Shown: piece by piece, positions 1 through 64,000 of the stretch
Position numbering within the stretch: the first letter of the stretch is position 1
Layout: each line of letters begins with the position of its first letter
Assembly: GCA_013426015.1 (NCBI GenBank)
Contig: CP058998.1
Location: 1,050,758-1,114,757 of the forward strand
Direction of reading: 5' to 3'
DNA length: 64,000 nt
From: Candidatus Fermentimicrarchaeum limneticum
Lineage (GTDB): Archaea > Micrarchaeota > Micrarchaeia > Burarchaeales > Fermentimicrarchaeaceae
Translations under genes and position numbers: made by a program
The notes under the pieces: model-generated
What the model was told of the DNA's origin: nothing
The model's input: the letters and a program-made list of their open reading frames with translations, nothing else
Database searches by the model: none

Positions 1-413
1 TGGAAAAGAAGCCGGTTGAGAGGAACGACATACGCGTTTCAGGCCCATCCTCGCTTGATGACTTGTCCCTGAGCATAAACCAGGCGTCATGCGAGGTGAA
101 CAAGACTTCGCAGTTGGGTCGAGTGGTATTCCAGAGTCTGTCGACACTACTCATATACAACAGCCCTGGCATTGTTTACAAGTTCTGCCAAGTGATAGGG
201 GCGCGCCTGAAGTCGTGCGGCATGACAACGCTCTTCATGGTCGAGGAGGGAATGCACCAATCAGATGTCATTGCAACGCTGGAGCACATGATGGACGGGA
301 TTGTCGAGGTCAGATTCGAGGAGGGCAGATGGTTCATAAGCTCATCGCAGATAAGATCCAGCGGCAAGGTTGAAGTCAGGATAACATCTAAAGGTATAGA
401 AGCGATAAGGTAG
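1..413 (+). CDS. C-terminal fragment of a KaiC/RecA-superfamily ATPase; the gene starts upstream of the window
   Basis: This frame is open from nt 3 with no stop before 413. Its tail (TTLFMVEEG...IVEVRFEEG...KVEVRITSKGIE) parallels the C-terminus of the adjacent KaiC-like protein (TTLLTSEG...GVEFLADG...EVVKLRG). Confidence 0.35.
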   Translation, partial: EKKPVERNDIRVSGPSSLDDLSLSINQASCEVNKTSQLGRVVFQSLSTLLIYNSPGIVYKFCQVIGARLKSCGMTTLFMVEEGMHQSDVIATLEHMMDGIVEVRFEEGRWFISSSQIRSSGKVEVRITSKGIEAIR

Positions 414-415
414 AT

Positions 416-1210
416 ATGATGGGAGAGGAGGAAGGCGACATAGACGCGGTTGATTATTCATCTCCTTCTTTTGCAAAGCCTGAACTGCCGGTTCCCAATA
501 TGAATGAAAGGGTGAAGACAGGCATACCCGGTCTGGATTCCATGATAGGCGGCGGGTTTGAGAGGAAGAGTGTTGTAATCGTAACCGGCTCTGCCGGCTC
601 TGGCAAGACAATACTGTCTCTGCAGTTTCTCTACAACGGAGCAATGCAGTTCAATGAGCCCGGCCTCTACGTCACATTCGAGGAGCAGAAGGAGAGCATC
701 TTCAGGCACATGCTGAGCTTCGGATGGGATTTTGCGCAGCTGGAGAGGGAGAAGAAGCTTGTGTTCTTGGAGTACCCTCCACATGAAGTTGATAGGTTCA
801 TCAGCGAGGGTGCAGTCATAGAGGACATGGTGAGGGAGTACGGCATCCAGAGGGTAGTCATGGACTCAATAACCTCCTTTATGTTGCTTTACAGCGAGGA
901 GTATAGGAGGAGGCAGGTTTTCTTAAAAACAATGGAGATACTAAGGAAATGGGGATGTACCACCCTGCTCACCTCAGAGGGGATGGCAAACGAGGATGGG
1001 GAGGTCAAGACGCGCTTCGGAGTCGAGTTCCTCGCTGATGGCCTGCTTTCCATCCACACGATAAAAAGAGGCGGCGTGAAGGAGTTTGCCGTAGAGGTTG
1101 TCAAGCTAAGGGGAATTCAGCATGAGATGAGGATGAACCTCATGAAGATAACTCCTAAGGGGATAGAAGTATACTCCTCCCAGCCTGTTTTCGGCGGCGA
1201 CTCGCCATGA
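416..1210 (+). CDS. Single-domain KaiC-like RecA-superfamily ATPase; it could be a FlaH/ArlH-like pilus/archaellum accessory ATPase given the neighbouring pilin genes
   Basis: The call rests on a GIPGLDSMIGGGFERKSVVIVTGSAGSGKT Walker A/P-loop in KaiC/RadB-like context, a YVTFEE segment and a ~260 aa length. Confidence 0.65.
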   Translation: MMGEEEGDIDAVDYSSPSFAKPELPVPNMNERVKTGIPGLDSMIGGGFERKSVVIVTGSAGSGKTILSLQFLYNGAMQFNEPGLYVTFEEQKESIFRHMLSFGWDFAQLEREKKLVFLEYPPHEVDRFISEGAVIEDMVREYGIQRVVMDSITSFMLLYSEEYRRRQVFLKTMEILRKWGCTTLLTSEGMANEDGEVKTRFGVEFLADGLLSIHTIKRGGVKEFAVEVVKLRGIQHEMRMNLMKITPKGIEVYSSQPVFGGDSP

Positions 1211-1249
1211 GATGTAAAGCTTTTAATTACGTAAAACCAAACCCCTTCA

Positions 1250-3442
1250 ATGAGAAAGGCGCAGGCTGCCATTGAGCTCACAATCATAGCATCCGTGATG
1301 CTGATTGTTCTCTTATTCATTTTCGAGTTTGGTGAGACGAAAATACTTGAAAGCGCATCCATCCTGCAGGTTTCAGAAGCCAGAAACACAGTTGACAGAC
1401 TTGCAAAAGCAGCCACTGAAGTGCACAATGAGGGAGTTGGAGCCAAGAGGAAGGTGTACATCACCATACCAGACAGGGTAAACCCAGACAGGGTGTTTGT
1501 TGACAACAGCACGATTACAATAGGCGTCTACGTTGGGAATGGCACGAGCGACATAAGCTCCAGGGTCAACCTCGCGGTTAAAAAAGGCGGTTATTTCCCA
1601 ACCTCCCCCGGCAGCTATTGGGTGTGGGTAGCAGGGAAGGAAGGGTATGTGCAGATAGGCAACGCCCTTGAGATCAATCCCCTGAACGCCTACTTCGAGC
1701 TGTTCCCCAACAACTCAACAGAGTCAAATATAACGTTCACAAATTACGGAAGCTCCCCCATAAACGTGAGCATGAACCTCAGCTGGACGGATTCCGAAAC
1801 TAACGCAAGCATAGACAACACAAGGAATCTCAGCTTCGCCCTCTTGCCAGGCACCTTGAATTCGCAGAGCGTAAGACTCAACGTAAGCGCAAACCTCAAC
1901 GCCTCCAAAGGTTTGCACAGCGGCTATGCCACTGTGACTACAAACATCTCCGAATCGGAGCTGATGCCCGTTCTCGTAAACGTGGTTTCCCCAACCTCTG
2001 CTTCCGGCGGAGTGGCTTACCTCACGATCAATACGTACAACAACAGCGCCCATACTTATTCAGACACGGTTTTCTCTCAGAGCGAGACGGTCTACTACAA
2101 GGTAAGATCATACAATTCGAGCGATGGCCTTGTGAACTCGACAGTCACAATCAGAGTCTACAACCCCTCCTCCGCTATCATGTCCGATGGCACCTACACC
2201 CCGAGCAGCACTGGCACCTACCAGAGCAGCTACCCGCTGAACATAAACACAAGGTCAGGCGTATGGAGCATATCCGCTTATGACGCGGGCGGTGCGAGCA
2301 CAAGAGCTTACTTCACGGTAAACCCAACTTCCAGCAGCACTGTTCTGCTGAGCGTTACCACCGCGACTCCGTTCTGGCCTAGCCAGAGGGCGATATGCAG
2401 GGATGGCAAGAACTACATCCATATAATATGGCTCTACAACAGCTCCAGCATCGCATATGCACGGTCCACTAATAATGGAGTAACATTCTCGATAAACACG
2501 AGTTTCTTCGGCAGCACTTCCACAACCTCATCAACAAAATACACTCCATCTGTATCCTGCGACGGAAACAACATAACCGCAGTTTATACCGATGCTGGTT
2601 CTAGTGATGTGATAGTCGGCATCTCGACTGATAACGGCAATTCATGGAACTGGGCCAACCCTATAACATCGAACATACGGATGTATAACGCAGTTGAGAG
2701 GAGAGGGCAGAGGATATACATACTGTATGTGGACGGAGAGTATAACGTAAGCTTCTTCAACTCAACCGATGGAGGGAGCACATGGGGTCCCCAGACAATA
2801 CTCTGGCAGGCAGGGGATTACGGGCAATTCGGCTACGATCATTATACCGATGTCTCCCTGGCAGTCAATGGAACAGGAACATCCTCCGACAGCCTTTATG
2901 CTTCATGCTACGAAATCGCTTCCGACGGCACTTCCCAGACGTTTGCATCCTCATTCAGGAACTCTTCAAACGCAGGTGTGACATGGGGTGCGAAGAGGAC
3001 CATGGCACCGTGGAATGACGTAGGCACCGGCGAACCAAGCATAACCACCAACGGCAGCGCGGTGTTCGTCGCAAGCAACAACTACAGCAGCACCGAACAA
3101 GTGGCTACCCTGAACAAAAGCCTGGATGGCGGCGCCACGTGGTCATGGGAGCAGGTATCCAACACGGTCAGCTCGTTCTACGAGACTGCAACGTTGAACG
3201 GCACCATGCCTTTCATTCTGTGGAGGAACGGCTCCGCATCAAATGGCGACATATTCTACAGGAATTACAACGGAACGGGATGGGACAGTATACTTGCCTA
3301 CACCAGCGACCACAACGGGAACGACCTTCCGAATGCCAAGTGGAACTATGCAGGAAACTGCATAGAGTTCGTTTACAGGAACGGGACTGCCTCCCCATAC
3401 AACATATCCTACGCAAGGCTCGGCAGTTGCACCCCGCCGTAA
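1250..3442 (+). CDS. Type IV pilin-like protein (class III signal peptide) with a large Asp-box/BNR-repeat extracellular domain
   Basis: The N-terminus MRKA|QAAIELTIIASVMLIVLLF fits the archaeal prepilin pattern (K/R-G/A then Q, E at +5, hydrophobic helix). Several S-x-D-x-G-x-T-W Asp-box motifs are present (STDNGNSWNW, STDGGSTWGP, SLDGGATWSW, SNAGVTWGA). The sequence is rich in N-x-S/T sequons. Confidence 0.65.
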   Translation: MRKAQAAIELTIIASVMLIVLLFIFEFGETKILESASILQVSEARNTVDRLAKAATEVHNEGVGAKRKVYITIPDRVNPDRVFVDNSTITIGVYVGNGTSDISSRVNLAVKKGGYFPTSPGSYWVWVAGKEGYVQIGNALEINPLNAYFELFPNNSTESNITFTNYGSSPINVSMNLSWTDSETNASIDNTRNLSFALLPGTLNSQSVRLNVSANLNASKGLHSGYATVTTNISESELMPVLVNVVSPTSASGGVAYLTINTYNNSAHTYSDTVFSQSETVYYKVRSYNSSDGLVNSTVTIRVYNPSSAIMSDGTYTPSSTGTYQSSYPLNINTRSGVWSISAYDAGGASTRAYFTVNPTSSSTVLLSVTTATPFWPSQRAICRDGKNYIHIIWLYNSSSIAYARSTNNGVTFSINTSFFGSTSTTSSTKYTPSVSCDGNNITAVYTDAGSSDVIVGISTDNGNSWNWANPITSNIRMYNAVERRGQRIYILYVDGEYNVSFFNSTDGGSTWGPQTILWQAGDYGQFGYDHYTDVSLAVNGTGTSSDSLYASCYEIASDGTSQTFASSFRNSSNAGVTWGAKRTMAPWNDVGTGEPSITTNGSAVFVASNNYSSTEQVATLNKSLDGGATWSWEQVSNTVSSFYETATLNGTMPFILWRNGSASNGDIFYRNYNGTGWDSILAYTSDHNGNDLPNAKWNYAGNCIEFVYRNGTASPYNISYARLGSCTPP

Positions 3443-3489
3443 CCTCGCAATACAAAACTAATTTAAATACAGAATTGCATTTCTAACCC

Positions 3490-4554
3490 ATGCGCAGGAA
3501 AGGACAGGGGGCGACAGAACTCTTGGTGCTCCTAGCCATGATTGCAATTGTAGGCTTGGTAATCTACGCATCCAGCCAGACAACCCTCGCAGAATCTAGG
3601 AAAGCACTCCTGCTCTCGCAGGCAAGAGCCACAGTTAATGACTTGGCAGCCGCGAGTTCAGAGGTTTATTCAGAAGGTGTAGGCGCAAAGAGAAGGGTTT
3701 ACATTATCATACCTGAAGGTTCGGATTCAGCCAGGGTTTACGTGAACAATACAATCATAAATGTTGGGATAAGGATAGACTCAACCGTCACTGACATAAA
3801 CACCAAGACTACAATGCGGGTTGTCCAGGGAGCTGACTTCCCTACAACTTCAGGGAGCTACTGGGTGCCGGTAACTGCTAAGGAAGGATATGTGCTGATT
3901 GGCAGCTCATTTCTTGATATAAGCCCCACCTCAGTTTCAGTTGAGATGCTGCCTTCCAATTCGACCAGCACTGGGATAAGATTCACAAATCTGGGGCCAG
4001 CCTCCCTCAATGTCAGCTTATCAGTCCAGTGGACCCATAATGGGACAGTTGACATGTCTCTCAACACAACCAACTTTATTCTGGCTTCCTCAGGTGATGC
4101 GGTCACTAACTACGCGCTGGTCAGCTTCCAGACGAATGCCAATACCCCTCTCCAGCTCTACAGCGGGAAGATTGCCGTGAGCACCAACACCACGGAGTCT
4201 GCGGAGATACCTTTGAGCGTTGATGTTGTTGGAACACAGGTGCCCACTGGTGTCTCATATGTTGTTATTGAAACTTTCAAAAACAGCAGCTACGCAACCC
4301 AAACAACCAATTTTACCTTGCCGGTGAATGCTATCATAACTGGCTCGGACTGGACTCCGGGTGCCGTGAGCATTGATATAAAAGATCCCTCCAGCACATC
4401 CGTGAGCGGATACCCAACTCAAGTCACAGCTAACAGCAGTGGTGGGTTCTCCCACCTCTGGAATCCAGCAGGAGCCACCCCCGGGCAGTATACTGTAGTA
4501 GCCAATCAATCAACAACTAATTCAACAACCTTCAACATAACCGTTTGTTCATAG
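3490..4554 (+). CDS. Type IV pilin-like protein (class III signal peptide), N-terminal paralog of the 1250..3442 protein
   Basis: The N-terminus is MRRKG|QGATELLVLLAMIAIV. Its first ~120 aa align with the previous protein (ARATVNDLAAASSEVYSEGVGAKRRVYIIIPE versus ARNTVDRLAKAATEVHNEGVGAKRKVYITIPD). It is rich in N-glycosylation sequons. Confidence 0.65.
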   Translation: MRRKGQGATELLVLLAMIAIVGLVIYASSQTTLAESRKALLLSQARATVNDLAAASSEVYSEGVGAKRRVYIIIPEGSDSARVYVNNTIINVGIRIDSTVTDINTKTTMRVVQGADFPTTSGSYWVPVTAKEGYVLIGSSFLDISPTSVSVEMLPSNSTSTGIRFTNLGPASLNVSLSVQWTHNGTVDMSLNTTNFILASSGDAVTNYALVSFQTNANTPLQLYSGKIAVSTNTTESAEIPLSVDVVGTQVPTGVSYVVIETFKNSSYATQTTNFTLPVNAIITGSDWTPGAVSIDIKDPSSTSVSGYPTQVTANSSGGFSHLWNPAGATPGQYTVVANQSTTNSTTFNITVCS

Positions 4555-4566
4555 CAAGGGCGGGAT

Positions 4567-5655
4567 ATGCTAGACAACCCGGTATTCATATTAAATACCC
4601 TATTCGTGCTAGTCCTGGGGATAGTCACTTCCTACGGCGATATCAGAAAGAATAAAATAAGCAACCGATACGTAATAATCGCAGTAATCCTCGCCTTCCT
4701 CACAAACGTTCTTGGAAGCTACTTTGCGCAGGCATCGACTGATACCAAAATGCTCTATATACAAACAACTCTGCTCAACGCCTTCTTTGCCCTCCTCGTA
4801 GGCTTCATTCTTTGGTATGCTAAAATATGGAGGGCTGGAGATGGGAAGCTGTTTTTCGCCTATGCCTTTCTGCTGCCAGTTTCCACCTATTACTATGGGT
4901 ATGTAGCCTATTTCCCTTCATTTACTCTCCTAGTAAACACTCTCATCCCACTTTTCTTAATACTCACCTTCAACCTTTGGTACATAACAAGCACAGAAGA
5001 GAAATTTGAAATTTTCAAGAGTGTAGTCAACCCCAAACGGCTCTTTTACATGCTGCTTTCGCTAATGAGCACTCAGTGGATAATATCCATATTATTCCAG
5101 CGCCTTCTTTCCGTAAGCGATTTCCTCACCGCGGGCTGCATATCCATCCTAGTTTTAGTATTTCTAACTAATCACCTGCAGGACATACTATACGAGATTT
5201 CTATCCCTGTAGTGATCCTAAGGATAATGCTGGATTACGGGACGGTGGTTTCCTACAGCTTTTTCACACAATTTCTGCTTCTCTTCGGTCTGTTTCTTTT
5301 GGCTATAACCTTCATAACAAACTTGGCTTCCTTCAGATTCAACGACAAGATCAGAGTGCCGGATGTCAAAAAAGGAATGTGCTGTGTAGAAAGGATTTCC
5401 CGGAAGGGAAGGTTCTATGAGAAGACCCTCACCCCACACAACCGAATTTTAAAACTCAATTACGAGAGCCTGACGCAAGACGATGTTGATAGATTGAAGC
5501 GTATGAATAAGAACGGTCAGCTGAGGTTTGACGAGTTAACAATACAGCAGACTATCCCTTTTGCGCCGCTCCTCTTTTTCGGGGTCCTGCTCACAATAGT
5601 ACTTAGAGGTGATGTCCTCACCCATCTTAAACTTTTATTCAACTCAGTATTGTGA
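4567..5655 (+). CDS. Prepilin / class III signal peptidase (PibD/FlaK/EppA-like A24 family aspartic protease)
   Basis: This is a polytopic membrane protein. The first catalytic-Asp box is SYGDIRKNKISN (D-x-x-x-R-x-I-S/P-N type) and the second is WRAGDGKLF (G-x-GD-x-KL type). The gene sits immediately downstream of the pilin genes. Confidence 0.55.
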   Translation: MLDNPVFILNTLFVLVLGIVTSYGDIRKNKISNRYVIIAVILAFLTNVLGSYFAQASTDTKMLYIQTTLLNAFFALLVGFILWYAKIWRAGDGKLFFAYAFLLPVSTYYYGYVAYFPSFTLLVNTLIPLFLILTFNLWYITSTEEKFEIFKSVVNPKRLFYMLLSLMSTQWIISILFQRLLSVSDFLTAGCISILVLVFLTNHLQDILYEISIPVVILRIMLDYGTVVSYSFFTQFLLLFGLFLLAITFITNLASFRFNDKIRVPDVKKGMCCVERISRKGRFYEKTLTPHNRILKLNYESLTQDDVDRLKRMNKNGQLRFDELTIQQTIPFAPLLFFGVLLTIVLRGDVLTHLKLLFNSVL

Positions 5656-5720
5656 AATTGAAAAATCGCGCTGTGATACCATTTTATTCTTATACATGCA
5701 AATATCCATGGTGATGCAGA

Positions 5721-6134
5721 ATGACGGATTCGCCCAAGAATGTCCAGTACCTTAAAGATCGCGTCCTCTTCTCCATAAATCCAAAAATCTATCCATTGGA
5801 AGTAGTCCATTCTGCAGCCTACGCATTGATAGACAAGGCGTATGTAATGCTAGACGGCGATCCGAACGATGAAATAATCGCAGAATTGAAACCCAAGAAT
5901 AAAGGGGAAATAAGGGAAGTTGTTACAAAGTTTGCAGAAGAACTCCTGAATTATGCTGTGTACTACAACCAATCAAGAATGAACAAGGGAGTCCGGGAGA
6001 TGATAATTGGAAGAGTGTTCTCAACTAACATACAAGCTTCCGAAACTACCCAGGAAAAGGATGAGAAATGCGATGAGATCGCCGACCCTCTCGGGATTGC
6101 GAAACCATGGACCCCGCCAAAAAAGAAAAGGTGA
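5721..6134 (+). CDS. Small HxsD-like protein, His-Xaa-Ser system accessory candidate, paralog 1
   Basis: It is 137 aa and lies upstream of hxsB. It shares with the next ORF the segment ...LKPKN/S... and a C-terminal E-[LF]-[LF]-N-[YH]-[AV]-[VL] motif (EELLNYAVYY), which resembles the LLNDYxLRE signature I recall for the HxsD family. Confidence 0.4.
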   Translation: MTDSPKNVQYLKDRVLFSINPKIYPLEVVHSAAYALIDKAYVMLDGDPNDEIIAELKPKNKGEIREVVTKFAEELLNYAVYYNQSRMNKGVREMIIGRVFSTNIQASETTQEKDEKCDEIADPLGIAKPWTPPKKKR

Positions 6135-6141
6135 ATTTTGG

Positions 6142-6396
6142 ATGGAACGGCTAATCTTTGACAGGAAGAGACATGCGGTTATTCTGAATCTGAATACGAG
6201 GGTTTACAAGATGGATAAAATACTCAAAATTGCTCAGACTTTCTCGCAGGCATGCAACGTGGACGTATCTGGAGATGTTGATTGCACGGTGCAGGTGACG
6301 CTTAAACCAAAGTCGAGGAATATGAGAGCGGAGGAAATTGGATACGAGTTCTTCAATCACGTGCTCGCCGAGATGAAGATTTCTGAGGATATATAG
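6142..6396 (+). CDS. Small HxsD-like protein, paralog 2 (start trimmed to the internal Met to remove the overlap with the previous ORF)
   Basis: It is 84 aa from MERLIFDRK... and ends 8 nt before hxsB. It is paralogous to 5721..6134 (VDVSGDVDCTVQVTLKPKS versus VMLDGDPNDEIIAELKPKN; EFFNHVLAEM versus EELLNYAVYY). Confidence 0.4.
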   Translation: MERLIFDRKRHAVILNLNTRVYKMDKILKIAQTFSQACNVDVSGDVDCTVQVTLKPKSRNMRAEEIGYEFFNHVLAEMKISEDI

Positions 6397-6403
6397 TGAT
6401 AGG

Positions 6404-7837
6404 ATGGTCACGAGTCTCTTCGATTATCCCGAATCTCCTCAATACGCAGAGAACAGGTACATTCCAAAGAAACTTGCGGAGGGGGATTACCTGGTGACCA
6501 TTGATAACGGAGCATGGGCGTTGCTCTCTGAGGAAGAGCATGAACTGCTGAAAACCCATCGCGTTTCAGAGAATCCAGATCTATTCAAGAAATTGGAGAG
6601 TTTGGGGATAATCATAACGCAAAGCAACCAAGCGAAAGTGGTTGGCGATTACCAAGCAAGATTCTCCCACATATGCAACGGTACCTCTCTCCACATAGCC
6701 GCAATTACTTCTAGATGCAACCAGAGATGTCTCTACTGCTACGTCAACCCAAAACCAATCAGTTCAAAAGGATTCGATATGGACAAAGACACTGCCAAGA
6801 GAGTCGTCGAGTTCATGTTCCAAAGCCCATCGAAAGCAATAACAATAGAATTTCAGGGTGGGGAGCCCCTCCTTAACTTCCCGATCATTCAATACATAAT
6901 AGACTACTCAAAGAAGCTGAACAAAAAATACAAGAAGGATATTGTCTACACCCTTGTCACCAACCTGACGCTGATGCAGGAGGACATCCTGAAGTACTTG
7001 ATTAGAAATAGGGTCGGAATCTGCACCTCGCTGGATGGTCCGAAAGAGGTGCACGATAGGAACAGGAGGTTTCTGGGCGGGCATGGTACGCACGATGAGG
7101 TTGTCCACTGGATACAGGACATAAAAACCCAGTTCGCCTACAACGTTAATGCTCTCCCAGTTATAACGAAATTCTCCCTTCCCTACGCCAAGGAAATAGT
7201 TGATGAATACGTGAACCTTGGATTCAACCGTATAAGAATAAAGCATATGATATACTGCGGTCTCGCAAAAGAAAATTGGAACAAGATAGGCTACACACCC
7301 GAGCAGTACCTCAAATTCTGGAAGGGGGCTCTGGAATACTGTTTCAAGATAAATAAGAGTGGCAGGTTTTTTGCAGAGGGAACAAGCCTTCTTATAACCC
7401 GAAAGTTCCTGTCGAGGGACTATCAGGCATTCACCTGCCTGGGGTGGCCATGTGGTGCTGCCTTGACTCAAACCTCATACGACCCGCACGGGGATATACG
7501 CTCATGCGACGAATCGAGAAGCTTCGAGGAATTCAAGATTGGGAGCGTTAGGAAGGACAGCTACAGGAACGTCTACACCTCGCCAAGAGTGCTCAATATC
7601 GTTGCTCTTACTTCTGGCCTCAACTCGCTATGCGATGCATGCGTGTGGCATCCCTACTGCAACAACTGCATCGTATCTTCCTTCGGCATGGAAGGGAACC
7701 CAGTCCCCAAACTTCCCATTGATTATGAGTGCAAAATCCGAGGGGGGCTTATCGAGCATGTTCTTAGAACCCTAGCATACTCAAAAGAAAAAAGAAAGAT
7801 TCTGATGGAATGGTGCTCAAGCAAGCAGGGAATATGA
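6404..7837 (+). CDS. hxsB: Radical SAM/SPASM-domain peptide maturase, HxsB-like
   Basis: It carries a CNQRCLYC (Cx3Cx2C) radical-SAM cluster motif and a GGEPLL SAM-binding glycine motif. C-terminal SPASM-type auxiliary cluster cysteines are present (CLGWPCGAA...CDESR...CDACVWHPYCNNC). It is adjacent to the His-Xaa-Ser repeat ORF. Confidence 0.65.
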   Translation: MVTSLFDYPESPQYAENRYIPKKLAEGDYLVTIDNGAWALLSEEEHELLKTHRVSENPDLFKKLESLGIIITQSNQAKVVGDYQARFSHICNGTSLHIAAITSRCNQRCLYCYVNPKPISSKGFDMDKDTAKRVVEFMFQSPSKAITIEFQGGEPLLNFPIIQYIIDYSKKLNKKYKKDIVYTLVTNLTLMQEDILKYLIRNRVGICTSLDGPKEVHDRNRRFLGGHGTHDEVVHWIQDIKTQFAYNVNALPVITKFSLPYAKEIVDEYVNLGFNRIRIKHMIYCGLAKENWNKIGYTPEQYLKFWKGALEYCFKINKSGRFFAEGTSLLITRKFLSRDYQAFTCLGWPCGAALTQTSYDPHGDIRSCDESRSFEEFKIGSVRKDSYRNVYTSPRVLNIVALTSGLNSLCDACVWHPYCNNCIVSSFGMEGNPVPKLPIDYECKIRGGLIEHVLRTLAYSKEKRKILMEWCSSKQGI

Positions 7838-8241
7838 CCAGCCCCAGCACCAACCCAAAAATTTATATACTACTGTTCAGAAATATTCCCGTGGCAAAAA
7901 AGTTCAGCTTACCATCCCTAAGTAAGACTGTCACCTCATTTCTGCTTGAGGAGGAGGGTAAAATATCAAAGGAATCGCTTCTTAAGCTAGGTGCGGTTGT
8001 CGGCAGCATCTCTGCAATGAGCAAAATTGCAAGTGCAGCCCACAGCCAGAATGTTGCCCACTCCCAAGCTACATCTGTTAGTTACGCGGGATCAACAATA
8101 ACCGCAACCCACTCACACTACGACCCGGCACATTCATCGCACTCCTCCCACAGCTCCCATGCGTCACACACCTCCCATGCGTCACACACCTCGCATTCCG
8201 TCCATAGCTCTACTGGTGGTAGTTGCGTCTACATCGGGTGA
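7810..8241 (+). CDS. hxsA: His-Xaa-Ser repeat protein, HxsA-like putative precursor/substrate
   Basis: The C-terminal tail is HSHYDPAHSSHSSHSSHASHTSHASHTSHSVHSSTGGSCVYIG, with at least 7 consecutive H-x-S triplets. This part is encoded with an 18-nt perfect tandem repeat (ccatgcgtcacacacctc x2 at 8157..8192). The true start may be an internal Met (for example 7834). Confidence 0.55.
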   Translation: MVLKQAGNMTSPSTNPKIYILLFRNIPVAKKFSLPSLSKTVTSFLLEEEGKISKESLLKLGAVVGSISAMSKIASAAHSQNVAHSQATSVSYAGSTITATHSHYDPAHSSHSSHSSHASHTSHASHTSHSVHSSTGGSCVYIG

Positions 8242-8245
8242 TCAT

Positions 8246-8803
8246 TTGCTTCTGAAAAGAGTCAGAATTCCGCTAGTCAATATAAGGAAGAAGTATTTCG
8301 TTTACCTAATCCTGGTATTCTTCGTTTCACTAATACTGCATGAATTCGGGCATATCGCAGTTGTACTTGCCGGAGGTGGCAGAATAACCTCATTCACTCT
8401 GACACGCCTTACTTGGGAGGCTCAACCTTCCGGTGATCTGCCATATCTTCTAGGCGGACCGTTGGTTACGTTAATCATATGCTACTTTGCAGTATACAAA
8501 TTTTTTGATGATAGAAAAAACCCCGACCTATGGCTTGCAACAGTAGTCTGCAATCTCTCTCCACCCATTTCACTGATGCTCTACTTGCTTTCGCTCCCGC
8601 ATGACGAAGGTAAAATAATGAGTTTGGCGAATATCCCACCGATAATATTCTTACCAATTTATTTTCTTATCTTTTCGCTGCCAATACTCGTAGCATTTAA
8701 AGCCCCCAAACTCCCCATCAACAAAAAGATAACATTCTATCTTTACAATCTGGTCATCCTACTCGCAGAATTAAAATTTTTAAGCATACTCGGATTTTCT
8801 TAG
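8246..8803 (+). CDS. Membrane-embedded HExxH zinc-metallopeptidase-like protein; the start is uncertain
   Basis: A LILHEFGHIAVVLAGGG motif sits inside a predicted TM helix, with several further TM segments, in site-2-protease/M50-like style. The ORF track extends it upstream to 8159, overlapping hxsA out of frame; I chose the in-frame TTG at 8246, right after the hxsA stop. Confidence 0.4.
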   Translation: MLLKRVRIPLVNIRKKYFVYLILVFFVSLILHEFGHIAVVLAGGGRITSFTLTRLTWEAQPSGDLPYLLGGPLVTLIICYFAVYKFFDDRKNPDLWLATVVCNLSPPISLMLYLLSLPHDEGKIMSLANIPPIIFLPIYFLIFSLPILVAFKAPKLPINKKITFYLYNLVILLAELKFLSILGFS

Positions 8804-8839
8804 GATAAATTTTTAAGCTACGACGCCTAAACGTATAAT

Positions 8840-9421
8840 GTGCTCGAACGGTTAACTCAAAGAAGATATCTACTCCTAGCTCTAGTCTTATTCACATTCA
8901 TCGCTTATGTTGTTTACCGGGAGTACGATACATCACAAAGATGCGGCGGGAAGCCCTGCCCAGAAGAACTGACTGCAAAATTAATAAAGAAGTATTCCAA
9001 CTCCCCGAATTGCAGTAATGGACTGTGTCCATTTGACCTAGTGAGAGAGTGGGAGGATAACAAATGCCCAATTGAACTATCAAACTCGCTAGTCTATGAT
9101 GTCCATATAGCGAATAACCCAGATGGCTCACTTAAAGATTTCACCTGCGAATTCGGTCCGATGTACAAACTAGTTGATTCAACACCGACAGAAGCAACCA
9201 TAAAAGATTGCAGCCAAGAAACCGTGGAGTCATTAGATAACGCAATAAAAGGAAAAAACATGACGCCAGTAAAATACGCGAGAACAATATATGTTTTTCC
9301 ACCTAATTTTGTGGACTATCACTATACCGTGCTTGCATGCGACAAATATACCTCGGGTCTTTTTAACGGAAGATATCTCATGCTGACTTTCGTCAACTTT
9401 TCTGGGCTTCTATATGGCTGA
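8840..9421 (+). CDS. N-terminally membrane-anchored Cys-rich extracytoplasmic protein of unknown function
   Basis: It has a single N-terminal TM (YLLLALVLFTFIAYVVY). About 14 Cys fall in CxxKPC, NCSNGLCPF, NKCP, FTCEFGP, KDCSQE and LACDKY contexts. Confidence 0.45.
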   Translation: MLERLTQRRYLLLALVLFTFIAYVVYREYDTSQRCGGKPCPEELTAKLIKKYSNSPNCSNGLCPFDLVREWEDNKCPIELSNSLVYDVHIANNPDGSLKDFTCEFGPMYKLVDSTPTEATIKDCSQETVESLDNAIKGKNMTPVKYARTIYVFPPNFVDYHYTVLACDKYTSGLFNGRYLMLTFVNFSGLLYG

Positions 9422-9472
9422 TTGTGGTTCTCACTTCGCTTTTAGCGAAATACAGGCATCCAGAGGCGTATC

Positions 9473-11383
9473 ATGTTTTTTGACTTACTAGACGTAATCA
9501 AAAACGAATTCCCGCAGAGTACCCTCTCTATGCAGAGCCGGGATATCTTTCACATCGGAAGGATAAGAAACCTGAATGTATCCTACGCCCCTCTTTTTGG
9601 CAAAGTCTTCGTTTATGATGACGAATTCAGTAGAACCATGATGCATACCCCTGAAGATTTTGAGAGAAATGTCCTTCCCGACCTAGGTCGCTGTAATGTG
9701 CCCTCCCCCCCGGATGACAAGTTCGATACTTTCGGGATACTCCCGACTTCTGAATGCAATCTGAGATGCGTCTACTGCTATGCTAAAGGCGGTGAAACTA
9801 GAAAAAATTTGGATATTGGAACTTTAAAAAAAGCTGTGGAGTTCATGAACAATAATTCGAAAGAGCAGGTACTGGTATTCTTTCACGGTGGCGGGGAACC
9901 AACAACCAAATTCAAACTGCTAATTGAAATTAAGAGGTATGTAGACAAAAATTTGAAAGCTGAAAAGAGTTTCACACTGCAAACAAATGGTATTTTCTCG
10001 AATGAGGTGAGAAGCTGGGTATCAAAAAATATCGACCACGTCGCGCTCTCCTGCGATGGTCCTCCGCATATACAGGATTTCCAAAGACCTTTAAAAAACG
10101 GCGGGAGAAGCAGCCCTATTGTTGAGGAAAGCATCCGATATTTTGTTGAAAAATCAAAAAATATGACCATCGCAACAGTCATATCAAAATTTTCAAATGA
10201 ACGGCAAGAGGATATACTCGAATACTTGCACAAGCTCGGTGTAAAAAAAGTGAAATTCACTCCCCTTACTGAAAGAGGCAGATGTCTATGCGGTGCAACT
10301 GACTATTCCGCCAGACCCGACATGCTAAAATTTTTCACAAACAATCTTACAAGGAGCATCGAGTTGGCGGATATTTACGATATCAAGCTCCTATACCCCG
10401 GCTTAATTGATTCGTGCCGTGACGTCTCGTGCTTTGTAGCTGGGAGGTCGTTTATTTTGACACCAGACGGGTTTGTCAGCCCCTGTGTTTCCGTGCATTG
10501 CGGCGATTCAGATTTTAATGAGCTGCTCTTCGGCTATTTTGACAAGGAGAAGGGTGAAATAAAAATTGATAAGAAAAAATTGGATTTTCTGCGGAATAGA
10601 GTAGTGCAGAACATCCCAGCATGCAAGAATTGTTTTATGAAATGGAACTGCAGCGGCGGATGCGCAATCTCCGCCTGCATGATTTACGGAAAGGACATCT
10701 ACTCCCCACAAAGAGGACATTGCGACTGGATTAGAAAGCTAGGTGAAGGCGCCCTGCGCTATAAGGTCGAGAAATACCTTTTAAAGACAAAGCCTTTTCT
10801 GGAGGAAAGAAATGGCACAATAGAATACCGGGAGGTATTAGATGACTTTGAACCCAAAAAACCCCCAACCAAGAGAAAAGAAGATTTGGTACTACAGGTA
10901 GACGCAAACAAATCAAGTCTTGCTTTGACCTACGATAGAATTATAAAAACCAATCCACGGCTGAGTCTGATATCTTTCAGACTGCGTCCCAAAGATTTAA
11001 ATTTGGAAACAGGCAGAAGGATTGAAAAATTTTTGAGAACTCTGAAACTAAAACGCATCAATTTCATCGTGACAAGACCACTGCCGAGATGCCTATTCAA
11101 CCATGAGTACGCGAAGGCTGCCGAGGATTTTAGAATTCCGAAAAATTGTGAGGAATGCACCTGGCTTTTTGTGCTGAAAGACAGCAATTTCCACATCTGC
11201 AATACAGATATAAAAATACCTGAAGACAAAATAAGGAGCAGAAGGGAGGTATACGAATTTTTCAAAAAACAAAACAAGAGAATTTTTGATTCTCCATGCA
11301 GTGAATGCGTATACCGGATAAGAGGAAATTGCAATGGTTTGTGCCGAGGATACAGAAATAAAAATATTCATGCGGTGCGATAA
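9473..11383 (+). CDS. hxsC: Large radical SAM/SPASM-like maturase, HxsC-like
   Basis: It carries CNLRCVYCYA (Cx3Cx2C) and FFHGGGEPT. A SPASM-like segment CKNCFMKWNCSGGCA is followed by an extra Cys-rich C-terminal extension (CEECTWLF...CSECVYRIRGNCNGLCRGY). It is 636 aa. Its stop overlaps the start of the next radical-SAM gene (TAATG). Confidence 0.55.
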   Translation: MFFDLLDVIKNEFPQSTLSMQSRDIFHIGRIRNLNVSYAPLFGKVFVYDDEFSRTMMHTPEDFERNVLPDLGRCNVPSPPDDKFDTFGILPTSECNLRCVYCYAKGGETRKNLDIGTLKKAVEFMNNNSKEQVLVFFHGGGEPTTKFKLLIEIKRYVDKNLKAEKSFTLQTNGIFSNEVRSWVSKNIDHVALSCDGPPHIQDFQRPLKNGGRSSPIVEESIRYFVEKSKNMTIATVISKFSNERQEDILEYLHKLGVKKVKFTPLTERGRCLCGATDYSARPDMLKFFTNNLTRSIELADIYDIKLLYPGLIDSCRDVSCFVAGRSFILTPDGFVSPCVSVHCGDSDFNELLFGYFDKEKGEIKIDKKKLDFLRNRVVQNIPACKNCFMKWNCSGGCAISACMIYGKDIYSPQRGHCDWIRKLGEGALRYKVEKYLLKTKPFLEERNGTIEYREVLDDFEPKKPPTKRKEDLVLQVDANKSSLALTYDRIIKTNPRLSLISFRLRPKDLNLETGRRIEKFLRTLKLKRINFIVTRPLPRCLFNHEYAKAAEDFRIPKNCEECTWLFVLKDSNFHICNTDIKIPEDKIRSRREVYEFFKKQNKRIFDSPCSECVYRIRGNCNGLCRGYRNKNIHAVR

Positions 11384-12339
11384 TGGGGAGACGACTTGAT
11401 TTGAAGGTTGGTTTTTCCTGCAACAATAACTGTAGCTTCTGCGTTCAGGGCCGTAAAAAGAATCTGGGTGACAAAACTGCAGCGCAGATCAAAAAAGATC
11501 TGAAAGACACAATCGAAGAGGGCATAGAGGAGGTTGTATTTACCGGAGGCGAGCCAACAGTACGCAAGGATATACTCGAGCTTGTCTCATACGCCACTGA
11601 CTTGGGTTATAAAATAATTCAGATTCAAAGCAACGGCAGGATGTTTTTTTATAAGAAGTTCTGCGAGGACATCATAAGGGCAGGTGCGAATGAGTTCTCG
11701 CCAGCAATCCACGGCCACATACCGCAGCTGCACGATTACCTCACCCGCTCGCCAGGCAGCTTCGAGCAGACAGTGCAGGGGATAAGGAATCTCAAGGGGA
11801 TGAACCAGCACATAATAACAAACTCGGTTGTGACAAAACCCAACTATAGGCATCTCCCGGAGTTGGCAGAACTTCTTGTCCAACTTCAGGTCGACCAGTT
11901 CCAAATGGCGTTTGTGCATGCTGACGGCAACGCCTACCTTTATTTTGACCGGATAGTTCCAAGAAAATCACTCGCAGCCCCCTATATCAAGCGGGCTCTG
12001 CAGATAGGGATTGATGCAAAAATCCGAGTTATGGCAGAAGCAATCCCGTACTGTTTCATGAAGGGATATGAGCAATACGTGTCGGAAATTTACATTCCAT
12101 CCACAAAAATAATAGATTTTGAATTTACTGATCCGAATTTTGAATACACCCGAGCTTCGCAGGGCAAGTGCAAAGCACCAAAATGCAAGAGATGTAAATA
12201 TTACCTCATCTGCGAGGGACCTTGGAAAGAATATCCAGAAAGAAGAGGATGGGAAGAATTCGTGCCGATTCCAGGCAGAAAAATGAAGAGCAGAGACCAA
12301 CTATTCAAAACCCGCAGGAGTGATACTGATGTTTCCTAA
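11383..12339 (+). CDS. Radical SAM enzyme, paralog 1 of a five-member tandem family
   Basis: N-terminal VGFSCNNNCSFC (Cx3Cx2C), FTGGEPT and a C-terminal CKRCKYYLICEGPWKEY (CxxC-x5-C-x-G-x-W, twitch/SPASM-like). Its nucleotide sequence shares a 58-nt identical tract with paralog 4. Confidence 0.65.
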   Translation: MGRRLDLKVGFSCNNNCSFCVQGRKKNLGDKTAAQIKKDLKDTIEEGIEEVVFTGGEPTVRKDILELVSYATDLGYKIIQIQSNGRMFFYKKFCEDIIRAGANEFSPAIHGHIPQLHDYLTRSPGSFEQTVQGIRNLKGMNQHIITNSVVTKPNYRHLPELAELLVQLQVDQFQMAFVHADGNAYLYFDRIVPRKSLAAPYIKRALQIGIDAKIRVMAEAIPYCFMKGYEQYVSEIYIPSTKIIDFEFTDPNFEYTRASQGKCKAPKCKRCKYYLICEGPWKEYPERRGWEEFVPIPGRKMKSRDQLFKTRRSDTDVS

Positions 12340-13213
12340 CAAAGTTGATGTGCTGTGCGGTTACACCTGCAACAATAATTGCCTTTTCTGCTTCATCAAA
12401 GGTAGAAAGACCGCTGATGGGACCACTTCGCAGATAAAAAAAATCCTGAACAATCTAAGGGCAGAGGGGTTCAGCGAGGTTATTTTCAATGGAGGTGAAT
12501 CGACCATCCGGAGAGATTTCATAGAGCTAGTGGGGTACGCCAGCGAGCTCGGCTTCCCCAAAGTGAATGTAAGTTCAAATGGCAGGATGTTCTGCTACAA
12601 GGATTTCGCTAGGAAGGCTGCGGAGGCGGGTCTGACGAATGCCATAATATCAATGCACGGTTCAAATGCAAAAACCCACGATATGCTGACGAGAGTCCCC
12701 GGAAGTTTCAAACAGACAATGAAGGGAATGGATAATCTAATCGGAGTCGGGGTAAAAACAATGTCGAATACGACCATAGCAAAGCAGAACCATACTGAAC
12801 TGCCGCGGTTGGTAAAACTCTTATCAAACTTTGATTTGGTGTGGAGGGAATTTATTTTCGTGCATCCCGGAGGGGCTGCTTTGCAGAATTTTGAAAGTGT
12901 TGTGCCTACCCTAACAGAGATTGCGCCATCTCTGCGCAAAGCATTTGACCCAAAGCGAGGCTTTACGAATCTAGGCGTGGAATCTGTTCCGTACTGTTTC
13001 ATGAAGGGATGTGAAAAATTTGTCGTCACACAAAAGATGGAGGCCAGACTGGTGGGGATGGATTTCCAGATAGCCGACGTAAACAAGTCAAGGAGAGAGG
13101 AAGCAAAAATAAAATCGCCGGGGTGTTCCAGATGCAAGTACAACGACAAATGCGAAGGGGTCTGGAGAGCTTATGCAGAAAGATACGGTCTAGGAGAGCT
13201 TAGACCATGCTAA
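12320..13213 (+). CDS. Radical SAM enzyme, paralog 2
   Basis: CGYTCNNNCLFC, FNGGEST and C-terminal CSRCKYNDKCEGVWRAY. It overlaps the previous gene by 20 nt. Confidence 0.65.
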   Translation: MILMFPNKVDVLCGYTCNNNCLFCFIKGRKTADGTTSQIKKILNNLRAEGFSEVIFNGGESTIRRDFIELVGYASELGFPKVNVSSNGRMFCYKDFARKAAEAGLTNAIISMHGSNAKTHDMLTRVPGSFKQTMKGMDNLIGVGVKTMSNTTIAKQNHTELPRLVKLLSNFDLVWREFIFVHPGGAALQNFESVVPTLTEIAPSLRKAFDPKRGFTNLGVESVPYCFMKGCEKFVVTQKMEARLVGMDFQIADVNKSRREEAKIKSPGCSRCKYNDKCEGVWRAYAERYGLGELRPC

Positions 13214-13235
13214 CATGGTAAGATGACGTGGGATT

Positions 13236-14210
13236 ATGCCATCGAATCTAATACGACTGGGGAACAAATGTAATCAAAATTGCATATTCTGCACGGTAGC
13301 CCTAGATAACGAGAGGGAGTTGAGCAATGAAGAGGTGAAGAAAAAAATTGAGTTTTTGTCAGAGAAGGGAGCCGATATACTGACTTTTACGGGCGGGGAG
13401 CCAACAATACGTAAGGATCTGCCGGACTTGATAAGGTTCGCGAAAGGCAAATCCTTCAGGAGAATAGAGCTGCAGACAAACGGAGTTCTAATGTCTGACA
13501 AGAAATTAGCTTGTGAGATAGCCCGCGCAGGTGTTGATGAAGTGCTTGTATCGCTGCACTCCCATAGAAAAAGGATATCGGAAAGGCTCACGAACGTACC
13601 TGGCACGTTCGACAAAACCTTAAAAGGGATAGAAAATCTCTTGGAGCTTGACAAGAGAGTCTGTATCAGCCATGTGATAAACTCGCTCAATTATTCTGAT
13701 TTAACTAATTTTGTGAAGTTTGTCAAGAACAGATTCCCCTCACTATCCTCGTTCTACTTTGGATTTGTGAGGCCAAACGGCAACGCAAATTTCAACAGAT
13801 GGATTGTGCCAAAAATTTCGGACATAGACTTCCGCATATACGGCGTTTTCAGTTACTGCAGGGAACATAAGATACCTTTCTCTGTGGAGGGTATACCGCT
13901 TTGTTACATGCAAGGATACGAGACGCATTCTTCAGAAGTTCACAGGATACTCTCCGAACCAGTTTTCTATATGGGAAGTGGTGATACCCAATACGACGTC
14001 CATAAATTCGTAATAAAGAACTTCAGAGCGAAGGGAGAGCAGTGCGAGTTCTGCTTTGTAAAGGATATCTGCCCCGGTTTATGGAAGGAATACGCGGATA
14101 TATACGGGACAGAAGAGCTGTTCCCAGTTTTCATATCGAAAGAAGGCATAACAAAAGATGTCAAAGAAAGGTGGGTTAAATGGAAAAAGAGGCAGTCACA
14201 AAAGAGTTAA
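13236..14210 (+). CDS. Radical SAM enzyme, paralog 3
   Basis: LGNKCNQNCIFC, FTGGEPT and C-terminal CEFCFVKDICPGLWKEY. It shares a 33-nt identical tract (tttacgggcggggagccaacaatacgtaaggat) with paralog 4. Confidence 0.65.
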   Translation: MPSNLIRLGNKCNQNCIFCTVALDNERELSNEEVKKKIEFLSEKGADILTFTGGEPTIRKDLPDLIRFAKGKSFRRIELQTNGVLMSDKKLACEIARAGVDEVLVSLHSHRKRISERLTNVPGTFDKTLKGIENLLELDKRVCISHVINSLNYSDLTNFVKFVKNRFPSLSSFYFGFVRPNGNANFNRWIVPKISDIDFRIYGVFSYCREHKIPFSVEGIPLCYMQGYETHSSEVHRILSEPVFYMGSGDTQYDVHKFVIKNFRAKGEQCEFCFVKDICPGLWKEYADIYGTEELFPVFISKEGITKDVKERWVKWKKRQSQKS

Positions 14211-15172
14211 ACCTATTCCTAGGTTATACTTGCAATAATAATTGCTGGTTTTGTTCAGAAATGGCGAATAGGGAAAAACCGGGCAAGAGCACAGAAGACG
14301 TAAAAAGAGAGCTAGCTAACGCAAGAAAAAACAGGGTTCAGAGAATTACGTTTACGGGCGGGGAGCCAACAATACGTAAGGATATAGTTGAGATCGTTTC
14401 ATATGCGCATGAACTAGGCTTTGAGGAGATATTCATAATAACGAATGGCAGAATGCTTTTTTACAAGGAATTAGCAAGAAAACTATCAGATGCAGGCCTC
14501 ACCCACATACTTTTCTCTCTGCATGCGCCAGAAGCTAGAATACACGATTACCTCACCCGCTCGCCAGGCAGCTTCGAGCAGACAGTGCAGGGGATAAGGA
14601 ACGCCGTCGGGGTAGGGAACGCCGTCGGGGTAGGGAACATAATCGTGGAGAATAACACGGTCATAACGCGAAAGAACTACAAGTCTCTTCCGAAACTTGC
14701 AGAGCTGCTTATCAAGCTGGGCGTTGACTTCTACGAGTTTATCCTAGTGAACCCCATCACGATAAATTCCTATTTCAGAGGAAGATTTGAGGAGTTTGTC
14801 CCTAGAATCTCCGAGATTCACAAATACGTTCACAGAGCTCTCGACATAGGAAAGGAAAAGAATATCTGGTGCACAGCGGAGGGAATTCCGTTCTGTTACA
14901 TGCAAGGATATGAGAAAAACGCCACGGAATTGTATATGGCTCCTCAGAGGAGCATCCTCGGCCCTGGCGGCCGTTACGTTGCTGACGTAAACAAGTCAAG
15001 GAGAGAGTGCGGCAAGATAAAAGCAGAAACCTGCTCCCGGTGCAGATACTACCTGCTATGCGAGGGGATATGGGGGCACTACGCGGAGCATTACGGGATG
15101 GCGGAGTTCAAACCAGTTGCCGGAAGATATCTGAGAAGTTCAGATATAGCGCGAGGCGGACGGCATGCCTGA
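14180..15172 (+). CDS. Radical SAM enzyme, paralog 4
   Basis: LGYTCNNNCWFC, FTGGEPT and C-terminal CSRCRYYLLCEGIWGHY. It contains an in-frame 18-nt tandem duplication (NAVGVGNAVGVGN). It overlaps the previous gene by 31 nt. Confidence 0.65.
   Translation: MEKEAVTKELNLFLGYTCNNNCWFCSEMANREKPGKSTEDVKRELANARKNRVQRITFTGGEPTIRKDIVEIVSYAHELGFEEIFIITNGRMLFYKELARKLSDAGLTHILFSLHAPEARIHDYLTRSPGSFEQTVQGIRNAVGVGNAVGVGNIIVENNTVITRKNYKSLPKLAELLIKLGVDFYEFILVNPITINSYFRGRFEEFVPRISEIHKYVHRALDIGKEKNIWCTAEGIPFCYMQGYEKNATELYMAPQRSILGPGGRYVADVNKSRRECGKIKAETCSRCRYYLLCEGIWGHYAEHYGMAEFKPVAGRYLRSSDIARGGRHA
14600..14635 (+). repeat. In-frame 18-nt perfect tandem duplication inside radical-SAM paralog 4
   Basis: aacgccgtcggggtaggg is repeated twice, encoding NAVGVG-NAVGVG. 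Confidence 0.8.
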
Positions 15173-16289
15173 CGTCTCCATAGTGAAATGTCCTGATTAC
15201 TCAAAAGTGAAAGTAGCAGTAAAAAGATCATTGGACCTTTTGGGCGGAGCTAGAAAGTTTTTCAAAAAGGATGAGATGATACTGCTTAAACCCAATATAT
15301 CCGACCCTCTCCCTCCCGACAAGGCGAGCAATACCCATCCACTCCTTGTAAGGGCGGTGATTGAGGTTGCGCAGAGGGCAGGAGCCAAGGTTTGGGTAGG
15401 GGAGTGCTCTGCAGGGGGGTCCCCCGGGATAACGAAAAAATGCCTGGAGATATCGGGTATCGGAGATGTGTTGAGGGAAACAGGGGTTGAATTCAAGAAT
15501 TTCCAGGAAGAGGTCTTCGTCCCTCGCGACATACCCGGATTTAAAGTTTTGGAAAAAACGGATTTTGCCGGCTCCTTTTTCCAAGCGGACTCCATTGTGA
15601 ATTTGCCAAAGCTCAAAACGCACGGACTCACCTTCATGACTGGAGCGGTAAAAAACTGCTTCGGGTTCATAAACCCGCAGGAGAGGCAGTACCTGCACAG
15701 AAATTTCCCAGAAAGGGAGCGTTTCAGCCAAGGGCTGGTTGACGTCTACTCATTCATAAAACCAAGATTGACAATAATGGACGCCGTTGTCGGTATGGAG
15801 GGGGAGCAGGGTCCCTCGTTCGGTGACCCAAGGAGAATAGGGGCCGTCATAGCTGGCGGCGACGGAGTTGCAGTAGATGCAGTCGCAGCCGAGATAATAG
15901 GCTACAACCCGCTTGCGATACCTATGATAAGAAGCGCGGATGAACGTGGTGTTGGGAGTATCAGAGGGATACGCGTGGTTGGGAGCAGTATTGATGCGGT
16001 GAAAGTGAGAGATTTCAAAAAACACCCACTCTTCAGCAACAAATACCGGAAAATGCAGGGATTTGGAAGCTCGTTTGTCATGATGCCGGAGGTTGACACA
16101 AGCAAATGCACCAGATGCAGGACCTGTGCGGATAACTGCCCCGTAGGTGCTATATTGATGGATCCCTATCCGGTAATAAACAGAAAGAAGTGCATAATGT
16201 GTTACTGCTGTCATGAGCTATGCCCGTCCGGTGCGTGCAGGCTTGAGGTAAAATGGTTCGGAAAAAAAGATAAAAGAGGAGTGGAATGA
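15165..16289 (+). CDS. DUF362-domain protein with a C-terminal 2x[4Fe-4S] ferredoxin domain
   Basis: The C-terminus carries CTRCRTCADNCP and CIMCYCCHELCP (two CxxCxxCxxxCP motifs). The N-terminal ~300 aa show the DUF362-type fold signature (ILLKPN..., GECSAGGSPGIT). It overlaps the flanking radical-SAM genes by 8 and 4 nt. Confidence 0.55.
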   Translation: MPDVSIVKCPDYSKVKVAVKRSLDLLGGARKFFKKDEMILLKPNISDPLPPDKASNTHPLLVRAVIEVAQRAGAKVWVGECSAGGSPGITKKCLEISGIGDVLRETGVEFKNFQEEVFVPRDIPGFKVLEKTDFAGSFFQADSIVNLPKLKTHGLTFMTGAVKNCFGFINPQERQYLHRNFPERERFSQGLVDVYSFIKPRLTIMDAVVGMEGEQGPSFGDPRRIGAVIAGGDGVAVDAVAAEIIGYNPLAIPMIRSADERGVGSIRGIRVVGSSIDAVKVRDFKKHPLFSNKYRKMQGFGSSFVMMPEVDTSKCTRCRTCADNCPVGAILMDPYPVINRKKCIMCYCCHELCPSGACRLEVKWFGKKDKRGVE

Positions 16290-17182
16290 TGGTTAGCGAC
16301 ATAGCAGTCGGAGTAACATGCAATAACTGTTGCATAATGTGTACAAACATAATGCCCCCCCCAACAAGGTGGGACGCGAGCACTGAGGACATTGAAAGGA
16401 TGGTGCGCAGCTTTGATAAGAAAGAGCGCAAGATAGTGCTGACAGGCGGCGAACCCTCAATAAGAAGTGACTTCCTGCGCATACTCCGGTTCATAAAAAA
16501 GGAGAGGCCTGATTCAAGAACAATGGTTCTTACGAATGGAAGGATATTCTGTTATCCCGAATTCACCAAGAAATTCATCTCCACTGGTTGTGACTGGGTT
16601 GCAATCCCCCTGCACGCTCATAAAGCTGAGTTGCACGACATGATAACGAGGGCTCCTGGCAGCTTCGAGCAGACAGTGCAGGGGATAAGGAACCTGCTTG
16701 ATTACCAGGACGAAGTCGACCTAGACGTGAGAGTTGTAATCCACAGGTTGAACTACAAGCATTTGCCAGCCCTCGCCAAGTTCATCTCCAACGAATTCAA
16801 CGGCCTCCACCAAGTCGTGCTGTTCCCCATAGACATAATTGGGAATGCGAATATAAACAGGAAAGAGCTCCTGGTAAAAATAACTGAAGTCAAACCTTAT
16901 CTTGAAAGAGCACTCAACACGCTAGAAAAAAATGATTTTGATATCAGCCTATTCCACATCCCGTTCTGTGTTTTAGACAGAAAATACTGGAAGAATGTAG
17001 CCGGCAGGACGGTTGAGGATAGGAGGATAACCTTCGAACCATGCGGCGAGTGCATCATGCGGGAAAAATGCCCGGGAATCTGGAGGACGTATGCATTCAG
17101 AGTCGGCACTGCCGAGTTCAAACCCATCCGCCCAGCACCAAAAACAATATATACGAAGTCACCAAATCTAAATGTTAGATGA
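16286..17182 (+). CDS. Radical SAM enzyme, paralog 5
   Basis: VGVTCNNCCIMC (Cx3Cx2C), LTGGEPS and C-terminal CGECIMREKCPGIWRTY. It shares a 35-nt tract (ggcagcttcgagcagacagtgcaggggataaggaa, PGSFEQTVQGIRN) with paralogs 1 and 4. Confidence 0.65.
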   Translation: MMVSDIAVGVTCNNCCIMCTNIMPPPTRWDASTEDIERMVRSFDKKERKIVLTGGEPSIRSDFLRILRFIKKERPDSRTMVLTNGRIFCYPEFTKKFISTGCDWVAIPLHAHKAELHDMITRAPGSFEQTVQGIRNLLDYQDEVDLDVRVVIHRLNYKHLPALAKFISNEFNGLHQVVLFPIDIIGNANINRKELLVKITEVKPYLERALNTLEKNDFDISLFHIPFCVLDRKYWKNVAGRTVEDRRITFEPCGECIMREKCPGIWRTYAFRVGTAEFKPIRPAPKTIYTKSPNLNVR

Positions 17183-19308
17183 CCGTGCCGAGTGTTAAAA
17201 TATTGTCACTTTCCGTTTTTGTACTGCTTCTGTTACCCATGGCAAGGGCGCTTACAACAAATGCAACTGTAACAATAAAGAATCCTTCCGGACAGGCGGT
17301 GGTGAACAGTCAGCAGATGACCTGCACTGCGCTAGGCTCGGGAACGTTTTCCGGCTCCGCGTTTGACAGCCCTACTCTGTGCGGCTTTAACACAACTTCT
17401 GCCAATCTTATAAACCGCACCAATACGAGCTGCGCATACACATATACAAAGAATTACTCAGCAGAAGGTGCCTGGACTGCAAACGTTACATTCTACCACA
17501 CTGCATACGAGAATAGAGGAGTTAATATAGATACCACAAACGGAACTGTTGATACTCAGTCTCCACCAACGGGCCAGGCCACTTTGGACTGCACTGCAAA
17601 TACAACATGCGTGTCAGACCCACAGTGCAACAACACCCTGAACGAGTCAGTGAACATGACCATCTACGCGATAAACTGGGACACAACGCAGGCTGACTGT
17701 GTTGGTTACGGAAAGTTGTGGTATCCCGGTAAGACAAGCGGCTCAAATTACTACTGCTGCGGCGATGATGGAACCAGTGATGATTTTGCATACTGGAGCG
17801 GAACGACATGCATGTACTGCAATAATGGAGTCAACAGCAGCACAACCACAAAGTGTTCTGCCACTTCTGCGTACTGCACGGGGGGTGATAGCGCTACCTG
17901 TCAGAGTGGCGATGACAACTATTGCTGCTACAATGTTGGGTGCTCTTCAACTGGGGCGACGGGTTCTCAGACAAACATGGTTGGTGGCAATTGCACATGC
18001 ACAGATGACCTATGCTACTGGGGTTACTGTGACAATGCTTCTTGGGGTGGAGCGGGCTGCTACTACTCGGTTTCTTGTTCCTCCACTGGCTGGGTAGGCA
18101 ACCTACGCAGCCCTCCAAACGATCCTAGAAACCAGACAGTCTCACCCCAAATTGCAGAGCCTGAAACTACGCTGAATGTAACGGCGAATGTAAGCGACGA
18201 CACTCAGAATGCGCATATAATTGTCTACAATTCTTCAGTAACCACACCTGTCGGTTCCACCGCCATTTGTACTGGAAACGACGTGGGTTCGAATCAGAAT
18301 TCCTCGTGCACCTTCACGGCCTCGGCTGCAGGCTGCTCAGCTGGGAACTGTACGGTCAAAATAATAGCGAGTGAGGAGAACTCTGATGCATGCGGTCCAC
18401 CGAAGTATAGTTTCCATTTCGTTAATGTAAGCTTCACCTATAAGAACAGAAATGTCTCACCACCTACTCGCAACGCACCGGCAAGCGACCCGAATGTGCT
18501 TGTCGGCAACACCTTTGTGCTCAACTGCACTGCACTTACAGGAAATGCTTCCACTGGAATAAACATGTCCTTCCAGTTCAACTCAACAACAGCTGGTTGG
18601 GCGAATATAACCACGTCAGGTGGCTTGACCACAACTCAGACAAACCCAGCTGTGAATGTTCTGAATGGAACAGCATATGCAATCAATGTGACAGGCGTTA
18701 CACCTGGGACTTACTGGGTGCGCTGCCAGGCATTCAACTCAACCTACAGGGCAAACAGCACTGCTCAACAGGTGACAGTGACAACAATACCACCTACGAT
18801 AAATGTGAGCGCAGAGAGCTACCCGAACTGCGGTGCTGTTTTCTACAGAGTGAGCTTCTATGACGTTAATTCAAAACTCATTGACTCCTCTTTCTCCCTC
18901 AAGGTGATAGACCCAAGCGTGATAACTGTTCTGACTCAGGCTGCCCTCTACCCGAATAACGGAACGGGCGTGTACCTCGGCAGCTATCTGCTCAATACAA
19001 GCTCTCCGCTTGGAACGTGGCTGCTAAAGGTGACCGAAAGCTCTGGGGTGACCACGGGGAAGAATTTCTATGTAGTGACTACGTGTGGAGATGGAACTTG
19101 CACAGGAGGGGAGAACTGCGAGAACTGCGCAGCAGATTGTACCTGCTCAGGTTTCTGCCAGGAGGGCACCTGTTACACCTGCTCTGGCTCACACTCCGGC
19201 ACTTGTCCGAGCGAATCAAAGTGCTGCAATTGCGGTATGTGTAACCTCGGTTATTTGTGTATTCCAGAGGAAATGCAATGTGACGGTTTTACATGCGGAT
19301 GTCTCTAA
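17179..19308 (+). CDS. Secreted, extremely Cys/Thr/Ser/Gly/Asn-rich surface protein with a C-terminal Cys-knot-like module
   Basis: It has an N-terminal signal peptide (SLSVFVLLLLPMARALT). More than 60 Cys fall in CCGDDGTSDD, CMYCNNG, CTCTDDLCYWGYC and similar contexts. The C-terminal CGDGTCTGGENCENCAADCTC...CNCGMCNLGYLC module is also found in the downstream pilin. There are many N-x-S/T sequons. Confidence 0.5.
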   Translation: MTVPSVKILSLSVFVLLLLPMARALTTNATVTIKNPSGQAVVNSQQMTCTALGSGTFSGSAFDSPTLCGFNTTSANLINRTNTSCAYTYTKNYSAEGAWTANVTFYHTAYENRGVNIDTTNGTVDTQSPPTGQATLDCTANTTCVSDPQCNNTLNESVNMTIYAINWDTTQADCVGYGKLWYPGKTSGSNYYCCGDDGTSDDFAYWSGTTCMYCNNGVNSSTTTKCSATSAYCTGGDSATCQSGDDNYCCYNVGCSSTGATGSQTNMVGGNCTCTDDLCYWGYCDNASWGGAGCYYSVSCSSTGWVGNLRSPPNDPRNQTVSPQIAEPETTLNVTANVSDDTQNAHIIVYNSSVTTPVGSTAICTGNDVGSNQNSSCTFTASAAGCSAGNCTVKIIASEENSDACGPPKYSFHFVNVSFTYKNRNVSPPTRNAPASDPNVLVGNTFVLNCTALTGNASTGINMSFQFNSTTAGWANITTSGGLTTTQTNPAVNVLNGTAYAINVTGVTPGTYWVRCQAFNSTYRANSTAQQVTVTTIPPTINVSAESYPNCGAVFYRVSFYDVNSKLIDSSFSLKVIDPSVITVLTQAALYPNNGTGVYLGSYLLNTSSPLGTWLLKVTESSGVTTGKNFYVVTTCGDGTCTGGENCENCAADCTCSGFCQEGTCYTCSGSHSGTCPSESKCCNCGMCNLGYLCIPEEMQCDGFTCGCL

Positions 19309-19349
19309 TCATCATTCTGAAAGACTAGGAAAAGGAATCAAAGCCGACA

Positions 19350-19366
19350 CAACCTATATTTTAATA
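19350..19366 (+). promoter_or_regulatory. Conserved AT-rich promoter-like element upstream of the pilin gene 19388
   Basis: caacctatattttaata lies ~25 nt upstream of the ATG. A near-identical copy sits upstream of 20121. Confidence 0.35.
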
Positions 19367-19387
19367 TCCTGCCGATAAAATTGTCTT

Positions 19388-20041
19388 ATGCGCAGAGGGC
19401 AGATAAGCTTTGACTTCCTCGTCATAGTAGTTTTTGCCTTCATAATATTCCTCGAGATGTTCCAGCTGTATGCGCTCGAGAGCAGGTCAAGCAGCATAAT
19501 AGAAGGAAAGGCGAGTGCCCTGAGTGTGTGCAGCAAGGTTGCGAGAACAATAAACGAGGTTCTCAAGGCAAACGAAACCAGCGCGGTTGTGACGATACCC
19601 GAGACTTTGGACACTGGCGATACTTACTATCTCAGCATAAAAGCCGCTGGGAGGAGGGTTGATGTCTTCTGGCCGGTTTCAGCACAGAATAGAAGCGTCA
19701 CAGTGCCCATACTGACGAGTAATGTCACTGAGCGGAACATATCAAAATCTCTGGGCTCTGGCGAGACGACAATCAACATCACCAATCGAAATGGAACAGT
19801 GGGCATTTTTATCCTTGGAACATGCGACAACACTGTTTGCGAAGCTGGGGAGAACTGCGAGAACTGCGTTGCAGACTGCACCTGCTATTGTGGGGATGGA
19901 CTGTGCACCCATGCAGCAGGAGAGGACTGCAATACATGCGTGGCTGACTGCGACTGTGAGGCGCCAGCTTCAATCTGCTGTCCTGAATACACAGAGGCGC
20001 ACGGTCTTTGTGTTCTTCAGAGCCAGATGTGTAATCCATAG
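19388..20041 (+). CDS. Type IV pilin-like protein (class III signal peptide) with a C-terminal Cys-rich module
   Basis: The N-terminus is MRRG|QISFDFLVIVVFAFIIFL. The C-terminal CEAGENCENCVADCTCYCGDGLCTHAAGEDCNTCVADCDCE shares a 22-nt identical tract (ggggagaactgcgagaactgcg) with 17179..19308. Confidence 0.55.
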   Translation: MRRGQISFDFLVIVVFAFIIFLEMFQLYALESRSSSIIEGKASALSVCSKVARTINEVLKANETSAVVTIPETLDTGDTYYLSIKAAGRRVDVFWPVSAQNRSVTVPILTSNVTERNISKSLGSGETTINITNRNGTVGIFILGTCDNTVCEAGENCENCVADCTCYCGDGLCTHAAGEDCNTCVADCDCEAPASICCPEYTEAHGLCVLQSQMCNP

Positions 20042-20079
20042 CTACTCTCTGGATAGGTAAAAAGAGGTCTATTAACGGT

Positions 20080-20097
20080 CAACCTATATTTTTAATA
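20080..20097 (+). promoter_or_regulatory. Conserved AT-rich promoter-like element upstream of the pilin gene 20121
   Basis: caacctatatttttaata lies ~25 nt upstream of the ATG and is near-identical to 19350..19366. Confidence 0.35.
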
Positions 20098-20120
20098 CCA
20101 ATATGCTGAAATAGTAACAG

Positions 20121-22160
20121 ATGAGAAAAGGCCAGCTGTTCAGCCAAGACATAATATTCGCGATAGTCCTGGTATTGTTCACGTTCTCGCTATGGCTTAT
20201 ACTGAGGGACAGGGTGCTGCACGTAATATCCATAACTGAGGACAGGAGGGAGATTGACGAAGCAGCATCAGAAGCCATCGGCCAGCTTCTTGAAACCTCT
20301 GGAAGGCCGACAAACTGGAATAGGCTCTCGGCAATAGACGAAAATACAGTGGAAAGCGTAGGTCTTGCAAGTGAAAGAAACGTTCTGGACAGCGACAAGG
20401 TTGACAAATTCGTAGGCCTAGCGAAAAATCAGATAAGCAGTTTTGTTCTTCTTGCAGCCCTGTGGCATTTCGACGAGGGAATCGACACCACTGCCGCAGA
20501 CAGCTCCGGAAACGGGAATACTGCCGTGTTCAACGGCACTTCACTAACCACATTGGTTCCAAACAGCGTAAACAAGGCGTATTATGCTTCCTCCGCAGTA
20601 TCGGATTCACCAAGCCAGGCAACAACGGAATTCTGGTCGGGAAAATACACCAATGTCCAAAGCTCGGATGCCGCCTATGCATTTGATAGTGCATCCGTTT
20701 CGCAATATGAAGACTGCAAGACACCGTCGCTATCCGGCTCCTGCGCATGCGCAAACGCAGGGATATGCGAGGAGGACACTGTAGAAGGCTGCACCACTGG
20801 CACCATAACGTGCACCTCCACCGGATGCAACCAGAGAGGGAATGCAACGAACTCCAGCAATACTTGCACTGCTTATCCATCTGAGAGCGGATGCAGGGAC
20901 CCTGATCCATGGGACTGCCCTGAGAGCGGAGTAATATGCACTAGTGGAGCCTGCACACCATCCTGCCAGAATCTAGGTTCCTGTTACTATACATGCAACG
21001 CCGGCTACTACAACTGCAATAACGACATAACGACTGACGGCTGCGAAAGCAACTCAGCCTGCTATAATTTCGCCATTCAGAGATACACCTTCAACCTCAG
21101 CTCCTATACTTGGAGTGAGGTGGGCAGCCTGCAATTCTGTTTTGAGGGTTACAACTCGTCCACCGGCGGATTGGCAACAGCAGAACTGATGTGGTATAAC
21201 GTCTCCGGAAGCTCCTGGGTCAGCTCCACCCAAATTTCATCAACAGAGGGCACATGGTGCCTCTCATTCAGCGGTGATAATCTAACTTCGCTTTACAATG
21301 AAACCGGAACATGGGTCCAGTTCGCCGTAAGGGGCAACCAGTCGAAGACAGGGCATGCATTAACACTGGCCGTGGACTATGTATACCTAAACATGACCCG
21401 ATCCCACGCAGTTGAATCGTTATGGACAACGGGAAAATCCGGCAACGGGATCTTTCTTGATGGCGCCGCCCATATGGATGTGGCCGATTCCTCCACCTTG
21501 GACATAACGAACCAGCTTACTATCGAGGCCTGGGTGAAGTCGAGTACTCTCTCCCCGTCCTACCAGACAGTACTCCAGAAAGGCGATTCTTCCAATGAGA
21601 ACTACGGATTGTATCTGAAAGGGAGCGAGGTTTACTTCGAGTGGCTAAACAGCGGGCTCAAATCGAACGAAACAGCGTCAGCAAACCTTCAGGCAAACCG
21701 CTGGCAGCACGTGGCTCTGGTTTTCAATTACTCGGGAGGTTGGGGCAAGCTTTACGTAGACGGCTATGAGAAAAAGAACTTTTCAGTGTCCGCTGACCTG
21801 CTTGCAAACAACGGCAAGCTCCTGATTGGACAAAACAGCTCCGCAGGCAATTATTTCAACGGAACGCTGGACGAGGTTGCAATCTACTCTAGGGCAAAGT
21901 CGGCGGATGAGATAAGGGACGACGCAGGCGCCGGATACACTACAGTAAAGAGGCTTCTGGGTCTGGAGAGGGAAGGATACACCTTCAATTTCACAATCGC
22001 AGATATGGGCGGGAATGTGCTTTACAGCGTCAATGCCTCCCCGCAGGCTGCTCCAAGCGGCGCAGGCTTCGCCGCGGTTAACACCACTGCCTTTATTGAA
22101 AGATTTGCATTATTGAATGACTCCTTGGTCAGGGTCACACTGGGTGTATGGATTGAATAG
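20121..22160 (+). CDS. Large pilin-like adhesin (class III signal peptide) with a LamG/concanavalin-like lectin domain
   Basis: The N-terminus is MRKG|QLFSQDIIFAIVLVLF. LamG_3-type motifs are present: WHFDEGIDTTAADSSGNGN...WQHVALVFNYSGGWGKLYVDGY...NGTLDEVAIYSRAKSADEIRDD. It also has a central Cys-rich segment. Confidence 0.6.
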   Translation: MRKGQLFSQDIIFAIVLVLFTFSLWLILRDRVLHVISITEDRREIDEAASEAIGQLLETSGRPTNWNRLSAIDENTVESVGLASERNVLDSDKVDKFVGLAKNQISSFVLLAALWHFDEGIDTTAADSSGNGNTAVFNGTSLTTLVPNSVNKAYYASSAVSDSPSQATTEFWSGKYTNVQSSDAAYAFDSASVSQYEDCKTPSLSGSCACANAGICEEDTVEGCTTGTITCTSTGCNQRGNATNSSNTCTAYPSESGCRDPDPWDCPESGVICTSGACTPSCQNLGSCYYTCNAGYYNCNNDITTDGCESNSACYNFAIQRYTFNLSSYTWSEVGSLQFCFEGYNSSTGGLATAELMWYNVSGSSWVSSTQISSTEGTWCLSFSGDNLTSLYNETGTWVQFAVRGNQSKTGHALTLAVDYVYLNMTRSHAVESLWTTGKSGNGIFLDGAAHMDVADSSTLDITNQLTIEAWVKSSTLSPSYQTVLQKGDSSNENYGLYLKGSEVYFEWLNSGLKSNETASANLQANRWQHVALVFNYSGGWGKLYVDGYEKKNFSVSADLLANNGKLLIGQNSSAGNYFNGTLDEVAIYSRAKSADEIRDDAGAGYTTVKRLLGLEREGYTFNFTIADMGGNVLYSVNASPQAAPSGAGFAAVNTTAFIERFALLNDSLVRVTLGVWIE

Positions 22161-22569
22161 GGCATTCATCTTCACATTGGATGCGATTCTCGCGGTGATA
22201 CTGTGCTCCATGCTCTTCTTCTCAACCTACTACCTTCTGGCGAAATTCCAATATTCTGTAGTGAGGGAAACCGCCCTCGTCAACATCTGCTCGGATGTCC
22301 TGACCTCGCTGGAGAAGAACCACACGCTGCAGAATTCCATAACCTACTCCCGCACGTCGGACATACGCAACGTCCTGAACAACCTACCTTCAAACACATG
22401 CTCGGATCTCGTGATATACTCCTATGACAACAAACCGCTGCTCATAACCGCAAAGACGGGCTGCAACTGCACGGCAAGCCGCTCGTTGGTAGTTAGGAGC
22501 TTCGTTATTCCTGAGAGCAATGGAACGCTTTCAACATATATGGCTAAGATGGAGGCGTGCTACACATGA
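22117..22569 (+). CDS. Small type IV pilin-like protein (class III signal peptide)
   Basis: ...GLNRA|FIFTLDAILAVILCSMLFF has the archaeal prepilin pattern. It overlaps the previous gene by 44 nt. It is 150 aa. Confidence 0.4.
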   Translation: MTPWSGSHWVYGLNRAFIFTLDAILAVILCSMLFFSTYYLLAKFQYSVVRETALVNICSDVLTSLEKNHTLQNSITYSRTSDIRNVLNNLPSNTCSDLVIYSYDNKPLLITAKTGCNCTASRSLVVRSFVIPESNGTLSTYMAKMEACYT

Positions 22570-25500
22570 GGAGGGCATTCCTTTTCTCAGTGATATTTGT
22601 GCTGCTTTTCACAGTCTTCCTGCTGCTCTCAGCTTTCTACCTAAAAATCCTGCAGAGCAGCGAGATAGATATCGCGCAGGCAGGCAACATAACCAAGGTC
22701 GTTTACACTAGAGACGACATAGCAACTGACCTCTTGGACTACCTGCAACTTGCCGTGAATATTGAGAGCAACTCCACCAATACCATCCTGAACATATCTG
22801 ATGTGCTCACATCCCCGTATAGCAATCCAAACTCATCGCTTGATTCCTACAAGAGCATCATAAACGGCACTTATTCAAACCAGACCAATCTCCTTGACCC
22901 AAGCACAAACCTCTCCGTCATCTCGCTGGACACCACCTCATTCGAGTCCTCGCCGTCACTCAGCTTCCTCAACTCCAACTCCTCGCTCAACCTCCGCTAT
23001 TCTTACAACAATCTCAGCAAGAACGAGCTGATAATAAACGGCTCGAGCCTTACGAGAAACTACTCGGTGACAGCAAGACTGAACAACACATGCATGAACA
23101 ATAACTGCACCAACGCCACATTCGCCGGAGGACCGCCGACCGTTGACAACTCAACGCGCGGCATGTGGCATTTTGACGAGGGCACTGGCACAACAACTGC
23201 TGACAGCTCAGGAAAAGGAGGTACCGGAACTATAAACGGAACTACAAACTGGATTGGAAGTAGATTCGGAAATGCTTTGAACTTCAGCACAGACTACACT
23301 GACTTTGTTAGCATTCCAGATTCAAATGATTTGGATTTAAACGCAAGTTTCACAATTGAATTTTGGTTTAGATTCCGTTACATTGGTGGAATTTATAGAC
23401 CAATACTTGGCAAGGCGACTGGAAGCATGGCAGTAAGTCAAAATTATGTAGCATTTTTGAATATCGTACCACAACTCGTATTTTTGATAGCGAATGGAGC
23501 AAGTGCTCAAACTATAAACTCAAGCGTATTATCAGCGAATACATGGTACCACGGAGCATTTACTGCTGATGGCAGCACAATAAAAATATACCTTAATGGC
23601 GTTCTGCAAGATTCTGCAACGCAGACTCTAACGCCATTGGTTAACAATCAACCCTTATATATAGGAACCGCAAACTATTCTCCAAGTGGATTCAAAGGGG
23701 CCATAGACGAGGTTGCAATCTACTCCCGTGCAAAGTCCGCGGATGAGATATACGCCGATGCAAATCTATTCCACTGGGACTGGGGCCCGATTGCAATAAA
23801 CAGCAATATCTCCGCAGCATGGCATTTCGATGAGGGAAGTGGAAACATCTCTTACGACAGCTCCGGAAATGGAAACAGCTGCAGCTTCAACGGCACAACA
23901 GCACCACAACTCCTCCCAGACAGCACCCATAAGGCATATCTTATCTCCTCTACAACAACCGACTCCCCCAACCAGGCAACAACGGAATTCAGCTCTGCCC
24001 AGTATAACACAATAAACACTTCTGACGATCTTTATACAACCTCAACCGCACAGGAAAGCATAACACAAAGCTGCAATTCGCCGACATTAGGTGGTTGCGA
24101 GGGCAACCCTCCTTCATATGACTGCGATATAGATGATTGCTCACCAGTTACCTGTACGTCCCCCGCCTCATGGTGCAATAATCTAGCCAATTCAGTTTGG
24201 ACTAGCACCTGTGCAAAAACAACTGCATCGTGTGTATGTAGATACAATAAAATAGGTTTCTTTTACTGCCTGCCAGGTGGCTGTAGTAAAACTGGCTTAT
24301 GCAGCTATACATGCAACTCTGGCTATTACGATTCAAACGGGCTGGACTCGGATGGCTGTGAGACCACTACGCCTGCTTATATCCACACATTCCAGAGATA
24401 CACCTTCAACCTCTCCGCCTACAACTGGAATGACGTAACCGAACTGAAATTCTGCTGGGAGGGAAAATACAATGTATCTGGAACTGGCGGAAGCCCACTC
24501 AATTCCTCGGAACTATACTGGTATAATGTAAGTTCTGCAACTTGGACTACATGGCAAACATTACCTTACAATTCAGAGAACACCTATTGTGTGAATTTCA
24601 GCAATGTAAACCTCACCGATGTTTATAATTCAACAGGCACATGGGTCCAGTTCGCCGTAAGGGGCAACCAGTCGAAGACAGGGCATACCTTAACAATATA
24701 CGCGGATTACGCTTACCTCAACGTGACACACACCCTTGTCTCATCTTGGACTGCTGGAAAATTCAACTGGGGGCTGGGTTTGGATGGGGTTGCGACGTAT
24801 GCTGAGGCAGAGGACTCCTCAAGCTTGGATATAACAACCCAGCTAACAATTGAGGCATGGATTAAACCCTATCCCACTTATGATCCATCTTGCTCAGGTA
24901 TCTGCCAGCTGCCGATAGTGGTAAAGGGGTCGAATGCTCCGCTTTATAACTATTATTTTTCGGTCTACAACACTTCTGGACCTCTTTATCTGTCTTTTAC
25001 TTATACTAATTCTGAGGGGAGTGCGTTTGCATTTCGAAGTTCTGATGGGTCGATACAAACAGGGGTTTGGCAGCATGTAGCGGTAGTTTTTGATTACTCA
25101 GTGAAGTCTCTAACCTTTTATATCAATGGAGTTGCAGCGCCAGGTGATTCCAGCTCCACTACCTTTGATCTTGGCGTAAATAACCTTCCGGTGACCATAG
25201 GAGGGAACAATGATGGCACACCCAGCTTCAACGGAACGCTGGACGAGGTTGCAATCTACTCCCGCGCAAAATCAGCGGATGAGATATACGCGGACGCAAA
25301 CCCCGTTTACATATCGCTTGATGTGAGAGATGCGCTGAACAGCTCAGTAACCGTAAGAGGCGCAAGTGCTGGGTACGTTAATCCTGGCGGAAACAACACC
25401 TTCTACCTTAAGACGAACAACAACGGGATGCTTAACATGACTGCAGGCGGCTACTCGGGGCTGTATTCGCTCAGGATGCATGCAAACAACACAAGGGCGA

Positions 25501-25613
25501 GCCTGCTCATCAAAACAGTGCAAGAAGGCGTCTCAAGCATCCAGGCAGTTCTGCCAGTCCAGCTGCGACTATACCAGCAGACATTCAGCAATCTGATAAT
25601 AGCTGAAAAATAG
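22557..25613 (+). CDS. Very large pilin-like adhesin (class III signal peptide) with three LamG-like domains; paralog of 20121..22160
   Basis: The N-terminus is MLHMRRA|FLFSVIFVLLFTVFLLL. There are three LDEVAIYSRAKSADEIYADAN LamG_3 terminal motifs and repeated WHFDEG...DSSG(K/N)G starts. It shares 48-nt and ~29-nt identical tracts with 20121..22160. Confidence 0.6.
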   Translation: MLHMRRAFLFSVIFVLLFTVFLLLSAFYLKILQSSEIDIAQAGNITKVVYTRDDIATDLLDYLQLAVNIESNSTNTILNISDVLTSPYSNPNSSLDSYKSIINGTYSNQTNLLDPSTNLSVISLDTTSFESSPSLSFLNSNSSLNLRYSYNNLSKNELIINGSSLTRNYSVTARLNNTCMNNNCTNATFAGGPPTVDNSTRGMWHFDEGTGTTTADSSGKGGTGTINGTTNWIGSRFGNALNFSTDYTDFVSIPDSNDLDLNASFTIEFWFRFRYIGGIYRPILGKATGSMAVSQNYVAFLNIVPQLVFLIANGASAQTINSSVLSANTWYHGAFTADGSTIKIYLNGVLQDSATQTLTPLVNNQPLYIGTANYSPSGFKGAIDEVAIYSRAKSADEIYADANLFHWDWGPIAINSNISAAWHFDEGSGNISYDSSGNGNSCSFNGTTAPQLLPDSTHKAYLISSTTTDSPNQATTEFSSAQYNTINTSDDLYTTSTAQESITQSCNSPTLGGCEGNPPSYDCDIDDCSPVTCTSPASWCNNLANSVWTSTCAKTTASCVCRYNKIGFFYCLPGGCSKTGLCSYTCNSGYYDSNGLDSDGCETTTPAYIHTFQRYTFNLSAYNWNDVTELKFCWEGKYNVSGTGGSPLNSSELYWYNVSSATWTTWQTLPYNSENTYCVNFSNVNLTDVYNSTGTWVQFAVRGNQSKTGHTLTIYADYAYLNVTHTLVSSWTAGKFNWGLGLDGVATYAEAEDSSSLDITTQLTIEAWIKPYPTYDPSCSGICQLPIVVKGSNAPLYNYYFSVYNTSGPLYLSFTYTNSEGSAFAFRSSDGSIQTGVWQHVAVVFDYSVKSLTFYINGVAAPGDSSSTTFDLGVNNLPVTIGGNNDGTPSFNGTLDEVAIYSRAKSADEIYADANPVYISLDVRDALNSSVTVRGASAGYVNPGGNNTFYLKTNNNGMLNMTAGGYSGLYSLRMHANNTRASLLIKTVQEGVSSIQAVLPVQLRLYQQTFSNLIIAEK

Positions 25614-26618
25614 CTATACCACGGAGAGCAGGGATTTAAGGATGTAGCCGTGTATCACCATGAACACAGCAAGCGATATCACAATTAGATAAAGGCTGTA
25701 CTTCAGTCCATTGAGCTCATTCCCATCATGTATCACGCCAATCAGCATGCTTACCGTGAAGGAGGTCACGATTATTGTGATAATGGATATATCGAAAAGG
25801 AAGTCGGAGGATATTGGGGTTCCCATGAAAAGCCCCACCTCTGAAGTGAGTGACGTGCTTGCGCCCTTTGCTTGAAGCGAGCCTATCAAGTCGACAAACT
25901 CAATTGATATGGAAAGAAGAGCGGGCATCCCGATAAGGACCGCGAAGAGTATGAATACGATATACATGTTCGTCCCTGCGATGAGCTGCCTTCTCAGTTC
26001 CTGGCTCTCCAGTATGTCGTCAGCTGCGTTCTCAAGCAGGACTGCCAGGCTTCCGCCGGAACGCATGCTGACTATGAACAGCGCAACAGTCCTTTCGAGA
26101 ACTTCGGACTTTATCCTCTTTGACATTTCCTTCAATGCGTCAGTAAATGATTCTATGCCAAGCGATTTTGCCGTGACGAACCTTACCTCCTCCTCAAGGG
26201 GACCGAACTCCGGCCTGGCAGAAATCCTCAGAGCCGCAAGGGGCGTAAGGCCTGCCCTTATGTTTGCCGCAATTAGCTGGAGTGCGTCAGGCAGTACATT
26301 TTCAATCCTCTTCCTCCTGTCCTCGACTCTGAAGTGAAGCACAAGGTACAGGGTGAACAGGGTGAACAGGAAAACGCCTATTCCTACAAGCAGCAGGACG
26401 GCAACTGCCATTATCTCCAAGACGATCCAGATGAAGAGCAGTGTTGCCACCCCAAACAGCAGCGACAGCAGCAGGACGGAACCGAACCATACTCTGGCAT
26501 CCATCCTCACGCCGGAGTAATCAAGCATCTCCTCTATGTGCCTGGTGATACCTTTAGGAGTGAGATTTCCGAACGCATAATACAATTTTCTCAAATCCTT
26601 CATATCCATAACAATCAT
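25614..26618 (-). CDS. Type II/IV secretion system F-domain membrane protein (FlaJ/TadC-like pilus platform protein)
   Basis: It carries RIENVLPDALQLIAANIRAGLTPLAAL, the T2SSF cytoplasmic helical motif, flanked by TM segments. Confidence 0.55.
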   Translation of the reverse strand: MIVMDMKDLRKLYYAFGNLTPKGITRHIEEMLDYSGVRMDARVWFGSVLLLSLLFGVATLLFIWIVLEIMAVAVLLLVGIGVFLFTLFTLYLVLHFRVEDRRKRIENVLPDALQLIAANIRAGLTPLAALRISARPEFGPLEEEVRFVTAKSLGIESFTDALKEMSKRIKSEVLERTVALFIVSMRSGGSLAVLLENAADDILESQELRRQLIAGTNMYIVFILFAVLIGMPALLSISIEFVDLIGSLQAKGASTSLTSEVGLFMGTPISSDFLFDISIITIIVTSFTVSMLIGVIHDGNELNGLKYSLYLIVISLAVFMVIHGYILKSLLSVV

Positions 26619-26635
26619 CTATCCTTACTGCCGAA

Positions 26636-26680
26636 GTTTATTACTGGAAAGTTACCCCCCTTCAGGAGGTTTATATACCC
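26636..26680 (-). repeat. Solo copy, in inverted orientation, of the tnpB 5'-flank element (ACTGGAAAGTTACCCCCC ... GTTTATATAC)
   Basis: Its reverse complement reads tataaacctcctgaaggggggtaactttccagtaataaac, matching the element 5' of both tnpB genes. It lies between the two T2SSF genes. Confidence 0.5.
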
Positions 26681-26842
26681 TGAGCTGGATATGCTTATAA
26701 GCTGTTGGAGCGGATGCAAATCCAGATTTCCAACAACCGAGTCCCAGTAAACGGACTCCTGCGTTCCGATGAAACTGGTTGCAACAATGCTGTGCATCTC
26801 AATCAACCTCTTGAAGGAATGCCCACTTCATAGGTGGGTAGT

Positions 26843-27700
26843 TTACGTGTGCGCCACAGGCCTCCTGGACTTTATGAATTCTATAAGCGCGACCTGGCAG
26901 AAGATGCAGAAGCCCACCAGACCAATGATGAAACCTTCATTCACGGATATCCCCCCAAATGTCGACAGCACCACCAGTAACGTTATACCTAAGCTTGGGA
27001 CGGCAACAGAGATTATAATGAAGAGCAGCACCCACAGGTTAAGCTCGTAGGTGTATGACTTTATCTGGGAGTACTGGTACTGCTGCAAATTCTTTATGAC
27101 GCTCTTAAGGGCAGCCTGCAGGCTTGCTCCTGACCTGAAGGCAGTGAGCATCTGCCGTATCGTCCTTCTCAGGAACTCGGATTCCGTTCTTAGCGCCATC
27201 TTCTCCAATGCAATTTCTTGCATTTCCCCTGCGTTTATATCCTGTACTGTCCGGCGGAACTCCTTTGAGATTGTGCCATAGCCTGCCTTTGATATGTTCA
27301 CCATTGCATCGAATAGAGGAACTCCGGAGCTTATCTGCAGCAGCAAATCCTTCAGGGCGTATACCAGATCCCTGTCCACATCCTCCACTATCTTCCTTGC
27401 AAGGACGCGCGGGTAGTACATGAAGAAGGATAGGAATACGAAGAAAACCAGCAATGCCGAGAAAAACAGCCACTTGATCTCGGTTATAAAATCACGCATC
27501 TTTCCCAGGGATGAGAATGCGGTGCTGATCTGCTCGGAGGTTATGTTCCCCCTCGCATAGCTGAGGATGAAGAGCAGGACGAATATTGCAAGAGCCCAGA
27601 AAACCGCATTTAAAATCGAGACTGATATGTACTCTCCCTTGTCAACATCGCTCCCAACCATCTTCAAGTCGTATTCCAGACCAGGGACGACATAGCTCAT
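26843..27700 (-). CDS. Second T2SSF-family membrane protein (TadB/FlaJ-like)
   Basis: It has three or more TM segments and a cytoplasmic helical domain (LKDLLLQISSGVPLFDAMVNISKAG). It is paired with the preceding T2SSF protein and FlaI-like ATPase on the same strand. Confidence 0.5.
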   Translation of the reverse strand: MSYVVPGLEYDLKMVGSDVDKGEYISVSILNAVFWALAIFVLLFILSYARGNITSEQISTAFSSLGKMRDFITEIKWLFFSALLVFFVFLSFFMYYPRVLARKIVEDVDRDLVYALKDLLLQISSGVPLFDAMVNISKAGYGTISKEFRRTVQDINAGEMQEIALEKMALRTESEFLRRTIRQMLTAFRSGASLQAALKSVIKNLQQYQYSQIKSYTYELNLWVLLFIIISVAVPSLGITLLVVLSTFGGISVNEGFIIGLVGFCIFCQVALIEFIKSRRPVAHT

Positions 27701-27788
27701 CTTGTTGCCTACCCCAGTAAAAGCTCTCCCAAAGCCTTTGGCAATCCTTTTCGGAATTATGAAGAAGAGAATCCTTATGCGAACACCC

Positions 27789-29552
27789 TCACAAAACTTT
27801 GTCTAAGGGAAGATTCTTCTCAGCAGCGCTCAGCACAACTTCTGGAGTTTTGTAATAAATCCCGACAACTCCTCCGACATCATCAACGCTCCTTATACCG
27901 TTCTTGCTCATCCAATCCAGAATCTTCATCTTATCACTAATATCCTTCGTTATCTCATCCTGGTTCATGCCGGTGTGCAGGTTCAAATCCTCAAGAACCC
28001 TCGTGCTCTCGTTCACCTTCTCGAATACGTCTGTCCTGGCCTTCCATTTGAACAAGGGATTGATGCTGACCGCCTCGACCGGCGATACCACCAGCTCGCT
28101 AATCTCATAAACCCTCCTTATCTCCTTCCTCCTGTCCCTGTATTGAACAACTATGAGCTGCAGCGTCTCCAGCTCGGTCATGGGCAGCTCTATTGGAGGA
28201 TGAGTCAGCCTCCTCAGCACCTGGGAAGCAGTATCTGCATGCATTGTTGAACAAACGGCATGGCCAGTGTGCATTGCCTCAAACAGGACTTCAGCCTCCC
28301 TTCTCCTCCTTATCTCTCCAACAACTATCCTGTCAGGTCTCATTCTCAGCGAAGCAAGCATGAGGTCAAGCATCCTGACAGCACCCTTCCCCTCTGGGTT
28401 TGCATTCCTCGTGGTCAGAGGCACCCAGTTCCATCTAAGATACTTGGGAAGGGACAGCTCTCTCGTATCCTCAATTGTAATCGTCCTGTTACTTGGCGGT
28501 ATAAGCGCGCACAGCGTGTTCAGGGTGCTCGTCTTACCGGAAGCAGTTCCACCAACTATGAGCGTGTTTATCTCGTACTGCATGCACAGCCACAGGAAGG
28601 CAGCCATCTCATTGGAAAGGGTGTTCATCTTCTGGCCAACAAAGTCAACAAGCGTCCAGGGGTTTCTTGAGAATCTCCTTATGGTTATCGTATTGCCGGA
28701 GCTTGAGACCGGAAATAAGGTTGCGTTTGCCCTGTCGCCCGTAGGCAGGTGCGCATCCAGTATGGGGGCGAGCAGACTTATCTCCCTCCCAGCCTTTCTC
28801 CCGATCTGTGCGGCATAGTTGTATATCTCCTCCTCGCTCTCCAATCTTAGGTTGGTCTTCATCCAGCCGAACTTCCTGTGATAAACAGATATGGGCTCTG
28901 AGGAGCCGTTGACTGCAACCTCCTCAAGCCAGTCGTCAGCCATGAGCATCTCAATGTCGCCAAGCCCGTACATCCTGTGCAGAAGAATTCCCGCAAGCAC
29001 CCTCCTCTTTCCCTCCTCAAGGGATGGTAGCTCCTCTGAAAGTTTGCTGAAAGCCGCGTTGTAGAACTTGTCCCTCACATCGGCAAACTTCCTCACGTCG
29101 CTTATCTCCTCGCTCTGAACGGTTATGACTCTCGCAAGCTCATCCCTCAGGTAATCCATGAAAACCTTGGTATACGGGCCGAGCTTCGGGGGGGATATCA
29201 AGTAGAGAGGCCTGCTCTCGCCCTTGATATCCATGATGTGGATGTTTGATGGAACGTAGTTAACCTCAATCTTGTAGCTTTCAACCACTTTTCCGGTTGC
29301 AGGTGCCTTGCTCTCATCAACAAGCTTGTTCTTCAGCTTCAGCTGCACTTTCTGCAGGATGTTTACAGGGTACATCACCTCAAGGATTCCCATGTCCTGC
29401 ATTATCTTGCCCAGTCGCTCGAGGCGGTTATGGTCAATGCCGAACCTGCTTGCAACTGCAGGCAGCTCTGCAGCCTGGTCCTTCTCAGAAGCCAGCGCCT
29501 CGCATATCTCGTCAAGTTTTGTCAAAATTACCTCAGAAGTTACTTCTGCCAT
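27789..29552 (-). CDS. FlaI/ArlI / VirB11 / PilB-family type IV pilus/secretion ATPase
   Basis: It has Walker A GGTASGKTSTLNTL and Asp/His boxes (ITIEDTRELSL, RPDRIVVGEIR). It is 587 aa with a long N-terminal domain. The annotated start may be an over-extension because a tnpB element ends 50 nt upstream. Confidence 0.7.
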   Translation of the reverse strand: MAEVTSEVILTKLDEICEALASEKDQAAELPAVASRFGIDHNRLERLGKIMQDMGILEVMYPVNILQKVQLKLKNKLVDESKAPATGKVVESYKIEVNYVPSNIHIMDIKGESRPLYLISPPKLGPYTKVFMDYLRDELARVITVQSEEISDVRKFADVRDKFYNAAFSKLSEELPSLEEGKRRVLAGILLHRMYGLGDIEMLMADDWLEEVAVNGSSEPISVYHRKFGWMKTNLRLESEEEIYNYAAQIGRKAGREISLLAPILDAHLPTGDRANATLFPVSSSGNTITIRRFSRNPWTLVDFVGQKMNTLSNEMAAFLWLCMQYEINTLIVGGTASGKTSTLNTLCALIPPSNRTITIEDTRELSLPKYLRWNWVPLTTRNANPEGKGAVRMLDLMLASLRMRPDRIVVGEIRRRREAEVLFEAMHTGHAVCSTMHADTASQVLRRLTHPPIELPMTELETLQLIVVQYRDRRKEIRRVYEISELVVSPVEAVSINPLFKWKARTDVFEKVNESTRVLEDLNLHTGMNQDEITKDISDKMKILDWMSKNGIRSVDDVGGVVGIYYKTPEVVLSAAEKNLPLDKVL

Positions 29553-29602
29553 GTTAAGAATTTTCCTTACTTAATATAAAAAGCTATTGTCTGCCCCTGC
29601 AT

Positions 29603-30766
29603 TTACTGTTTGTATAGTGACATGCTCCCACCTTGAAAGACGTGGGCTTCTTCTTTCATAGATGTTGCTACTGCAACATTTCCAGAAGCGTTACTTCCCC
29701 CTTGCCCAGGGGTAGCTCTTATGAGTATGTTAAGTGCGGAGTTCAAATCCCTATCTGTTGATAATCCACAATTGGGACAGTCGTATACCCTATTCCATAG
29801 AGTCAAACCATCTCTCATATTTCCGCACCTGCTGCACATCTTTGAAGTATCTCTCGGGTCTACAAACACCACTCTGCATCCAGCTCCTTCCGCCTTGTAT
29901 GCAAGCATGTTTGCAAACATATTCCACCCCGCATCGTTTATTTGCTTTCCGTAATTCTCTTCTGACATTTCTTTCGTGGCAAGCTCCTCCAGTGCAATGA
30001 TGGAATAATCATTTACCACTTGAGTTGAAATCTTGTGCAGGAAGTCTCTCCTGCAATCTGAAATTTTTTCATGCAGTTTAGCAACTCTTACCTTTGCTCT
30101 CTTCCTGCTGGTGCTGCCTTTCTTCTTCCTTGAGAACTTTCTTTGTATAAAGGCAAGTCTGTCTTCGTATTTCTTGAAATGTCTTGGGTTGTTTATTCTC
30201 ATACCGTTTGACAAGGTTGCAAATGTTTTTAGCCCCAAGTCAATTCCAACTGCCTCCCCCTTATTTTCTATTGGAATCTCTTCAGGTGTCTCAACACAGA
30301 AAATGGCAAACCACCTCCCAGATGATTCCCTTTTCAGAGTCAGGGTCTTGATTCTTCCAGTTATTTCTCTGTGCTTCTTTATTGCAATCTCACCAAAGGG
30401 AGTGATTTTGAGTTTCTTATCCAACCAAAACCCACATTCATATTGGGGGTAATGCAGACTCTTCATCCTGTCAAGAGACTTGAAACGCGGGAAGCCGCCT
30501 TTCTCTCCTTTTTTCTTCATCTCTATCTTCCTATGAAGGGCATCAACCAATCTATCAACAAGTTCTTGCCCTACCTGTGAAAACAAGCCGCTATCTTTAA
30601 CCAACTCTCTTAATGTTCTCTTTGTTGGGAATTTTCTATAGTTGTTATAAATCTCCTTTGTAAAAGAAAGCATTTCATTCCAGAGTTCCTTGGATACCCA
30701 CAAGTGCTTTTGCATTTCCTTTTCCTGTTTTTTGGAAGGGTAGATTCTGAATTTATAAGCTCTCAT
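29603..30766 (-). CDS. tnpB: IS200/IS605-family TnpB (OrfB, RNA-guided RuvC-like nuclease)
   Basis: It is 387 aa with the RuvC-I motif VGIDLGLKTFATLSNG and a C-terminal zinc finger CSRCGN...DCPNCG (...DTSKMCSRCG). The N-terminus MRAYKFRIYPSKKQ is typical of TnpB. Confidence 0.8.
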   Translation of the reverse strand: MRAYKFRIYPSKKQEKEMQKHLWVSKELWNEMLSFTKEIYNNYRKFPTKRTLRELVKDSGLFSQVGQELVDRLVDALHRKIEMKKKGEKGGFPRFKSLDRMKSLHYPQYECGFWLDKKLKITPFGEIAIKKHREITGRIKTLTLKRESSGRWFAIFCVETPEEIPIENKGEAVGIDLGLKTFATLSNGMRINNPRHFKKYEDRLAFIQRKFSRKKKGSTSRKRAKVRVAKLHEKISDCRRDFLHKISTQVVNDYSIIALEELATKEMSEENYGKQINDAGWNMFANMLAYKAEGAGCRVVFVDPRDTSKMCSRCGNMRDGLTLWNRVYDCPNCGLSTDRDLNSALNILIRATPGQGGSNASGNVAVATSMKEEAHVFQGGSMSLYKQ

Positions 30767-30834
30767 AGACGTTATTTACGTTTGTTTTTGCCTTTATAAA
30801 CGTCGTGGAGGGGGGTAACTTTCCAGTGAAAGAC
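29603..30834 (-). mobile_element. IS1341-like (tnpB-only) IS200/IS605-family element; boundaries are approximate
   Basis: The tnpB gene is combined with a conserved 5'-flanking element (TATA-like ctttataaac, then GGGGTAACTTTCCAGTGAAAG at 30794..30834) that is also found 5' of the second tnpB. The right end or omega-RNA region is not delimited. Confidence 0.45.
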
Positions 30835-31024
30835 TGAGATAACATATATTCTCTTTGTATAGCTCGCTTTCATCCCACCTCTGAAGAGCGTGGGGTTTCT
30901 CGCTCACTTCTGCTAATTTCCCTCCAGAAACCATAAGCTTTAAAAACAAAAGCAGCTCAAATTCCACCTAGCGACCAGTGAAAAAGATGAAATAATTAGC
31001 GCAGCTGGTCCCGTAGGGACAGGA

Positions 31025-33001
31025 ATGGCCAGCGTTTGCAGAAAAGACAGTCCTGTTTTTCGCTTTCTTAGCTCTGCAAAGACTCCACTCCTTAATACGA
31101 AAATTGAAGAAATCTTGAAGGTTTTTACCATTCTCTTATTGTTGGAAGGAGTCGCCAGAGGAGCGCCTACCTACTCTGACAATTCCACAAACTCAACGCT
31201 TGCAGGAACTCCTGTGGAGCATAGGCTGAACTGGCAGGACGCGGTCGGGCTGAGCGGCTACATCTTCAGTTTTTACAATGGTTCAAACACAACCATAGGG
31301 TGTATCGGGACACTTGATTGCTCAATATATGAAACGGCAGGAACTTGCAGCAACTGCTCACAGTGTGAATGGGCTGTTGGAGAATCCACACCAACTGTGA
31401 TTTTATATGAAGACTTTGACCAAGCAGGCAACGGAGCAGACGAGTGGGGTATGACAGATTGGACGGAAGTGACAAGCACTACAACTTGCGTAAATGATGC
31501 CAATGACGACTGCATACGTTCAAACACCAACGACAACCCAGTATATTACAGTAGCGATATAAACGTGAGTGCTTGTGATGCAGGAACGCTTTGGGTTTCT
31601 GGATGGACTTATGATTATGCGTGTGATAGCGGGGAGGATTTGAGCCTTGGGGTATCAGCCAACTCTGGTAGTAATTGGAACTGGCAGGTTGTAGACTTGG
31701 GTTCAGGAGCAACAGGTTCGGGAACTTTTAATGTCACTTTGGGTGATACTAATATATCTTCAACTTTCAGGATAGGCTTTGACACAATCAGTGTGGATAG
31801 CGGAGAGTATTTTGACGCAGATAATGTGAGAATCGGTTGTGTTGCTGAAGGAGAAAGTATATGCTTAGAAATAGGGGGTGGTGTATGTTCTGCCTGCGAT
31901 ATTGGCGAGTGCAACACCAACTGCTCGGATGCGGGGTGTTCATTGGATACAATTGAATTGGTGAATGATACTTGGGTCGCCTTCACCTCTGGGATGTGCG
32001 AAACTCCGTATGCCGATTGCTGGAGTAACGTGACAAAACTGGTAAATTCAACTATCGGAGCAACGATAAAGTGGTGCGTGTACGCTAACGACACCTCAAA
32101 CAACTGGAATTCAGTGTCCTGCAACACGCCTTTCGAGTACATAACAACATCCGCAAAGAGGCTGTTGGTAGACTGGCATACAGCATCTGTAGTTAATTCA
32201 ACAGTCTGCACCTCTGAAATCCCCTGCCAGTACAACCATTACCAGAATTTCACAGCAAATGCAACTGTCCAATGTTCGACAATTCCAGCAAGTCTGTCCT
32301 GCGGCTCTGTTAGCGGAGGCATCAGATACAACAACAGTGGGACTACACCAGACACCCTCATAAGCACAACACCAGGTGCAACTCCGTTCTTTACAGATAC
32401 TAACCCCCGCTCATGTGGCTCCCTCTCCGATACTGATTCATGCACATTGAACTGGGTTGTAAATGCTTCTGGGACAGGACCGGATACGAGGACCATCGAC
32501 ATTAACTTCACTTCTGACCAGCCTGACACCTCGCAAAACGATACTGCTGATGCATACATAACCATACCCGAACAAATAGTAGGTTTCACAATAACCCTAC
32601 CGGGACAGAATCCAGTTTATGCGGAGGAAGGAGGGAATGCCACCGTTGATATAGAGTTCAATCTAACTGACGGAAATACTGCTAGCAATGTAATTCCGTG
32701 CCTTGCTGGGACTGCAACGTGCCAAGATCCATCTCCCATTTTCAGATTCGATAACACCGGAACTGCGACTTTGAGTTGGTATATATACCTTGACAGCAAC
32801 CTTCCGGCAAGCATGACTCTGAAAGGAAATACAACCAACAACCCAGTAGGGGCCGCAACGATAACGTCAAGCGGCTGGCTGGTTGCAAGCTCCATCGCCC
32901 CAAGCGGCTCTCAGAATGCCTGGCTGTGGACGGATTTTTCAGGTGCCAGCGTGAGCGATGCAACAAACAAGAACTTGGTATCCAACACAACATCATCGTG
33001 A
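31025..33001 (+). CDS. Large secreted Cys-containing surface protein; start uncertain
   Basis: It has an N-terminal hydrophobic segment ILKVFTILLLLEGVARG and many N-x-S/T sequons. The C-terminal ~130 aa are paralogous to the 33103..33648 protein. Confidence 0.45.
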   Translation: MASVCRKDSPVFRFLSSAKTPLLNTKIEEILKVFTILLLLEGVARGAPTYSDNSTNSTLAGTPVEHRLNWQDAVGLSGYIFSFYNGSNTTIGCIGTLDCSIYETAGTCSNCSQCEWAVGESTPTVILYEDFDQAGNGADEWGMTDWTEVTSTTTCVNDANDDCIRSNTNDNPVYYSSDINVSACDAGTLWVSGWTYDYACDSGEDLSLGVSANSGSNWNWQVVDLGSGATGSGTFNVTLGDTNISSTFRIGFDTISVDSGEYFDADNVRIGCVAEGESICLEIGGGVCSACDIGECNTNCSDAGCSLDTIELVNDTWVAFTSGMCETPYADCWSNVTKLVNSTIGATIKWCVYANDTSNNWNSVSCNTPFEYITTSAKRLLVDWHTASVVNSTVCTSEIPCQYNHYQNFTANATVQCSTIPASLSCGSVSGGIRYNNSGTTPDTLISTTPGATPFFTDTNPRSCGSLSDTDSCTLNWVVNASGTGPDTRTIDINFTSDQPDTSQNDTADAYITIPEQIVGFTITLPGQNPVYAEEGGNATVDIEFNLTDGNTASNVIPCLAGTATCQDPSPIFRFDNTGTATLSWYIYLDSNLPASMTLKGNTTNNPVGAATITSSGWLVASSIAPSGSQNAWLWTDFSGASVSDATNKNLVSNTTSS

Positions 33002-33102
33002 TGGTATGAAAAGGAAAATCGAAATTCATGCTGAGAACGGGGAAACCCGTCTCAATTGTATAATATTTAAACGCCACAGGTCGGCGTCCGTGAGGTGGTA
33101 AA

Positions 33103-33648
33103 ATGGACCAATGGAAAAGAACCCTGCTGACAGCTACAGTGCTGATAGCGCTGGCTTCAGTAGTATATGCAGTCAAGTACACGACAACACTGACTTACTT
33201 CAACATTGCGACAGTGGAGTCCTTCACAGTGACTCTGCCGGGACAAGGTGCGGTTACAGCAACAACAGGTGGAGCATCAACTACCAACATAGAGTTCAAC
33301 TCTACTGATGGGACAGACAACTGCGTAGACCCATGCATTGCAAGCTCAGTCACATGCCAGGAGGCTGGTACGGCGATATTCGTGATAAGCAACACCGGTA
33401 CAGTAGCTTTGGATATGTCCGCGAACTTCTCGGCATCCCCGCCATCATGCGTCAAGGTTGGTGGATCCAACACTAGCAGAGCCGCAGCATGCACCGGAGC
33501 AATAATCGACACAACTCCAGTGACAATAATAGCAGACCTCGGACCAGGTTTGACTGCAAATTACTGGGAAGCAGCCAACTTCACTGCATGCACATCAGGA
33601 GACACAACCAGCAAGCTGCAGAGTGTAGGCGGAGTGCAGTCCAGCTAG
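33103..33648 (+). CDS. Small secreted protein, paralog of the C-terminal domain of 31025..33001
   Basis: It has a signal/TM segment LLTATVLIALASVVYA. FTVTLPGQGAVTATTGGASTTNIEFNSTDG aligns with FTITLPGQNPVYAEEGGNATVDIEFNLTDG of the upstream protein. Confidence 0.5.
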   Translation: MDQWKRTLLTATVLIALASVVYAVKYTTTLTYFNIATVESFTVTLPGQGAVTATTGGASTTNIEFNSTDGTDNCVDPCIASSVTCQEAGTAIFVISNTGTVALDMSANFSASPPSCVKVGGSNTSRAAACTGAIIDTTPVTIIADLGPGLTANYWEAANFTACTSGDTTSKLQSVGGVQSS

Positions 33649-33857
33649 ACAAAATACCTTCCATTTTGTTTTTTGGTAAATGAAAAAAGAGGTGGAAAGA
33701 TGCGGCAGATTGCCATCGTGCTGGAAACAGCACGGGAAGACATCGATACTCTGACCTCTGAGATAAAGACGAAGGTTGATGGGATAGGGAATGTGGAATG
33801 GGTAGGGTATCATGTCAAAAAATTGAGAAATGAAAGATTTGAAAAAAACTTTAGAAG

Positions 33858-34985
33858 GTGAGATTGATGAAAAAAGAAGAAAAAAATAAACAGACCTTCT
33901 GGTACCTACTCTTGGCGGCTGTCGTAGTAGTTGTTTTGGCTGCGGCTTTCTTTACAATGCCAAAACCAGCCCCGGGCGGAGGAGGGACTCCACAGAATCA
34001 GACTGGTGGGGAACAACCAGAGCCAAATGCCACGCACCTTGTCGAACCCAAGATATACTCCCCATACTACGAGGGGCTTGAAAGTCTGGTTGAGGCTGAG
34101 ATGAATAAGACCACTATCAATGCGACAAGAGGCAACTACCTGCCGGCCGGAATGTTCCAGGAACTCCCGTCCTTCCCCGCAGATTTGTACCAGATGCAGG
34201 TCCTCTTCAAGTACTACCAGATGGGTAAAATAAGAAATCAAACAAATCTGGACAACAAGGAACTGGGACCGGCATACTGGAAGCAGCCTGAGTGGATTCC
34301 AACATTCATCAGCAACGGCTTGAACATAATCCAGCATCCGCCAACGGACACCTACTACTACGGCTGGGCGGAGTATGAGCTCATAAGCGCGAACCAGATG
34401 AGGAATAAGAATACAGGTGAGATAACGACATTCAAACCAGGGGTCGTTGCCACAGTGCTTTCGAATAAGACAATTGAGGTAAAAGTGCCAAGAGTAGGGG
34501 TTGAGGGATATTCAGTATACCCCTCTGATATGGTCATAATAGACGCACAGCCAGACAGTATGTTTGATGTATACACCGTGCTCTACTCCGGATGGTATGT
34601 GCAACTATATCAGGGAGTTAGACTTGCACCGGCATACCCTGCCTCTGGAGCGATTGAGGACTTCCAGCTCTTCCCAGATGGAACTAAATCAGTAACCCAG
34701 ACTCCGGATGATACGGCAAAATACATCAAGGTTGAGTTCGAACCCGAGCAGTTCGTCCTAGAGCCGAGCTTCCCACTCTTCAAAAGCGAGTGGGCCAAGC
34801 TGATAAGAATGAGGGTGACAGTGAACGAGAGCACTCCCAAAGGCAAGTACATAGTCGGCATGGACATAACGTCACCATCAAAAGAGTTCAATGACGATAT
34901 GCTCTGGGAGTACAAGACGGAATACAAAGTTGGAGGGTTCGGAATAGGAAGACCGTTCTTCAGGGTCTTCATACAGGTTGTCTAA
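33858..34985 (+). CDS. N-terminally membrane-anchored extracellular hypothetical protein
   Basis: It has a single N-terminal TM (FWYLLLAAVVVVVLAAAFF) and a Pro/Gly-rich linker, and shows coding-like composition. No recognisable domain was found. Confidence 0.4.
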   Translation: MRLMKKEEKNKQTFWYLLLAAVVVVVLAAAFFTMPKPAPGGGGTPQNQTGGEQPEPNATHLVEPKIYSPYYEGLESLVEAEMNKTTINATRGNYLPAGMFQELPSFPADLYQMQVLFKYYQMGKIRNQTNLDNKELGPAYWKQPEWIPTFISNGLNIIQHPPTDTYYYGWAEYELISANQMRNKNTGEITTFKPGVVATVLSNKTIEVKVPRVGVEGYSVYPSDMVIIDAQPDSMFDVYTVLYSGWYVQLYQGVRLAPAYPASGAIEDFQLFPDGTKSVTQTPDDTAKYIKVEFEPEQFVLEPSFPLFKSEWAKLIRMRVTVNESTPKGKYIVGMDITSPSKEFNDDMLWEYKTEYKVGGFGIGRPFFRVFIQVV

Positions 34986-34997
34986 AAAGATGAGTGC

Positions 34998-36683
34998 ATG
35001 AAAATGGGGATTGAAAAACCAATCCTCCTTTCTTTCTTTTTGTTACTTTTGGCCACACCCATATCCGCAGAGGAAACCCGCACAACAACGCAGACATACC
35101 TCTTCATCGGGGAGGCGAAAGTTGAGGTGCGTGACCTTTCTCTGAGTTCCTACTCAGTCTACAAAGGCGCTTCGGTGGACTTCTCTGTCACGTTGAGAAA
35201 CTTCGGAACTGCATCAACAACGGCAACTGCAGAGGTTAAAATATACGATGCAGCGAACACCACGGTCGGAACAATATCCTACGATCCAGTGACCCTGGTT
35301 CCCGGACAGATAGTGACAATCCAGAAGACGTGGAGCGTGGGCTCTCTTCCGCTCGGCACATATCGAGCAGTTGCGCAGGCAAGCTATGAATCCAACCTCA
35401 CCAACACTTTTGAAAGGACCTTTTCAATAGTGCGGATTCCTTCACAGCCAAACCAGCCAACAGGGCAACTGTTCCCAGTAGTGCTCCCACCGGTGATAAC
35501 CCCTGTCGAGGGGAAAGCAGTCTTCCTCAAAACGACAGTCCTCAAAGAGCTTCTGGCGGGCGGGGGGGATGCCGATAGCATTTCACTCAAGAACATCGGT
35601 GAACAGATATTGAACATCACCTTCAGTTTTGAGGGAATACCCCAGGAATGGGTGACACTGCCTTCACATACAACTCTGCTGCTGCCGGATGAAACACGGA
35701 TTCTCAACTTTGGGCTTTCAATACCACTGGATACGCTTGCAGGAGACTATCTACTGAAGCTCAATGCTAATGGCGGAGCAAACTCAACGGATTTCCTGGC
35801 TTTGAGAGTCAGGAATTATCCTGAGGATTATGACAAGCCGATTGCTTTGAAGACAATAAGGATTGACGAGAAAGAGAGGAAGACCCTTGTCTCAATAGAC
35901 GTCAAGAACCCCTCTCAGAACACTATGGAAGTGCTCCAGGTTCAGGAGAGAATACCTGCGCTGGTGAGCGATGAGCAGATTGAGTTCGTAGACAAGCAGG
36001 GTAAAATAGTTCAATTGAACGGAGCGAAGATGATAGTATGGGAGCTGTCGGACGTCCAGCCAAGAGAGTCATTCCACATCTCCTATAATATAAAAGATTT
36101 CATCACAGACTACGCAACATACATGAATTGGCATATCTCACAGATTCTAGTCACTCAGAAAAGTACCACCGCGGATTTGGTTAAGATACTTGACATCACG
36201 TCATCAGGAATAAACGAGACGGGCTACGGCGAGGTTACTGCATCCCTGCTGTACGTTGGAATGAATCCAATACAGGTAACCCTGCTTCTAGAAGCCCCTC
36301 CGGAGTTAAATGTAGAGCCCGCAACACTCACAAAAACTCTCATCCCAAAAGGAGTTGTCTCAGCGACATTCAAGCTTAGCGCTCAAAAAGTAACGCAGGA
36401 CACCCATATGGTGAGACTGGTGGTGATTGGGAGTGATTTTACTACGTACATGGCAACGCCAGTCCTAGTCAAGAGGCAGGTATCGCCCCCGTCGTTCTCT
36501 CTGCTCTCGATACTAAGCCTAGACCAGATTGTTATCATCTCATCCTTGGTTGCATCTGCGGTAACGATATCGATAATATCATATAAGAGAATAAAGAGAG
36601 GGCACCCACCCGAGTACAGCCCCGAAAGGCTTAACTATCTCAAGAGTATTAAAGGAATGATGGTGAGCAAACCTAAAAAATGA
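34998..36683 (+). CDS. Secreted surface protein with signal peptide and C-terminal TM anchor (S-layer/cell-surface-like)
   Basis: It has the signal peptide MKMGIEKPILLSFFLLLLATPISA and a C-terminal TM (IVIISSLVASAVTISIISY) followed by KRIKRG. A beta-rich repeat-like middle fits archaeal surface proteins. Confidence 0.45.
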   Translation: MKMGIEKPILLSFFLLLLATPISAEETRTTTQTYLFIGEAKVEVRDLSLSSYSVYKGASVDFSVTLRNFGTASTTATAEVKIYDAANTTVGTISYDPVTLVPGQIVTIQKTWSVGSLPLGTYRAVAQASYESNLTNTFERTFSIVRIPSQPNQPTGQLFPVVLPPVITPVEGKAVFLKTTVLKELLAGGGDADSISLKNIGEQILNITFSFEGIPQEWVTLPSHTTLLLPDETRILNFGLSIPLDTLAGDYLLKLNANGGANSTDFLALRVRNYPEDYDKPIALKTIRIDEKERKTLVSIDVKNPSQNTMEVLQVQERIPALVSDEQIEFVDKQGKIVQLNGAKMIVWELSDVQPRESFHISYNIKDFITDYATYMNWHISQILVTQKSTTADLVKILDITSSGINETGYGEVTASLLYVGMNPIQVTLLLEAPPELNVEPATLTKTLIPKGVVSATFKLSAQKVTQDTHMVRLVVIGSDFTTYMATPVLVKRQVSPPSFSLLSILSLDQIVIISSLVASAVTISIISYKRIKRGHPPEYSPERLNYLKSIKGMMVSKPKK

Positions 36684-36692
36684 GGCAGTTGT

Positions 36693-37478
36693 ATGGATAA
36701 AGAGACCATAGGGATCATCTCTGGAAAAGGCGGTGTGGGGAAGAGCACAATAGCTGTAAATCTGGCAACATTATTCGCTTCATCGGATTATGATAACCTT
36801 TTGATAGATGGCGATACGTCCAACCCCAGCGTCGGGCTGCATCTGGGGATATGGCAGCATTCCTACGGTTTGCAGGATGTTCTTGAGGGAAAGATAACCC
36901 CTGAGGAAGCAATAGTCCTGCATCCCGCGACAGGGATACGGGTCATCCCCTCTTCACTGCGCTATGTTAAGGATGTAAGCATGAAAAACCTGTCCCGAGT
37001 TCTGGATTCAATAAAAGCTTACCAATGCATCACCATAGACTCGCCCCCTGGTTTGTCCAGCGAAGTAGAGGATATAATGGAAGCCTGCAGTAAGCTCATT
37101 GTAGTAACAACTCCCGATGTGCCAAGTGTGACAAGCGCAACAAAGATAGTTGACCTTGCCGAAACTCACAGGATACCTGTTGCAGGCCTTGTTGTGAACA
37201 GAATTGTGAACAAGAAATATGAGCTGCACATGCAGGAAATCGAGTCAATATGCAACACTAGAATAATTGGTAAGATACCAGAGGACTTCAGAGTGCCCGA
37301 AAGTATTGCCGTAAAGATTCCCCTCACGTTGTACTCCCCCAAATCCCCGGCAAGCACGGCGTTTAATAACCTCGCAACAGAGATCTGCGGAAAAAGGATA
37401 AGGACGCTCCGTGCAACAAGAGAAGGGTTATTGGGAAAAATTATCAACTTTTTTAGATCTGTCCTCGGAGGCAGCTAA
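36693..37478 (+). CDS. MinD/ParA-family P-loop ATPase
   Basis: It carries the deviant Walker A GIISGKGGVGKSTIAVNLA and is 261 aa. Confidence 0.65.
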   Translation: MDKETIGIISGKGGVGKSTIAVNLATLFASSDYDNLLIDGDTSNPSVGLHLGIWQHSYGLQDVLEGKITPEEAIVLHPATGIRVIPSSLRYVKDVSMKNLSRVLDSIKAYQCITIDSPPGLSSEVEDIMEACSKLIVVTTPDVPSVTSATKIVDLAETHRIPVAGLVVNRIVNKKYELHMQEIESICNTRIIGKIPEDFRVPESIAVKIPLTLYSPKSPASTAFNNLATEICGKRIRTLRATREGLLGKIINFFRSVLGGS

Positions 37479-37487
37479 TTTTTATTC

Positions 37488-38390
37488 TTGTTGTGCAATC
37501 TTTATAGCATGATAAAAGTCGTCATTCTAGGCTCAGGAGGGGCAGTCCCATCACCGACCCGCTCGCTGCCATCGGTAGGTTTGCGCTACTTCGGGGACGT
37601 TTACCTGTTTGACTGCGGCGAGGGAACTCAGAGGCAGATGATGATATACAACCTGAGCTACGCCAAGGTTAAGATGATATTCCTCACCCACCTGCATGCA
37701 GACCATCTTCTTGGGATAGGGGGTTTGGTGCAGACTCTCAAGATGAACGACAGGAAGGAGCCGTTGTTCATATTCGGTCCGCCAGGAACCAACCGCGCTG
37801 TCTCCCCCCTAATCGCCGGAACGTATCCCTTCCAGATAGTAATAAAGGAGATAGTCGAGGACTTCTGCCTCAAGAATGATAAGTTCAAAATTTCCTCCTT
37901 CAGAACAATACATAACGTGAGAAGCATTGGCTATGTTTTCCAGGAGAACGATTCGTGGAACTTCAACAAGGAGAAAACTGACAAGCTTGGGATAAAGGGG
38001 AGGATGTTCAGGAAGCTTGAGAGGGAGGGCGAGATTGTCATAGGGAAGAAGAGGATAAAGCTGGAGGATGTGACCAAGCCAAAGAAGGGAAAGAAATTTG
38101 TCTACACCGGAGATACAATTCCTTGCAACGATGTCCTGCTTGCAAGTAAAGAAGCGGACTTGCTCATACACGACGGAACATTTTCTGAACAACAGAGGGA
38201 GGAAGCTGAGAAGAAGTGCCACTCGACAGTTTCACAGGCTGCAGAGCTTGCAAAGAAGGCAAAGGTCAGGAAACTGGTGCTGGTGCACATGAGCGGCAGA
38301 TACAAGGACTCTGCTCCTCTTGAGAAGGAGGCGAAAAAGATATTCAAGCACTCCGAAGTTGGTTTTGACGGGATGGAAATATCCATTTGA
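37488..38390 (+). CDS. rnz: Ribonuclease Z (tRNA 3'-processing endonuclease, short form)
   Basis: It has the MBL motif LTHLHADHLLG, the N-terminal ILGSGGAVPS...CGEGTQRQ and a 300 aa length typical of archaeal RNase Z. Confidence 0.7.
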   Translation: MLCNLYSMIKVVILGSGGAVPSPTRSLPSVGLRYFGDVYLFDCGEGTQRQMMIYNLSYAKVKMIFLTHLHADHLLGIGGLVQTLKMNDRKEPLFIFGPPGTNRAVSPLIAGTYPFQIVIKEIVEDFCLKNDKFKISSFRTIHNVRSIGYVFQENDSWNFNKEKTDKLGIKGRMFRKLEREGEIVIGKKRIKLEDVTKPKKGKKFVYTGDTIPCNDVLLASKEADLLIHDGTFSEQQREEAEKKCHSTVSQAAELAKKAKVRKLVLVHMSGRYKDSAPLEKEAKKIFKHSEVGFDGMEISI

Positions 38391-38399
38391 GGTAATCAC

Positions 38400-38615
38400 A
38401 TGAAAAGGGAAGCGCTCTCGAAAGTTCTGAACAAACTGGCTTTTTTACAAGCAAATAAGGACAAGATTGTGAACAACCCTGATGAAGTAGAGCGGGTGGA
38501 AGGCGAGATAGCCGCACTGAAATACGTCGCTGAGAACAAGCCAAAAACGGAATTCGTGAGAGGGCTCATGCTCGGTTATCAGAAGGCTCTTGAACTGATT
38601 GAAAATAAAAAATAA
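38400..38615 (+). CDS. Small hypothetical helical protein
   Basis: It is 71 aa with coding-like composition and no recognisable motifs. Confidence 0.3.
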   Translation: MKREALSKVLNKLAFLQANKDKIVNNPDEVERVEGEIAALKYVAENKPKTEFVRGLMLGYQKALELIENKK

Positions 38616-38633
38616 AAAGAAAAAAATAAAATT

Positions 38634-38849
38634 CTAGGCGTTCTTCATCTTTGCCTTTGCCACGTATCCGCCCTTATCGAGATAATACATGTATCCTCGC
38701 TCCTTCATTATCTTCTCGTTCCCAACTTTCTTCTTCCTCCCACCAGTCTTGTGCTTCATGGGAGCGGCCCATACGTAGCCATCCTTCCCGACGAAGTAGA
38801 GGTAACCCTCCTCTCTATCAATCTTTTCCTTACCTATTCTCTGGCCCAT
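38634..38849 (-). CDS. Small basic protein with an internal tandem repeat; function unknown
   Basis: Two copies of a ~17-aa motif are present (EGYLYFVGKDGYVWAAPMK and RGYMYYLDKGGYVAKAKMK). It is Lys-rich and 71 aa. Confidence 0.35.
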   Translation of the reverse strand: MGQRIGKEKIDREEGYLYFVGKDGYVWAAPMKHKTGGRKKKVGNEKIMKERGYMYYLDKGGYVAKAKMKNA

Positions 38850-38936
38850 CGGCTCACCTCTTATTTTTTATCTGTAGCTTTAAGCTACGAGAGAGTTATC
38901 GTCGGTAGTGTTTATAAAGTTATCGTCGTAGACCGT

Positions 38937-39920
38937 CTATGAGTAGCTCCTCCTCATCCTTCCAACCCCTTTCACGGCAAACCAGAAGCACAGCACACTC
39001 ATCACTGCCAGCAGAATCAGCCCAGTGGCTATCTCTGCATCGGGGTAGTTGGAGGAGATCCTCGAGATGATAATCGTCGGCAGATACGCCGAAACCACGG
39101 AGCTTGGCAGGAGGATGGAGAAAACAAGCGCCATACCTGATAAGGATGAGAGGACGTTCGCCTCCTGTATGCTCCTCGCGCTTGCGGAGATGAGGACGCT
39201 CAGTGAAACAAGAATGAAGGAGAGCAAAAACTCCGTCACTATGAGCAGAGGTATGTTGTACACTGGTATCTTCTGCATCACTATCACGAGCCATGCTGCC
39301 CCGCATGCAGTCGATGAAACTACATACGGGAGAGTTTTTGACAGCGCAATGTCAAAATCGGAAATAGGCGAGACTAGAAGCAGCTCTATAGTCCTCTTCT
39401 TTCTTTCGCTGAGTACGTTCTGGATTGAGAGAGATAATCCGACCATTGCGGGCATCACAACTGCAATTGGAATGATGAGCCCGTAGCCCATCTGCACGAA
39501 GTCGGTGTTGCCTCCATACAATCCTTCCGAGGAGTAGCTGAAGTTCCCCTTCTCAAGCGCCTCCTCAAAAGAGATTGATTTCGAGACCGAGCTTATCTTG
39601 GCTATCGCAAAGCCGGAGAATATGTTGCTCGGGTCGGTCTTTATCTCCCCAGTGCTGGTGTTTATCACTGCGTTGACTCTCTCGAGTGTCTCCTCCCCTA
39701 CTGGTACAACTTTCACCCCAGACTCCTCCAGCTTGCTTATCAGCGCGGTGTTGTTGCCGTCCACGGCTATCGTTATCTTCAGGTTAGGGGAATGCATCAC
39801 CTCGCTGTACGTGTCATAAAGGAAGAGCAGCATGGAGATTGTTATGAACTGAACGAGTATGCTGCCTAGAAACGCCCTGTCGCTTGCAATCTCCCTCAGC
39901 TCCTTTTCCATCAGTTTCAT
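38937..39920 (-). CDS. ABC-2 family transporter permease
   Basis: It has an N-terminal TM, a large extracytoplasmic loop and five C-terminal TMs, the typical ABC-2 topology. It is adjacent to an ABC ATPase. Confidence 0.5.
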   Translation of the reverse strand: MKLMEKELREIASDRAFLGSILVQFITISMLLFLYDTYSEVMHSPNLKITIAVDGNNTALISKLEESGVKVVPVGEETLERVNAVINTSTGEIKTDPSNIFSGFAIAKISSVSKSISFEEALEKGNFSYSSEGLYGGNTDFVQMGYGLIIPIAVVMPAMVGLSLSIQNVLSERKKRTIELLLVSPISDFDIALSKTLPYVVSSTACGAAWLVIVMQKIPVYNIPLLIVTEFLLSFILVSLSVLISASARSIQEANVLSSLSGMALVFSILLPSSVVSAYLPTIIISRISSNYPDAEIATGLILLAVMSVLCFWFAVKGVGRMRRSYS

Positions 39921-39924
39921 AATC

Positions 39925-41445
39925 TCACCAAAAATGACTCAGAAGGTATATGTTGTAGCTCATGTGCAGCAGTATTGCAATGATGACTGCCAGCAAGAAC
40001 TGCCTCCTTGCATAACCTGCTCCTGCTATGCTGCTGCAGAGTGTATGCACAAGTATCGGCACGACCCTCACCAACACCATCATCTCAACAACCGGTGCGA
40101 GCAGCAGGCTCTCGCTAACACCGAAGGCAAGCCCAACAAGCGCACCGAGAATTGCTCCCTCCTTCAGTTCTTTTGGCTTCAAAACTTTCAGGGCGAATGC
40201 CTTGAGTCCCTCCTCAACTACAGTTACTGAAAGCAGCAGCAGCCCGACGCTCGGCCCTATGAGGAAGAACACCAGCCCTATTGCAACAATCTCGATAGGC
40301 ATGGTGACTGAGAATGCAACGAACCCCATTGCAAATGCAGCTTTTTTCCTGCTCCTGAGGATTTCCAGCATTCCTTCATAGAGCTGCCCTAGGCCGGGCT
40401 TTATTGCAAACGCAAACGCCTCTGTCGAGAACGCCGATAGGGCAAGCAGGAATGCCGTTGCGGTTATTATGTATATCACGAGCATCAAATTGAATGGGAA
40501 GGGGGTCGCCTCCCCTGCAACCTGCTCTGCGATGTACGTTGCAGGCGAAAGCTTCGCGGCAATCTCCGTTGCAGGGAAAACCTTCAGGATTGCAATGGAG
40601 AAGAAAAGTGTGATTATTATTGTTGAGGAGATGCTTGACGCAAGCGTTGCCTCTTTTGCGTTTGAAGCAATGGAAGAAACAAGCGCGTTCATCGTTATTA
40701 TGAGCAGAGCCATGCTGACCAGTATTATGTAAACTCCGAAGGGATTGGCGAAGTGCAGGCCAAAGAACGGAACGAGAAACATCCAGACCGCCCCGAGCAG
40801 CATTGCGAAAACCAGGTTGCTCAGTATCTTCGAAGCAAGCACCTCAACTCTCCTTGAAGGGGATGCAAAGATGACTTCAACAACCTTGTTCTCCCTCTCA
40901 TAAGCTATGCTTTCTATTATCGGCAGGGACCAGATGAAAAGCGGTGTGAGCAGCAGGAAAGGCGCAAGCAGGCTCCTAAGAAGCTCCTCCAGCCCCAGGT
41001 CAGATTTCAGGTTGAACAAGAGCTCGGAATCCTTCCTGAGAAACTTGTCGACTGCTTCCCTGACAGCTGATTCTGCAAGGTTTGAAAGCGGAATCCCTCT
41101 CCCTATGAAGCTTCCGCCAGTTGAGTTCACAATGAAAACGCCGTGCACCCTTCCCTCCCCAAGAAGTTCCATGGCAGTTCTTTCATCCGTCTTGACTACC
41201 TCCACCATGTTGTTTTTCTCAAGCTCAGCTAGGAGAGGATGCTCCCCAACAACCGCAATTTTCACCATCTTCTCAGAAACCGGCATTGCAGAGAGCAGGT
41301 TTCCTTCCTTGAAGCGTCCCACTGCTTCCATTAGAAGCGGGATTGTGAAGAGGGATATAAGCATTCCTAAAAGTACGCTAGCAAGAAACCTCCTGTCCGA
41401 AAATATCCCCCTGAGGTTCCACCATACCATGACACCTAGGCCCAT
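39925..41445 (-). CDS. ABC-2-like membrane permease with a C-terminal extra polytopic domain (possible CPBP-like motifs)
   Basis: It is a 506-aa polytopic membrane protein. The C-terminal region carries VVEEGLKAF, VPILVH and LLHMSYN, which loosely resemble the EExxxR / FxxxH / HxxxN motifs of CPBP intramembrane proteases. Confidence 0.4.
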   Translation of the reverse strand: MGLGVMVWWNLRGIFSDRRFLASVLLGMLISLFTIPLLMEAVGRFKEGNLLSAMPVSEKMVKIAVVGEHPLLAELEKNNMVEVVKTDERTAMELLGEGRVHGVFIVNSTGGSFIGRGIPLSNLAESAVREAVDKFLRKDSELLFNLKSDLGLEELLRSLLAPFLLLTPLFIWSLPIIESIAYERENKVVEVIFASPSRRVEVLASKILSNLVFAMLLGAVWMFLVPFFGLHFANPFGVYIILVSMALLIITMNALVSSIASNAKEATLASSISSTIIITLFFSIAILKVFPATEIAAKLSPATYIAEQVAGEATPFPFNLMLVIYIITATAFLLALSAFSTEAFAFAIKPGLGQLYEGMLEILRSRKKAAFAMGFVAFSVTMPIEIVAIGLVFFLIGPSVGLLLLSVTVVEEGLKAFALKVLKPKELKEGAILGALVGLAFGVSESLLLAPVVEMMVLVRVVPILVHTLCSSIAGAGYARRQFLLAVIIAILLHMSYNIYLLSHFW

Positions 41446-42365
41446 TTTCCTCCCCTTGTAACTGCTACGAAGACATCTTCCAGAGATGGGTCCATCGTTT
41501 TTATGGAGAGGACTGTCGCCTTGAGCTTCTTCGCCTTGTCATGCACCTTTGACATGGTGCTGTTCACATCCTTCACCTTCACTATCACTAACCTGCCGTC
41601 AACACTCCCCCCAACTTCATCCGCAAACTTTCCGATAAGGGAATCCTCCTTTATCACGATTCCCAAATAACGTTGTTTGGCAACTTTCGCCTTAAGCTCC
41701 TCGGGCTTGCCGATAGCAGCTATCCTTCCCCTGTTGATGACTGCAAGCTTGTCGCAGAGGAAATCCGCCTCGTCCATGTAGTGAGTGCACACCAGAATCG
41801 TCTTTCCACTCCTCCTCATACTCTTGATTCTCTCCCTCACATCTCTGGAGGAGGCAGGGTCCAACCCCATTGTTGGCTCGTCAAGAATTAGAACTGGCGG
41901 ATCGTGTATCAGCGCTCTTGCCAAGGATATTCGGTGCTTCATCCCCTTCGAATACTCGCCAATCTTCCTCCTTGCATGTTCAGTCAAACCCACAAACTCC
42001 AGCAGCTCGGGAATTCTCTCCCTCCCCGATCCATAGACATCAGCGAAGAATGAGAGGAACTCCTCCCCGCTCATGTAGTCATACACCCGTGGCTCCTCAG
42101 GAAGATAGCCGACGATGGAGCGGACTTTCTGCGAATCCTTCATGATGTCGTACCCCAAGATGCTTGCAGTACCTGAGGTTGGTGAGAGAACAGTGCACAG
42201 CATTTTAACGAGCGTGCTCTTTCCTGCACCGTTAGGACCGACAAGACCCAGTATCTCGCCTTCTCTCACAACAAGGCTGACTCCGTCGACTGCGGTGAGA
42301 TCTCCAAACTTCTTCGTAAGCCCGAAGGTTTCTATCACAAGTAGATATTGGAATGCTTTGCACAT
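41436..42365 (-). CDS. ABC transporter ATP-binding protein
   Basis: It has Walker A GPNGAGKSTLVKML, Walker B ILDEPTMGLD and the signature-like YSKGMKHRISLARAL. The true start is probably the in-frame GTG at 42338 (M-IETFGLTKKFG), because the annotated ATG lies within a hairpin at the tnpB 3' end. Confidence 0.65.
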   Translation of the reverse strand: MCKAFQYLLVIETFGLTKKFGDLTAVDGVSLVVREGEILGLVGPNGAGKSTLVKMLCTVLSPTSGTASILGYDIMKDSQKVRSIVGYLPEEPRVYDYMSGEEFLSFFADVYGSGRERIPELLEFVGLTEHARRKIGEYSKGMKHRISLARALIHDPPVLILDEPTMGLDPASSRDVRERIKSMRRSGKTILVCTHYMDEADFLCDKLAVINRGRIAAIGKPEELKAKVAKQRYLGIVIKEDSLIGKFADEVGGSVDGRLVIVKVKDVNSTMSKVHDKAKKLKATVLSIKTMDPSLEDVFVAVTRGGKWA

Positions 42366-43492
42366 TTATTAATGTGCTTCCGCCCTCGTCTGCTCAGTCA
42401 TCGGCGGTTCTGGGCTGAAAGCAACAGCCCCGTCTGAGAGCATGTAGCTCTCAAACCTCTTCAGGATATTCATCGCACCATTATAATCTGCATTTGCCTG
42501 GTATTTGCAGTTAGGACATTTGAATAAACCTTGCTTCACTCTCTTTCCTTCCTCGCCGCATCTGCTACATGTTTTACTGGTGTAATCTTCCCTGATTTTC
42601 ACAACTGCAATCCCCTTGAGATGTGCCTTGTATTCGATGAAGAAGGAGAGTCTGTTGAATGGGAAGGAATTGACTATCCTGTTGAACCTCTTACCTTTAC
42701 CGCCTTTCCTTATTCCCTTCAAGTCACCTAAAACAATTATTGAGTCATTCTTTTCTGCCAGCTCTACAATCTCTTTTGACACTTCATGTAAAACCAGTTC
42801 AACTCTCCTCTTCTCCTTACCTCTTATTTCTTTAAGTTTCTTGAACAACTTCCTTTCCTGCAGCCTCTTTCTCAGCCAGGCATGGTGCCTCCTAATCCCC
42901 CTTACCTCCCTGCCAAGGAAGATTGGCTTTCTTTCACTGGACAGCACGGCCGCCGCTATCACTTTCTCGCCAACATCCAGGGCAAGTACGGAAGAGTATG
43001 AAGTTTTCAGCTGAACCTCTTTCCTTATGGTGATGTAAATCCAGAAGTCCTTTTTTCTTTTGAACAGTTTTGCTTCCCTTATCTCCCAAGTAAAATCTAT
43101 CTCCTCATGTGGCTTTATGGGAAGCCAGATGCCTCCTCTTTTGCCTTTAACAGGAATTCTGAACCAGTAAGGAGTGAGTTTGTGGTTTGTGATTTTGAGT
43201 TTGGTGGATTGATTAGCCAGAGGCATAGGTTGTTTTTTCTTCCTTGATTTTATTTTGTATTTGAAGTTGAAAGTTGATTTTGTTAAGGAGTAAATTCCGA
43301 AGTCTCTGCCACTTCTGATGTAAATCTGAAAGTTAAGGTACTCTCTATCTAGCAATCCAAGCTTCTTTCTAGTTGGGTTGAAAACCTTGCATTTAAGAGT
43401 CTTTGAAATAAGCATGATAAACCATCAATTCTCGTCTTTATAAACCTCTGTAAGGGGTAACTTTCCAGTAAAAGTGGATTTATGTGCAAAGC
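42355..43492 (-). mobile_element. IS1341-like tnpB-only element flanked by an 11-bp inverted repeat (GCTTTGCACAT ... ATGTGCAAAGC); boundaries are approximate
   Basis: The 5' flank (43436..43492) carries ctttataaac followed by GGGGTAACTTTCCAGTAAAAG and then ATGTGCAAAGC. The 3' flank has the reverse-complement 11-mer at 42355..42365 and a hairpin GCACAT-ttatta-ATGTGC spanning the tnpB stop codon. Confidence 0.45.
42369..43415 (-). CDS. tnpB: IS200/IS605-family TnpB (OrfB), second copy, diverged from the first
   Basis: It is 348 aa with the RuvC-I motif LALDVGEKVIAAAV and a C-terminal zinc finger DYTSKTCSRCG...CPNCKYQANADYNGAMNI. Confidence 0.75.
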   Translation of the reverse strand: MLISKTLKCKVFNPTRKKLGLLDREYLNFQIYIRSGRDFGIYSLTKSTFNFKYKIKSRKKKQPMPLANQSTKLKITNHKLTPYWFRIPVKGKRGGIWLPIKPHEEIDFTWEIREAKLFKRKKDFWIYITIRKEVQLKTSYSSVLALDVGEKVIAAAVLSSERKPIFLGREVRGIRRHHAWLRKRLQERKLFKKLKEIRGKEKRRVELVLHEVSKEIVELAEKNDSIIVLGDLKGIRKGGKGKRFNRIVNSFPFNRLSFFIEYKAHLKGIAVVKIREDYTSKTCSRCGEEGKRVKQGLFKCPNCKYQANADYNGAMNILKRFESYMLSDGAVAFSPEPPMTEQTRAEAH

Positions 43493-43515
43493 CATCTTGG
43501 AACTAAACTTTAAAT

Positions 43516-44073
43516 TCACTGCGTCTCAGAATCAGGCTCCCTTTTCCTGAATCTGCTGCCAGGCTTCCTGTCCTTCATCATGCTCCTCAGGAATTCAACT
43601 GCCTTGTTGAGCTGTCCGGAATCTATGTCCTTCATGCATATCTCATAATTCGTCTTAGCGCTGGCCGTGTCAAGATACAGGTCAGCAAAACCAAATATTA
43701 TCCCGAGGAAGGACCGGTCAACCTTTATATTTGTTATCCCATCTATGGGGACAAGGTGCTCATCAGGCGCGACAACGCCAAACTTCCATATCACATCATT
43801 CTCGGTTATCTCATAGGTTGTGTACCACTTTCTGTAGAACTGCTGCATTACGAGAAGCCCAAGGAGGAGGAGCACCCCGATACCCGCGATGAACACGTAA
43901 TAGGCATAATCGGGATACAATACCGCCAGACCTATAATTGCTATAATCACCACGACTGCAACAGCCGCTATCATCATTATGAATGGTTCCACCTTCGGCT
44001 TGAGTGTGAAGACAGCTTCCATGGAAGTATTCCTCAAATGCAATTTAAATTTATGCGCCCGCAAACTCAGCAA
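43516..44073 (-). CDS. Membrane protein with two TM helices and a bacterial PH-like (YdbS/YdbT-type) domain
   Basis: It has two N-terminal TM segments (IMMIAAVAVVVIIAIIGLAVLY and VFIAGIGVLLLLGLLVM) followed by a ~100-aa soluble domain, the topology typical of bPH_2 proteins. Confidence 0.35.
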   Translation of the reverse strand: MLSLRAHKFKLHLRNTSMEAVFTLKPKVEPFIMMIAAVAVVVIIAIIGLAVLYPDYAYYVFIAGIGVLLLLGLLVMQQFYRKWYTTYEITENDVIWKFGVVAPDEHLVPIDGITNIKVDRSFLGIIFGFADLYLDTASAKTNYEICMKDIDSGQLNKAVEFLRSMMKDRKPGSRFRKREPDSETQ

Positions 44074-44148
44074 GCCTTTTCAGAGCTCTTTGGATAGATT
44101 GCCATAGTGGAGTGGGAGTCCGCAATGCCCGTCCTCACCCACCTCGCC

Positions 44149-45105
44149 TTACACATCCTCAATTCCCTTGGGAGTGACTTTGAATATCGCCTCTCCCTCA
44201 GGCATCGAAGGGCTGTCCACCAACCTGGCAATCCTCTTCTCCTCCTTCCCCTTCCTAAGATAAATTCGGTAAACGGCAGCATGCGCAAGAACATGCCCCC
44301 CTATTGGTGTTGTCGGGTCTCCAAAAAGTATCGCAGGGTTGTCCATAACTTGGTTAGTTACATAAACTGCCAGATTATACCTGTCTGCAAGCTTCTGCAG
44401 CGCATGAATGTGCTTGTTCAGCTTCTGTTGTCTCTCGCTCAGCGCGCTCCTTCCAAGGAAATCGGCTCTGAACTGGGACGTTAAAGAATCAACAACTATG
44501 AGCTTTATGTTATTCTTCTCTATCATCTCATCTGCCTTGTCAACAAGAATCATCTGGTGGTCTGTGTTAACTGCTCTGGCCACGTGGAGATTCTTCAAAA
44601 TCTCCTCAGCGTTAAGCCCTCTTGACTCAGCAATCTGCTTCACCCTCTCAGGTCTGAAAGTTGACTCTGCATCTATGAAGAGGCATGCGCCATCCAAACC
44701 GCCTTTCTCCTTTGGTAGCTGAACATTCACTGCAAGCTGGAAGCCGAGCTGGCTCTTGCCAGAACTGAATTTACCGAAGGTCTCGGTTATTGACTGCGTC
44801 TCAACCCCTCCTCCAATCAGATTGTCAAGCTCCTTCGAGCCAGTGGTTATCTTGCCAATACATTTTCTCCTCTCAAGAATCTTATCCGCAGTCTCATAAC
44901 CCATTTCCAATGCGTCCCTTGCGGCAGCTATCGTCTTCTTTGCGGTTTCAACGCCTATCTCGGCAACCTCCTGCAACTCATGAGGAGAGGATGTGGCTAT
45001 CCTCTCAAACGAATCGTAGCCTGCCCTCTTGAGCTTCTCGGCAGTCGCCTCACCGACTCCGGGCAAATCCTCAAGGTTCTTTACCTTCTTTTCCTCCTTT
45101 GCCAT
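44149..45105 (-). CDS. radA: DNA repair and recombination protein RadA
   Basis: It has an N-terminal HhH ([20 protein letters not shown]), Walker [23 protein letters not shown] and [12 protein letters not shown], and is ~320 aa. The start is trimmed to MAKEEKK. Confidence 0.75.
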
Positions 45106-45116
45106 GTGAACACCTC

Positions 45117-45707
45117 TCATAAGCCATAGAATCCATTCTCAATCCTGAACTTGGGCAGAGCATGCTTCAGCCTGCCGTACAAAGAAACGAACTCCTCCGC
45201 CTCCTTGGTCACGTACTCCAATATTTTTTCGTATTCTTTATTTAAATACCACAGGGGGATCTTCTCGCCGTCATGGGGCTTGTTGCAGAACTTGTCAAGC
45301 CCGCTTCCGGCGAACTTGAAGCCGTTCATACCCAGGCATATGTGCTTCAAGTCAATCCTAGGGAGCTGGTTGAACAGGAACCACTCGTCATATACGATTC
45401 CGTGCTTTGCGGCTCTTGCCTTAAGCATTCCCAAATCAAACATGAGGTTCTGCCCAACGGGAATGAACTGCCAGGTCTTTTTCGGGTTGATTAACTTGGA
45501 GAGTTCCCTTATCACTCCCTCCTCGCCCATCTCCCACTCCTTCAGTATCCGCAGCGGTTCCACAGGTCTGCCGGACTCGTCAAGCCTCTGGAACTGGATT
45601 GTGATAATCTTGTACTTCTCCGGGCGTATCTCGCTCTCTCCCCGTATGAAAAGCTCACGCTCATCCTCATCGCATCCAATTTCCGTGTCGAAATAGTACT
45701 CTGCCAT
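45117..45707 (-). CDS. DEDD-type 3'-5' exonuclease-like (RNase H-fold) protein
   Basis: It has Exo I-like YFDTE, Exo II-like NLMFDLGML and a later Y-x3-E/D segment, and is 196 aa. Confidence 0.4.
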
Positions 45708-45730
45708 TGATTAGTTCACCTCCGGCTTGC

Positions 45731-45786
45731 TTTTAAACCTGAGGGTAGGGTAACTTTCCAGTGAAAGGTGAATTTATGTGCAAAGC
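45731..45786 (+). repeat. Solo copy of the tnpB 5'-flank element with no adjacent tnpB
   Basis: It reads ttttaaacctgagggtaGGGTAACTTTCCAGTGAAAGgtgaatttATGTGCAAAGCac, which is ~85% identical over 55 nt to the 43436..43492 copy. It lies in the intergenic region between divergent genes. Confidence 0.5.
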
Positions 45787-45837
45787 ACAGTGATTCACCA
45801 GTGAATTATATAAATTAAAACATTCAAAAATAAAAGC

Positions 45838-47175
45838 ATGGTGAACTCGGTTAAAGCTCAGAAAGCACCTGGAGAGGATGTCTTTAAGCTCATCCCGGCT
45901 AGCGAGGAGAAAAGACTGCTCAAAAAGATCGAGGAGAATACCACGAGGGCAACTAGGGAGGAAACCGAGCGAACTCTTCTGAAGTTTGACGCTGAAACTC
46001 GGATGGGGTTCCTGGCTCAGATCAACCAGCTTATAGACGTCTCCAACAAGGCAGCGTCAGATGTGCGCAAGATGGCTAAAAAAGCAGGTTACGTAGGAAT
46101 CCATGCCGAAGCCGACATGAGCACGACTCTGCATTATATAAATGATTCTGCCAAGTTCCTATTCGTCGAGCAGTTCCGCGATTACATAAACATCGCCATC
46201 AAGCTTGAGGAGAGGGGTGAGCAGTCAAAGGATACGCTGAGGCATCTGTCCAAGCTTCTAGCGGTAGACCCGGAAAAACCTCTTCAGCTGTCCAACATGT
46301 TGCTGGAAAGAGGGACCAATCCAAAAGGAGTTCTCATGTCGCTTTCTAACCTGCCCACCCCATCGCGTGAGATGTATCTAGACAGGCTGGTCTCGCTGTC
46401 TAAGGAGATGGTTGGGAAGGATATGAACCCCGGACAAACAATACGCTACATCGCCGAACTCCCTAAGCAGATTCGTGATACGCATGTTGAGGAAATTCTA
46501 TCTTTGTCCGAGAAGCTCGTGGAAAACGGGATAGATCCCAAGGGCAGCATCTGGGCGATAAGCCTCCTCCCACGAGACGGAAGCGTTGATATCGGCAATG
46601 TCCTCCTGTCCTCTATTGACCACATCGCGAATGAAAGAAAGGACCCGATGGACATGGTTCTTGCAAGTTCTTCCTCCCGCATGCAGTCAGTAGACCGCAC
46701 AAAGATTGAGAAGATAATGGAGCTGGCTCACGAAGGGGTGAATAAACGCTGGATGAAAGCTGAGCAGTGGTGGGATATGGAGAAATCGATGAACTCCCTG
46801 CTTGTCTACTCACCAGAGAATTTCAACAGGGTTGCAGAGATTGCTGTCGGTTTGCTGGAGCAAAAGAGGAACCCGAACGACCTATTCCTTCTGTCAAGAT
46901 CAGTGATACAGCACTGCCCTGAAAGTTTTAATGCAGAGATAGATACCATCGGGAATCTGGTTTTAAACATAAAGCCATTTGATGACGCTCTGCTCCCGAT
47001 TTTCTACAGATCCATAGAATTTAAGGATAGCGGCTTTGAGAACTACGTTTTCTACAAGCTTCATCAGACTCTCCAACGCAACCCAGAGAGATTCCCGGAG
47101 AAGCTGCATGAAGTTGCGGATAAGGTCAGCTCCGGAATCAATCCGGAGGTAGTGTTCAAACCAGGCGCACCATAA
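45838..47175 (+). CDS. Hypothetical alpha-helical repeat protein
   Basis: It has recurring ~35-aa helical repeats, each ending in a ...P turn (LLERGTNPKGVLMSLSNLP, LVENGIDPKGSIWAISLLP, LEQKRNPNDLFLLSRSVIQHCP). Confidence 0.4.
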   Translation: MVNSVKAQKAPGEDVFKLIPASEEKRLLKKIEENTTRATREETERTLLKFDAETRMGFLAQINQLIDVSNKAASDVRKMAKKAGYVGIHAEADMSTTLHYINDSAKFLFVEQFRDYINIAIKLEERGEQSKDTLRHLSKLLAVDPEKPLQLSNMLLERGTNPKGVLMSLSNLPTPSREMYLDRLVSLSKEMVGKDMNPGQTIRYIAELPKQIRDTHVEEILSLSEKLVENGIDPKGSIWAISLLPRDGSVDIGNVLLSSIDHIANERKDPMDMVLASSSSRMQSVDRTKIEKIMELAHEGVNKRWMKAEQWWDMEKSMNSLLVYSPENFNRVAEIAVGLLEQKRNPNDLFLLSRSVIQHCPESFNAEIDTIGNLVLNIKPFDDALLPIFYRSIEFKDSGFENYVFYKLHQTLQRNPERFPEKLHEVADKVSSGINPEVVFKPGAP

Positions 47176-47180
47176 ACGAG

Positions 47181-48437
47181 TTAAACTAACCCCTTCACGA
47201 TAAACTCCAGCTCATTGGTTACCTTGTTCCTCATAACGTTACCATCCGCAACAACTTTCCTCCCCACGATCTCATCCTTCTTCAGCTCAATGACGGTTCC
47301 GGCATCCACATCCGCCGGCATTTCCTTCAGCCCAAGAAACCCCCTCGCATTCCTGTCAAAAAGCACAATCCCTATCCTCCCGCTTCCGTCATCAAGCACT
47401 GCATTCACAACAACCCCCCTCTTGATTTCAGTCGAACCGCATTTGGGGCATACGTCTTTTTGAACGCTGCTCCCGCATCTGCCGCACATCTCATACAAGC
47501 GTGCAGTTGCGCTAGTCACCCCTCCCTCCACTTCCGCAGCCATCCCTTCCTTGAGGTCCACTATACGTCTCCTTTCCGCCTCAACCGCCTTGATCCGGGG
47601 CAACTTCACATTTCTTGGATTTAGGATAATCCTGCTTCTCCAGTCCGCATGCAGTTCCCTTCCGAATGCCCCCTTCTTCGCATAGGCGTTCTCCACCTTA
47701 ATCCTATCGCCGCTCTTCATCCTTCTCACAAGCTCCGCATTCCCATCCCACAGTGTGACTCTGACTTTGCCACTCTCATCTGCAACGACTATGGATGAAA
47801 CGTACTTCACTCTCCCTTCTTTCTGGAAGGAGTTTATCGCCCCTACCTCCAGGACTTCTGCGATTAAGTCTATGTTCTCCACCCCCTCCCTAATCTCTGT
47901 TATCTTCCTAAGCCCGCCAACAACATCTGGGAGCGTTGCCCTGCTATTGACTTTCAGAACCTGCCCCCCCATTGGGAGGTGCACCTCCTTGCTTTCCTTC
48001 ACATATGCGCCCAGCACATCCACAACATCTCCCTTCTCTATCACTCCTTTCTCAACCAGCTCCACATCCCTATTCCAGAGCACCAGCGTCGCTTCACCGC
48101 TCTTATCTCCTATCACCAAGCTGCAGACCCTGCCACTCCTCCCGTTCCTCTCGAATTTTCTCGGAGCAAGAACCCGCATAACTTTTGCGTGTATATTCAC
48201 ATTCTGCATGTCGGAGGATAGCTCCTCAAGCGGAGTGAAGCGCAGCTCGTCTTTCTCAACTTCCAGCTCAATTCCCAGCTCCTTAGTTGTAAGGTAAAGT
48301 GCTGCAGCTTCGTTTATCAGGCCATAAAACTCTTCCTGCTTCCTCTTTACCATTTCAGCGACTTCCGTCTCGGGAATCCTGCTCTTTTCGGTTATAGCCT
48401 TCCTCATCTTGGCTGGGTTCTTCAAGAACTCGAGCAT
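47181..48437 (-). CDS. rpa: Replication protein A (RPA, ssDNA-binding, OB folds with a zinc ribbon)
   Basis: There are repeated OB-fold-like segments (VNIHAKVMRV...GRSGRVCSLVIGDKSGEATLVLW; GRVKYVSSIVVADESGKVRVTLW) and a C-terminal zinc ribbon CGRCGSSVQKDVCPKCG. Confidence 0.6.
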   Translation of the reverse strand: MLEFLKNPAKMRKAITEKSRIPETEVAEMVKRKQEEFYGLINEAAALYLTTKELGIELEVEKDELRFTPLEELSSDMQNVNIHAKVMRVLAPRKFERNGRSGRVCSLVIGDKSGEATLVLWNRDVELVEKGVIEKGDVVDVLGAYVKESKEVHLPMGGQVLKVNSRATLPDVVGGLRKITEIREGVENIDLIAEVLEVGAINSFQKEGRVKYVSSIVVADESGKVRVTLWDGNAELVRRMKSGDRIKVENAYAKKGAFGRELHADWRSRIILNPRNVKLPRIKAVEAERRRIVDLKEGMAAEVEGGVTSATARLYEMCGRCGSSVQKDVCPKCGSTEIKRGVVVNAVLDDGSGRIGIVLFDRNARGFLGLKEMPADVDAGTVIELKKDEIVGRKVVADGNVMRNKVTNELEFIVKGLV

Positions 48438-48489
48438 GGGAGATTATTGACCAACAAGTAATAAATTCCTTAACTGCTCTAGTCTCACC

Positions 48490-49062
48490 ATGAGGAATAT
48501 TTCTGAAAACATATTGATGATAGAAGGAGGAGGCCTCTGCTCAAACGTCTATATCCTTACCGAAGGAAAAAAGGCGCTGCTTATCGACTCCGGGGACGGA
48601 AGCAATTTTGAAGAGATTCAGAACGCGCTGGAAGGGCTTGAGCTTATGCAAGTGGTCCTCACGCACGGACATTTCGACCATATCGGAGGGATGCGTTACC
48701 TAATAACAGCTGGGATGGTGCGTAAGGCAGACCTTGCAGTTCTCGACGAGCTGAATTCCGTTTTCCCGAGCTACCAAAGGCCAACAAACCTGCACGAGCT
48801 GAGGACCAGCTCGCTTAAATTCGGCAAATTTGACCTGCAGATAATTGATACGCCCGGCCACACTCCCGGTTCAATCTGCTTGTTTGAGAAGAGCAGAAAG
48901 ATTCTATTTTCAGGTGACACTCTTTTTGCAGGCGGTTACGTCGGCAGAACCGATCTTTTTGGAGGCAATTCAGAGAAACTGATTAAGTCGCTCGGAATGA
49001 TAAAGAAGCTAGATTATAAGGTGCTTTGTCCGGGCCATAATGAAGTAGAATGCGTCATATGA
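48490..49062 (+). CDS. MBL-fold metallo-hydrolase
   Basis: It carries VLTHGHFDHIGG (HxHxDH), IIDTPGHTPGS and GDTLF. Confidence 0.6.
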   Translation: MRNISENILMIEGGGLCSNVYILTEGKKALLIDSGDGSNFEEIQNALEGLELMQVVLTHGHFDHIGGMRYLITAGMVRKADLAVLDELNSVFPSYQRPTNLHELRTSSLKFGKFDLQIIDTPGHTPGSICLFEKSRKILFSGDTLFAGGYVGRTDLFGGNSEKLIKSLGMIKKLDYKVLCPGHNEVECVI

Positions 49063-50053
49063 CATCCGGCTTTCCGTATATCAAAATTGACATTACCGAC
49101 CTTCCTATCCTCTCCGGCTCCTCCTTCTTCACATGCTCCGTTGCATCCTTCAACCCTAATGCCAGGTGTTCATAACCCATCTGCTCGGCAAGCTCAGGTA
49201 TTGAATCCTTGAATATCTTCTCAACAATGCTGCCCCACCTGCTGCTCCCAACTTCAATCGTGCTGCCGCTCTCTTTCAACCTACTTTTTATTTCCTTATA
49301 AAGCTGATAGCTCTGTCTTAGACATTCATTATAGCTTTCCGCGTCTCCGGTGCCAACGAGCAGATTCTTAGCTATATGCAGCGTGAATTTCAAATCTGCG
49401 AACTCGTGCTGGTCCGTCTCCTTCAGGAGCTTCCTAACTCCCTCAAAAACCACATTCTTGTCCAACCCGCGCCTGCTCAACCCCTCGTCCAAGCTCTCAA
49501 TGAGCCTGATTGCATCCCTCTTCTGCGCCATTACGCTGAACTTCACCACTTCGTCAGCAATTCCTCTTGAGACTTCCGGGGATATGCCAAATTTGACGCC
49601 AACTGCCTTCCTTGCAGCCTGCCTCAGCCTCTCGTCAGGATCGCAGAGCATCTCAAACATCCTTAACCTAACATCCGGCCTTATCTCCTCCAGCCCTTTA
49701 ATCGGGGTGCCAATTTTTTCCAGAAAAATCTCCTTTACCTGCGGGTTGCTGTCGTTTATAAGCTCAAGGAATCTGCCAATCCTCTCCTCACTCGAAAGCT
49801 CCGGATTCTGCTTGAGCATCTCAACATAAACCTTAACCGCAAGCTTGCGGACGTATGTGTCCCTATCATGCATCAGCTCCCCAACCCTGTCTATTATTTT
49901 TGGCGTAGCCAGAATTTTGTCCCCAGCTCTTCTGAGAAGTTCGTAGAGCTGCTTAACGTCAATTTCGGGGTTGTTAAGGCAGTCTAGAGCGTAGGCTTCT
50001 ATCGCATTCTTCATGGGCAGCCTCTCCTCGTAGCTCATTCTCTTAACAGGCAT
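49055..50053 (-). CDS. Hypothetical HEAT/ARM-like helical repeat protein
   Basis: It is 332 aa of repetitive amphipathic helices (KLAVKVYVEMLKQNPE..., QAARKAVGVKFGISPE...) with no catalytic motifs. Confidence 0.35.
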   Translation of the reverse strand: MPVKRMSYEERLPMKNAIEAYALDCLNNPEIDVKQLYELLRRAGDKILATPKIIDRVGELMHDRDTYVRKLAVKVYVEMLKQNPELSSEERIGRFLELINDSNPQVKEIFLEKIGTPIKGLEEIRPDVRLRMFEMLCDPDERLRQAARKAVGVKFGISPEVSRGIADEVVKFSVMAQKRDAIRLIESLDEGLSRRGLDKNVVFEGVRKLLKETDQHEFADLKFTLHIAKNLLVGTGDAESYNECLRQSYQLYKEIKSRLKESGSTIEVGSSRWGSIVEKIFKDSIPELAEQMGYEHLALGLKDATEHVKKEEPERIGRSVMSILIYGKPDVI

Positions 50054-50094
50054 GGAGTAAATTGCTCAGTTTAATTATTTAAATTGAGAGGAGC

Positions 50095-51207
50095 TTGAAC
50101 AGCGCAGATTTAAATATTAAGATAAGCGAATATATCGGTCATATGAGGAAAAAGCAGACTAGGAAGAAGCCTCAAAAACCTAGCGCAGGCAGGAAGCCCC
50201 TCATGCTTGTGACAGGTGCCGGAGGCAGGCTCGGCAAGCATCTGCTGCGTCTCTTGCTGGAGCGGAATTCAAGGGTAAGGGTTCTTGCCAGGGCAGGGGC
50301 GGACTTGTCGTTCCCAGAGGGAGTCGAGGTTTTCCCGGGCGACATCACCCATCCCTCAACAATAATGGATGCTGTCAACGGGGTTGATGTCGTATTTCAT
50401 CTTGCAGCACTTGTTGACTACGTGAGCTCTGAGAAGGAGCTCTTCAGGGTGAATGTTGACGGGACGAGGAACCTGCTGAAGGTGTGCGTTGAGCTAGCTC
50501 CCCACCTGAAGAGATTTGTCTACTGCAGCTCAACCTCAGTAATGGGAAAGGAGCCGGCCGAGATACCGGCCAATGAGAAGACTGAATGCATACCGACAGA
50601 CAACTACGGTCTGTCAAAGCTGATGGCAGAGAAGGTCGTTATGGAGTACAGGGACAGGCTGCCAGTAACCATAATCCGCCCTGCAGTAATATACGGGGAA
50701 GGGTTCAACGAGGGCTACTTCCCTGTCTTCAAAATGCTGAAAAACCACACGCTTAGGATACTGGATTCAGGGAGGAATGTCCTCCCGTTCATCCACGCAA
50801 GGGATGTTGCAAGGGCTTTGCTGCTTGCCGCAGAGAACAAGAAGGCGGTAGGGCAGACGTACGTAATAACGGGCGGCGAGCAGATGACGCAGAAGGAGAT
50901 TATGGAGATTGCTGCCAAGGAACTGGGGGTAAAACCCCCGACAAAACACATACCACGCTTCATGGCAGAGCTCGGGATTGAGCTGTCCTACCTGACCAGC
51001 ATATTCGGCGGGAAGAAACCTTCAATAGACTCGGAACAGCTCGCAGTCCTGTCCTCACACAGGGTTTTTGACATTTCAAAGGCAAAGAAAGAATTGGGCT
51101 ACGCCCCAGAAGTGAGGCTGGAGGAGGGTATTAAAGAGATGGTAGAGTATTATAAAAGAGGTGCTTTCTATGAGGAGCATGGGAAAGGTGGAAAAATACA
51201 TAAATGA
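50095..51207 (+). CDS. NAD-dependent epimerase/dehydratase (extended SDR family)
   Basis: It has a Rossmann motif VTGAGGRLGKHL and the catalytic YGLSK (YxxxK). The true start is probably the internal Met at ~50203 (MLVTGAGG). Confidence 0.65.
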   Translation: MNSADLNIKISEYIGHMRKKQTRKKPQKPSAGRKPLMLVTGAGGRLGKHLLRLLLERNSRVRVLARAGADLSFPEGVEVFPGDITHPSTIMDAVNGVDVVFHLAALVDYVSSEKELFRVNVDGTRNLLKVCVELAPHLKRFVYCSSTSVMGKEPAEIPANEKTECIPTDNYGLSKLMAEKVVMEYRDRLPVTIIRPAVIYGEGFNEGYFPVFKMLKNHTLRILDSGRNVLPFIHARDVARALLLAAENKKAVGQTYVITGGEQMTQKEIMEIAAKELGVKPPTKHIPRFMAELGIELSYLTSIFGGKKPSIDSEQLAVLSSHRVFDISKAKKELGYAPEVRLEEGIKEMVEYYKRGAFYEEHGKGGKIHK

Positions 51208-51940
51208 CGGCATCCAGAGGGAAGGCGCACTGCTATTTGTTTTGATAGATCCACTGGACTACCCCACCCTTGACAAGGCAGTTCAGACCGCAGGGGAGGC
51301 GTGCGATGCCGGTGCCGACATCATACTCATCGGAGGCAGCATAGGTGTCCAGGGCCACATCCTTGACGAAGTAACAAAAAGAATAAAGGAAAAAGTTAAC
51401 GTCCCAATAGTCCTTTTCCCGGGCAATACGGGCACACTGACAAGATTCGCCGATGCGGTCTATTTCATGCAGCTTCTGAACTCCAGAAATCCCTACTGGA
51501 TTTCCCAGGCCCAGGCTCTTGCAGCACCAATAGTCAAGCAGATTGGCATAGAGCCTCTGGCAGTAGGTTACATAGTTGTTGAACCCGGCGGAACAGTCGG
51601 CTGGGTTGGGGATGCAAACAAGGTGCCTAGAGGCAAGGCACAGATAGCAGCTTTCCTGGCCCTTGCTGGCGAGTACGCAGGAAGCAAAATTATCGTGACA
51701 GATGTAGGAAGTGCGTCAGAACTGGGGCCGGTACCGCTGGAAATGGTCAAGGCTGTCAGGAAAGTAACCTCCGTTCCCTACATAGTAGCTGGCGGAATAA
51801 AAACAAAGCATCAGGCAGCGGAAATAGTCAAGGCAGGAGCTGATGCAATACACATCGGCACGGCGGCGCAGGATTCTAAGCATGTGGGAAAGACAGTAAA
51901 AGGGTTCGTAAAGGCAATCAAAGAGGCAGGGAGGAGATGA
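51161..51940 (+). CDS. Geranylgeranylglyceryl phosphate synthase (GGGPS/PcrB family TIM barrel)
   Basis: It carries LIDPLDY...GADIILIGGS...VPIVLFPGN...IVAGGIKT...GADAIHIGTA, the characteristic PcrB/GGGPS signature. The start is probably at MGKVEKY. Confidence 0.65.
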   Translation: MLSMRSMGKVEKYINDGIQREGALLFVLIDPLDYPTLDKAVQTAGEACDAGADIILIGGSIGVQGHILDEVTKRIKEKVNVPIVLFPGNTGTLTRFADAVYFMQLLNSRNPYWISQAQALAAPIVKQIGIEPLAVGYIVVEPGGTVGWVGDANKVPRGKAQIAAFLALAGEYAGSKIIVTDVGSASELGPVPLEMVKAVRKVTSVPYIVAGGIKTKHQAAEIVKAGADAIHIGTAAQDSKHVGKTVKGFVKAIKEAGRR

Positions 51941-51941
51941 G

Positions 51942-53198
51942 ATGGTAAGCAACCTAGTTTTCCTTCAGCAGATACTTCTTTCAATGGGCGTCGGTGCGCT
52001 CATAGGAGTCGAGAGGGAGCATACGAAACATCAGAGAATAGCGGGCGTGAGGACAATCGCACTCATCACCCTGCTTGGCACCCTGAGCGTCATGATATCC
52101 GAGCTTTCAGGTGCTCTCGCCTATATCCCTTACCTCTGCCTGCTGGCGGTTATAGGCTATACGTTCCTCCTTTACTACTTCAGGGCTAAGAACCTAAAAG
52201 CACTCGGCATAACCACCATACTCACCCTTCCGCTGGCTTTCATACTGGGCATATTCATCGGGTTCAACCTGTACCTAGAGGCGGTAAGCGGTGCGATTCT
52301 CACAACAATACTCCTCCTCAGCAGGGACTACTCCCACCTATTTGTAAAGAGGCTCACTGATGAAGAGATAGCAGATGCAATGCTGTTCGGAACAATCTGC
52401 TTCATAGTCTATCCAATAGCCCTGATTTTATCACCATCAGCTCCCATCACCATATACGATACTTTCTCCATAAACCTGCAGTCCTTCCTTGCCGTAGTCA
52501 TAGTTGTCTCCCTGATATCATTCATATCCTTCCTGCTTATGCGTTTCTGGGGGCACAGGGCGCTCCCCTTAACAGGCTTTCTGGGAGGATTGATAAACTC
52601 CGTTGCTACAGTTGCATCCCTTGCTTCCAAATCAAAGGAGAAGCCATCCCCCCTCTACATAACTGCTATGGCAACAGCAAGCAGCGCGATGCTGCTGAGG
52701 AATCTGTTCCTTGCGCTGCTGTTCTCACCTAAAGTCTTCTCCCTGATAGCGCTCCCCATAGTTGCGATGGTTCTGGTCTTCCTCATCCAGAGTTTCTACA
52801 GCACTACCAGATCAAAAGCCCACAGGATTGAGCTGCTTTTCAGGCAGCCTTTCTCCGTAGTCTCGGGATTGAAATTTGGCGCAGAGCTTTTCGGCGTAAT
52901 GCTGCTGGTCTACTTGGTCTCACAATTCAGCCCGGGCAGCATAGGGATAGCCGCATTCATAGGCGGGCTGGTCAGCAGCGCCTCAGTCGTTGCGTCAATC
53001 TCTACGAACCAAGCCGTTTGGGGAATGGGGAATACCGAGGCTGCCTACCTGATAATGGTGGGCTGCTTCGCAAGCCTCCTGACGAAGATATTCACGCTCA
53101 TAACAAGCGCATCTAAGGAGTTCAGCGGAAGGGGCATTCCGATAATAATAACTTCAATGCTTGCCGGGGCGATACTGCTCATCCTTACTGTGCGCTGA
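51942..53198 (+). CDS. MgtC/SapB-family N-domain + DUF4010-like polytopic membrane protein
   Basis: The N-terminal motif is MGVGALIGVEREHTKHQRIAGVRT. There are about 10 TM helices. Confidence 0.55.
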   Translation: MVSNLVFLQQILLSMGVGALIGVEREHTKHQRIAGVRTIALITLLGTLSVMISELSGALAYIPYLCLLAVIGYTFLLYYFRAKNLKALGITTILTLPLAFILGIFIGFNLYLEAVSGAILTTILLLSRDYSHLFVKRLTDEEIADAMLFGTICFIVYPIALILSPSAPITIYDTFSINLQSFLAVVIVVSLISFISFLLMRFWGHRALPLTGFLGGLINSVATVASLASKSKEKPSPLYITAMATASSAMLLRNLFLALLFSPKVFSLIALPIVAMVLVFLIQSFYSTTRSKAHRIELLFRQPFSVVSGLKFGAELFGVMLLVYLVSQFSPGSIGIAAFIGGLVSSASVVASISTNQAVWGMGNTEAAYLIMVGCFASLLTKIFTLITSASKEFSGRGIPIIITSMLAGAILLILTVR

Positions 53199-54434
53199 TA
53201 CTCCCTCCAGCTCCTTCATTATTTTTATCGCGCAGTAATCCCCGCACATGCTGCACGCCCTGCTCCTGCTGCCCCTCTTCTTCCTGTACTCCCTTGCCTT
53301 CTTATCGTATATTGCGCAATCAAACTGCTTCCTCCAATCCAGCTCAGCCCGTGCCTTGCTCATTTCCAAGTCAACTTCATTGTCCATCCTCTTCGCAATG
53401 TCCGCTGCATGCGCAGCTATCCTCATTGCAACTACTCCGTCAACCACATCCTCCACCCTAGGCAGAGCAACGTGCTCGCTGGGAGTAACAACGCACAGGA
53501 AGTCCGCCCCAGCCTTGGCAGCAATAGCCCCCCCTATTGCAGAGCTTATGTGGTCATATCCCACAGCAATATCCGTTACAAGTGGGCCAAGCACGTAGAA
53601 AGGAGCTCCTGAGCATATTTTCTTCTGCAGCATTATGTTCGCCTCAATCTTCTCTATTGGAACGTGGCCTGGCCCCTCGCATATTACGGAAACATTCCTC
53701 TCATGCGCCCGTTTGACGAGCTCCCCCTGCGTTATAAGCTCATGCATCTGCGCCCTGTCAGTCGAATCGCTCAGGCAGCCTGGCCTCAGCGCATCCCCCA
53801 GGCTCAGGATGACATCCCTGTCCTCGGCAAGCTCAAGCAGATAATCGAAATTCGTGTAAAGCGGATTCTCCTTCTCGTTCTTCATCATCCACGCAGCAAG
53901 CATGCATCCTCCTCTGCTCACTATCCTCATTATCCTGCTCTTTGTCAGGTCAAGTCCCTTTCTCCTCATTGCCGCATGCACTGTTACGAAATTCACCCCT
54001 AGCTGCATGTGCCTCTCCACTGCCTTGAGGATGTCCTCCTCTCTCGGCAGTTCACCCTTTTTGAACGAATTCACAAAGGCAGAATAGACCGGGACAGTTC
54101 CGACAGGCACTCTTGAGGCTCGAATGATCCTTTTCAGCACCGCTTCCAGGTTGCCGCCAGTGCTCAGATCCATAACCGTATCCGTGCCAGCCTCAACAGC
54201 CGCCTTGACCTTCCTAACTTCCTCCTCAACTCTCGCAAAATCAGTGGACGTTCCAACATTGGCGTTTACCTTTGTCCTCAGGCCAGCCCCGATCCCGCAT
54301 ACCTCCTCACCCTTCTCCATCACAACTATCTTCCCTTTCGCAACGCCATTCCTCACCCTCTCCGCGTTGACTTTCTCATCCTTTGCAATTTTCTTAACAG
54401 TGGAAGTGACAACTCCTCTCTTGGCTAGCTTCAT
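53154..54434 (-). CDS. thiC: Phosphomethylpyrimidine synthase ThiC
   Basis: It carries GPLVTDIAVGYDHISSAIGGAIAAKAGADFLCVVTPSEHVALP and a C-terminal CSMCGDYCAIK cluster. The start is trimmed to MKLAKRG because the ORF track over-extends to 54578. Confidence 0.8.
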   Translation of the reverse strand: MKLAKRGVVTSTVKKIAKDEKVNAERVRNGVAKGKIVVMEKGEEVCGIGAGLRTKVNANVGTSTDFARVEEEVRKVKAAVEAGTDTVMDLSTGGNLEAVLKRIIRASRVPVGTVPVYSAFVNSFKKGELPREEDILKAVERHMQLGVNFVTVHAAMRRKGLDLTKSRIMRIVSRGGCMLAAWMMKNEKENPLYTNFDYLLELAEDRDVILSLGDALRPGCLSDSTDRAQMHELITQGELVKRAHERNVSVICEGPGHVPIEKIEANIMLQKKICSGAPFYVLGPLVTDIAVGYDHISSAIGGAIAAKAGADFLCVVTPSEHVALPRVEDVVDGVVAMRIAAHAADIAKRMDNEVDLEMSKARAELDWRKQFDCAIYDKKAREYRKKRGSRSRACSMCGDYCAIKIMKELEGVSAHSKDEQYRPGKH

Positions 54435-54502
54435 CTGAGTCAAATAAAACACCCCAAGAGTTTTAAAAGCGCAAAATATATACAACTTACGCAAGTGGTT
54501 TC

Positions 54503-55624
54503 GTGAGGGAAATAGCAAATATTGAATTGTTCTGCATATGCAAGGAGCTGCAGATTCTTGTAGGGGCAAGGCTGACAAAGCTCTACGAACTCGGAAAGGA
54601 CGAATTCCGCATGCGCTTCCACTCGCCGGAATGCGGCGATGTTGACGTATACTGCAAGCTTAGGGAAAGGATCAACATAACGCAGTACATAAAGGAAGCA
54701 CCTCAGAAACCTTCCAACTTCATAATGGGATTGAGGAAGCACATTGAAGGCGCGAGAGTGAAGAGCGTCATGCAGTACGGGCTTGACCGAGTTGTTGTGT
54801 TTGAGCTTGAGAAGGAGAACAGGTTCCTCCTCATCTTCGAGATGTTTTCCCACGGCAATCTCATACTGACAGATGCAAGTTACAAAATTCTTCAGGCATA
54901 CAGGAGCGAGGAATGGGAGGACAGGAAAATCAGGAGAGGCGAGAAGTATATCTTCCCCAAATCAGAAAGGCTGGACCCGTTTGAACTGAACGAAAGGAAG
55001 CTGATGAGTCTTCTTGATTCAAAGAGGCTAGTGCCGTCCCTATCCTCAAAAATCAATCTCGGTCCGGCCTACATAGAGGAGGCGTGCAGAAGGGGGGAGC
55101 TGGATCTGAGCAGGAATGCAGATTCATTGAAGGAGCCGGATGTGCGGAAGCTCTTCGCAGGCTTCATAGAAGTCATGGAGTATGTGAACAAACCCGAGCC
55201 TGTAATCTACCTGAAGGATGGAAAGTATATCGATTACTCCCTCTTCCCATTTAAAAAGTATGAAGGGATGGAGGCTCTTCAACTAAAATCAGTCTCAGCA
55301 CTGCTTGACGACTTCTACCTGCATTTCGTTGCTGAGGAGAAGAAGGTTGACCCGAAGAAGACGAGGATTGAGGTGAAACTGAAAGAGCAGCAGAGGAGTC
55401 TGGAGGAATTCAGCCTTCGGGCGAAGGAAAACAAGGAGATGGGAGATACGATATACAGCAACTTCGACAAGGTCGAGTCAATACTCAGCTTCATAAAGGA
55501 AAGGAAGAAACTAAAGAAAAAACAGGACGAAATTATGGAAGAGATGAGGAAGGAAATGCCAGAAGAGGCGAAGCTCGTGGAGAGCATAAACCTGAAAAAA
55601 GGCGAGGTTGTGCTGCAGCTGTGA
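54503..55624 (+). CDS. NFACT-N domain protein (short FbpA/RqcH-like)
   Basis: The N-terminus ELQILVGARLTKLYELGKDEFRMRFHS matches the NFACT-N/Rqc2 N-terminal signature. A Lys/Glu-rich coiled-coil follows. It is only 373 aa, so it lacks the C-terminal NFACT-R/C part. Confidence 0.45.
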   Translation: MREIANIELFCICKELQILVGARLTKLYELGKDEFRMRFHSPECGDVDVYCKLRERINITQYIKEAPQKPSNFIMGLRKHIEGARVKSVMQYGLDRVVVFELEKENRFLLIFEMFSHGNLILTDASYKILQAYRSEEWEDRKIRRGEKYIFPKSERLDPFELNERKLMSLLDSKRLVPSLSSKINLGPAYIEEACRRGELDLSRNADSLKEPDVRKLFAGFIEVMEYVNKPEPVIYLKDGKYIDYSLFPFKKYEGMEALQLKSVSALLDDFYLHFVAEEKKVDPKKTRIEVKLKEQQRSLEEFSLRAKENKEMGDTIYSNFDKVESILSFIKERKKLKKKQDEIMEEMRKEMPEEAKLVESINLKKGEVVLQL

Positions 55625-55675
55625 GTTGAAAAGCGCAAATCATATTTTATACTCTAATTGATAATCATCTGAATT

Positions 55676-56905
55676 ATGGATTTGGCTTACCTCTCGAAGC
55701 TTTCAGGAGTAGGAGGAGTGCTGAAGAGTTCCCCAGAAGATTTCATAGTAGAGGAGATAACCAAGGAAGGGGAAGTTCTTGAGCTGGGCAAGCGCTTTGA
55801 GAAGGAAGGGGACGGGGATTTCACCCGCTTCGTTCTGCAGAAGAGGAACTGGAACACCCTGCAGGCTCTCAGGGAGATTGGCAATAAGCTGCACTGCGGC
55901 ATGAAGAGATTTGGTTATGCTGGTGTGAAGGACAGGAATGCAGTGACAACCCAGCTCGCCAGCGCGTTCAGAATAGATCGTACAGCTCTCTTGAGTGTCA
56001 GAATAAAGGACATCCAGATAAACGGAGCATGGAGAGCCAAGGAGAAGGTGAGGATTGGAGAGCTGCTGGGCAACAGGTTCACGATTACTGCTAGGGATGC
56101 TGCAGCTGATGCCGAGACTGCGGTTAATGGGATATATGCAGATACAAATGGCCTATTCCCAAATTACTTCGGAGAGCAGAGGTTCGGGAGCATAAGAAAG
56201 AACACCCATCTTGTTGGAAAGGCGATTGTTTCCGGAAACTTCAAGGAAGCAGTTTGGAACTACCTTACGTATCTGGACGAGGCTGAGAGAGAGGAAGGAA
56301 AGGAAGCACGTAAAAAACTTGCAGAGGACGGGGACTTCAAAAAAGCACTAGACTACTTTCCGAAATACCTGGGATATGAGAGGACCATGCTGAACCATCT
56401 ATCGGCAAACCCGACGGATTACGTGAATGCGCTGAGGAAACTGCCCAGGGGGCTCTCACTGATGTTTGTGCATGCTTACCAAAGTTATATATTCAATAAA
56501 ACCCTAAGCAAAAAAATATCAGAAGGCAGGGTTTCAATAGAGTTGGGGGACATGTTTTGCGGAAAAGACAGGTTCGGCTTTCCTAAGTTGGACGAGGTAA
56601 GAAAGGCTGAAAGCAGAGCAGAGGCCGGCGAGTACCTGCCAGTGGGCAGAGTCATAGGATATGAAACGACAGAACTCAGCGATGAGGAGAGAGGGATTCT
56701 TGAGGAGGAGGGAGTAAGCGAGAAGGAGTTCTTAATAAACTCCTTTCCTGAGCTCAGCTCGAAGGGCACTCTGAGGAGTTTCTTCATATCGGTAGAAAAA
56801 CTGAGATTCAGCTACGAGTCAGACAAGATGATTTTTAACTTCTGCCTCCCCTCGGGCTCCTATGCAACATCGCTCATGAGAGAATTTATCGACAGGTGCA
56901 AATAG
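55676..56905 (+). CDS. truD: tRNA pseudouridine synthase TruD (Pus7-like)
   Basis: It has EDFIVEEI at the N-terminus and FGYAGVKDRNAVTTQ (the catalytic GxKD box), with a ~400 aa length typical of archaeal TruD. Confidence 0.65.
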   Translation: MDLAYLSKLSGVGGVLKSSPEDFIVEEITKEGEVLELGKRFEKEGDGDFTRFVLQKRNWNTLQALREIGNKLHCGMKRFGYAGVKDRNAVTTQLASAFRIDRTALLSVRIKDIQINGAWRAKEKVRIGELLGNRFTITARDAAADAETAVNGIYADTNGLFPNYFGEQRFGSIRKNTHLVGKAIVSGNFKEAVWNYLTYLDEAEREEGKEARKKLAEDGDFKKALDYFPKYLGYERTMLNHLSANPTDYVNALRKLPRGLSLMFVHAYQSYIFNKTLSKKISEGRVSIELGDMFCGKDRFGFPKLDEVRKAESRAEAGEYLPVGRVIGYETTELSDEERGILEEEGVSEKEFLINSFPELSSKGTLRSFFISVEKLRFSYESDKMIFNFCLPSGSYATSLMREFIDRCK

Positions 56906-57775
56906 ATGAGAAAAATTGCAATAATACTCTTGCTTGTTTTCATTCTGGCGTGGGGCAACCAGCTCGATAAGATGAACTGGGTGTCTTTCAACTGGTTCAA
57001 CATCCCAAACTCCGAGGAGCTCTACCTTCTGGAATACCCAAAAACTGTTTCCGGGGATGTTCTGCAGTTCGAAGTATACTCAAGCAAGGATTACATCTGT
57101 TCAATCTACTTGTGCAACATAACCTTGGAAAAGCAGCTTGCAGAGGGACGCAACAGCATAGAGCTCGGCACGGAGGGCTGCGGGCAAGAAATGCTCACTA
57201 TAGTATCATGCGGAGAATCCCTTGTCCGCTTCTACTCAAACAGAACCAACGTAAGCTTTGGAAATGAGTACATTGATGCAAAGTTTTCTGCAATCCCGAA
57301 TAAGAGAATAGCCGGGCTTGACATAATGTTCAGCTCAAGACTAAATGACGCAGCTTACAAAAATTTCGAGATCCTTGTGGACGGAAGAACAGTAGTCCGC
57401 CCAACGTACTTCTTCAAAAGTGGGGAGCGCGAGTCCTACGCCGCAGAAGAATTGCATCTCGACCCAGGGAACCACCGTATTGAACTCAGATACGAAAACA
57501 GAACGCTCGACAGTAGGAACATATCAATTGAAGGCCAGCCCTTCCCGCTTCAGGATGCGGTGGACATACTCCTCTCGCTCGGGATTGCAGTTTTGATTAA
57601 GGAAAAATACAAGCTTGACTGGCTGCTGTCCTCACTTGTGTTCTTCGGTTTGTCATTCTCAGCGCTTGCGCTACAGCTACAGCTGCAGAAAAACCTGGGG
57701 TTCAACGAATGGTTGCTACCGCTTACACTTGCGTTAGCTTTGGTGTTAATATGGAAGTCGAAAGGGAAGCAATAA
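56906..57775 (+). CDS. Hypothetical membrane/secreted protein
   Basis: It has an N-terminal signal/TM segment IAIILLLVFILAWG and C-terminal TM segments. It is 289 aa. Confidence 0.35.
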   Translation: MRKIAIILLLVFILAWGNQLDKMNWVSFNWFNIPNSEELYLLEYPKTVSGDVLQFEVYSSKDYICSIYLCNITLEKQLAEGRNSIELGTEGCGQEMLTIVSCGESLVRFYSNRTNVSFGNEYIDAKFSAIPNKRIAGLDIMFSSRLNDAAYKNFEILVDGRTVVRPTYFFKSGERESYAAEELHLDPGNHRIELRYENRTLDSRNISIEGQPFPLQDAVDILLSLGIAVLIKEKYKLDWLLSSLVFFGLSFSALALQLQLQKNLGFNEWLLPLTLALALVLIWKSKGKQ

Positions 57776-59106
57776 TTTTTGGCATAATCTTCACATTAGT
57801 AATAGCCGTGCTCATACTCAGATTCGGCCCGGTTGACTGGTGGGGTGCGTACTACTATCGAAATGTCCAGAATGCGCTTGAGCAAGGAAACACCCTGTTC
57901 TACGATGACCTAAGCTACCTCGGTAGGAATTTCACCTACCCGCCCGTATTCTTCCAGATAGCAAGTGAGATATCGCTCCTGCTTGGTGCAACCAACTATG
58001 AATCAATCAGATTGCCCTTCCACCTCTTCGTAGTGTTCGTCTACGCAGTTTCCATGTACCTCTTGTTCAGGAACTTCAAAACCTGGCAGCAGAGGGTTGC
58101 GGGGGCTTCACTATTCGCAACCCACGCCTTCGTCATGATATTCTCCGCCACCGTAACGCTGCACGTGGTTGCCTATACCTTCATGAACATTTCGCTTCTT
58201 CTGCTGGAGAAGAGGGAGAGCGTGCTGAAAATTCTTTCAGTGGTGTTCCTGTCAGTTGCTCTGTCCGCTCATCCCACCAGCATCGTGCTCTTCCCCGTTT
58301 ATGTCTATGCAGTCGGGCGCTTCAAGATTGACTGGGATAGGTTCAAGAATGCCGCGATCACGCTCGTGACTGCTTCATTCCTTTCTCTCATTTTCTATCT
58401 GCCGCTGTTCATAATAAACGGGTTGCCCTACGAGACCGCCTCGAATCTGTGGGGCTACTTCCTCTCCTACGGTTTTGTGGGAGTTCTCTACGACATGCAG
58501 TTCCTTCTGCCGCTTGTCCTTATAACCTCACTCTTTGCGGTGATAAGAAAACCGTTCCAGCTTGCCGCGCTACTCCTCGTGCTTGCCGTGCTTGTCAATG
58601 CGTTTATCGCGTTCAGAGTGAACCTTATTGTCACAATAATGCTCTCCTTCCTCTTCCCGATGGTTTTCGGGGAAAAGCTGAAAGATGCGCTGGTACTGTC
58701 AGTCTTCTTCGTGTTCATACTGGCAAACATGCTCCTCATCCCAGTGCTCTTCTCCGGTACGACGAGATGGTGCAGGTGGGTTTATGCCGATGACATGTGC
58801 ACAAAGCCCATGCAGTTTATAGATACGTTCACGTCAACAGGTGAAAGGGTTGCAATAAATCCCGAATACGGGCACCTTGAGACCTACATAGGACAAAGAA
58901 AGGTTCTGGCAGACCTCTATGTGGAGTACGCGCCAAGCGATAAGTTCTATGCGGAGTATAATTTCTACGAGAAAGCCGACCCCACGTATCTGGAAGGCTA
59001 TAACATAACCCTTCTTGTGCTTGATGACACCGACCACCTCAGGGATATAGAGGATGCAGACAGAGTATATGACAATGGGTTTGTCCATATGTACAGGGAG
59101 AGATGA
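57709..59106 (+). CDS. Polytopic GT-C-fold membrane glycosyltransferase-like protein (ArnT/PMT-like)
   Basis: It has 11 or more TM helices and a soluble C-terminal domain. It is immediately followed by a dolichyl/undecaprenyl-phosphate sugar synthase-like GT2, the classic ArnT/ArnC-type pairing. Confidence 0.35.
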   Translation: MVATAYTCVSFGVNMEVEREAIIFGIIFTLVIAVLILRFGPVDWWGAYYYRNVQNALEQGNTLFYDDLSYLGRNFTYPPVFFQIASEISLLLGATNYESIRLPFHLFVVFVYAVSMYLLFRNFKTWQQRVAGASLFATHAFVMIFSATVTLHVVAYTFMNISLLLLEKRESVLKILSVVFLSVALSAHPTSIVLFPVYVYAVGRFKIDWDRFKNAAITLVTASFLSLIFYLPLFIINGLPYETASNLWGYFLSYGFVGVLYDMQFLLPLVLITSLFAVIRKPFQLAALLLVLAVLVNAFIAFRVNLIVTIMLSFLFPMVFGEKLKDALVLSVFFVFILANMLLIPVLFSGTTRWCRWVYADDMCTKPMQFIDTFTSTGERVAINPEYGHLETYIGQRKVLADLYVEYAPSDKFYAEYNFYEKADPTYLEGYNITLLVLDDTDHLRDIEDADRVYDNGFVHMYRER

Positions 59107-59764
59107 TATGTTCACGGTGGTTGTGCCAGCCTATAACGAGGAGGAGAACATAGGGAATTTCCTCAAGGAGCTAGTCAAGGAAGCAAAGGATATTATAGTT
59201 GTTGACGATGGCTCGACTGACAGCACATACTCCATTGCAAAAAAATTCAAGGTCAGGGTGATAAGGCATAAACGTAACATGGGGAAGAGCCAAGCAATCA
59301 TAACAGGCCTGAAGACTGCCAGGAGCAAGGCTGTGGTGCTGATAGACGGCGACAACCAGCTTTCCCCAAGATACATACCTGCTTTTGTGAAGGAGCTCGA
59401 GAAATGCGATCTGGTCATTGGCAACAGATTCCTTGCAGGGGCTAAATTCCCATTCAGCAGACTCATTGCAAATTTGCTCATAATCAAGCTTGTTTCTTTG
59501 AAAATACCCGAGGTGGGGGACCCGCTGAACGGACTTAGGGCGTTGAGGAGAAGCAAATTCAAAGACTTAGAGGGGGACGGCTTCGGGGTAGACCTAGACA
59601 TGCTTTTCAAAGCAAAGAAAAAGAACCTGAGGATACGCCAGCTGCCAGTTGCTGCTGACTACTCGATTCAAAAGGAAATGAGCCTATCTGATTACATAAA
59701 AAAGACTTTCCGGTATGGGCAGATTCTCCTGCAGGCAATAGAATTCCTCCTAGCGTCCGGCTGA
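59107..59764 (+). CDS. GT2-family glycosyltransferase (polyprenyl-phosphate sugar synthase-like)
   Basis: It carries FTVVVPAYNEEENI, VVDDGSTDST and LIDGDNQ (DxD). The start is set at ATG 59107; the ORF track extends it to 59054. Confidence 0.65.
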
Positions 59765-59842
59765 AAAGTCCCACTCCCATAGAATAGTATTTATTTAAAT
59801 AATGACGGATAAAACACTCTACGACAACCGAGAGATGACTAT

Positions 59843-61342
59843 ATGGACAGAGATTTGGTTACCCGTTGGCTTCTCGCAATTGCAATAATGGCAAGTGGAA
59901 TTGCCGGCATGAACTTTGGCGTATATCTACTTAGGTATATAGTGGTTACACCTGCCGAAATTGTACTCTCGCTAATTTTCCTCCTCCTAGTTACCTCAAA
60001 TACAGTATTTAACACCTTTGGCTGCTACTACTACCTCCGCTCATACGGACTAAACACATTCATACCCAAAAAACTTAGGACCTACCCCAGAGTTGCAGTG
60101 GCAATACCCACCAGAAATGAAGATGAGCAGATGGTTAAGAGAAATCTGGAGTCAATAACGCGGTTGGATTATCCAAAAGATAAGCTCAGGATATTCCTGC
60201 TTGACAATTCAACGAACAGATCGGAAGAACTTGAGAAATTCTGCAAAAAATTGGGAGTGAACTACGTCTACATGGAGAATCCTGCAAAGCTCAAAAGCTA
60301 CGTCATGAACAAGTTCCTTGACATGGTTGACGAGGAATATGTTGCGATATTCGATGCAGACGAGTACCTGACCGACCCGAGCTTCCTCAAGGAGACGCTG
60401 CCATGTCTTGATGGAAATGCAGGTTTTGTTCAAACAGAAAAGCAGTTCGCACCCGGCAGCTTCTTCGCAAACGGAGTCAATACCTACTATTCTTTCTTCT
60501 ACAAATTCATGCAACCGGTGAGAAACCTGTGCAGGAGCACGATGTTCTGCGGTTCATGCGGTGTTGTGAGGAGATCTGTTGTGAAGCAGGTTGGCGGCTT
60601 CCCAGCCACTCCAACTGAGGATGCAGCATTCGCATTCAAGGCAGACCTTGCAGGAAGAGGAGGGGTTTTCGTCTTGAAAACATATGCCCTAGGCGAAGCA
60701 ATAGAGCATTTCGAGACGTTCCTATCCCAACAGTGGAGGTATACAATAGGAAATATCTGGATTCTTATAGAATATCTCCAGAATTTCTTCAAACTAAAAG
60801 CTGAAAAACATATACATTACCTGGCTCAGACATTTGGTTACGCCTACCTCTCATCACTCTTCATTTTCTACTCTCTACTCTCAATAATATTTGTCATCAG
60901 TGATATAACCCTGAGGAGCATAAACTCCCAGGTTTTTCTACCTCAACATCTCAAGATGTTCGCAGCAAGTTATATGATAGCAATATTCCTGCTAGTAGTA
61001 GTCGGAGGCAGGCTCTATTTCGGCTCTTTCAGGTTGGGCATTATGGCGATGTTCCTCAACTTCTCAACAGCATTTGTGAGGACAAAAGCAATGATAGTAG
61101 GATTTTTGAACTTCAGACCCAGGTTCATCATGAGCAGACAGAGCAAGTTCAAGCATTCAATAATCGAGGTTCTCAAAGCAAACTTAATTGAGACTTCTTA
61201 TTCAGTTGTACTTCTCTCACTTTCGCTAGTCTCATTTTTAAGGAATGATGTTGTTAGTGCCTTCTGGCTTTTCTGGTACAGCACACTGTTCTTCTGCTCC
61301 TTCCTGTTCAGCTACGGTACTGAAGTTAAGCAATTGTTTTAA
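59843..61342 (+). CDS. Processive membrane GT2 glycosyltransferase (cellulose/chitin-synthase-like, QxxRW)
   Basis: It has N-terminal TMs, then VAVAIPTRNE, LLDNST, FDADEY and QQWRY (the QxxRW motif), then C-terminal TMs. Confidence 0.6.
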   Translation: MDRDLVTRWLLAIAIMASGIAGMNFGVYLLRYIVVTPAEIVLSLIFLLLVTSNTVFNTFGCYYYLRSYGLNTFIPKKLRTYPRVAVAIPTRNEDEQMVKRNLESITRLDYPKDKLRIFLLDNSTNRSEELEKFCKKLGVNYVYMENPAKLKSYVMNKFLDMVDEEYVAIFDADEYLTDPSFLKETLPCLDGNAGFVQTEKQFAPGSFFANGVNTYYSFFYKFMQPVRNLCRSTMFCGSCGVVRRSVVKQVGGFPATPTEDAAFAFKADLAGRGGVFVLKTYALGEAIEHFETFLSQQWRYTIGNIWILIEYLQNFFKLKAEKHIHYLAQTFGYAYLSSLFIFYSLLSIIFVISDITLRSINSQVFLPQHLKMFAASYMIAIFLLVVVGGRLYFGSFRLGIMAMFLNFSTAFVRTKAMIVGFLNFRPRFIMSRQSKFKHSIIEVLKANLIETSYSVVLLSLSLVSFLRNDVVSAFWLFWYSTLFFCSFLFSYGTEVKQLF

Positions 61343-61365
61343 ATAACCGAGCAGCAAATCCAAAT

Positions 61366-61665
61366 ATGCTCCTGATGAAGATTTTCAAGAAGAAGAACGA
61401 GAAGATAGTCGCAGTTTGTGATGCCGAGCTCATCGGCAAAGTCCTGAGGGAAGGAGAGCTTGTTCTGAATTTGGAGAAATATGCCGACTTCTACAATGGA
61501 GAGCAGGCTGATGAGGAATCCGTCGAGAGGGAGCTGCTTACAGCAACGTCAATCAACCTGGTTGGGGATAAAGCGACAGGAATTGCGAAGAGGATGAAGC
61601 TCGTGAGAGATTCCGACATAAAGAGGATACAGAAAGTCCCGCATGTGCAGGTGTACAGGATATGA
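61366..61665 (+). CDS. Small hypothetical protein (DUF424-like)
   Basis: It is 99 aa. The KIVAVCDAELIGKVLREGEL segment resembles the archaeal DUF424 family. Confidence 0.35.
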   Translation: MLLMKIFKKKNEKIVAVCDAELIGKVLREGELVLNLEKYADFYNGEQADEESVERELLTATSINLVGDKATGIAKRMKLVRDSDIKRIQKVPHVQVYRI

Positions 61666-61967
61666 AGAAGGCAAGCGGTGCTTTGACGAAGAAAACATTC
61701 AAACTCAACCAGAGTGAATTCTGGAGTGGTTTCATCAAAGGGCTTGCTACCGGTCTGCTCACCCTGCTCCTCTGGTATCTCACTTACTCATTCCTCATGA
61801 GAGCAGAAGTTTTTACCCTTGCGCTGCTGTTTGTAGGCGAATGGCTTCTGCCCGTATGCATTTTCCATGTGACGATGAAAAAGAACAGCGAGAAAATGGG
61901 CTTGCTGGTCAGCCACTACTGCATATTCCTTCTCGGCATGCTGTACGTGGCATTTCAGCTAATCTGA
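61662..61967 (+). CDS. Small membrane protein
   Basis: It has two TM helices (LATGLLTLLLWYLTYSFLM and LALLFVGEWLLPVCIF). Confidence 0.35.
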   Translation: MKKASGALTKKTFKLNQSEFWSGFIKGLATGLLTLLLWYLTYSFLMRAEVFTLALLFVGEWLLPVCIFHVTMKKNSEKMGLLVSHYCIFLLGMLYVAFQLI

Positions 61968-61968
61968 G

Positions 61969-62331
61969 GTGCTTTGTGGAATGAAGCTCAACTCAGGTGA
62001 AAGAATTGTTCTCAAGAAAAGCACACTTGCGAAAAGGGTTTTCACCGAGCGTAAGTTCCACGAAATTCCCATCTTAGGCAGTCACGCAGGGGTCAACATA
62101 TACCTGACCAACCAGAGAATATTTGTCGAGCTCATGCTGCTGCATTTCAAAATTGCAGAAATCCCTTTGAATGTCATACGGGACATCAGGAAGGAGAAGC
62201 ATTTATTATTCCAAACAATCATCATTGAGTGCAGGCAACAATCTGGTATAAGAAAGCTTGTTTTATCTCTAGGCGGCGATAGCGACCTCTGGTTCAGGAA
62301 AATTCAAGAGGCGAGAAGCCAGCTCCGCTAA
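61969..62331 (+). CDS. Small soluble hypothetical protein (PH-like?)
   Basis: It is 120 aa with coding-like composition and no diagnostic motif. Confidence 0.3.
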   Translation: MLCGMKLNSGERIVLKKSTLAKRVFTERKFHEIPILGSHAGVNIYLTNQRIFVELMLLHFKIAEIPLNVIRDIRKEKHLLFQTIIIECRQQSGIRKLVLSLGGDSDLWFRKIQEARSQLR

Positions 62332-62741
62332 AACCTGAAAAGCACCCTTGCCAGGATGACAACTGCGAGGATTGCGAGCAGGTATAAATAAGCTGTCTTT
62401 GAGGTTTCGGTTATCCCTTTGTAGTACGCGATATACAGCGTAGAGCATGAGAAAGATAAGACGAACAGAACAACCAAATGCAGCAATTCTCCTCCCCCTA
62501 TACTATCCCATGGGAGTCCTACGAGAATTCCATCCCTATCCATTATCTCAATAACTATCCAGAGAGAGACAGTCAGTATAATAGAGAGCAGAAACAGACA
62601 TACTAAAAGGTTCCGGAATTTCCTTCTCCTGCTTTCACCCGTCACCCTGTTGAATATCTTCATTCTAACCCGCATATCATCCAATCCTCTTATCCTCTGG
62701 ATGGGTCGTGAAAAGTTTGTACTCCTCGCTTCCCACAACAT
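62328..62741 (-). CDS. Small membrane protein
   Basis: It has three TM segments and is 137 aa. Confidence 0.35.
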   Translation of the reverse strand: MLWEARSTNFSRPIQRIRGLDDMRVRMKIFNRVTGESRRRKFRNLLVCLFLLSIILTVSLWIVIEIMDRDGILVGLPWDSIGGGELLHLVVLFVLSFSCSTLYIAYYKGITETSKTAYLYLLAILAVVILARVLFRF

Positions 62742-63978
62742 TCTTCAGAGGGATAAACGTATTACTGACAAAGAAGAGCCCGCTCCCGGGCTCTGCTGTG
62801 AGCAGATAGTTCTTTGTTGTTTCATTTAGCTTGAACGTTGTTGCAACGTCATCGATTATTGACGGCTTCATCCTCAGCAGAAGCTGCCAAGAGGAATTCG
62901 CCATCACTGCCTTGCCTGCCCTGCTGGTCAGGAGATCATATACATCCTGCGTCACCAGAACCAGTCCCATGTTGTGGTGCCTGCATGTTTTTACGATGTT
63001 GAGTATGTAACCCTCTTCCCCTTCTGTCTGGAGCAGCTTCCAGGCCTCATCCACCACGAGCAGCTTCTTCCTCAGATCCTTTCTCATCCTGTTGTAAACA
63101 AACTCAAGGATGACAAACATCACTATCCTTCTGACCTCCCTAGGAAGTGAACCCACCTTGAATGCAATAAACCTTCCATCCATCCTCTTTATGTTCGTCT
63201 GCCTGTTTATGAAGGAGTACGAGCCCCTCACGAACCTTCTCAGAGATGAGGATATGGCAGTTGCTGCCTCAGCTCTCTTGGCAAAACTACTCTTTCTCTC
63301 TTTTTCAACAAGGTTATACAAATCTGAGAGTGTTGGTGCTTCCCTCCCCCAAGTCTTTGGGTCGTGCGTTATACCCCTTTTCGCATATATCTTCTCAAAT
63401 GCCTCGTCAAGAAGATCCTTCATATCATCAGTAAGCTCGGAAACGAAGAATCTCATGAGGCCGTGCAGGAACAGCAGCTTCTCCTCATAACTCTGCTCGG
63501 TTATCTGGAATGGGTTTATGAATGCATCGGACTTTTCGGATAATTCGATGAGCTTCCCACCCAGACTCTTGGTCAGACCCTCATACTCCCCTTCCTCGCT
63601 TGGGTCAAGAATGATTATGTCCACCCCCTGCTGCAGAGCTCTGCAGAGGATTGTTTTGACTGCAAATGACTTTCCGCTTCCCGACATCCCTAGCACAAGA
63701 CCATTTGCGTTTTCAAAGGATTTTGAGAATACATCGCAGATTATAGGCATGCCGTCAAGCTGATTCTCCCCAAAGAGGATCCCCTGAGGCTGCGGCTCTA
63801 GGTATGCGCTCACAAACGGGAAACAGGCTGCAAGCGATGAGGAGGTCATGTTCCTTCCAATATGCAGCAGGTTGTAGCCTAGCGGGGCGCAGCTTCTGAA
63901 TCCCGCATCCATCCTTTCATATGTGACAGCAGGCTTAAGCCTTACTTCATTGAGTTTGGAAACGGTCAAGTCAGTCAA
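62677..63978 (-). CDS. HerA/VirB4-like AAA (DUF87-type) ATPase; the gene may extend beyond the window end
   Basis: It has Walker A VLGMSGSGKSFAVKT and Walker B LLVVDEAWKLL. The frame is open upstream of the annotated Met to the window edge. Confidence 0.5.
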   Translation of the reverse strand: MTDLTVSKLNEVRLKPAVTYERMDAGFRSCAPLGYNLLHIGRNMTSSSLAACFPFVSAYLEPQPQGILFGENQLDGMPIICDVFSKSFENANGLVLGMSGSGKSFAVKTILCRALQQGVDIIILDPSEEGEYEGLTKSLGGKLIELSEKSDAFINPFQITEQSYEEKLLFLHGLMRFFVSELTDDMKDLLDEAFEKIYAKRGITHDPKTWGREAPTLSDLYNLVEKERKSSFAKRAEAATAISSSLRRFVRGSYSFINRQTNIKRMDGRFIAFKVGSLPREVRRIVMFVILEFVYNRMRKDLRKKLLVVDEAWKLLQTEGEEGYILNIVKTCRHHNMGLVLVTQDVYDLLTSRAGKAVMANSSWQLLLRMKPSIIDDVATTFKLNETTKNYLLTAEPGSGLFFVSNTFIPLKNVVGSEEYKLFTTHPEDKRIG

Positions 63979-64000
63979 CAGGTCTAGCTTCTCAAGACTC

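Follow-up and report, generated by a model that had tools for sequence, protein, structure and literature searches.

The His-Xaa-Ser (Hxs) system was first defined by computation (Haft and Basu, as cited in a passage of PMC9062424). A preliminary description of the DNA studied here regarded its function as unknown, a view now outdated: HXS of E. coli and Klebsiella (HxsD-HxsB-HxsC-HxsA) is an anti-phage system that, in E. coli, keeps phage DNA out of the cell (Li et al., Nat Commun 2026, PMC13128918). In E. coli, HxsD is in complex with HxsC, N-terminal cleavage of HxsA requires HxsB, HxsC and HxsD, and a +8 Da modification lies within an HxS repeat (PMC13128918). Our literature search found no paper on the HxsA3, HxsA4, HxsC4 or HxsD_rel variants.

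Here we describe a 64-kb window (the whole stretch of DNA analysed) from Candidatus Fermentimicrarchaeum limneticum Sv326 (Micrarchaeota), a tiny symbiotic archaeon. Nearly all of its Hxs-block genes carry the GenBank label "hypothetical". One gene, at first sight a pilus signal peptidase, proves to be part of the Hxs system.

Results

An enlarged Hxs system in Sv326

The ORFs named in the preliminary description are all present on the + strand (Table 1), and the block is a His-Xaa-Ser system as proposed there, with HxsB and HxsD_rel reaching their cutoffs and the precursor belonging to the HxsA3 family. HxsB, correctly recognized as a Cx3Cx2C/SPASM radical-SAM enzyme of the Hxs type, matches TIGR03978 end to end above the curated cutoff (378.4 bits, cutoff 370) and contains Radical_SAM (58 bits) and SPASM (19.7 bits) domains. 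Its CX3CX2C motif is C105/C109/C112 and its C-terminal cysteines are conserved, the cysteines being invariant in the alignment. The two small ORFs are also HxsD-type, as suspected. The second, whose start is most likely 6142 and not 6007, scores 41.4 bits against HxsD_rel (cutoff 41), while the first falls just under the HxsD cutoff (45.1 bits, cutoff 50) and carries the precomputed Pfam assignment HxsD and the UniProt name HxsD. Most Hxs loci have a second HxsD-type ORF (143 ORFs in 77 loci). Against the Hxs assignment, the HxsA, HxsC and HxsD scores all lie under curated cutoffs.

Table 1. Features of the Sv326 Hxs locus and its flanks (positions in the window; a slash marks a cleavage site)
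Position	Strand	Feature	Basis
1250..3442	+	Protein with weak MG2 domain	Sequence, heuristic class III scan
3490..4554	+	Pilin-like protein, 354 aa (MRRKG/QGATELL)	Sequence, class III scan
4567..5655	+	Hxs-associated A24 (GxGD) membrane aspartyl peptidase, 362 aa; catalytic D25, D92 (WRAGDGKLF)	
5721..6134	+	HxsD-type small protein 1, 137 aa, motif ELLNYAVY	TIGR03976, PF27806
6142..6396	+	HxsD-related small protein 2, 84 aa, motif EFFNHVLA	NF038315
6404..7837	+	HxsB radical-SAM/SPASM maturase, 477 aa	TIGR03978
7862..7869	+	Consensus archaeal TATA box (TTTATATA)	21 nt 5' of proposed hxsA start
7891..8241	+	HxsA3-type precursor, 116 aa	NF038309; family alignments
8246..8803	+	HExxH (LHEFGH) membrane protein, 185 aa	Peptidase_M50B
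8840..9421	+	Membrane-anchored Cys-rich protein, 193 aa, lineage-specific accessory	Sequence
9473..11383	+	Second radical-SAM/SPASM enzyme, 636 aa, Cys-rich C-terminal extension	NCBIfam
11383-12339, 12320-13213, 13236-14210, 14180-15172	+	Four tandem HxsC4-like radical-SAM paralogs	NF038332
15165..16289	+	DUF362 + 2x[4Fe-4S] ferredoxin fusion	PF04015 182.8 bits, Fer4 domains
16286..17182	+	HxsC-like radical-SAM enzyme, 298 aa, closest counterpart of canonical HxsC	TIGR03977
17179..19308	+	Secreted Cys-rich protein, 709 aa	Sequence; start overlaps last radical-SAM gene by 4 nt
19388..25613	+	Pilin-like and LamG adhesin genes, 217, 679, 150, 1018 aa	Class III signal peptides (class III scan)
25614..29552	-	Type IV filament core: two platform proteins (T2SSF), assembly ATPase (T2SSE)	Pfam

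The precursor ORF, first delimited as 7810..8241, ends as claimed in at least seven consecutive triplets: HSS-HSS-HSS-HAS-HTS-HAS-HTS make seven, followed by HSV and then HSS. Its true start, with its own TATA box 5', is probably GTG 7891, because family N-termini and the gene call in a related locus (L082) place it there; the 28-nt overlap with HxsB would therefore be an artefact of choosing the longest ORF. A search of the + strand in the first 26 kb of the window with three TATA-like patterns gave only two sites, this TATA box being one of them, and its position suggests a separate, near-leaderless hxsA transcript. The 116-aa protein has a conserved leader (LPSLSKTVTSFLLEEEGKISK) and, after it, a short hydrophobic segment; ASAA and an ATHSH box come next, ahead of a C-terminal part with 7+1 HxS triplets and a Cys-containing tail. 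It scores 29-31 bits against HxsA3 (cutoff 65), a model matched by all 36 precursor N-termini tested from related DPANN/CPR loci.

Family alignments give a basic/acidic leader consensus, LPxIKKxIxxFLxxEEGKISK, in which E-x-G is invariant and P, K, F, L, I, K and G positions are near-invariant. A hydrophobic segment of 12-15 residues, a small-residue AxA-like motif and an ATHxH box follow. The number of HxS repeats ranges from 1 to about 40, and large C-terminal domains are fused to some members, including a fibre-type Peptidase_S74 chaperone domain on one Woesearchaeota HxsA. No Pfam family reached its gathering threshold with the leader, and searches up to an E-value of 10 gave no match to pilin or Flp models. 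The leader is acidic before the invariant Gly; the neighbouring pilin sites read [KR][GA]/Q.

The system is, as described earlier, expanded with extra Fe-S enzymes. The 636-aa enzyme had been proposed as HxsC, an identity that we rejected because this generic radical-SAM/SPASM enzyme has PapB (103 bits) as its best NCBIfam match, followed by SCIFF maturase (93 bits), with HxsB at 69.5, and because the HxsC-like genes are the ~300-aa paralogs. It has a radical-SAM domain and a SPASM domain below threshold. Its orthologs lie directly 3' of HxsA in four loci (L007, L027, L046, L050), and enzymes of this type track Cys-tailed HxsA (5/5 versus 16/58, p = 0.003); from these sequence patterns, it probably acts on the Cys tail.

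All five ~300-aa paralogs retain CX3CX2C and a C-terminal CxxCx5C (pairwise 112-264 bits), in line with the preliminary description. HxsC4 is the top match for each of the four tandem copies (125-185 bits, cutoff 500), the first of which has 350-450 bit orthologs in CPR and DPANN loci. The fifth has TIGR03977 as its top match (209.1 bits, cutoff 267.9) and, among the paralogs, is the best match of HxsC from canonical D-B-C-A loci. About 44% of archaeal loci of at least 12 kb have no HxsC-like gene within 10 kb; the core therefore may not need HxsC, or HxsC lies elsewhere in the genome.

Both the ferredoxin domains and the PF04015 match bear out the DUF362/2x[4Fe-4S] protein. Its gene is kept in L082, L086 and L093 and lies 3' of HxsA in L030, and it is a possible electron donor of the radical-SAM enzymes. 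The membrane HExxH protein, starting at TTG 8246, does have the peptidase-like motif, with a weak Peptidase_M50B match (16.8 bits, E 0.0056, under cutoff) and a faint M50 match in its L082 counterpart; it is possibly an M50-like intramembrane metalloprotease. The 193-aa Cys-rich protein has no family match in NCBIfam or Pfam profile searches. Among the loci compared, both proteins are limited to Micrarchaeia relatives.

Genes had been thought to overlap by 4-31 nt throughout the block. Overlaps occur from 11383 to 17182 (1, 20, 31, 8, 4 and 4 nt), while elsewhere the genes stand 4-65 nt apart, several of these gaps containing TATA-like boxes. The flanks are as previously described: upstream, class III signal peptide pilin-like genes and the A24 peptidase, and downstream, Laminin_G_3 adhesins (104.8 and 183.6 bits), two T2SSF genes (PF00482, 58 and 52 bits) and one T2SSE gene (PF00437, 119 bits). 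In Micrarchaeia, the Hxs module is located within a type IV filament locus. The weak-MG2 gene keeps its place among Micrarchaeia relatives. The 354-aa pilin-like gene has a TATA-like box at 3462 and orthologs directly 5' of the peptidase in L002, L082, L086 and L088. Profile searches assigned no family to the 709-aa Cys-rich protein, a faint MG2 match aside.

A divergent A24 peptidase is linked to Hxs genes

The catalytic Asp residues of the Hxs-type A24 peptidase are conserved in alignment, and the Sv326 enzyme is modelled with a FlaK fold. The type has no PDB match at sequence level, and the window's enzyme matched no NCBIfam model. Relatives carry an Arc_PepC-type C-terminal domain. Pfam scores are 17-28 bits. 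A canonical A24 paralog located in the same Woesearchaeota locus (L024) as an Hxs-type gene scores 49 bits, and the Hxs-type subfamily is distinct from it in sequence.

Of 48 archaeal loci, 37 have an A24-like gene no more than 2.5 kb from HxsB, and in 30 of those 37 it is directly 5' and on the same strand. Among 32 bacterial loci, 12 have one 3-9.6 kb from HxsB, mostly 3', on the same strand and at the cluster's far end, and in a thirteenth it directly adjoins HxsB. The reverse test, starting from the peptidase, found HxsD/HxsB in 19 of 22 fully flanked loci and an HxsC-like gene in a twentieth. The adjacency reaches CPR, Omnitrophota and Elusimicrobia clusters as well as IMG/VR contigs. The association between Hxs and the divergent FlaK-fold A24 subfamily to which the Sv326 enzyme belongs therefore holds in both directions, and in ultra-small archaea and bacteria this peptidase is a conserved part of Hxs.

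Hxs had been placed mainly in bacteria; the closest HxsB relatives found are DPANN archaea, several already auto-named HxsB by NCBI, and more distant ones are mostly CPR/Patescibacteria. The proposed pilin-Hxs arrangement survives in Micrarchaeia (74-83% HxsB identity), with the whole gene order kept in four related contigs, but most loci have no nearby pilin or pilus ATPase genes, and about 12 of 117 DPANN-type loci have clear pilin genes adjoining the Hxs core. Linkage to pilus genes holds in close Micrarchaeia relatives and recurs elsewhere without being general. The conserved link of Hxs is the A24 peptidase itself, not the pilus genes.

Discussion

With moderate confidence, we read block 4567-17182 as an HxsA3-type HXS protein-maturation variant, of the form that our searches found in DPANN archaea and in mostly CPR bacteria, whose precursor would be processed by the A24 enzyme. 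We infer the chemistry and biological role of the archaeal variant from sequence; purely by analogy with E. coli, a cell-envelope barrier to viral DNA entry is most likely its role in Sv326. The TATA box would drive hxsA, and HxsB with the two HxsD-type proteins would bind the HxsA leader in the cytoplasm. HxsB and the HxsC-like enzymes may then modify His/Ser of the repeats, and the 636-aa enzyme the Cys tail, with electrons from the DUF362-ferredoxin. The dedicated A24 protease would cut off the leader at the invariant EEG/K or at KxG/A, possibly assisted by the lineage-specific HExxH protein, and the modified peptide would go to the cell surface or outside. The hydrophobic segment and AxA could, however, be an ordinary Sec signal peptide for signal peptidase I, which would leave the A24 enzyme without a clear role.

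The Hxs-type enzyme is the only A24 peptidase within the 64-kb window and, as its sole signal peptidase III, probably cleaves the adjoining pilins as well. This would suit a different reading, which we consider unlikely, in which the radical-SAM cascade modifies pilins or Cys-rich surface proteins, or HxsA undergoes pilin-type processing and is assembled into the filament by the ATPase and platform proteins encoded nearby. Pilin genes on one side and adhesin/ATPase genes on the other enclose the Hxs block, an order kept in Micrarchaeia relatives, and the block's last radical-SAM gene overlaps that of the 709-aa Cys-rich protein; L116 and L160 have four small pilin genes directly 5' of the A24 gene, L024 has a pilin cluster nearby, and L040 and L117 have ATPase/platform genes nearby. 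There is also a modest excess of class-III-like ORFs near the core (0.76 versus 0.44 per 10 kb, p = 0.03), and the Peptidase_S74 fusion fits as well. However, in most Hxs loci pilin, ATPase or platform genes cannot be recognised within 10 kb, the Cys-rich and HExxH proteins are peculiar to Micrarchaeia, and L024 has its separate canonical A24 gene beside the pilins. The HxsA leader matched no pilin model in the Pfam searches, its hydrophobic segment is short, and the shared Micrarchaeia gene order is weak evidence because the contigs are closely related.

Less probable again is a module with neither a defence nor a pilus role, whose secreted, modified peptide would diffuse and serve as a His-rich metal chelator or as a toxin towards hosts or competitors, with the A24 and HExxH proteins as leader peptidases. 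Its layout of leader, core, several radical-SAM/SPASM maturases and proteases is natural-product-like, the best matches of the SPASM enzyme are thioether-forming peptide maturases, the repeat number varies widely, and His-rich repeats are classic metal ligands. The clusters nevertheless hold no conserved transporter, immunity or metal-uptake gene, the large C-terminal fusions are at odds with a small diffusible product, and the sole characterised family member is a cell-envelope defence protein (PMC13128918). Finally, a housekeeping prepilin peptidase with an Hxs island inserted beside it by chance would fit the A24 gene's position 12 nt 3' of two pilin genes, the modelled fold and the Arc_PepC-type domain, but it is very improbable given the two-way adjacency across many DPANN lineages, its recurrence in the bacterial clusters and IMG/VR contigs, and the divergence from the canonical paralog of the same locus.

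Comparison with known systems

Like E. coli/Klebsiella HXS, the system read here as a maturation variant has an HxsB radical-SAM/SPASM enzyme, HxsD-type small proteins with an LLN.Y-like motif, HxsC-family radical-SAM enzymes with a second Cys cluster, and a substrate with tandem His-x-Ser triplets and a removed N-terminal part (removal being predicted in Sv326). It differs in gene order (A24-D-D'-B-A-...-C(x5) versus D-B-C-A), in its HxsA3-type precursor with a conserved leader and without the peptidoglycan-binding domain required in E. coli, and in having a dedicated A24 protease, a DUF362-ferredoxin and a second SPASM enzyme, with HxsC-like genes in five copies. Its host is an archaeon without murein. 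The NCBIfam models HxsA3 (NF038309), HxsA4 (NF038313), HxsC4 (NF038332) and HxsD_rel (NF038315) are the best curated models for the precursor, the four paralogs and the second small protein, although the window scores under cutoff except for HxsD_rel.

The PibD/FlaK/EppA class III signal peptidases (MEROPS A24B; FlaK structure 3S0X) share with the Sv326 enzyme the GxGD membrane aspartyl protease type, both catalytic Asp motifs, the Arc_PepC domain in relatives and, in Sv326, adjoining pilin genes. Unlike them, the Sv326-type A24 is linked to HxsD/HxsB across lineages and domains, and its presumed substrate HxsA lacks the usual [KR][GA] cleavage context. Ranthipeptide PapB/SCIFF clusters likewise combine a leader-core precursor, SPASM maturases and a leader protease (predicted in Sv326), and PapB and SCIFF maturase best match the 636-aa enzyme that tracks Cys-tailed precursors. 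That enzyme scores far under the family cutoffs (103 versus 340), the main Sv326 repeats are His/Ser and not Cys, and the protease is an intramembrane A24 enzyme, a type that, to our knowledge, is not among the leader peptidases of peptide natural-product clusters. Sv326 Hxs is an enlarged archaeal relative of bacterial HXS, itself already known.

A variant Hxs system in Sv326

The gene block is a genuine Hxs system of variant type. The form of the system found in DPANN archaea and CPR bacteria starts here at 4567, because the A24 peptidase encoded at that position is a conserved component of the variant. We regard this dedicated protease, common to DPANN archaea and CPR bacteria, as the most interesting feature of the locus. 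Sv326 has a 1.18-Mb genome and represents Candidatus Fermentimicrarchaeum limneticum, which belongs to the Micrarchaeota among the DPANN archaea. ORF listing and translation recovered every gene of the preliminary description. The peptidase, HxsD, HxsB and most other block proteins are identical to GenBank entries QLJ53367-QLJ53381 (tags Sv326_1192-1206), where all but the DUF362 protein are labeled "hypothetical protein"; UniProt has automatically named one block protein HxsD.

Features of the Hxs locus and its surroundings, in order, with profile scores
Feature	Position (nt)	Matches and motifs
Tandem KaiC-family ATPase genes (one DUF7504)	63-1210	second gene: ArlH/FlaH, weak, 54 bits (cutoff 215)
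A24 peptidase (362 aa)	4567-5655	Pfam A24, 27.7 bits (cutoff 26.5)
HxsD	5721-6134	TIGR03976, 45.1 bits (cutoff 50); ELLNYAVY (LLNDYxLRE-type); precomputed Pfam match PF27806
HxsD'	6142-6396	HxsD_rel, 41.4 bits (cutoff 41)
HxsB	6404-7837	TIGR03978, 378.4 bits (cutoff 370), residues 22-470 of 477 aligned
HxsA precursor	7891-8241	HxsA3 (NF038309), 29-31 bits (cutoff 65)
Near-exact direct repeat, about 24 nt (ctcccatgcgtcacacacctc), in the HxS-coding stretch	8130-8215	
Membrane HExxH protein	8246-8803	LHEFGH; Peptidase_M50B, 16.8 bits (cutoff 26)
193-aa Cys-rich protein	8840-9421	
636-aa SPASM enzyme	9473-11383	PapB 103, SCIFF maturase 93, HxsB 69.5 bits
Four HxsC-like genes	11383-15172	HxsC4, 125-185 bits (cutoff 500)
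DUF362 + ferredoxin	15165-16289	domain matches
Fifth HxsC-like gene	16286-17182	HxsC (TIGR03977), 209.1 bits (cutoff 267.9)
709-aa Cys-rich protein	17179-19308	
IS605-family OrfB/TnpB	29603-30766 (-)	OrfB_IS605, 101 bits; Cas12f1-like TNB, 84 bits

Three ORF starts were corrected, to 7891 (GTG), 6142 and 8246. The in-frame GTG at 7891 yields a precursor N-terminus, MAKKFSLPSLSKTV..., that agrees with the family, and the 28-nt overlap between HxsB and HxsA is therefore an artefact. The overlaps earlier ascribed to the whole block are real within 11383-17182 and occur nowhere else. A TTTATATA consensus box lies 21 nt upstream of the GTG and is one of only two matches to a TATA-like pattern on the plus strand in the 26 kb searched; hxsA probably has its own promoter. 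These boxes were located by direct pattern search, and a promoter and terminator scan was set aside as uninformative because it applies bacterial sigma-70 rules to an archaeal host.

HxsB exceeds its curated cutoff, which, with the HxS-repeat precursor, bears out the original identification of an Hxs system. Its CX3CX2C motif and C-terminal cysteines are invariant in the HxsB alignment (A1). The two small proteins proposed as HxsD paralogs behaved differently in HMM searches, the first scoring below the HxsD cutoff and the second passing that of HxsD_rel. The five proteins of about 300 aa are mutually paralogous (112-264 bits), and each carries CX3CX2C and a C-terminal CxxCx5C motif. Judged by their best profile matches, these tandem paralogs are HxsC-like, and the last of them is the best window match for HxsC of canonical D-B-C-A loci on IMG/VR contigs. 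The 636-aa enzyme had been taken for HxsC; HMM scores rule this out, and by sequence it classes as a generic radical-SAM/SPASM protein.

The A24 peptidase is linked to HxsD and HxsB in both directions

The gene at 4567-5655, directly upstream of HxsD, was initially read as a plain prepilin peptidase. We mapped the window proteins onto every ORF of the loci of HxsB relatives. In 37 of 48 archaeal loci, HxsB has an A24 homolog no more than 2.5 kb away, and 30 of those 37 have the one-strand order A24-HxsD-(HxsD')-HxsB-HxsA. Many short metagenome contigs also carry A24 followed by HxsD. Among the bacterial loci, the homolog sits 3-9.6 kb from HxsB in 12 of 32, mostly downstream on the same strand and in most cases at the far end of a multi-enzyme cluster, while in a thirteenth locus it directly adjoins HxsB. 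IMG/VR contigs show yet another order, D-D'-A24-C-B...A. For the reverse test, metagenomes were scanned with a 14-sequence archaeal peptidase alignment, and only matches with at least 2.5 kb on both sides were counted (n = 22). HxsD or HxsB stood beside the peptidase in 19 of these loci, and an HxsC-like gene in one more. We conclude that the supposed prepilin peptidase forms a conserved part of the Hxs variant, and the label "prepilin peptidase" on it would mislead pilus surveys.

The subfamily is divergent, with Pfam scores of 17-28 bits, and a PDB sequence search returned no match. Modeling predicts a FlaK-like fold for the window protein, and the catalytic aspartates are conserved among relatives (D25 in 50/53; D92, within the GxGD-type motif AGDGK, in 51/53). 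In the Woesearchaeota locus L024, a pilin cluster is followed by a canonical A24 paralog (49 bits) and, about 1 kb further downstream, by an Hxs-type A24 gene. Of this pair (L024:6221-9256), the canonical protein has 301 aa and the Hxs-type protein, encoded before HxsD, has 378 aa. This pair is a natural test case for substrate specialization. The 64-kb window contains no second A24 gene, and the Hxs-type peptidase of Sv326 probably serves pilins as well. The neighboring pilins have the class III site [KR][GA]↓Q, and the candidate sites in HxsA are EEG↓K or KxG↓A.

A single precursor family

The window precursor ends in seven uninterrupted His-x-Ser triplets followed by HSV and HSS (7 + 1 HxS). 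The canonical HxsA model did not match it in HMM searches, and its only match besides HxsA3, to HxsA4, is also below cutoff. The HxS-repeat feature is thus present without the equivalog score being reached. We aligned the window sequence with 35 relatives, and all 36 N-termini matched NF038309. Invariant positions are E21 and G23, with conservation of at least 90% at P8, K12, F17, L18, I25, K27 and G34. The precursors of related loci are one family, defined by a leader, [LF]PKIKKxIxxFLxxEEGKISK with its invariant E-x-G, and a near-invariant Gly. The leader is followed by 12-15 hydrophobic residues, an AxA-like motif and an ATHxHH box, then 1 to about 40 HxS triplets and an end of the form ...SY/W or a Cys tail. 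The window precursor conforms to the leader consensus LPxIKKxIxxFLxxEEGKISK, which again precedes a hydrophobic segment.

Flp prepilins carry an FLxDExG motif, which the FLxxEEG of the HxsA leader recalls. This resemblance is only a lead, since no pilin, Flp or class III signal model (Pfam, E ≤10) matched any of the 36 N-termini. The hydrophobic segment and AxA motif could instead constitute an ordinary Sec signal.

Repeat number and C-terminal architecture vary. The close relative L002 has six H.S triplets and the window has eight; together with the direct repeat at the DNA level, this suggests length variation of the slippage type. A Woesearchaeota HxsA3-type precursor (L037:6850-7422) ends in a Peptidase_S74 domain (46.8 bits), which in trimeric phage tail fibres and endosialidases is a chaperone domain that cleaves itself. 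In two CPR precursors (L053, 504 aa; L059, 521 aa), the C-terminal part is a large domain that no Pfam model matches. Many CPR precursors (L046-L081; for example, L069:12184-12459) contain (GSH)n repeats, in which each third residue is Gly in the manner of collagen-like triplets, and DPANN repeats are mostly HSS, HAS or HTS and have no Gly. The S74 domain and the (GSH)n repeats hint at a fibrous product.

Radical-SAM enzymes and accessory genes

HxsC-like genes commonly occur in arrays, with up to six within 10 kb in HxsB-seeded loci and up to seven in peptidase-seeded loci. Among loci of at least 12 kb, 23 of 24 bacterial ones have at least one HxsC-like gene, and 15 of 34 archaeal ones have none nearby. 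The first paralog of the window (11383-12339) has orthologs in CPR bacteria at 350-450 bits. In one Micrarchaeia relative (L086:19918-21434), the cluster comprises four HxsC-like genes versus five in the window, and after it comes a B12-binding radical-SAM gene, which the window lacks.

An ortholog of the 636-aa enzyme directly follows HxsA in four related loci (L007, L027, L046 and L050). Cysteine is present in the last 16 residues of HxsA in all five evaluable loci with this enzyme versus 16 of 58 without it (Fisher one-sided p = 0.003, in lineages that are not independent). This co-occurrence suggests the Cys tail of HxsA as the target of the 636-aa enzyme. The arrays of HxsC-like enzymes and the tail-linked SPASM enzyme point to a family of protein modifications.

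Iterative searches found the HExxH protein, the 193-aa Cys-rich protein and the DUF362 protein nowhere outside Micrarchaeia, except for DUF362 in locus L030; they are thus lineage-specific accessories rather than core components. The 709-aa Cys-rich protein is likewise confined to Micrarchaeia. An ortholog of the HExxH protein gave a faint M50 match.

Distribution of related loci

A protein search with HxsB returned 2035 proteins at E ≤1e-20; all organism-named matches are from DPANN archaea, and several are named HxsB by NCBI. At least 564 loci emerged from a scan covering a single genome per species. The 80 top-ranking loci belong to DPANN archaea; those after them, at about 35% identity, belong mostly to CPR/Patescibacteria, Omnitrophota and Elusimicrobia. 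Hxs clusters also occur on contigs classed as viral by IMG/VR (L168-L184). Five of them (L168-L172) have the order HxsD-HxsD'-A24-like-HxsC-HxsB...HxsA, with HxsA of 173-272 aa. The other twelve hold the canonical D-B-C-A gene set, with HxsA placed first in L173 and L174; HxsA has 237 aa in L180-L184.

Coupling to type IV filament genes is recurrent, not general

Pilin-like genes with class III signal peptides flank the block on both sides, and type IV filament genes (two platform and one ATPase) lie downstream on the opposite strand. The order KaiC-KaiC-pilin-pilin-A24-D-D'-B is kept in four Micrarchaeia contigs with 74-83% HxsB identity. The two of them that reach further go on with A and then the genes for the membrane protein, the Cys-rich protein and the SPASM enzyme, followed by HxsC-like genes, DUF362 and the last HxsC-like gene. 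These are close relatives, so that their shared order weighs little as evidence. Of 117 DPANN-type loci, roughly 12 have clear pilin genes no more than about 4 kb from the core; in two of these, L116 and L160, four small pilin genes stand directly upstream of A24. ATPase and platform genes are present in L040 and L117, and the Saccharibacteria locus L069 has a bacterial pilin and weak pilus-ATPase matches (21-27 bits). By a crude predictor, the density of class-III-like ORFs near the core was about 1.75 times that at greater distance (p = 0.03). The coupling of Hxs to pilus genes put forward earlier is thus recurrent, within Micrarchaeia and elsewhere, without being general; the pilus context had been over-read.

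The tandem KaiC-family pair immediately precedes the pilin genes in the window and in all Micrarchaeia relatives (L082, L084 and L086), and may supply accessory ATPases of the filament locus. The OrfB/TnpB gene adjoins the pilus ATPase gene. Upstream of the L082 locus, the inositol-1-phosphate synthase gene (899-3376) contains an intein (Intein_splicing + LAGLIDADG); its counterparts in L084 and L086 are intein-free (360 aa).

A possible pathway

The analysis establishes membership in the family, a conserved anatomy, gene linkage in both directions, and the predicted fold and catalytic residues of the peptidase. A putative scheme runs as follows. HxsB and the HxsD proteins would recognize the leader, HxsC-like enzymes and the SPASM enzyme would modify the His/Ser repeats and the Cys tail, and the DUF362-ferredoxin could provide electrons. 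The A24 protease would then cut off the leader at EEG↓K or KxG↓A, and the product would be exported to the cell surface. The dedicated intramembrane protease is a candidate for the HxsA cleavage step and opens it to direct testing.

A bolder proposal, which we think improbable, is that HxsA3-type precursors are a new class of class III signal peptidase substrates: the FlaK-fold enzyme would cut the radical-SAM-modified repeat protein at the invariant EEG↓K, and the product would form a fibre or pilus-associated surface structure in ultra-small DPANN/CPR symbionts, with a role in virus exclusion or host contact. If true, radical-SAM modification of proteins and the type IV filament secretion pathway would be connected in two domains of life. 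DPANN archaea and CPR bacteria both combine very small genomes with few known defence systems and with a symbiotic way of life that depends on the cell surface.

Comparison with the known HXS system

Hxs was described at first as being of unknown function, which no longer holds, as E. coli HXS is reported to stop phage DNA entry (Li et al., Nat Commun 2026, PMC13128918). For the present variant, an anti-viral role at the cell envelope could be proposed by analogy only. PADLOC v2, which has no Hxs model, gave only generic viperin-like matches through the radical-SAM core and is therefore neutral on defence. In the searchable literature, we found no description of this variant type and no mention of archaeal or CPR Hxs or of the HxsA3 and HxsC4 models; radical-SAM genes go unmentioned in a 2026 survey of archaeal type IV filament loci.

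In E. coli, the one host for which HxsA modification, cleavage and phage protection are known, a non-canonical N-terminal cleavage of HxsA requires HxsB, HxsC and HxsD, the last HxS repeat of HxsA bears a +8 Da modification, and HxsC binds HxsD (PMC13128918). In this sole experimental study of HXS, Pseudomonadota were found to hold 99.7% of the systems (PMC13128918), a figure that reflects a search with peptidoglycan-binding HxsA. The hundreds of HxsB loci found here lie beyond Pseudomonadota, the closest in DPANN archaea and the more distant mostly in CPR bacteria. E. coli HxsA is periplasmic and requires its signal peptide and peptidoglycan-binding domain (PMC13128918), whereas the window precursor has no Pfam domain, peptidoglycan-binding or other. 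A PG_binding_1 domain is present in the canonical HxsA of the IMG/VR contig L180, the sole copy examined of the L180-L184 group. The HxsD-HxsB-HxsC-HxsA arrangement, found in 99.6% of HXS systems (PMC13128918), is not kept in the window, where it is replaced by A24, D, D', B and A, then two accessory genes and the SPASM enzyme, then C x4, DUF362 and C.

Follow-up and report, generated by a model that had tools for sequence, protein, structure and literature searches.

Probable recurrent gene conversion of short patches in an ancient tandem array of HxsC-family radical SAM genes from a Micrarchaeia-like archaeon

Introduction

The window, a 64-kb stretch of DNA from a Micrarchaeia-like DPANN archaeon, harbors five tandem HxsC-family radical SAM genes (A–E) whose products share 28–43% pairwise protein identity, yet the genes contain nucleotide tracts that match perfectly between copies. 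How can such diverged genes be identical over tens of nucleotides? An initial annotation of this DNA suggested gene conversion within the array, a claim now supported by a saturated background, ancient orthology, identity within genomes and difference between genomes. With a probability of about 90%, we propose that A–E are ancient tandem paralogues in which short patches have recurrently undergone interlocus gene conversion.

Results

The five ORFs were found exactly where they had been annotated:

11383..12339, + strand: paralogue A, HxsC-family radical SAM enzyme, 318 aa (ORF)
12320..13213, + strand: paralogue B, 297 aa, GTG start, 20-nt overlap with A (ORF, NCBIfam and Pfam searches)
13236..14210, + strand: paralogue C, 324 aa (ORF, NCBIfam and Pfam searches)
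14180..15172, + strand: paralogue D, 330 aa, 31-nt overlap with C (ORF, NCBIfam and Pfam searches)
16286..17182, + strand: paralogue E, 298 aa (ORF, TIGR03977)

All five carry the motifs noted initially: an N-terminal Cys cluster (CX3CX2C), GGEP(T/S), here GGE(P/S)(T/S), and a C-terminal CxxC-x5-C-x-G-x-W, for which the label "partial SPASM/twitch-like" is plausible. The invariant residues (A numbering) are C13, C17, C20, G55-G56-E57, C224, C268, C271, C277, G279 and W281. Paralogue A matches Pfam Radical_SAM (E = 3.6e-21), with HxsC4 NF038332 as its top NCBIfam match (184.5 bits; cutoff 500, not reached). E is the copy nearest to canonical HxsC (TIGR03977, 209.1 bits; cutoff 267.9, not reached), and none of A–E reached the curated HxsC or HxsC4 cutoffs in the NCBIfam profile search. 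The AF2 model of D has a pLDDT of 95.6, and BlsE (7vob) was its top match in a PDB fold comparison.

Exact matching confirmed the shared tracts between diverged paralogues, with D as the hub of sharing:

11731-11789 = 14543-14601, + strand: A/D tract, 59 nt
11755-11789 = 16658-16692, + strand: A/E tract, 35 nt
14567-14602 = 16658-16693, + strand: D/E tract, 36 nt
13386-13418 = 14351-14383, + strand: C/D tract, 33 nt, FTGGEPTIRKD, GGE SAM-binding motif
13076-13099 = 14984-15007, + strand: B/D tract, 24 nt, encoding DVNKSRRE
12046-12067 = 12989-13010, + strand: A/B tract, 22 nt, PYCFMKG, around invariant Cys224
13902-13918 = 14894-14910, + strand: C/D tract, 17 nt
11731..11789, + strand: A copy of the 59-nt tract, encoding HDYLTRSPGSFEQTVQGIR-N, final 35 nt also in E
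14543..14602, + strand: D copy, 59 nt common to A and 14567-14602 (36 nt) common to E
16658..16693, + strand: E copy, 36 nt common to D and 35 nt common to A

All tracts lie in frame 0 in both copies (22–59 nt for the first six pairs), at the most conserved protein motifs of A–E. The 33-nt C/D match stands as first described, and both of its copies use the rare CGT Arg codon; the 22-nt and 17-nt tracts are additions to the initial annotation. That annotation was right about the A/D identity, which measures 59 nt instead of 58, with one coordinate (14544-14601) shifted by a base. The positions of the A/E and B/D tracts held, and their encoded peptides were corrected: the 35-mer specifies GSFEQTVQGIR(N), starting at Gly since E has a different Pro codon, and the 24-mer specifies DVNKSRRE in place of ADVNKSRRE because the Ala codon differs. 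In the PGSF region, the B and C proteins depart from A/D/E (PGSFKQTMKGMDN and PGTFDKTLKGIEN), indicating that the shared sequence is not dictated by protein constraint.

Tract borders are abrupt, with flanks ~50% identical. Across the genes, pairwise nucleotide identity is 43–53% and third-position identity 28–38%. Synonymous divergence inside and outside the tracts, a comparison suggested at the outset, gave an NG86 pS of 0 inside against saturated values of 0.76–0.84 outside (0 vs 0.82 for the 59-nt A/D tract). Outside the tracts, identical residues use the same codon at a fraction of 0.31–0.43, equal to what codon usage predicts (0.38–0.40). The copies are thus diverged overall, with identity in islands, as first claimed; the uniformly high identity that had been named as speaking against gene conversion was not seen, synonymous sites being saturated.

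Related arrays were compared in Micrarchaeia assemblies from NCBI, ENA, JGI and Logan (coded L001, L009–L012, L016, L018 and L019). Among lineages with both A and D, five of seven have exact A/D tracts of 54–82 nt at the same two motifs, GGEPT and HD.LT.SPGSF.QTVQGI.N. These include tracts of 60, 39 and 24 nt in L011, 54 and 22 nt in L001, 58, 50 and 24 nt in L012, and 82 nt in L016; L018 has a 41-nt A/E tract. In none of these last five genomes did any of 1000 genome-specific null simulations reach the observed length. The 12 tracts that measure 30 nt or more are each 100% identical within their genome and differ at 1–31 positions from every orthologue, which points to concerted evolution and not to a conserved embedded signal. 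The encoded residues co-vary: the A/D site reads ...SFEQ...IRN in the window, ...SFKQ...IKN in L011 and ...SFNQ... in L001, and the A/B site reads FMKG in the window vs FMQG in L011 (non-synonymous), where a different 31-nt exact tract occupies the site of the window's 22-nt tract. L019 is a natural negative control: it has the conserved protein motifs and no tract, with ~63–67% local A/D identity and a longest A/D run of 11 nt (p = 0.65). Strain-level turnover is visible between L009 and L011 (~0.5% divergence), where one SNP breaks the 60-nt tract into 23 + 36 in L009. Judged by paralogue-specific residues, D would have been the donor to B for the window's 24-nt tract, B carrying the D-type residues N and R in DVNKSRRE (DVPKSRKE in B of L011), and D would likewise have been the donor to A in L012 and L016.

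Discussion

These comparisons are best read as recurrent, hot-spot gene conversion (concerted evolution), a mechanistically ordinary process. Patches of ~20–80 nt would pass non-reciprocally between paralogues, again and again, through ectopic homologous recombination involving short patches of heteroduplex or repair. The same few sites would be hit repeatedly, each encoding an enzyme part common to all copies: the GGE SAM-binding motif, the HD.LT.SPGSF.QTVQGI.N loop and helix following strand beta4, the P.C.M.GYE segment and the DVNKSRRE segment. At such sites, residual nucleotide similarity would peak and swaps would be functionally neutral; each conversion would restore perfect identity and so favor the next, while selection would mostly purge conversions extending into paralogue-specific segments. 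We infer that the pathway is RadA-type recombination or template switching, and that selection shapes the tract borders.

The route of copying poses a difficulty for the main reading. The unconverted state, as in L019, offers a longest perfect A/D match of 11 nt, less homology than RecA/RadA-type exchange is usually considered to need for its initiation. Patches might instead be copied by replication-associated template switching or microhomology-mediated repair, independently of RadA. The shortness of the tracts (22–82 nt) and their sharp borders within diverged flanks would suit such copying, as would the arrangement of the partner genes, all on the same strand and within 5 kb (neighbors 1–5 kb apart). 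A possible slippage footprint also begins within the last bases of the conversion tract, at its 3' end in D:

14598..14638, + strand: perfect tandem duplication in D, 18 nt x 2.3, NAVGVG x2 (TRF)

This duplication is absent from all D orthologues and, being confined to a single lineage, may be coincidental. The sequence fits short-patch heteroduplex repair equally well, a process documented in archaea (PMC3367456), and homology dependence would account at least equally for tracts recurring at the same motifs across many lineages. We regard template switching as an unlikely alternative to homologous recombination.

Much less probable is that the tracts are functional nucleotide elements (an RNA structure, an sRNA/antisense target or a protein-binding site) held by selection, the alternative raised in the initial annotation as an embedded RNA signal. 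The 35-mer does occur three times in one operon, and a near-identical 35–41-mer (34–40 of 35–41 positions) is found in A, D and E of both the window and L018, which elsewhere are not each other's closest relatives; part of this tract may thus have an old origin or be subject to some additional constraint. However, the tracts differ at up to 31 positions between genomes while remaining identical within each, the partner pairs vary (the GGEPT tract joins C/D in the window and A/D elsewhere), and L019 lacks tracts. Rfam gave no match at E <= 1 across 7000-18000, and no further or complementary tract copies were found in the window with up to 3 mismatches allowed. The RNA-signal proposal was rejected, these observations largely refuting it.

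Recent duplication followed by very fast divergence everywhere except the motifs, or an assembly or polishing artefact, is more improbable still. The tandem arrangement would suit the former and the metagenomic origin of the assemblies the latter. Each paralogue, however, has its own syntenic orthologue in other Micrarchaeia, so the duplications are ancient. Such orthologues occur in seven other lineages and are 57–80% identical in amino acid sequence, against 28–43% between paralogues: 68–80% for A, 57–74% for C, 62–69% for E and 61% for B, which is found in L009–L011 and missing from the other arrays. Outside the motif regions, the nearest neighbor was an orthologue for all 33 genes. Orthology and synteny refute recent duplication, to which the saturated synonymous sites are also opposed. 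Independent assemblies from NCBI, ENA, JGI and Logan, made by different groups and assemblers, show the same pattern, which excludes a single-assembly artefact.

Two null models bear on chance. When the proteins were kept fixed and codons were resampled according to the usage of the genes themselves (5000 simulations, 10 pairs), the longest run averaged 8–12 nt and peaked at 31 nt across all pairs, giving p < 2e-4 for the 59-, 36-, 35- and 33-nt tracts, 0.003 for 24 nt and 0.01 for 22 nt. Silent-site permutation, a conservative test, gave 1e-4 for A/D, 0.001 for A/E, 0.003 for D/E, 0.011 for C/D, 0.08 for B/D and 0.20 for A/B; the two shortest of these, at 24 and 22 nt, are therefore weak and not significant individually, but are corroborated by the orthologue comparison. 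That conserved catalytic motifs and codon bias yielded the runs by chance, although the tracts do fall on such motifs and the two shortest are within the null's reach, is the least credible reading of all, being refuted for the four long tracts by codon resampling and opposed by mild codon bias (homozygosity 0.18–0.57), by L019, which keeps the motifs and has no tracts, and by recurrence with different sequences in five further lineages.

The array sits within an expanded archaeal His-Xaa-Ser (Hxs)-like cassette:

5721..6396, + strand: HxsD (5721-6134) and HxsD-like ORF (6007-6396) (TIGR03976, NF038315)
6404..7837, + strand: HxsB radical SAM/SPASM maturase (TIGR03978, 378.4 bits, over cutoff 370)
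7810..8241, + strand: HxsA-like protein with a C-terminal run of His-Xaa-Ser repeats (translation)
9473..11383, + strand: radical SAM/SPASM-like maturase, 636 aa, directly upstream of A (profile searches)
15165..16289, + strand: DUF362 and 2x[4Fe-4S] ferredoxin-domain protein between D and E (DUF362, E = 1e-53; Fer4, Pfam)

HxsD scored 45.1 bits against TIGR03976 (cutoff 50), and the HxsD-like ORF region 39.8 bits against NF038315 (cutoff 41). The HxsA-like protein, the presumed substrate, has weak HxsA3 and HxsA4 matches under the cutoffs (29 and 25 bits), and a Pfam search detected no peptidoglycan-binding domain in it. The 636-aa maturase has no exact tract in common with A–E, and the DUF362-ferredoxin gene separates D from E in all related arrays.

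In the HXS system of Li et al. 2026 (PMC13128918; NCBIfam TIGR03976-03979), HxsA-D provide a radical SAM-matured anti-phage effector, and Pseudomonadota account for 99.7% of the systems described (PMC13128918). The window resembles it in having HxsB above the curated cutoff, HxsD and HxsD-like ORFs just under theirs, a HxS-repeat protein and HxsC-family radical SAM genes. It differs in its archaeal host, in five HxsC-like paralogues instead of one, in additional genes (the 636-aa radical SAM/SPASM enzyme, an M50-like membrane protein and the DUF362-ferredoxin), in gene order (D-B-A-...-C vs D-B-C-A), in an HxsA-like protein without a detected peptidoglycan-binding domain, and in A–E scoring under the HxsC and HxsC4 cutoffs.

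Recurrent prokaryotic concerted evolution by gene conversion was surveyed by Wang & Chen 2018 for tufA/tufB and the methanogen genes mtrA, mtmB/C and mtbB/C, all seven archaeal cases being from methanogens (PMC6053082). As in these cases, likeness between A–E paralogues within a genome exceeds that between orthologues down to synonymous sites, synteny places duplication before speciation, many lineages are affected, and the genes share a pathway or operon. There, however, the whole or most of the gene is homogenized, so that paralogues stay nearly identical; in A–E, saturation covers more than 90% of each gene and just 20–80-nt islands are homogenized, and the host is a DPANN archaeon and not a methanogen.

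Archibald and Roger reportedly described, in 2002, region-limited gene conversion among paralogues of archaeal chaperonin (thermosome) subunits. A–E share with that case an archaeal setting and conversion confined to conserved, functionally shared parts while the rest diverges. The protein family is different, thermosome paralogues are dispersed whereas A–E form a tandem operon array, and thermosome tracts were inferred phylogenetically whereas those of A–E are perfectly identical islands.

In Sulfolobus acidocaldarius, Mao & Grogan 2012 demonstrated experimentally that homologous recombination transfers short, sometimes discontinuous patches when the DNAs are moderately diverged (PMC3367456). 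The A–E tracts match those patches in length and in split tracts such as the 23 + 36 of L009; that experiment involved transformation of a crenarchaeon with exogenous DNA, whereas conversion in A–E would be interlocus and in a DPANN archaeon.

Results

A tandem array of five divergent radical SAM genes

The five ORFs described in the initial annotation are present exactly where it placed them, all on the + strand:

11383–12339, + strand, gene A
12320–13213, + strand, gene B
13236–14210, + strand, gene C
14180–15172, + strand, gene D
16286–17182, + strand, gene E
between D and E, a gene for a DUF362 protein with 2×[4Fe-4S] (DUF362-ferredoxin), conserved there in every related array

The array is tightly packed, with overlaps of 1–31 nt, as is typical of a single predicted operon. 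The encoded proteins share 28–43% identity, and the motifs claimed for them were found in all five: an N-terminal CX3CX2C, GGE(P/S)(T/S), and a C-terminal CxxC-x5-C-x-G-x-W. Residues of the cluster and GGE motifs are invariant, and the Pfam radical SAM profile PF04055 matches A–E with E values of 1e-18 to 1e-27. An AF2 model of D (pLDDT 95.6) gave fold matches to BlsE, viperin, SuiB, SkfB, MoaA and PqqE, the best of which, BlsE, covers 220 of the 330 residues of D. By their CX3CX2C and GGE motifs and partial TIM-barrel core, A–E belong to the radical SAM superfamily, probably to its SPASM/twitch-related branch. No Pfam SPASM profile matched A–E; the ‘partial SPASM/twitch-like’ C-terminus proposed earlier, a putative auxiliary [4Fe-4S] domain, is nonetheless plausible, because four C-terminal cysteines of D (C239, C285, C288 and C294) are invariant in 72 homologues.

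Identical tracts lie in a saturated background

A maximal-exact-match scan, gene against gene, bore out the identical tracts reported between paralogues and added two. The longest, between A and D, is real, although it measures 59 nt rather than the 58 nt first given, and the D coordinates first given for it were off by one base.

Exact tracts shared by paralogues of the window
A/D, 59 nt, 11731–11789 = 14543–14601
D/E, 36 nt, 14567–14602 = 16658–16693
A/E, 35 nt
C/D, 33 nt, 13386–13418 = 14351–14383
B/D, 24 nt, 13076–13099 = 14984–15007
A/B, 22 nt, 12046–12067 = 12989–13010 (new)
C/D, second tract, 17 nt (new)

Every tract is in frame 0 in both partner genes, its borders are sharp in a five-way codon alignment, and of the six gene pairs with tracts, four include D. 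Over the main tract, the B and C proteins read PGSFKQTMKGMDN and PGTFDKTLKGIEN as opposed to PGSFEQTVQGIRN in A, D and E, showing that protein constraint does not prescribe a common sequence. The gene of the 636-aa radical SAM/SPASM-like enzyme just upstream of A and the genes A–E have no exact stretch of 14 nt or more in common.

Elsewhere the genes are strongly diverged, with nucleotide identities of 43–53% and third-position identities of 28–38%. Comparison of synonymous divergence inside and outside the tracts, a check proposed in the initial annotation, gave a Nei-Gojobori pS of 0 inside against saturated values of 0.76–0.84 outside. Outside the tracts, identical residues use the same codon in a fraction of 0.31–0.43 of cases, equal to the 0.38–0.40 expected from codon usage. 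We then held the five proteins and their alignment fixed and redrew codons from the genes’ own usage (5000 simulations, ten pairs). Under this null the longest aligned exact run averaged 8–12 nt and never exceeded 31 nt, so that the 59-, 36-, 35- and 33-nt tracts have p < 2e-4; the 24- and 22-nt tracts have p = 0.003 and 0.01, respectively. A more conservative Sawyer-type permutation of silent sites returned p values of 1e-4 (A/D), 0.001 (A/E), 0.003 (D/E), 0.011 (C/D), 0.08 (B/D) and 0.20 (A/B). Tract similarity extends to synonymous sites, and protein-level purifying selection is insufficient to account for it. GC-biased conversion was also considered and set aside, as no bias is consistent across tracts: the A/D tract of the window has 59% GC versus 47% for the genes, the other window tracts have 45–52%, and the tract of the related array L011 is AT-rich as judged by eye.

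Tracts recur at the same motifs in other lineages

The closest database proteins to D are 62–75% identical, those with names being from Candidatus Micrarchaeia/Micrarchaeota MAGs. Syntenic arrays were collected from seven further lineages (L001; L009/L010/L011; L012/L013; L014/L015; L016/L017; L018; L019). The genome-contig search contributed one close relative, L001, and seven other loci, distant single-copy homologues that were left out. All five window paralogues have orthologues of their own, with amino acid identities of 67–80% for A, 61% for B, 57–74% for C, 64–74% for D and 62–69% for E. Outside the motif regions, the nearest neighbor is the orthologue in 33 of 33 genes and never a paralogue of the same genome, and the duplications that produced A–E predate the divergence of the compared genomes.

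The arrays vary in copy number and architecture, as the initial annotation had suggested checking. Among those compared, B is known only in the window and L009–L011. L012/L013 and L018 encode A as a fusion with C-terminal TPR repeats (L012 3182–5089; L018 4038–5903) and have a DUF483 gene in place of B; L012/L013 and L019 carry an extra B12-binding radical SAM gene after E (L012 10090–12054; L019 5814–7814). The L014 sequence starts at the DUF483 gene, which is the contig end, and the A position would lie beyond it.

Exact tracts in arrays of other lineages
L011, A/D, 60 + 39 + 24 nt
L011, A/B, 31 nt
L001, A/D, 54 + 22 nt
L012, A/D, 58 + 50 + 24 nt
L012, A/E, 24 nt
L016/L017, A/D, 82 nt
L018, A/E, 41 nt

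These tracts occupy the same motif positions as those of the window and have different sequences. Against genome-specific nulls (1000 simulations per genome), five out of seven lineages with both A and D have a longest A/D run (59, 60, 54, 58 and 82 nt) above every simulation, and the A/E run of L018 likewise exceeded them all. Two arrays serve as negative controls. In L019, which has the same conserved protein motifs, the longest A/D run is 11 nt (p = 0.65), and L014 has no tract among C, D and E; motif conservation alone is therefore insufficient to generate tracts.

A nearest-neighbor test with fixed windows of 26 and 31 codons gave mixed results, with same-genome neighbors in 4 of 33 genes per region, because tract borders vary by genome and the windows took in unconverted flanks. 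It was replaced by a tract-by-tract comparison. Within genomes, the paralogous copies of each of the 12 tracts of 30 nt or longer match one another at 100% identity. Over the same columns, every copy differs from all of its own orthologues, by 1–31 positions. The A/D tracts of the window lineage, L011, L001, L012 and L016 are perfect within each genome and differ mutually at 6–31 positions. Non-synonymous changes co-vary as well, in A and D (SFEQ..IRN in the window, SFKQ..IKN in L011 and SFNQ in L001) and in A and B (FMKG in the window, FMQG in L011).

Evidence for repeated gene conversion within the array

Identity within genomes combined with divergence between them is incompatible with a single ancestral event and with a conserved nucleotide signal; such a pattern requires repeated homogenization of the A–E motif segments after the lineages split. 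Gene conversion within the array, the main proposal of the initial annotation, is thus strongly supported and can be extended: on these comparisons, interlocus conversion, or concerted evolution, of A–E appears to have recurred through independent events in different lineages.

Three other readings fare less well. An assembly artefact is unlikely, because the pattern is seen in independent NCBI, ENA, JGI and Logan assemblies. An embedded RNA or DNA signal that keeps the tracts identical, the alternative offered in the initial annotation as nucleotide-level constraint with RNA signals as an example, is contradicted by the different tract sequences of different genomes and by L019, which has no tracts. 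An Rfam scan of window positions 7000–18000 at E ≤ 1 gave no match. A search of the window for the 35-mer, with up to three mismatches on both strands, returned only the three sense copies and neither a reverse complement nor a further copy, leaving an antisense or sRNA-target role without support within the 64 kb. Recent duplication of A–E is ruled out by orthology and saturated dS.

The direction of some transfers can be read from the residues. The A orthologues of L016 and L012 carry the D-type SLHAPRAEIHDF, unlike the other A orthologues, which have PAIHGHIPQLHDY, and this indicates a probable transfer from D to A in those two genomes. Window B reads the D-type DVNKSRRE where its L011 orthologue reads DVPKSRKE, which likewise indicates a putative transfer from D to B. 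A and D are the most similar protein pair and also form the dominant tract partnership in other genomes, which fits a dependence on homology. Partnerships vary: C and D share the GGEPT tract in the window, A and D elsewhere. Strains L009 and L011 differ by ~0.5% in the array genes, and one of these SNPs (L009 7602) splits the 60-nt A/D tract into 23 + 36 nt; tract identity is thus won or broken within the time that separates strains.

Position of the hot spots and possible molecular routes

The GGE motif of radical SAM enzymes binds the amino group of SAM. The first conversion hot spot is this motif, at the end of strand β2; the second, placed on the D model, is the loop and helix after β4 (residues 122–141 of D). 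Both elements are parts common to all copies, and even in the unconverted L019 these stretches are the most similar, with 63–67% nucleotide identity versus 47% elsewhere. Conversion would therefore be seeded most easily, and do least harm, at these points, and each event would re-create perfect homology for the next. The tracts stop where the protein sequences begin to be particular to each paralogue, which fits either blocking by heterology or selection against longer tracts.

Two routes are options. One is short-patch heteroduplex repair during RadA-type recombination, a process demonstrated in Sulfolobus, where homologous recombination between DNAs of moderate divergence passes on several short stretches that can be discontinuous (PMC3367456). 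The other, replication template switching between neighboring genes, is hinted at by a perfect 18-nt × 2.3 tandem duplication at 14598–14638 (NAVGVG ×2), a slippage footprint that begins inside the 3′ end of the 59-nt tract of D; the duplication is absent from all D orthologues, occurs only in the window lineage, and may be coincidental. It falls in a lower-confidence loop of the D model.

The array is part of an Hxs-like cassette

Upstream of the array lie genes of which several are related to the His-Xaa-Ser (HXS, Hxs) system, and the whole cassette has the following order (5721–17182):

5721–6134, putative HxsD (45.1 bits, cutoff 50)
HxsD-like ORF (39.8 bits, cutoff 41)
6404–7837, HxsB (TIGR03978, 378.4 bits, above the cutoff of 370)
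7810–8241, HxS-repeat protein
M50-like membrane protein
Cys-rich 193-aa protein
636-aa radical SAM/SPASM enzyme
A-B-C-D, HxsC4-like (best NCBIfam match NF038332, 125–185 bits, below the cutoff of 500)
DUF362-ferredoxin
E, HxsC-like (best NCBIfam match TIGR03977, 209.1 bits, below the cutoff of 267.9)

Although HxsC and HxsC4 are their best-matching families, none of A–E reaches the curated cutoff. The HxS-repeat protein ends in HSSHSSHSSHASHTSHASHTSHSVHSS, with about nine consecutive His-Xaa-Ser repeats; it scores 29 bits for HxsA3 and 25 bits for HxsA4 versus cutoffs of 65 and 55, and Pfam detected no peptidoglycan-binding domain in it. PF27806 (HxsD) is annotated on the L009 orthologue of the window HxsD ORF. 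PADLOC v2, which lacks an HXS model and whose database predates the description of HXS, returned only generic viperin-like radical SAM similarity. The locus resembles an Hxs-type protein-modification cassette and probably works like one, while falling short in several formal tests of HXS membership.

A Peptidase_A24 (prepilin-peptidase-like) gene lies upstream of the cassette (4567–5655). Downstream, the proteins encoded at 19388–20041 and 20121–22160 begin with MRRGQISFDF and MRKGQLFSQD, putative class-III (pilin-like) signal peptides of the archaeal kind. Both in the window and in L009, genes of this sort stand on either side of the cassette.

Other repeats in the window

Two giant Laminin_G_3/TafC-like secreted proteins (ORFs 20121–22160 and 22557–25613) have mosaic repeats in common across 21078–25311: 21855–21939 is 82% identical to 25227–25311, including a run of ~35 identical nt by eye, and 69% identical to 23691–23775, while 21244–21397 and 24574–24727 share 74% and 21078–21148 and 24393–24463 share 75%. 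This pair may be a second paralogue family under patch homogenization. The secreted neighbors 17179–19308 and 19388–20041 have a Cys-rich C-terminal motif (..GENCENC..DCTC..) in common, 84% identical over 50 nt (19098–19147 versus 19837–19886) and including a run of 22 identical nt by eye. A 21-nt motif, GGGGTAACTTTCCAGTGAAAG, recurs at three scattered sites (30812–30832, 43454–43474 and 45747–45767; 95–100% identity).

Discussion

As a natural case of hot-spot gene conversion on a micro-scale, the locus is unusually clean by virtue of its identical 20–80-nt islands, saturated background and lineage-specific tract sequences replicated in many genomes. It carries documented archaeal concerted evolution beyond methanogens to small-genome DPANN archaea, and suggests ectopic exchange on very short homology there. 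It is also a warning for radical SAM paralogue phylogenies and family models, because motif regions hold a history internal to each genome rather than that of the orthologues.

That the islands are more than a passive by-product of conversion we regard as possible and rather improbable. On this reading, conversion of patches would have kept recurring at two or three fixed motifs since before six or more deeply separated Micrarchaeia lineages diverged, in paralogues with otherwise only ~50% nucleotide identity. Were minimal-homology recombination the cause, DPANN recombination or repair would start exchange on about 10–20 nt of perfect homology, and the arrays would be natural reporters of this process in uncultivated archaea. 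Were selection for identical segments the cause, common segments would be kept identical since the five enzymes would all have to match a single partner, candidates being the DUF362-ferredoxin, HxsD or the HxS-repeat substrate; the enzymes of an expanded archaeal modification machine of Hxs type would then co-evolve through conversion.

Work in E. coli recently showed that HXS defends against phages, with HxsB and HxsC as the maturases of HxsA, an effector with HxS repeats; the system is reported to be 99.7% Pseudomonadota and to have four genes in the order D-B-C-A (PMC13128918). The order in the window is HxsD-HxsD′-HxsB-HxsA-like, then the M50-like, Cys-rich and 636-aa proteins and the array; besides HxsB there are five HxsC-like enzymes, a second SPASM-type enzyme and a DUF362-ferredoxin. 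The locus appears to be an expanded, differently ordered archaeal relative, whereas characterization of HXS has so far been confined to a four-gene system of Proteobacteria that acts against phages.

That prokaryotic paralogues undergo gene conversion is itself well known, as in tuf and methanogenesis genes; recurrent cases of long standing count as rare, comprising 19 bacterial and 7 archaeal genes, all of the latter in methanogens (PMC6053082). In contrast to those cases, conversion here leaves 20–80-nt islands in saturated genes, and its host is a DPANN archaeon. The process is the same in kind and departs from known gene conversion in scale and host.

Follow-up and report, generated by a model that had tools for sequence, protein, structure and literature searches.

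It is probable, from the analysis of a 64,000-nt window of the Ca. Fermentimicrarchaeum limneticum Sv326 genome (all coordinates are positions in this window), that the Cys-rich protein p709 is a Sec-exported, N-glycosylated surface protein of a type IV pilus locus that acts as an adhesin or decoration, that the Cys modules of p709 and of the adjacent pilin p217 are copies of a common disulfide repeat, and that the radical SAM (rSAM) genes directly upstream belong to a separate His-Xaa-Ser (Hxs) cassette.

Anatomy of p709 and the pilin p217

The two genes and their features were located as follows.

17179..19308, + strand: p709 (Sv326_1207), Cys-rich multidomain secreted protein with a Sec signal; 709-aa ORF
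17179..17250, + strand: p709 Sec-type signal peptide, aa 1-24, MTVPSVKILSLSVFVLLLLPMARA-L cleavage (...PMARA-L); assigned by eye, conserved in homologues P0002-P0004
17251..17901, + strand: p709 N-terminal domain, aa 25-241; 47-52% identity to P0007 and P0008
18109..18438, + strand: p709 beta-sandwich (Ig-like) domain, aa 311-420; AlphaFold2 model
18772..19074, + strand: last Ig/MG2-like domain of p709, aa 532-632, ending ...GKNFYV; weak Pfam MG2 match
19084..19146, + strand: p709 Cys module, aa 636-656, CGDGTCTGGENCENCAADCTC, six-Cys variant; profile match to a widespread repeat
19098..19147, + strand: DNA repeat copy 1, 84% identical over 50 nt to 19837..19886; holds the 22-mer 19108..19129
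19147..19305, + strand: variable Cys-rich C-terminal tail of p709, 12 further Cys; length and content vary among orthologues, missing in P0005
19388..20041, + strand: p217, small type IV pilin with class III signal MRRG-QISFDFLV and C-terminal Cys tail; 217-aa ORF
19823..19957, + strand: two tandem Cys modules of p217, aa 146-166 CDNTVCEAGENCENCVADCTC and aa 168-190 CGDGLCTHAAGEDCNTCVADCDC; from the sequence
19837..19886, + strand: DNA repeat copy 2, paired with 19098..19147

The p709 sequence matched a Ca. Fermentimicrarchaeum limneticum protein at 100%, and just 8 homologues were found among the 5.8e9 proteins searched. A sequence-only reading of this DNA had described p709 as a signal-peptide protein of 709 aa overlapping the last rSAM gene by 4 nt, and the ORF does begin with an ATGA shared with the stop of the rSAM gene 16286..17182. 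The high content of Thr, Ser, Asn and Gly noted there was likewise recovered (T 14.1, S 10.6, N 9.4 and G 9.2%); its figure of more than 60 Cys was too high, the actual count being 49 (6.9%), with 17 in p217. The p709 sequence contains 34 NxS/T sequons, compared with 15.8 +/- 3.2 in composition-matched shuffles, an enrichment of ~2.1-fold that none of 5000 shuffles reached, and the protein is predicted to be heavily N-glycosylated after export by the Sec route. The signal peptide is of the Sec type, not class III, and neither a membrane or surface anchor nor a pilin N terminus is visible in the p709 sequence.

Residues 311-420 form the sole long continuous confident stretch of the p709 AlphaFold2 model, all of it beta (pLDDT 74-87 per 10-residue block, ~50 at 401-410). 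The domain at residues 532-632 is 29% identical to the pilin-like MG2 protein 1250..3442, and 51-58% identical to proteins encoded directly 5' of a pilin in four related loci (L008, L010, L011 and L012). Ig-like domains of the p709 type are mosaic and common to other surface proteins of the window, for example 31025..33001.

The assignment of the next gene as a class III signal pilin was confirmed. The p217 N terminus, MRRG-QISFDFLVIVVFAFIIFL, comprises a class III signal followed by a hydrophobic helix and is conserved in 32 orthologues, most of which are 143 aa long and lack the tail. AlphaFold2 modelled a helix at residues 3-59 (pLDDT 83-94 over residues 11-60, as 10-residue block means) and a beta head at residues 65-143 (pLDDT ~90), with pLDDT below 50 for the tail at 145-217. 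p217 matched no curated Pfam pilin model, and Foldseek returned no significant pilin match in the PDB.

The pilus locus and the shared 3' cassette

The pilin adjoins genes for further pilin-like proteins and for pilus assembly, and another part of the locus lies near the start of the window.

416..4554, + strand: upstream pilus part, with a KaiC-like ATPase (416..1210) and pilin-like genes 1250..3442 (MG2) and 3490..4554; Pfam, orthologues in L008
20121..25613, + strand: three more pilin-like genes, of 679 aa with LamG (20121..22160), 150 aa (22117..22569) and 1018 aa with two LamG (22557..25613); class III-like N termini, Laminin_G_3 matches
25614..29552, - strand: pilus assembly, with TadC/T2SSF (25614..26618 and 26843..27700) and a T2SSE ATPase (27789..29552); Pfam

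The two upstream pilin-like proteins begin with class III signals (MRKAQAAIELTII and MRRKGQGATELLVL), and a pilin adjoining TadC and the T2SSE ATPase was found in the same layout in L001, L002, L008, L010 and L012. The window thus resembles the loci of archaeal type IV pili in the class III N terminus and helix-plus-beta-head model of p217, and in the presence of TadC, the assembly ATPase, the KaiC-like ATPase and LamG pilin-like proteins. It differs from them in that p217 bears an optional C-terminal Cys-repeat tail, and in that a Sec-exported partner of 709 aa has the same tail.

A Cys module common to p709 and the pilin had been proposed from the sequence, and comparison of CGDGTCTGGENCENCAADCTC with CDNTVCEAGENCENCVADCTC bears this out; the second p217 copy, CGDGLCTHAAGEDCNTCVADCDC, had been missed. 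The reported identity of 22 nt between 19108..19129 and 19847..19868 is exact and extends no further at either end. For the heptapeptide GENCENC, the chance that all seven codons are identical is P ~0.007 under window codon usage. In sister genomes the ends of the p709 and pilin genes are 92-98% identical over 104-133 nt within a genome, and the tails of the two genes are more alike within a genome than orthologous tails are between genomes. The 3' Cys cassettes of p709 and of the pilin evolve in concert within genomes, a detail new to this analysis, and the two genes probably share the cassette because their adjacent 3' ends recombine. The p709 orthologues carry from 0 to 4 modules, and such tails are gained, lost and truncated freely.

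A role for p709 at the pilus is probable from gene context and one domain fusion. Alternatively, p709 could be a general surface or S-layer-type glycoprotein merely sited in the pilus locus; recombination between neighbouring repeats would then have produced the shared cassette neutrally, and p709 and the pilin would not be functionally linked. This would suit the Sec rather than class III signal, the missing anchor and pilin N terminus, the shuffled Ig-like domains of other window proteins such as 31025..33001, and the dispensability of the tails, which in some genomes are decaying (in L005, by a change of TGG to TGA plus a deletion). However, homologues of the p709 N-terminal domain (P0007 and P0008) occur only in pilin operons, which there lack rSAM genes, and P0008 joins this domain, by fusion, to the central domain of the pilin-like 1018-aa protein. 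Moreover, a large Sec protein directly 5' of a small pilin is conserved even where the rSAM cassette is missing (1051 aa in L008), and in each of eight loci either both genes have a Cys tail or neither does. A general surface protein is therefore an unlikely identity for p709.

The Cys module as a widespread repeat

The module is a sequence of ~22 aa with the pattern CGDGxCxxGExCxxCxxDC (in fuller form C-G-D/N-G-x-C-x2-3-G-E-x-C-x2-C-x2-D-C-x1-2-C), in which a four-Cys core is joined by an optional pair of fifth and sixth Cys and the acidic residues D3, E10 and D18 are conserved. A profile built from the window copies and their orthologues retrieved 3,316 representative proteins (protein clusters) at E<=1e-3, with up to ~69 modules per protein, distributed across Myxococcota, Planctomycetota, Acidobacteriota and DPANN archaea. 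The module was further located in 36 genome loci of Myxococcota, Planctomycetota, Acidobacteriota, Aenigmatarchaeota and Nanoarchaeota, and the domains that reside with it include trypsin, beta-helix, FG-GAP, PLD and exosortase-sorted types. The module of p709 and the two of the pilin are copies of this common extracellular mini-repeat.

Among 1,827 modules, Cys3 and Cys6 were both present in 694 and both absent in 1040, and were discordant in 93 (odds ratio ~390). The two residues are thus gained and lost together, which fits disulfide partners. The simplest reading of the sequences is that two or three disulfides would knot the module, perhaps with help from the three conserved acidic residues. 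Against such a knot stand the AlphaFold2 models, in which the tails of p709 and p217 have pLDDT <50, and a PDB search that found no sequence relative.

It is improbable that the modules bind metal (Zn, Fe or Cu) or have a redox role such as thiol exchange, in place of forming structural knots. The dense Cys, the CxxC spacings and the conserved D3, E10 and D18 could serve such a site, and Ca. Fermentimicrarchaeum limneticum is presumably an anaerobe, in which case extracellular disulfides are less certain. Against this, four-Cys and six-Cys variants interconvert freely inside one protein array, a behaviour easier to reconcile with two or three disulfides than with a metal site of four fixed ligands, and the repeat is abundant in secreted proteins of aerobic Myxococcota.

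In Pfam and NCBIfam searches the Cys modules of p709 and p217 matched no model, and pure module arrays gave the same result. A close comparison is with the Myxococcus cysteine-rich repeat (Pfam DUF4215 / TIGR02232), likewise a short secreted Cys repeat, which starts CGDG...GE.CD and is found side by side with the module in single proteins such as P0050. That repeat is longer and ends ...DDGN...DGC, however, and its models are among those that p709, p217 and the pure arrays fail to match. EGF-like, LDL-receptor class A and TNFR-type modules also have an even number of Cys per short module, tandem arrays, an extracellular location and conserved acidic residues, but no sequence relationship to the window module is detectable and its modelling was not confident, so that the likeness is by analogy alone.

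The upstream His-Xaa-Ser cassette

The rSAM genes lie between the upstream pilin-like genes and p709.

4567..17182, + strand: archaeal His-Xaa-Ser (Hxs) cassette inside the pilus locus; family profiles, missing at the same position in L008
7810..8241, + strand: HxsA-like repeat protein ...HSSHSSHSSHASHTSHASHTSHSVHSS..., expected rSAM substrate; eight HxS triplets, weak HxsA3 and HxsA4 matches below cut-off

The cassette encodes an A24-like peptidase, HxsD, an HxsD-like protein, HxsB, the HxsA-like protein, an M50B-like protein, a Cys-rich TM protein, an rSAM/SPASM protein of 636 aa, four HxsC4-like rSAMs, a DUF362-ferredoxin and HxsC. HxsB (6404..7837) exceeded the family cut-off (TIGR03978, 378.4 bits vs 370). 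The best match of 16286..17182 was HxsC (TIGR03977, 209 bits vs a cut-off of 268), the name given to its orthologues by JGI, and that of the four rSAM paralogues was HxsC4. HxsD scored 45.1 against a cut-off of 50 (TIGR03976) and 39.8 against 41 (HxsD_rel), and its orthologue in another archaeon, L051, carries Pfam PF27806 HxsD. The eight HxS triplets of the HxsA-like protein exceed the minimum of three His-Xaa-Ser repeats expected of an HxsA, and its leader and HxS repeats recur in L005 and L051.

In bacteria HxsB, HxsC and HxsD mature HxsA, which is the substrate by experiment (Li et al., Nat Commun 2026, PMC13128918); the rSAM enzymes of that system (HxsA/B/C/D, TIGR03976-03979) thus act on HxsA and not on a neighbouring Cys-rich protein. 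Like it, the window cascade encodes an HxsB above the NCBIfam cut-off and an HxS-repeat protein, together with a candidate HxsC and proteins of the HxsD type. In contrast to it, the archaeal cassette is larger (with seven rSAM genes, the DUF362-ferredoxin, the A24-like peptidase and the M50B-like and Cys-rich TM proteins), its HxsA-like protein gave no match to a peptidoglycan-binding domain, and most of its components score under the family cut-offs. On family profiles, the rSAM genes appear to be a separate His-Xaa-Ser unit, which brings along both an A24-like peptidase and an HxsA substrate of its own.

Linkage between pilus and cassette dissociates in both directions. The syntenic pilus locus L008 (KaiC, two pilin-like genes, the Sec protein, pilin, LamG, TadC and ATPase) contains no rSAM genes. 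Conversely, L051 has the A24 peptidase, HxsD, HxsB, an 81-aa HxsA, rSAMs and DUF362, and has no p709 relative, pilin or TadC; p709 and the pilin are not Hxs components, because they are missing there. The sister genome L001 keeps six rSAM genes and the full cascade, and no Cys module was found in either protein or anywhere in 22 kb. Nevertheless, the order of rSAM genes followed by p709 was seen in six related loci (the window, L001, L002, L005, L012 and L015). Since the HxsC/p709 ATGA overlap is kept in L005 and five related genomes have a p709 orthologue right after their final rSAM gene, p709 and the cassette are likely to be co-transcribed in this lineage.

The sequence-only reading had named p709 and the pilin the most plausible rSAM/SPASM substrates. 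That their modules receive thioether or related Cys crosslinks before export is, on the evidence assembled here, very improbable. The ATGA overlap, the conserved gene order and a 636-aa rSAM/SPASM restricted to the lineage whose cassette borders the pilus genes speak for it, as does a generic similarity of two SPASM-type enzymes of the cassette to PapB and SCIFF maturases. That similarity falls far under the cut-offs (103 vs 340 and 93 vs 425), however, and is also seen in HxsB. Of the 34 module loci outside Micrarchaeota, two have a SPASM rSAM 1.3-7 kb from the module protein, but 31 have no rSAM gene within 10 kb. The module is widespread, mostly without rSAM linkage, which is largely the outcome that the sequence-only reading had said would weaken its proposal. 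In addition, the cassette has a cognate HxsA, L001, L008 and L051 separate what the proposal would join, and the way in which Cys3 and Cys6 come and go together fits plain Cys-Cys pairing and not Cys-to-carbon links. A conserved co-occurrence of Cys motif and maturase fails on these same loci.

Precursors of SCIFFs, sactipeptides and ranthipeptides are short cytoplasmic leader-core peptides strictly tied to their maturase. The window resembles these systems in its Cys-rich sequences near rSAM/SPASM genes, but here the Cys-rich part forms the tail of large secreted proteins, occurs widely where rSAM genes are missing and is dispensable where these persist. A 709-aa Sec preprotein is unlike known RiPP precursors, and its size and Sec signal, together with the class III signal of the pilin, ruled out p709 and p217 as short leader-core precursors.

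The earlier fallback of simply disulfide-knotted adhesive tips is instead the reading that the evidence favours. Because many surface proteins of bacteria and archaea bear the module and the Hxs enzymes have a substrate of their own, the most likely identity of p709 and the pilin is that of ordinary surface proteins associated with the pilus. In this tiny member of the Micrarchaeota (DPANN), p709 probably serves as a pilus-associated adhesin or decoration for attachment to surfaces or to a host. The Hxs cassette of this lineage lies between the pilin-like genes and p709, where the related pilus locus has none.

The Cys-rich protein and its type IV pilus locus

The gene for the Cys-rich protein p709 lies between a radical SAM (rSAM) gene cluster, the His-Xaa-Ser (Hxs) cassette, and a set of pilin genes.

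Features of the locus
4567..17182 (+): Hxs cassette (A24-like peptidase, HxsD, HxsD-like, HxsB, HxsA-like, M50B-like, Cys-rich TM protein, 636-aa rSAM/SPASM, four HxsC4-like rSAMs, DUF362-ferredoxin, HxsC); also found at 3097..13281 in L051, a more distant archaeon
Upstream in the pilus locus: KaiC-like ATPase and two pilin-like proteins with class III signals
17179..19308 (+): p709, 709 aa
19388..20041 (+): p217, pilin of 217 aa
Downstream of p217: three more pilin-like genes with LamG domains
Downstream of p217, opposite strand: two TadC/T2SSF genes and a T2SSE ATPase

The p709 reading frame is a 100% match to Sv326_1207 of Candidatus Fermentimicrarchaeum limneticum Sv326, the DPANN archaeon (Micrarchaeota) from which the window comes. 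Its start overlaps the stop of the preceding rSAM gene (16286..17182) in an ATGA, as the sequence-only reading had described, and its N terminus (MTVPSVKILSLSVFVLLLLPMARA/L) looks like a Sec-type signal peptide, which is kept in the orthologues. The cysteine count of more than 60 given by that reading has to be lowered to 49 (6.9%). The protein contains 14.1% T, 10.6% S, 9.4% N and 9.2% G, and 34 NxS/T sequons were counted vs 15.8 +/- 3.2 in shuffled sequences. Only eight homologues of p709 were found. The more distant N-domain homologues P0008 and P0007 sit in pilin operons without rSAM genes, and in P0008 the N-domain is fused to the central domain of the pilin-like LamG protein p1018 (54% identity). 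The best explanation of p709 is a surface protein with several domains that belongs to the pilus locus, leaves the cell by the Sec route and carries N-glycans; that it is exported, glycosylated and disulfide-bonded and acts as an adhesin is what we infer. An AlphaFold2 model of p709 from an eight-sequence alignment reached a mean pLDDT of 41 and was left out of the fold search.

The neighboring p217 begins with a class III signal (MRRG/QISFDFLV...) and was modeled by AlphaFold2 as a long N-terminal helix (residues 3-59) followed by a beta head (65-143) at a pLDDT of ~90; its Cys tail scored below 50, so that no structure of the Cys module was obtained. p709 and p217 are surrounded by the genes of a type IV pilus locus. 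Three copies of an 85-nt block, which encodes ...LDEVAIYSRAKSADEI..., are present (21855..21939, 23691..23775 and 25227..25311; 69-82% identity), which fall at the LamG domain ends of two large pilin-like proteins. Two IS605-type OrfB/TnpB genes with Cas12f-like TNB domains were also seen (29603..30766 (-) and 42369..43415 (-)). The first directly adjoins the pilus ATPase. By comparison with the syntenic locus L008, the stretch from the ATPase to tRNase Z seems to have gained 29603..37478, which holds TnpB and several genes for surface proteins.

The rSAM cassette and its linkage to p709

The rSAM genes of the window form part of an archaeal His-Xaa-Ser cassette that encodes its own substrate, HxsA. 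The product of 6404..7837 was assigned to HxsB (NCBIfam, 378.4 bits vs a cut-off of 370), while for 16286..17182 the best NCBIfam match was HxsC at 209 bits, under the cut-off of 268, and for four rSAM paralogues of 297-330 aa it was HxsC4. The products of 5721..6134 and 6007..6396 match HxsD and an HxsD-like family, both at scores slightly under the cut-offs. The product of 7810..8241 resembles HxsA3 and HxsA4 and carries ...HSSHSSHSSHASHTSHASHTSHSVHSS..., and the HxsA of L051, of 81 aa, carries ...HSHSHISHTSHGSHSSHGSHSS. In bacteria, the effector HxsA, an HxS-repeat protein, is matured by HxsB, HxsC and HxsD with a mass gain of 8 Da on an SHRSS motif, and the HXS system stops phage DNA entry (PMC13128918). 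The systems in that 2026 paper are bacterial four-gene systems only, with no mention of archaea (PMC13128918). The cassette in the window is archaeal and expanded. A PADLOC analysis of the cassette returned nothing beyond generic rSAM similarity to viperins.

The listed HxsA-like frame (7810..8241) overlaps both HxsB (end 7837) and the next frame (start 8159), and it begins well upstream of a conserved leader, SLPSLSKTVTSFLLEEEGKISKESLL, common to L051 and L005; the true start probably lies inside it. The gene just 5' of rSAM/SPASM (9473..11383 (+)) lies at 8840..9421 (+), and its small product contains Cys and has a TM segment at the N terminus. The same order of small Cys protein and rSAM/SPASM (586-636 aa) was always present in the window, L001 and L005, and in L051 a 116-aa Cys-rich TM protein closes the cassette. 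The cassette could have this small Cys/TM protein as another substrate.

The gene order rSAM cascade, DUF362, HxsC, p709 orthologue and pilins was observed in L001, L002, L005 and L012, with extra genes between in some: L001 and L002 have an additional B12-rSAM gene ahead of the p709 orthologue, and in L012 five unrelated genes separate the p709 relative from the pilin. In L015, rSAM genes are likewise upstream of the module-bearing genes. The L012 locus (3094..10654) is from Micrarchaeota Sv174, where the p709 relative is 539 aa with ~288-nt internal repeats. The genes between it and the pilin include a PMT_2 glycosyltransferase and LarC-, LarE- and LarB-like genes, and in a 151-aa frame just 5' of the pilin the last Ig domain occurs once more, together with a four-Cys module.

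The linkage between rSAM genes and p709 breaks in both directions. At L008, which is syntenic (KaiC, two pilin-like genes, a 1051-aa Sec protein, pilin, LamG protein, TadC, ATPase, tRNase Z and ABC transporter), no rSAM gene is present at the pilus locus, and the 1051-aa protein has the last Ig-like domain of p709. Conversely, L051 encodes HxsD (39% identical), HxsB (45%), DUF362 (43%), rSAM genes and an A24 peptidase (31%, full length), and nothing in it is related to p709, the pilins or TadC. It follows from these two loci that the cassette (4567..17182) is extra DNA in the pilus locus vs L008, and that p709 belongs to the pilus side. The A24-like peptidase, judged by its 31% identity to the L051 copy, which stands without pilus genes, goes with the cassette and not with the pilus.

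The Cys module is also optional where rSAM genes persist. Among p709 orthologues, P0002 has four modules, P0004 three, P0003 and P0006 two each, and P0005 none. Of the 32 pilin orthologues, most end without the tail at a length of 143 aa. L001 has six rSAM genes, yet no module was found in any frame across its 22 kb. The sequence-only reading had put forward p709 and the pilin as the most plausible substrates of the upstream rSAM/SPASM cascade, possibly with Cys crosslinks. The Hxs system having its own HxsA, the dissociation of the linkage and the lack of the module in L001 argue against this. If true, crosslinking of a giant secreted protein and a pilin by rSAM enzymes would have meant a new kind of protein maturation, which is not what the evidence indicates.

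Distribution and cysteine covariation of the module

A 46-position profile of the module was searched against a library of 1.84e9 proteins and matched 3,316 representative proteins at E<=1e-3, of which 995 also pass E<=1e-10, often in long arrays; some of these also bear beta-helix, trypsin, FG-GAP, DUF4215, PLD or exosortase-sorted XDD4 domains. A narrow pattern scan, with one genome per species, gave 36 loci spanning Micrarchaeota, many Myxococcota, Planctomycetales, Acidobacteriota, Gammaproteobacteria, Acidimicrobiales, Aenigmatarchaeota and Nanoarchaeota, with up to 69 modules in a single ORF. For rSAM detection, an HMM built from the seven enzymes of the window was used together with phmmer searches with the same seven; the called rSAM genes of the Micrarchaeota loci are all picked up by the HMM, and phmmer adds the B12-rSAM genes. 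Co-occurrence of the module with rSAM genes did not hold, with 31 of the 34 loci outside Micrarchaeota having no rSAM gene within 10 kb (exceptions L023, L028 and L041). This distribution marks the module as a generic repeat of extracellular proteins.

When p709, p217 and pure module arrays were scanned, no Pfam or NCBIfam family came up for the module; its profile gave chance-level matches only vs PDB sequences, and the literature yielded nothing relevant on the motif. Thousands of secreted proteins carry CGDGxCxxGExCxxCxxDC, among them P0041-P0190 and those of loci L016-L049, and the ones scanned are without a Pfam or NCBIfam match over the repeat.

Acidic positions D3, E10 and D18 are conserved as strongly as the cysteines. 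The third Cys (GE-x-C) goes with the sixth (DC-x1-2-C): of 1,827 modules (149 proteins), 694 have both, 1,040 have neither and 93 are discordant, an odds ratio of ~390, although repeats within one protein are not independent and the P value overstates the case. Four- and six-Cys forms are mixed inside single arrays, and all three modules of p709 and p217 have the six-Cys form. This covariation is the pattern expected of a third, optional disulfide on a four-Cys core, as we infer; Cys-to-carbon crosslinks do not require it. The C-terminal repeat of p709 is probably disulfide-bonded.

Concerted evolution of the tails

The sharing of the module was borne out: it is located at aa 636-656 of p709 (CGDGTCTGGENCENCAADCTC) and occurs twice in p217 (aa 146-166 and 168-190). 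The 22-nt identity between the two genes is likewise exact and does not extend, the wider repeat being 84% over 50 nt; seven identical codons for the common heptapeptide have P ~0.007. A recent duplication was rejected as its source, as identity in the window drops at once on both flanks. Similarity of p709 and the pilin beyond the module was also rejected (BLAST, 26% identity over 213 columns, gappy and weak outside the module).

3' Cys cassettes of the p709 and pilin orthologues (84-98% identical within a genome)
L005 10300..11340
L015 9230..10420
L002 12150..13240

In L005 the 3' ends of the two genes match at 98% over 104 nt, a stretch that takes in the non-coding flank, and at 94% over a further alignment of 51 nt; in L015 the p709-like gene and the pilin gene match at 92.5% over 133 nt of their 3' ends. 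Between more distant genomes (e.g. L015 vs the window or L005), orthologous tails are 72-77% identical. The L005 pilin tail has been shortened by a TGG to TGA change plus a ~144-nt deletion. Both genes have the tail in the window, L002, L005, L012 and L015, and neither has it in L001, L008 and L010. By these alignments the p709 and pilin tails evolve in concert, exchanging the Cys repeat between adjacent genes, the clear evidence for conversion coming from sister genomes and not from the window, and the 22-nt identity is explained by this process. The concerted tails may hint at a functional link, although the genomes are related and independent events few.

One interpretation of these data, which we regard as improbable, is that gene conversion keeps the Cys cassettes alike as they interact, the anchorless p709 docking on the pilus via tail-to-tail, possibly disulfide, contacts, and that the Hxs cassette may cooperate with the pilus, either by guarding a virus receptor or through an extra lineage-specific rSAM enzyme acting on p709. 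Archaeal viruses commonly use a pilus-type structure as their receptor.

The analysis documents a very common extracellular Cys repeat that is without a Pfam, NCBIfam or PDB representative, with covariation that points to a pairing of its optional cysteines, and provides an example of C-terminal cassettes evolving in concert between a pilin gene and its neighbor. Beside p709, the His-Xaa-Ser antiphage system, so far described only in bacteria, is identified in an archaeal and expanded form. The type IV pilus locus of a DPANN archaeon (Micrarchaeota) can now be pictured concretely, and the secreted glycoprotein that accompanies it probably matters for attachment to a host.
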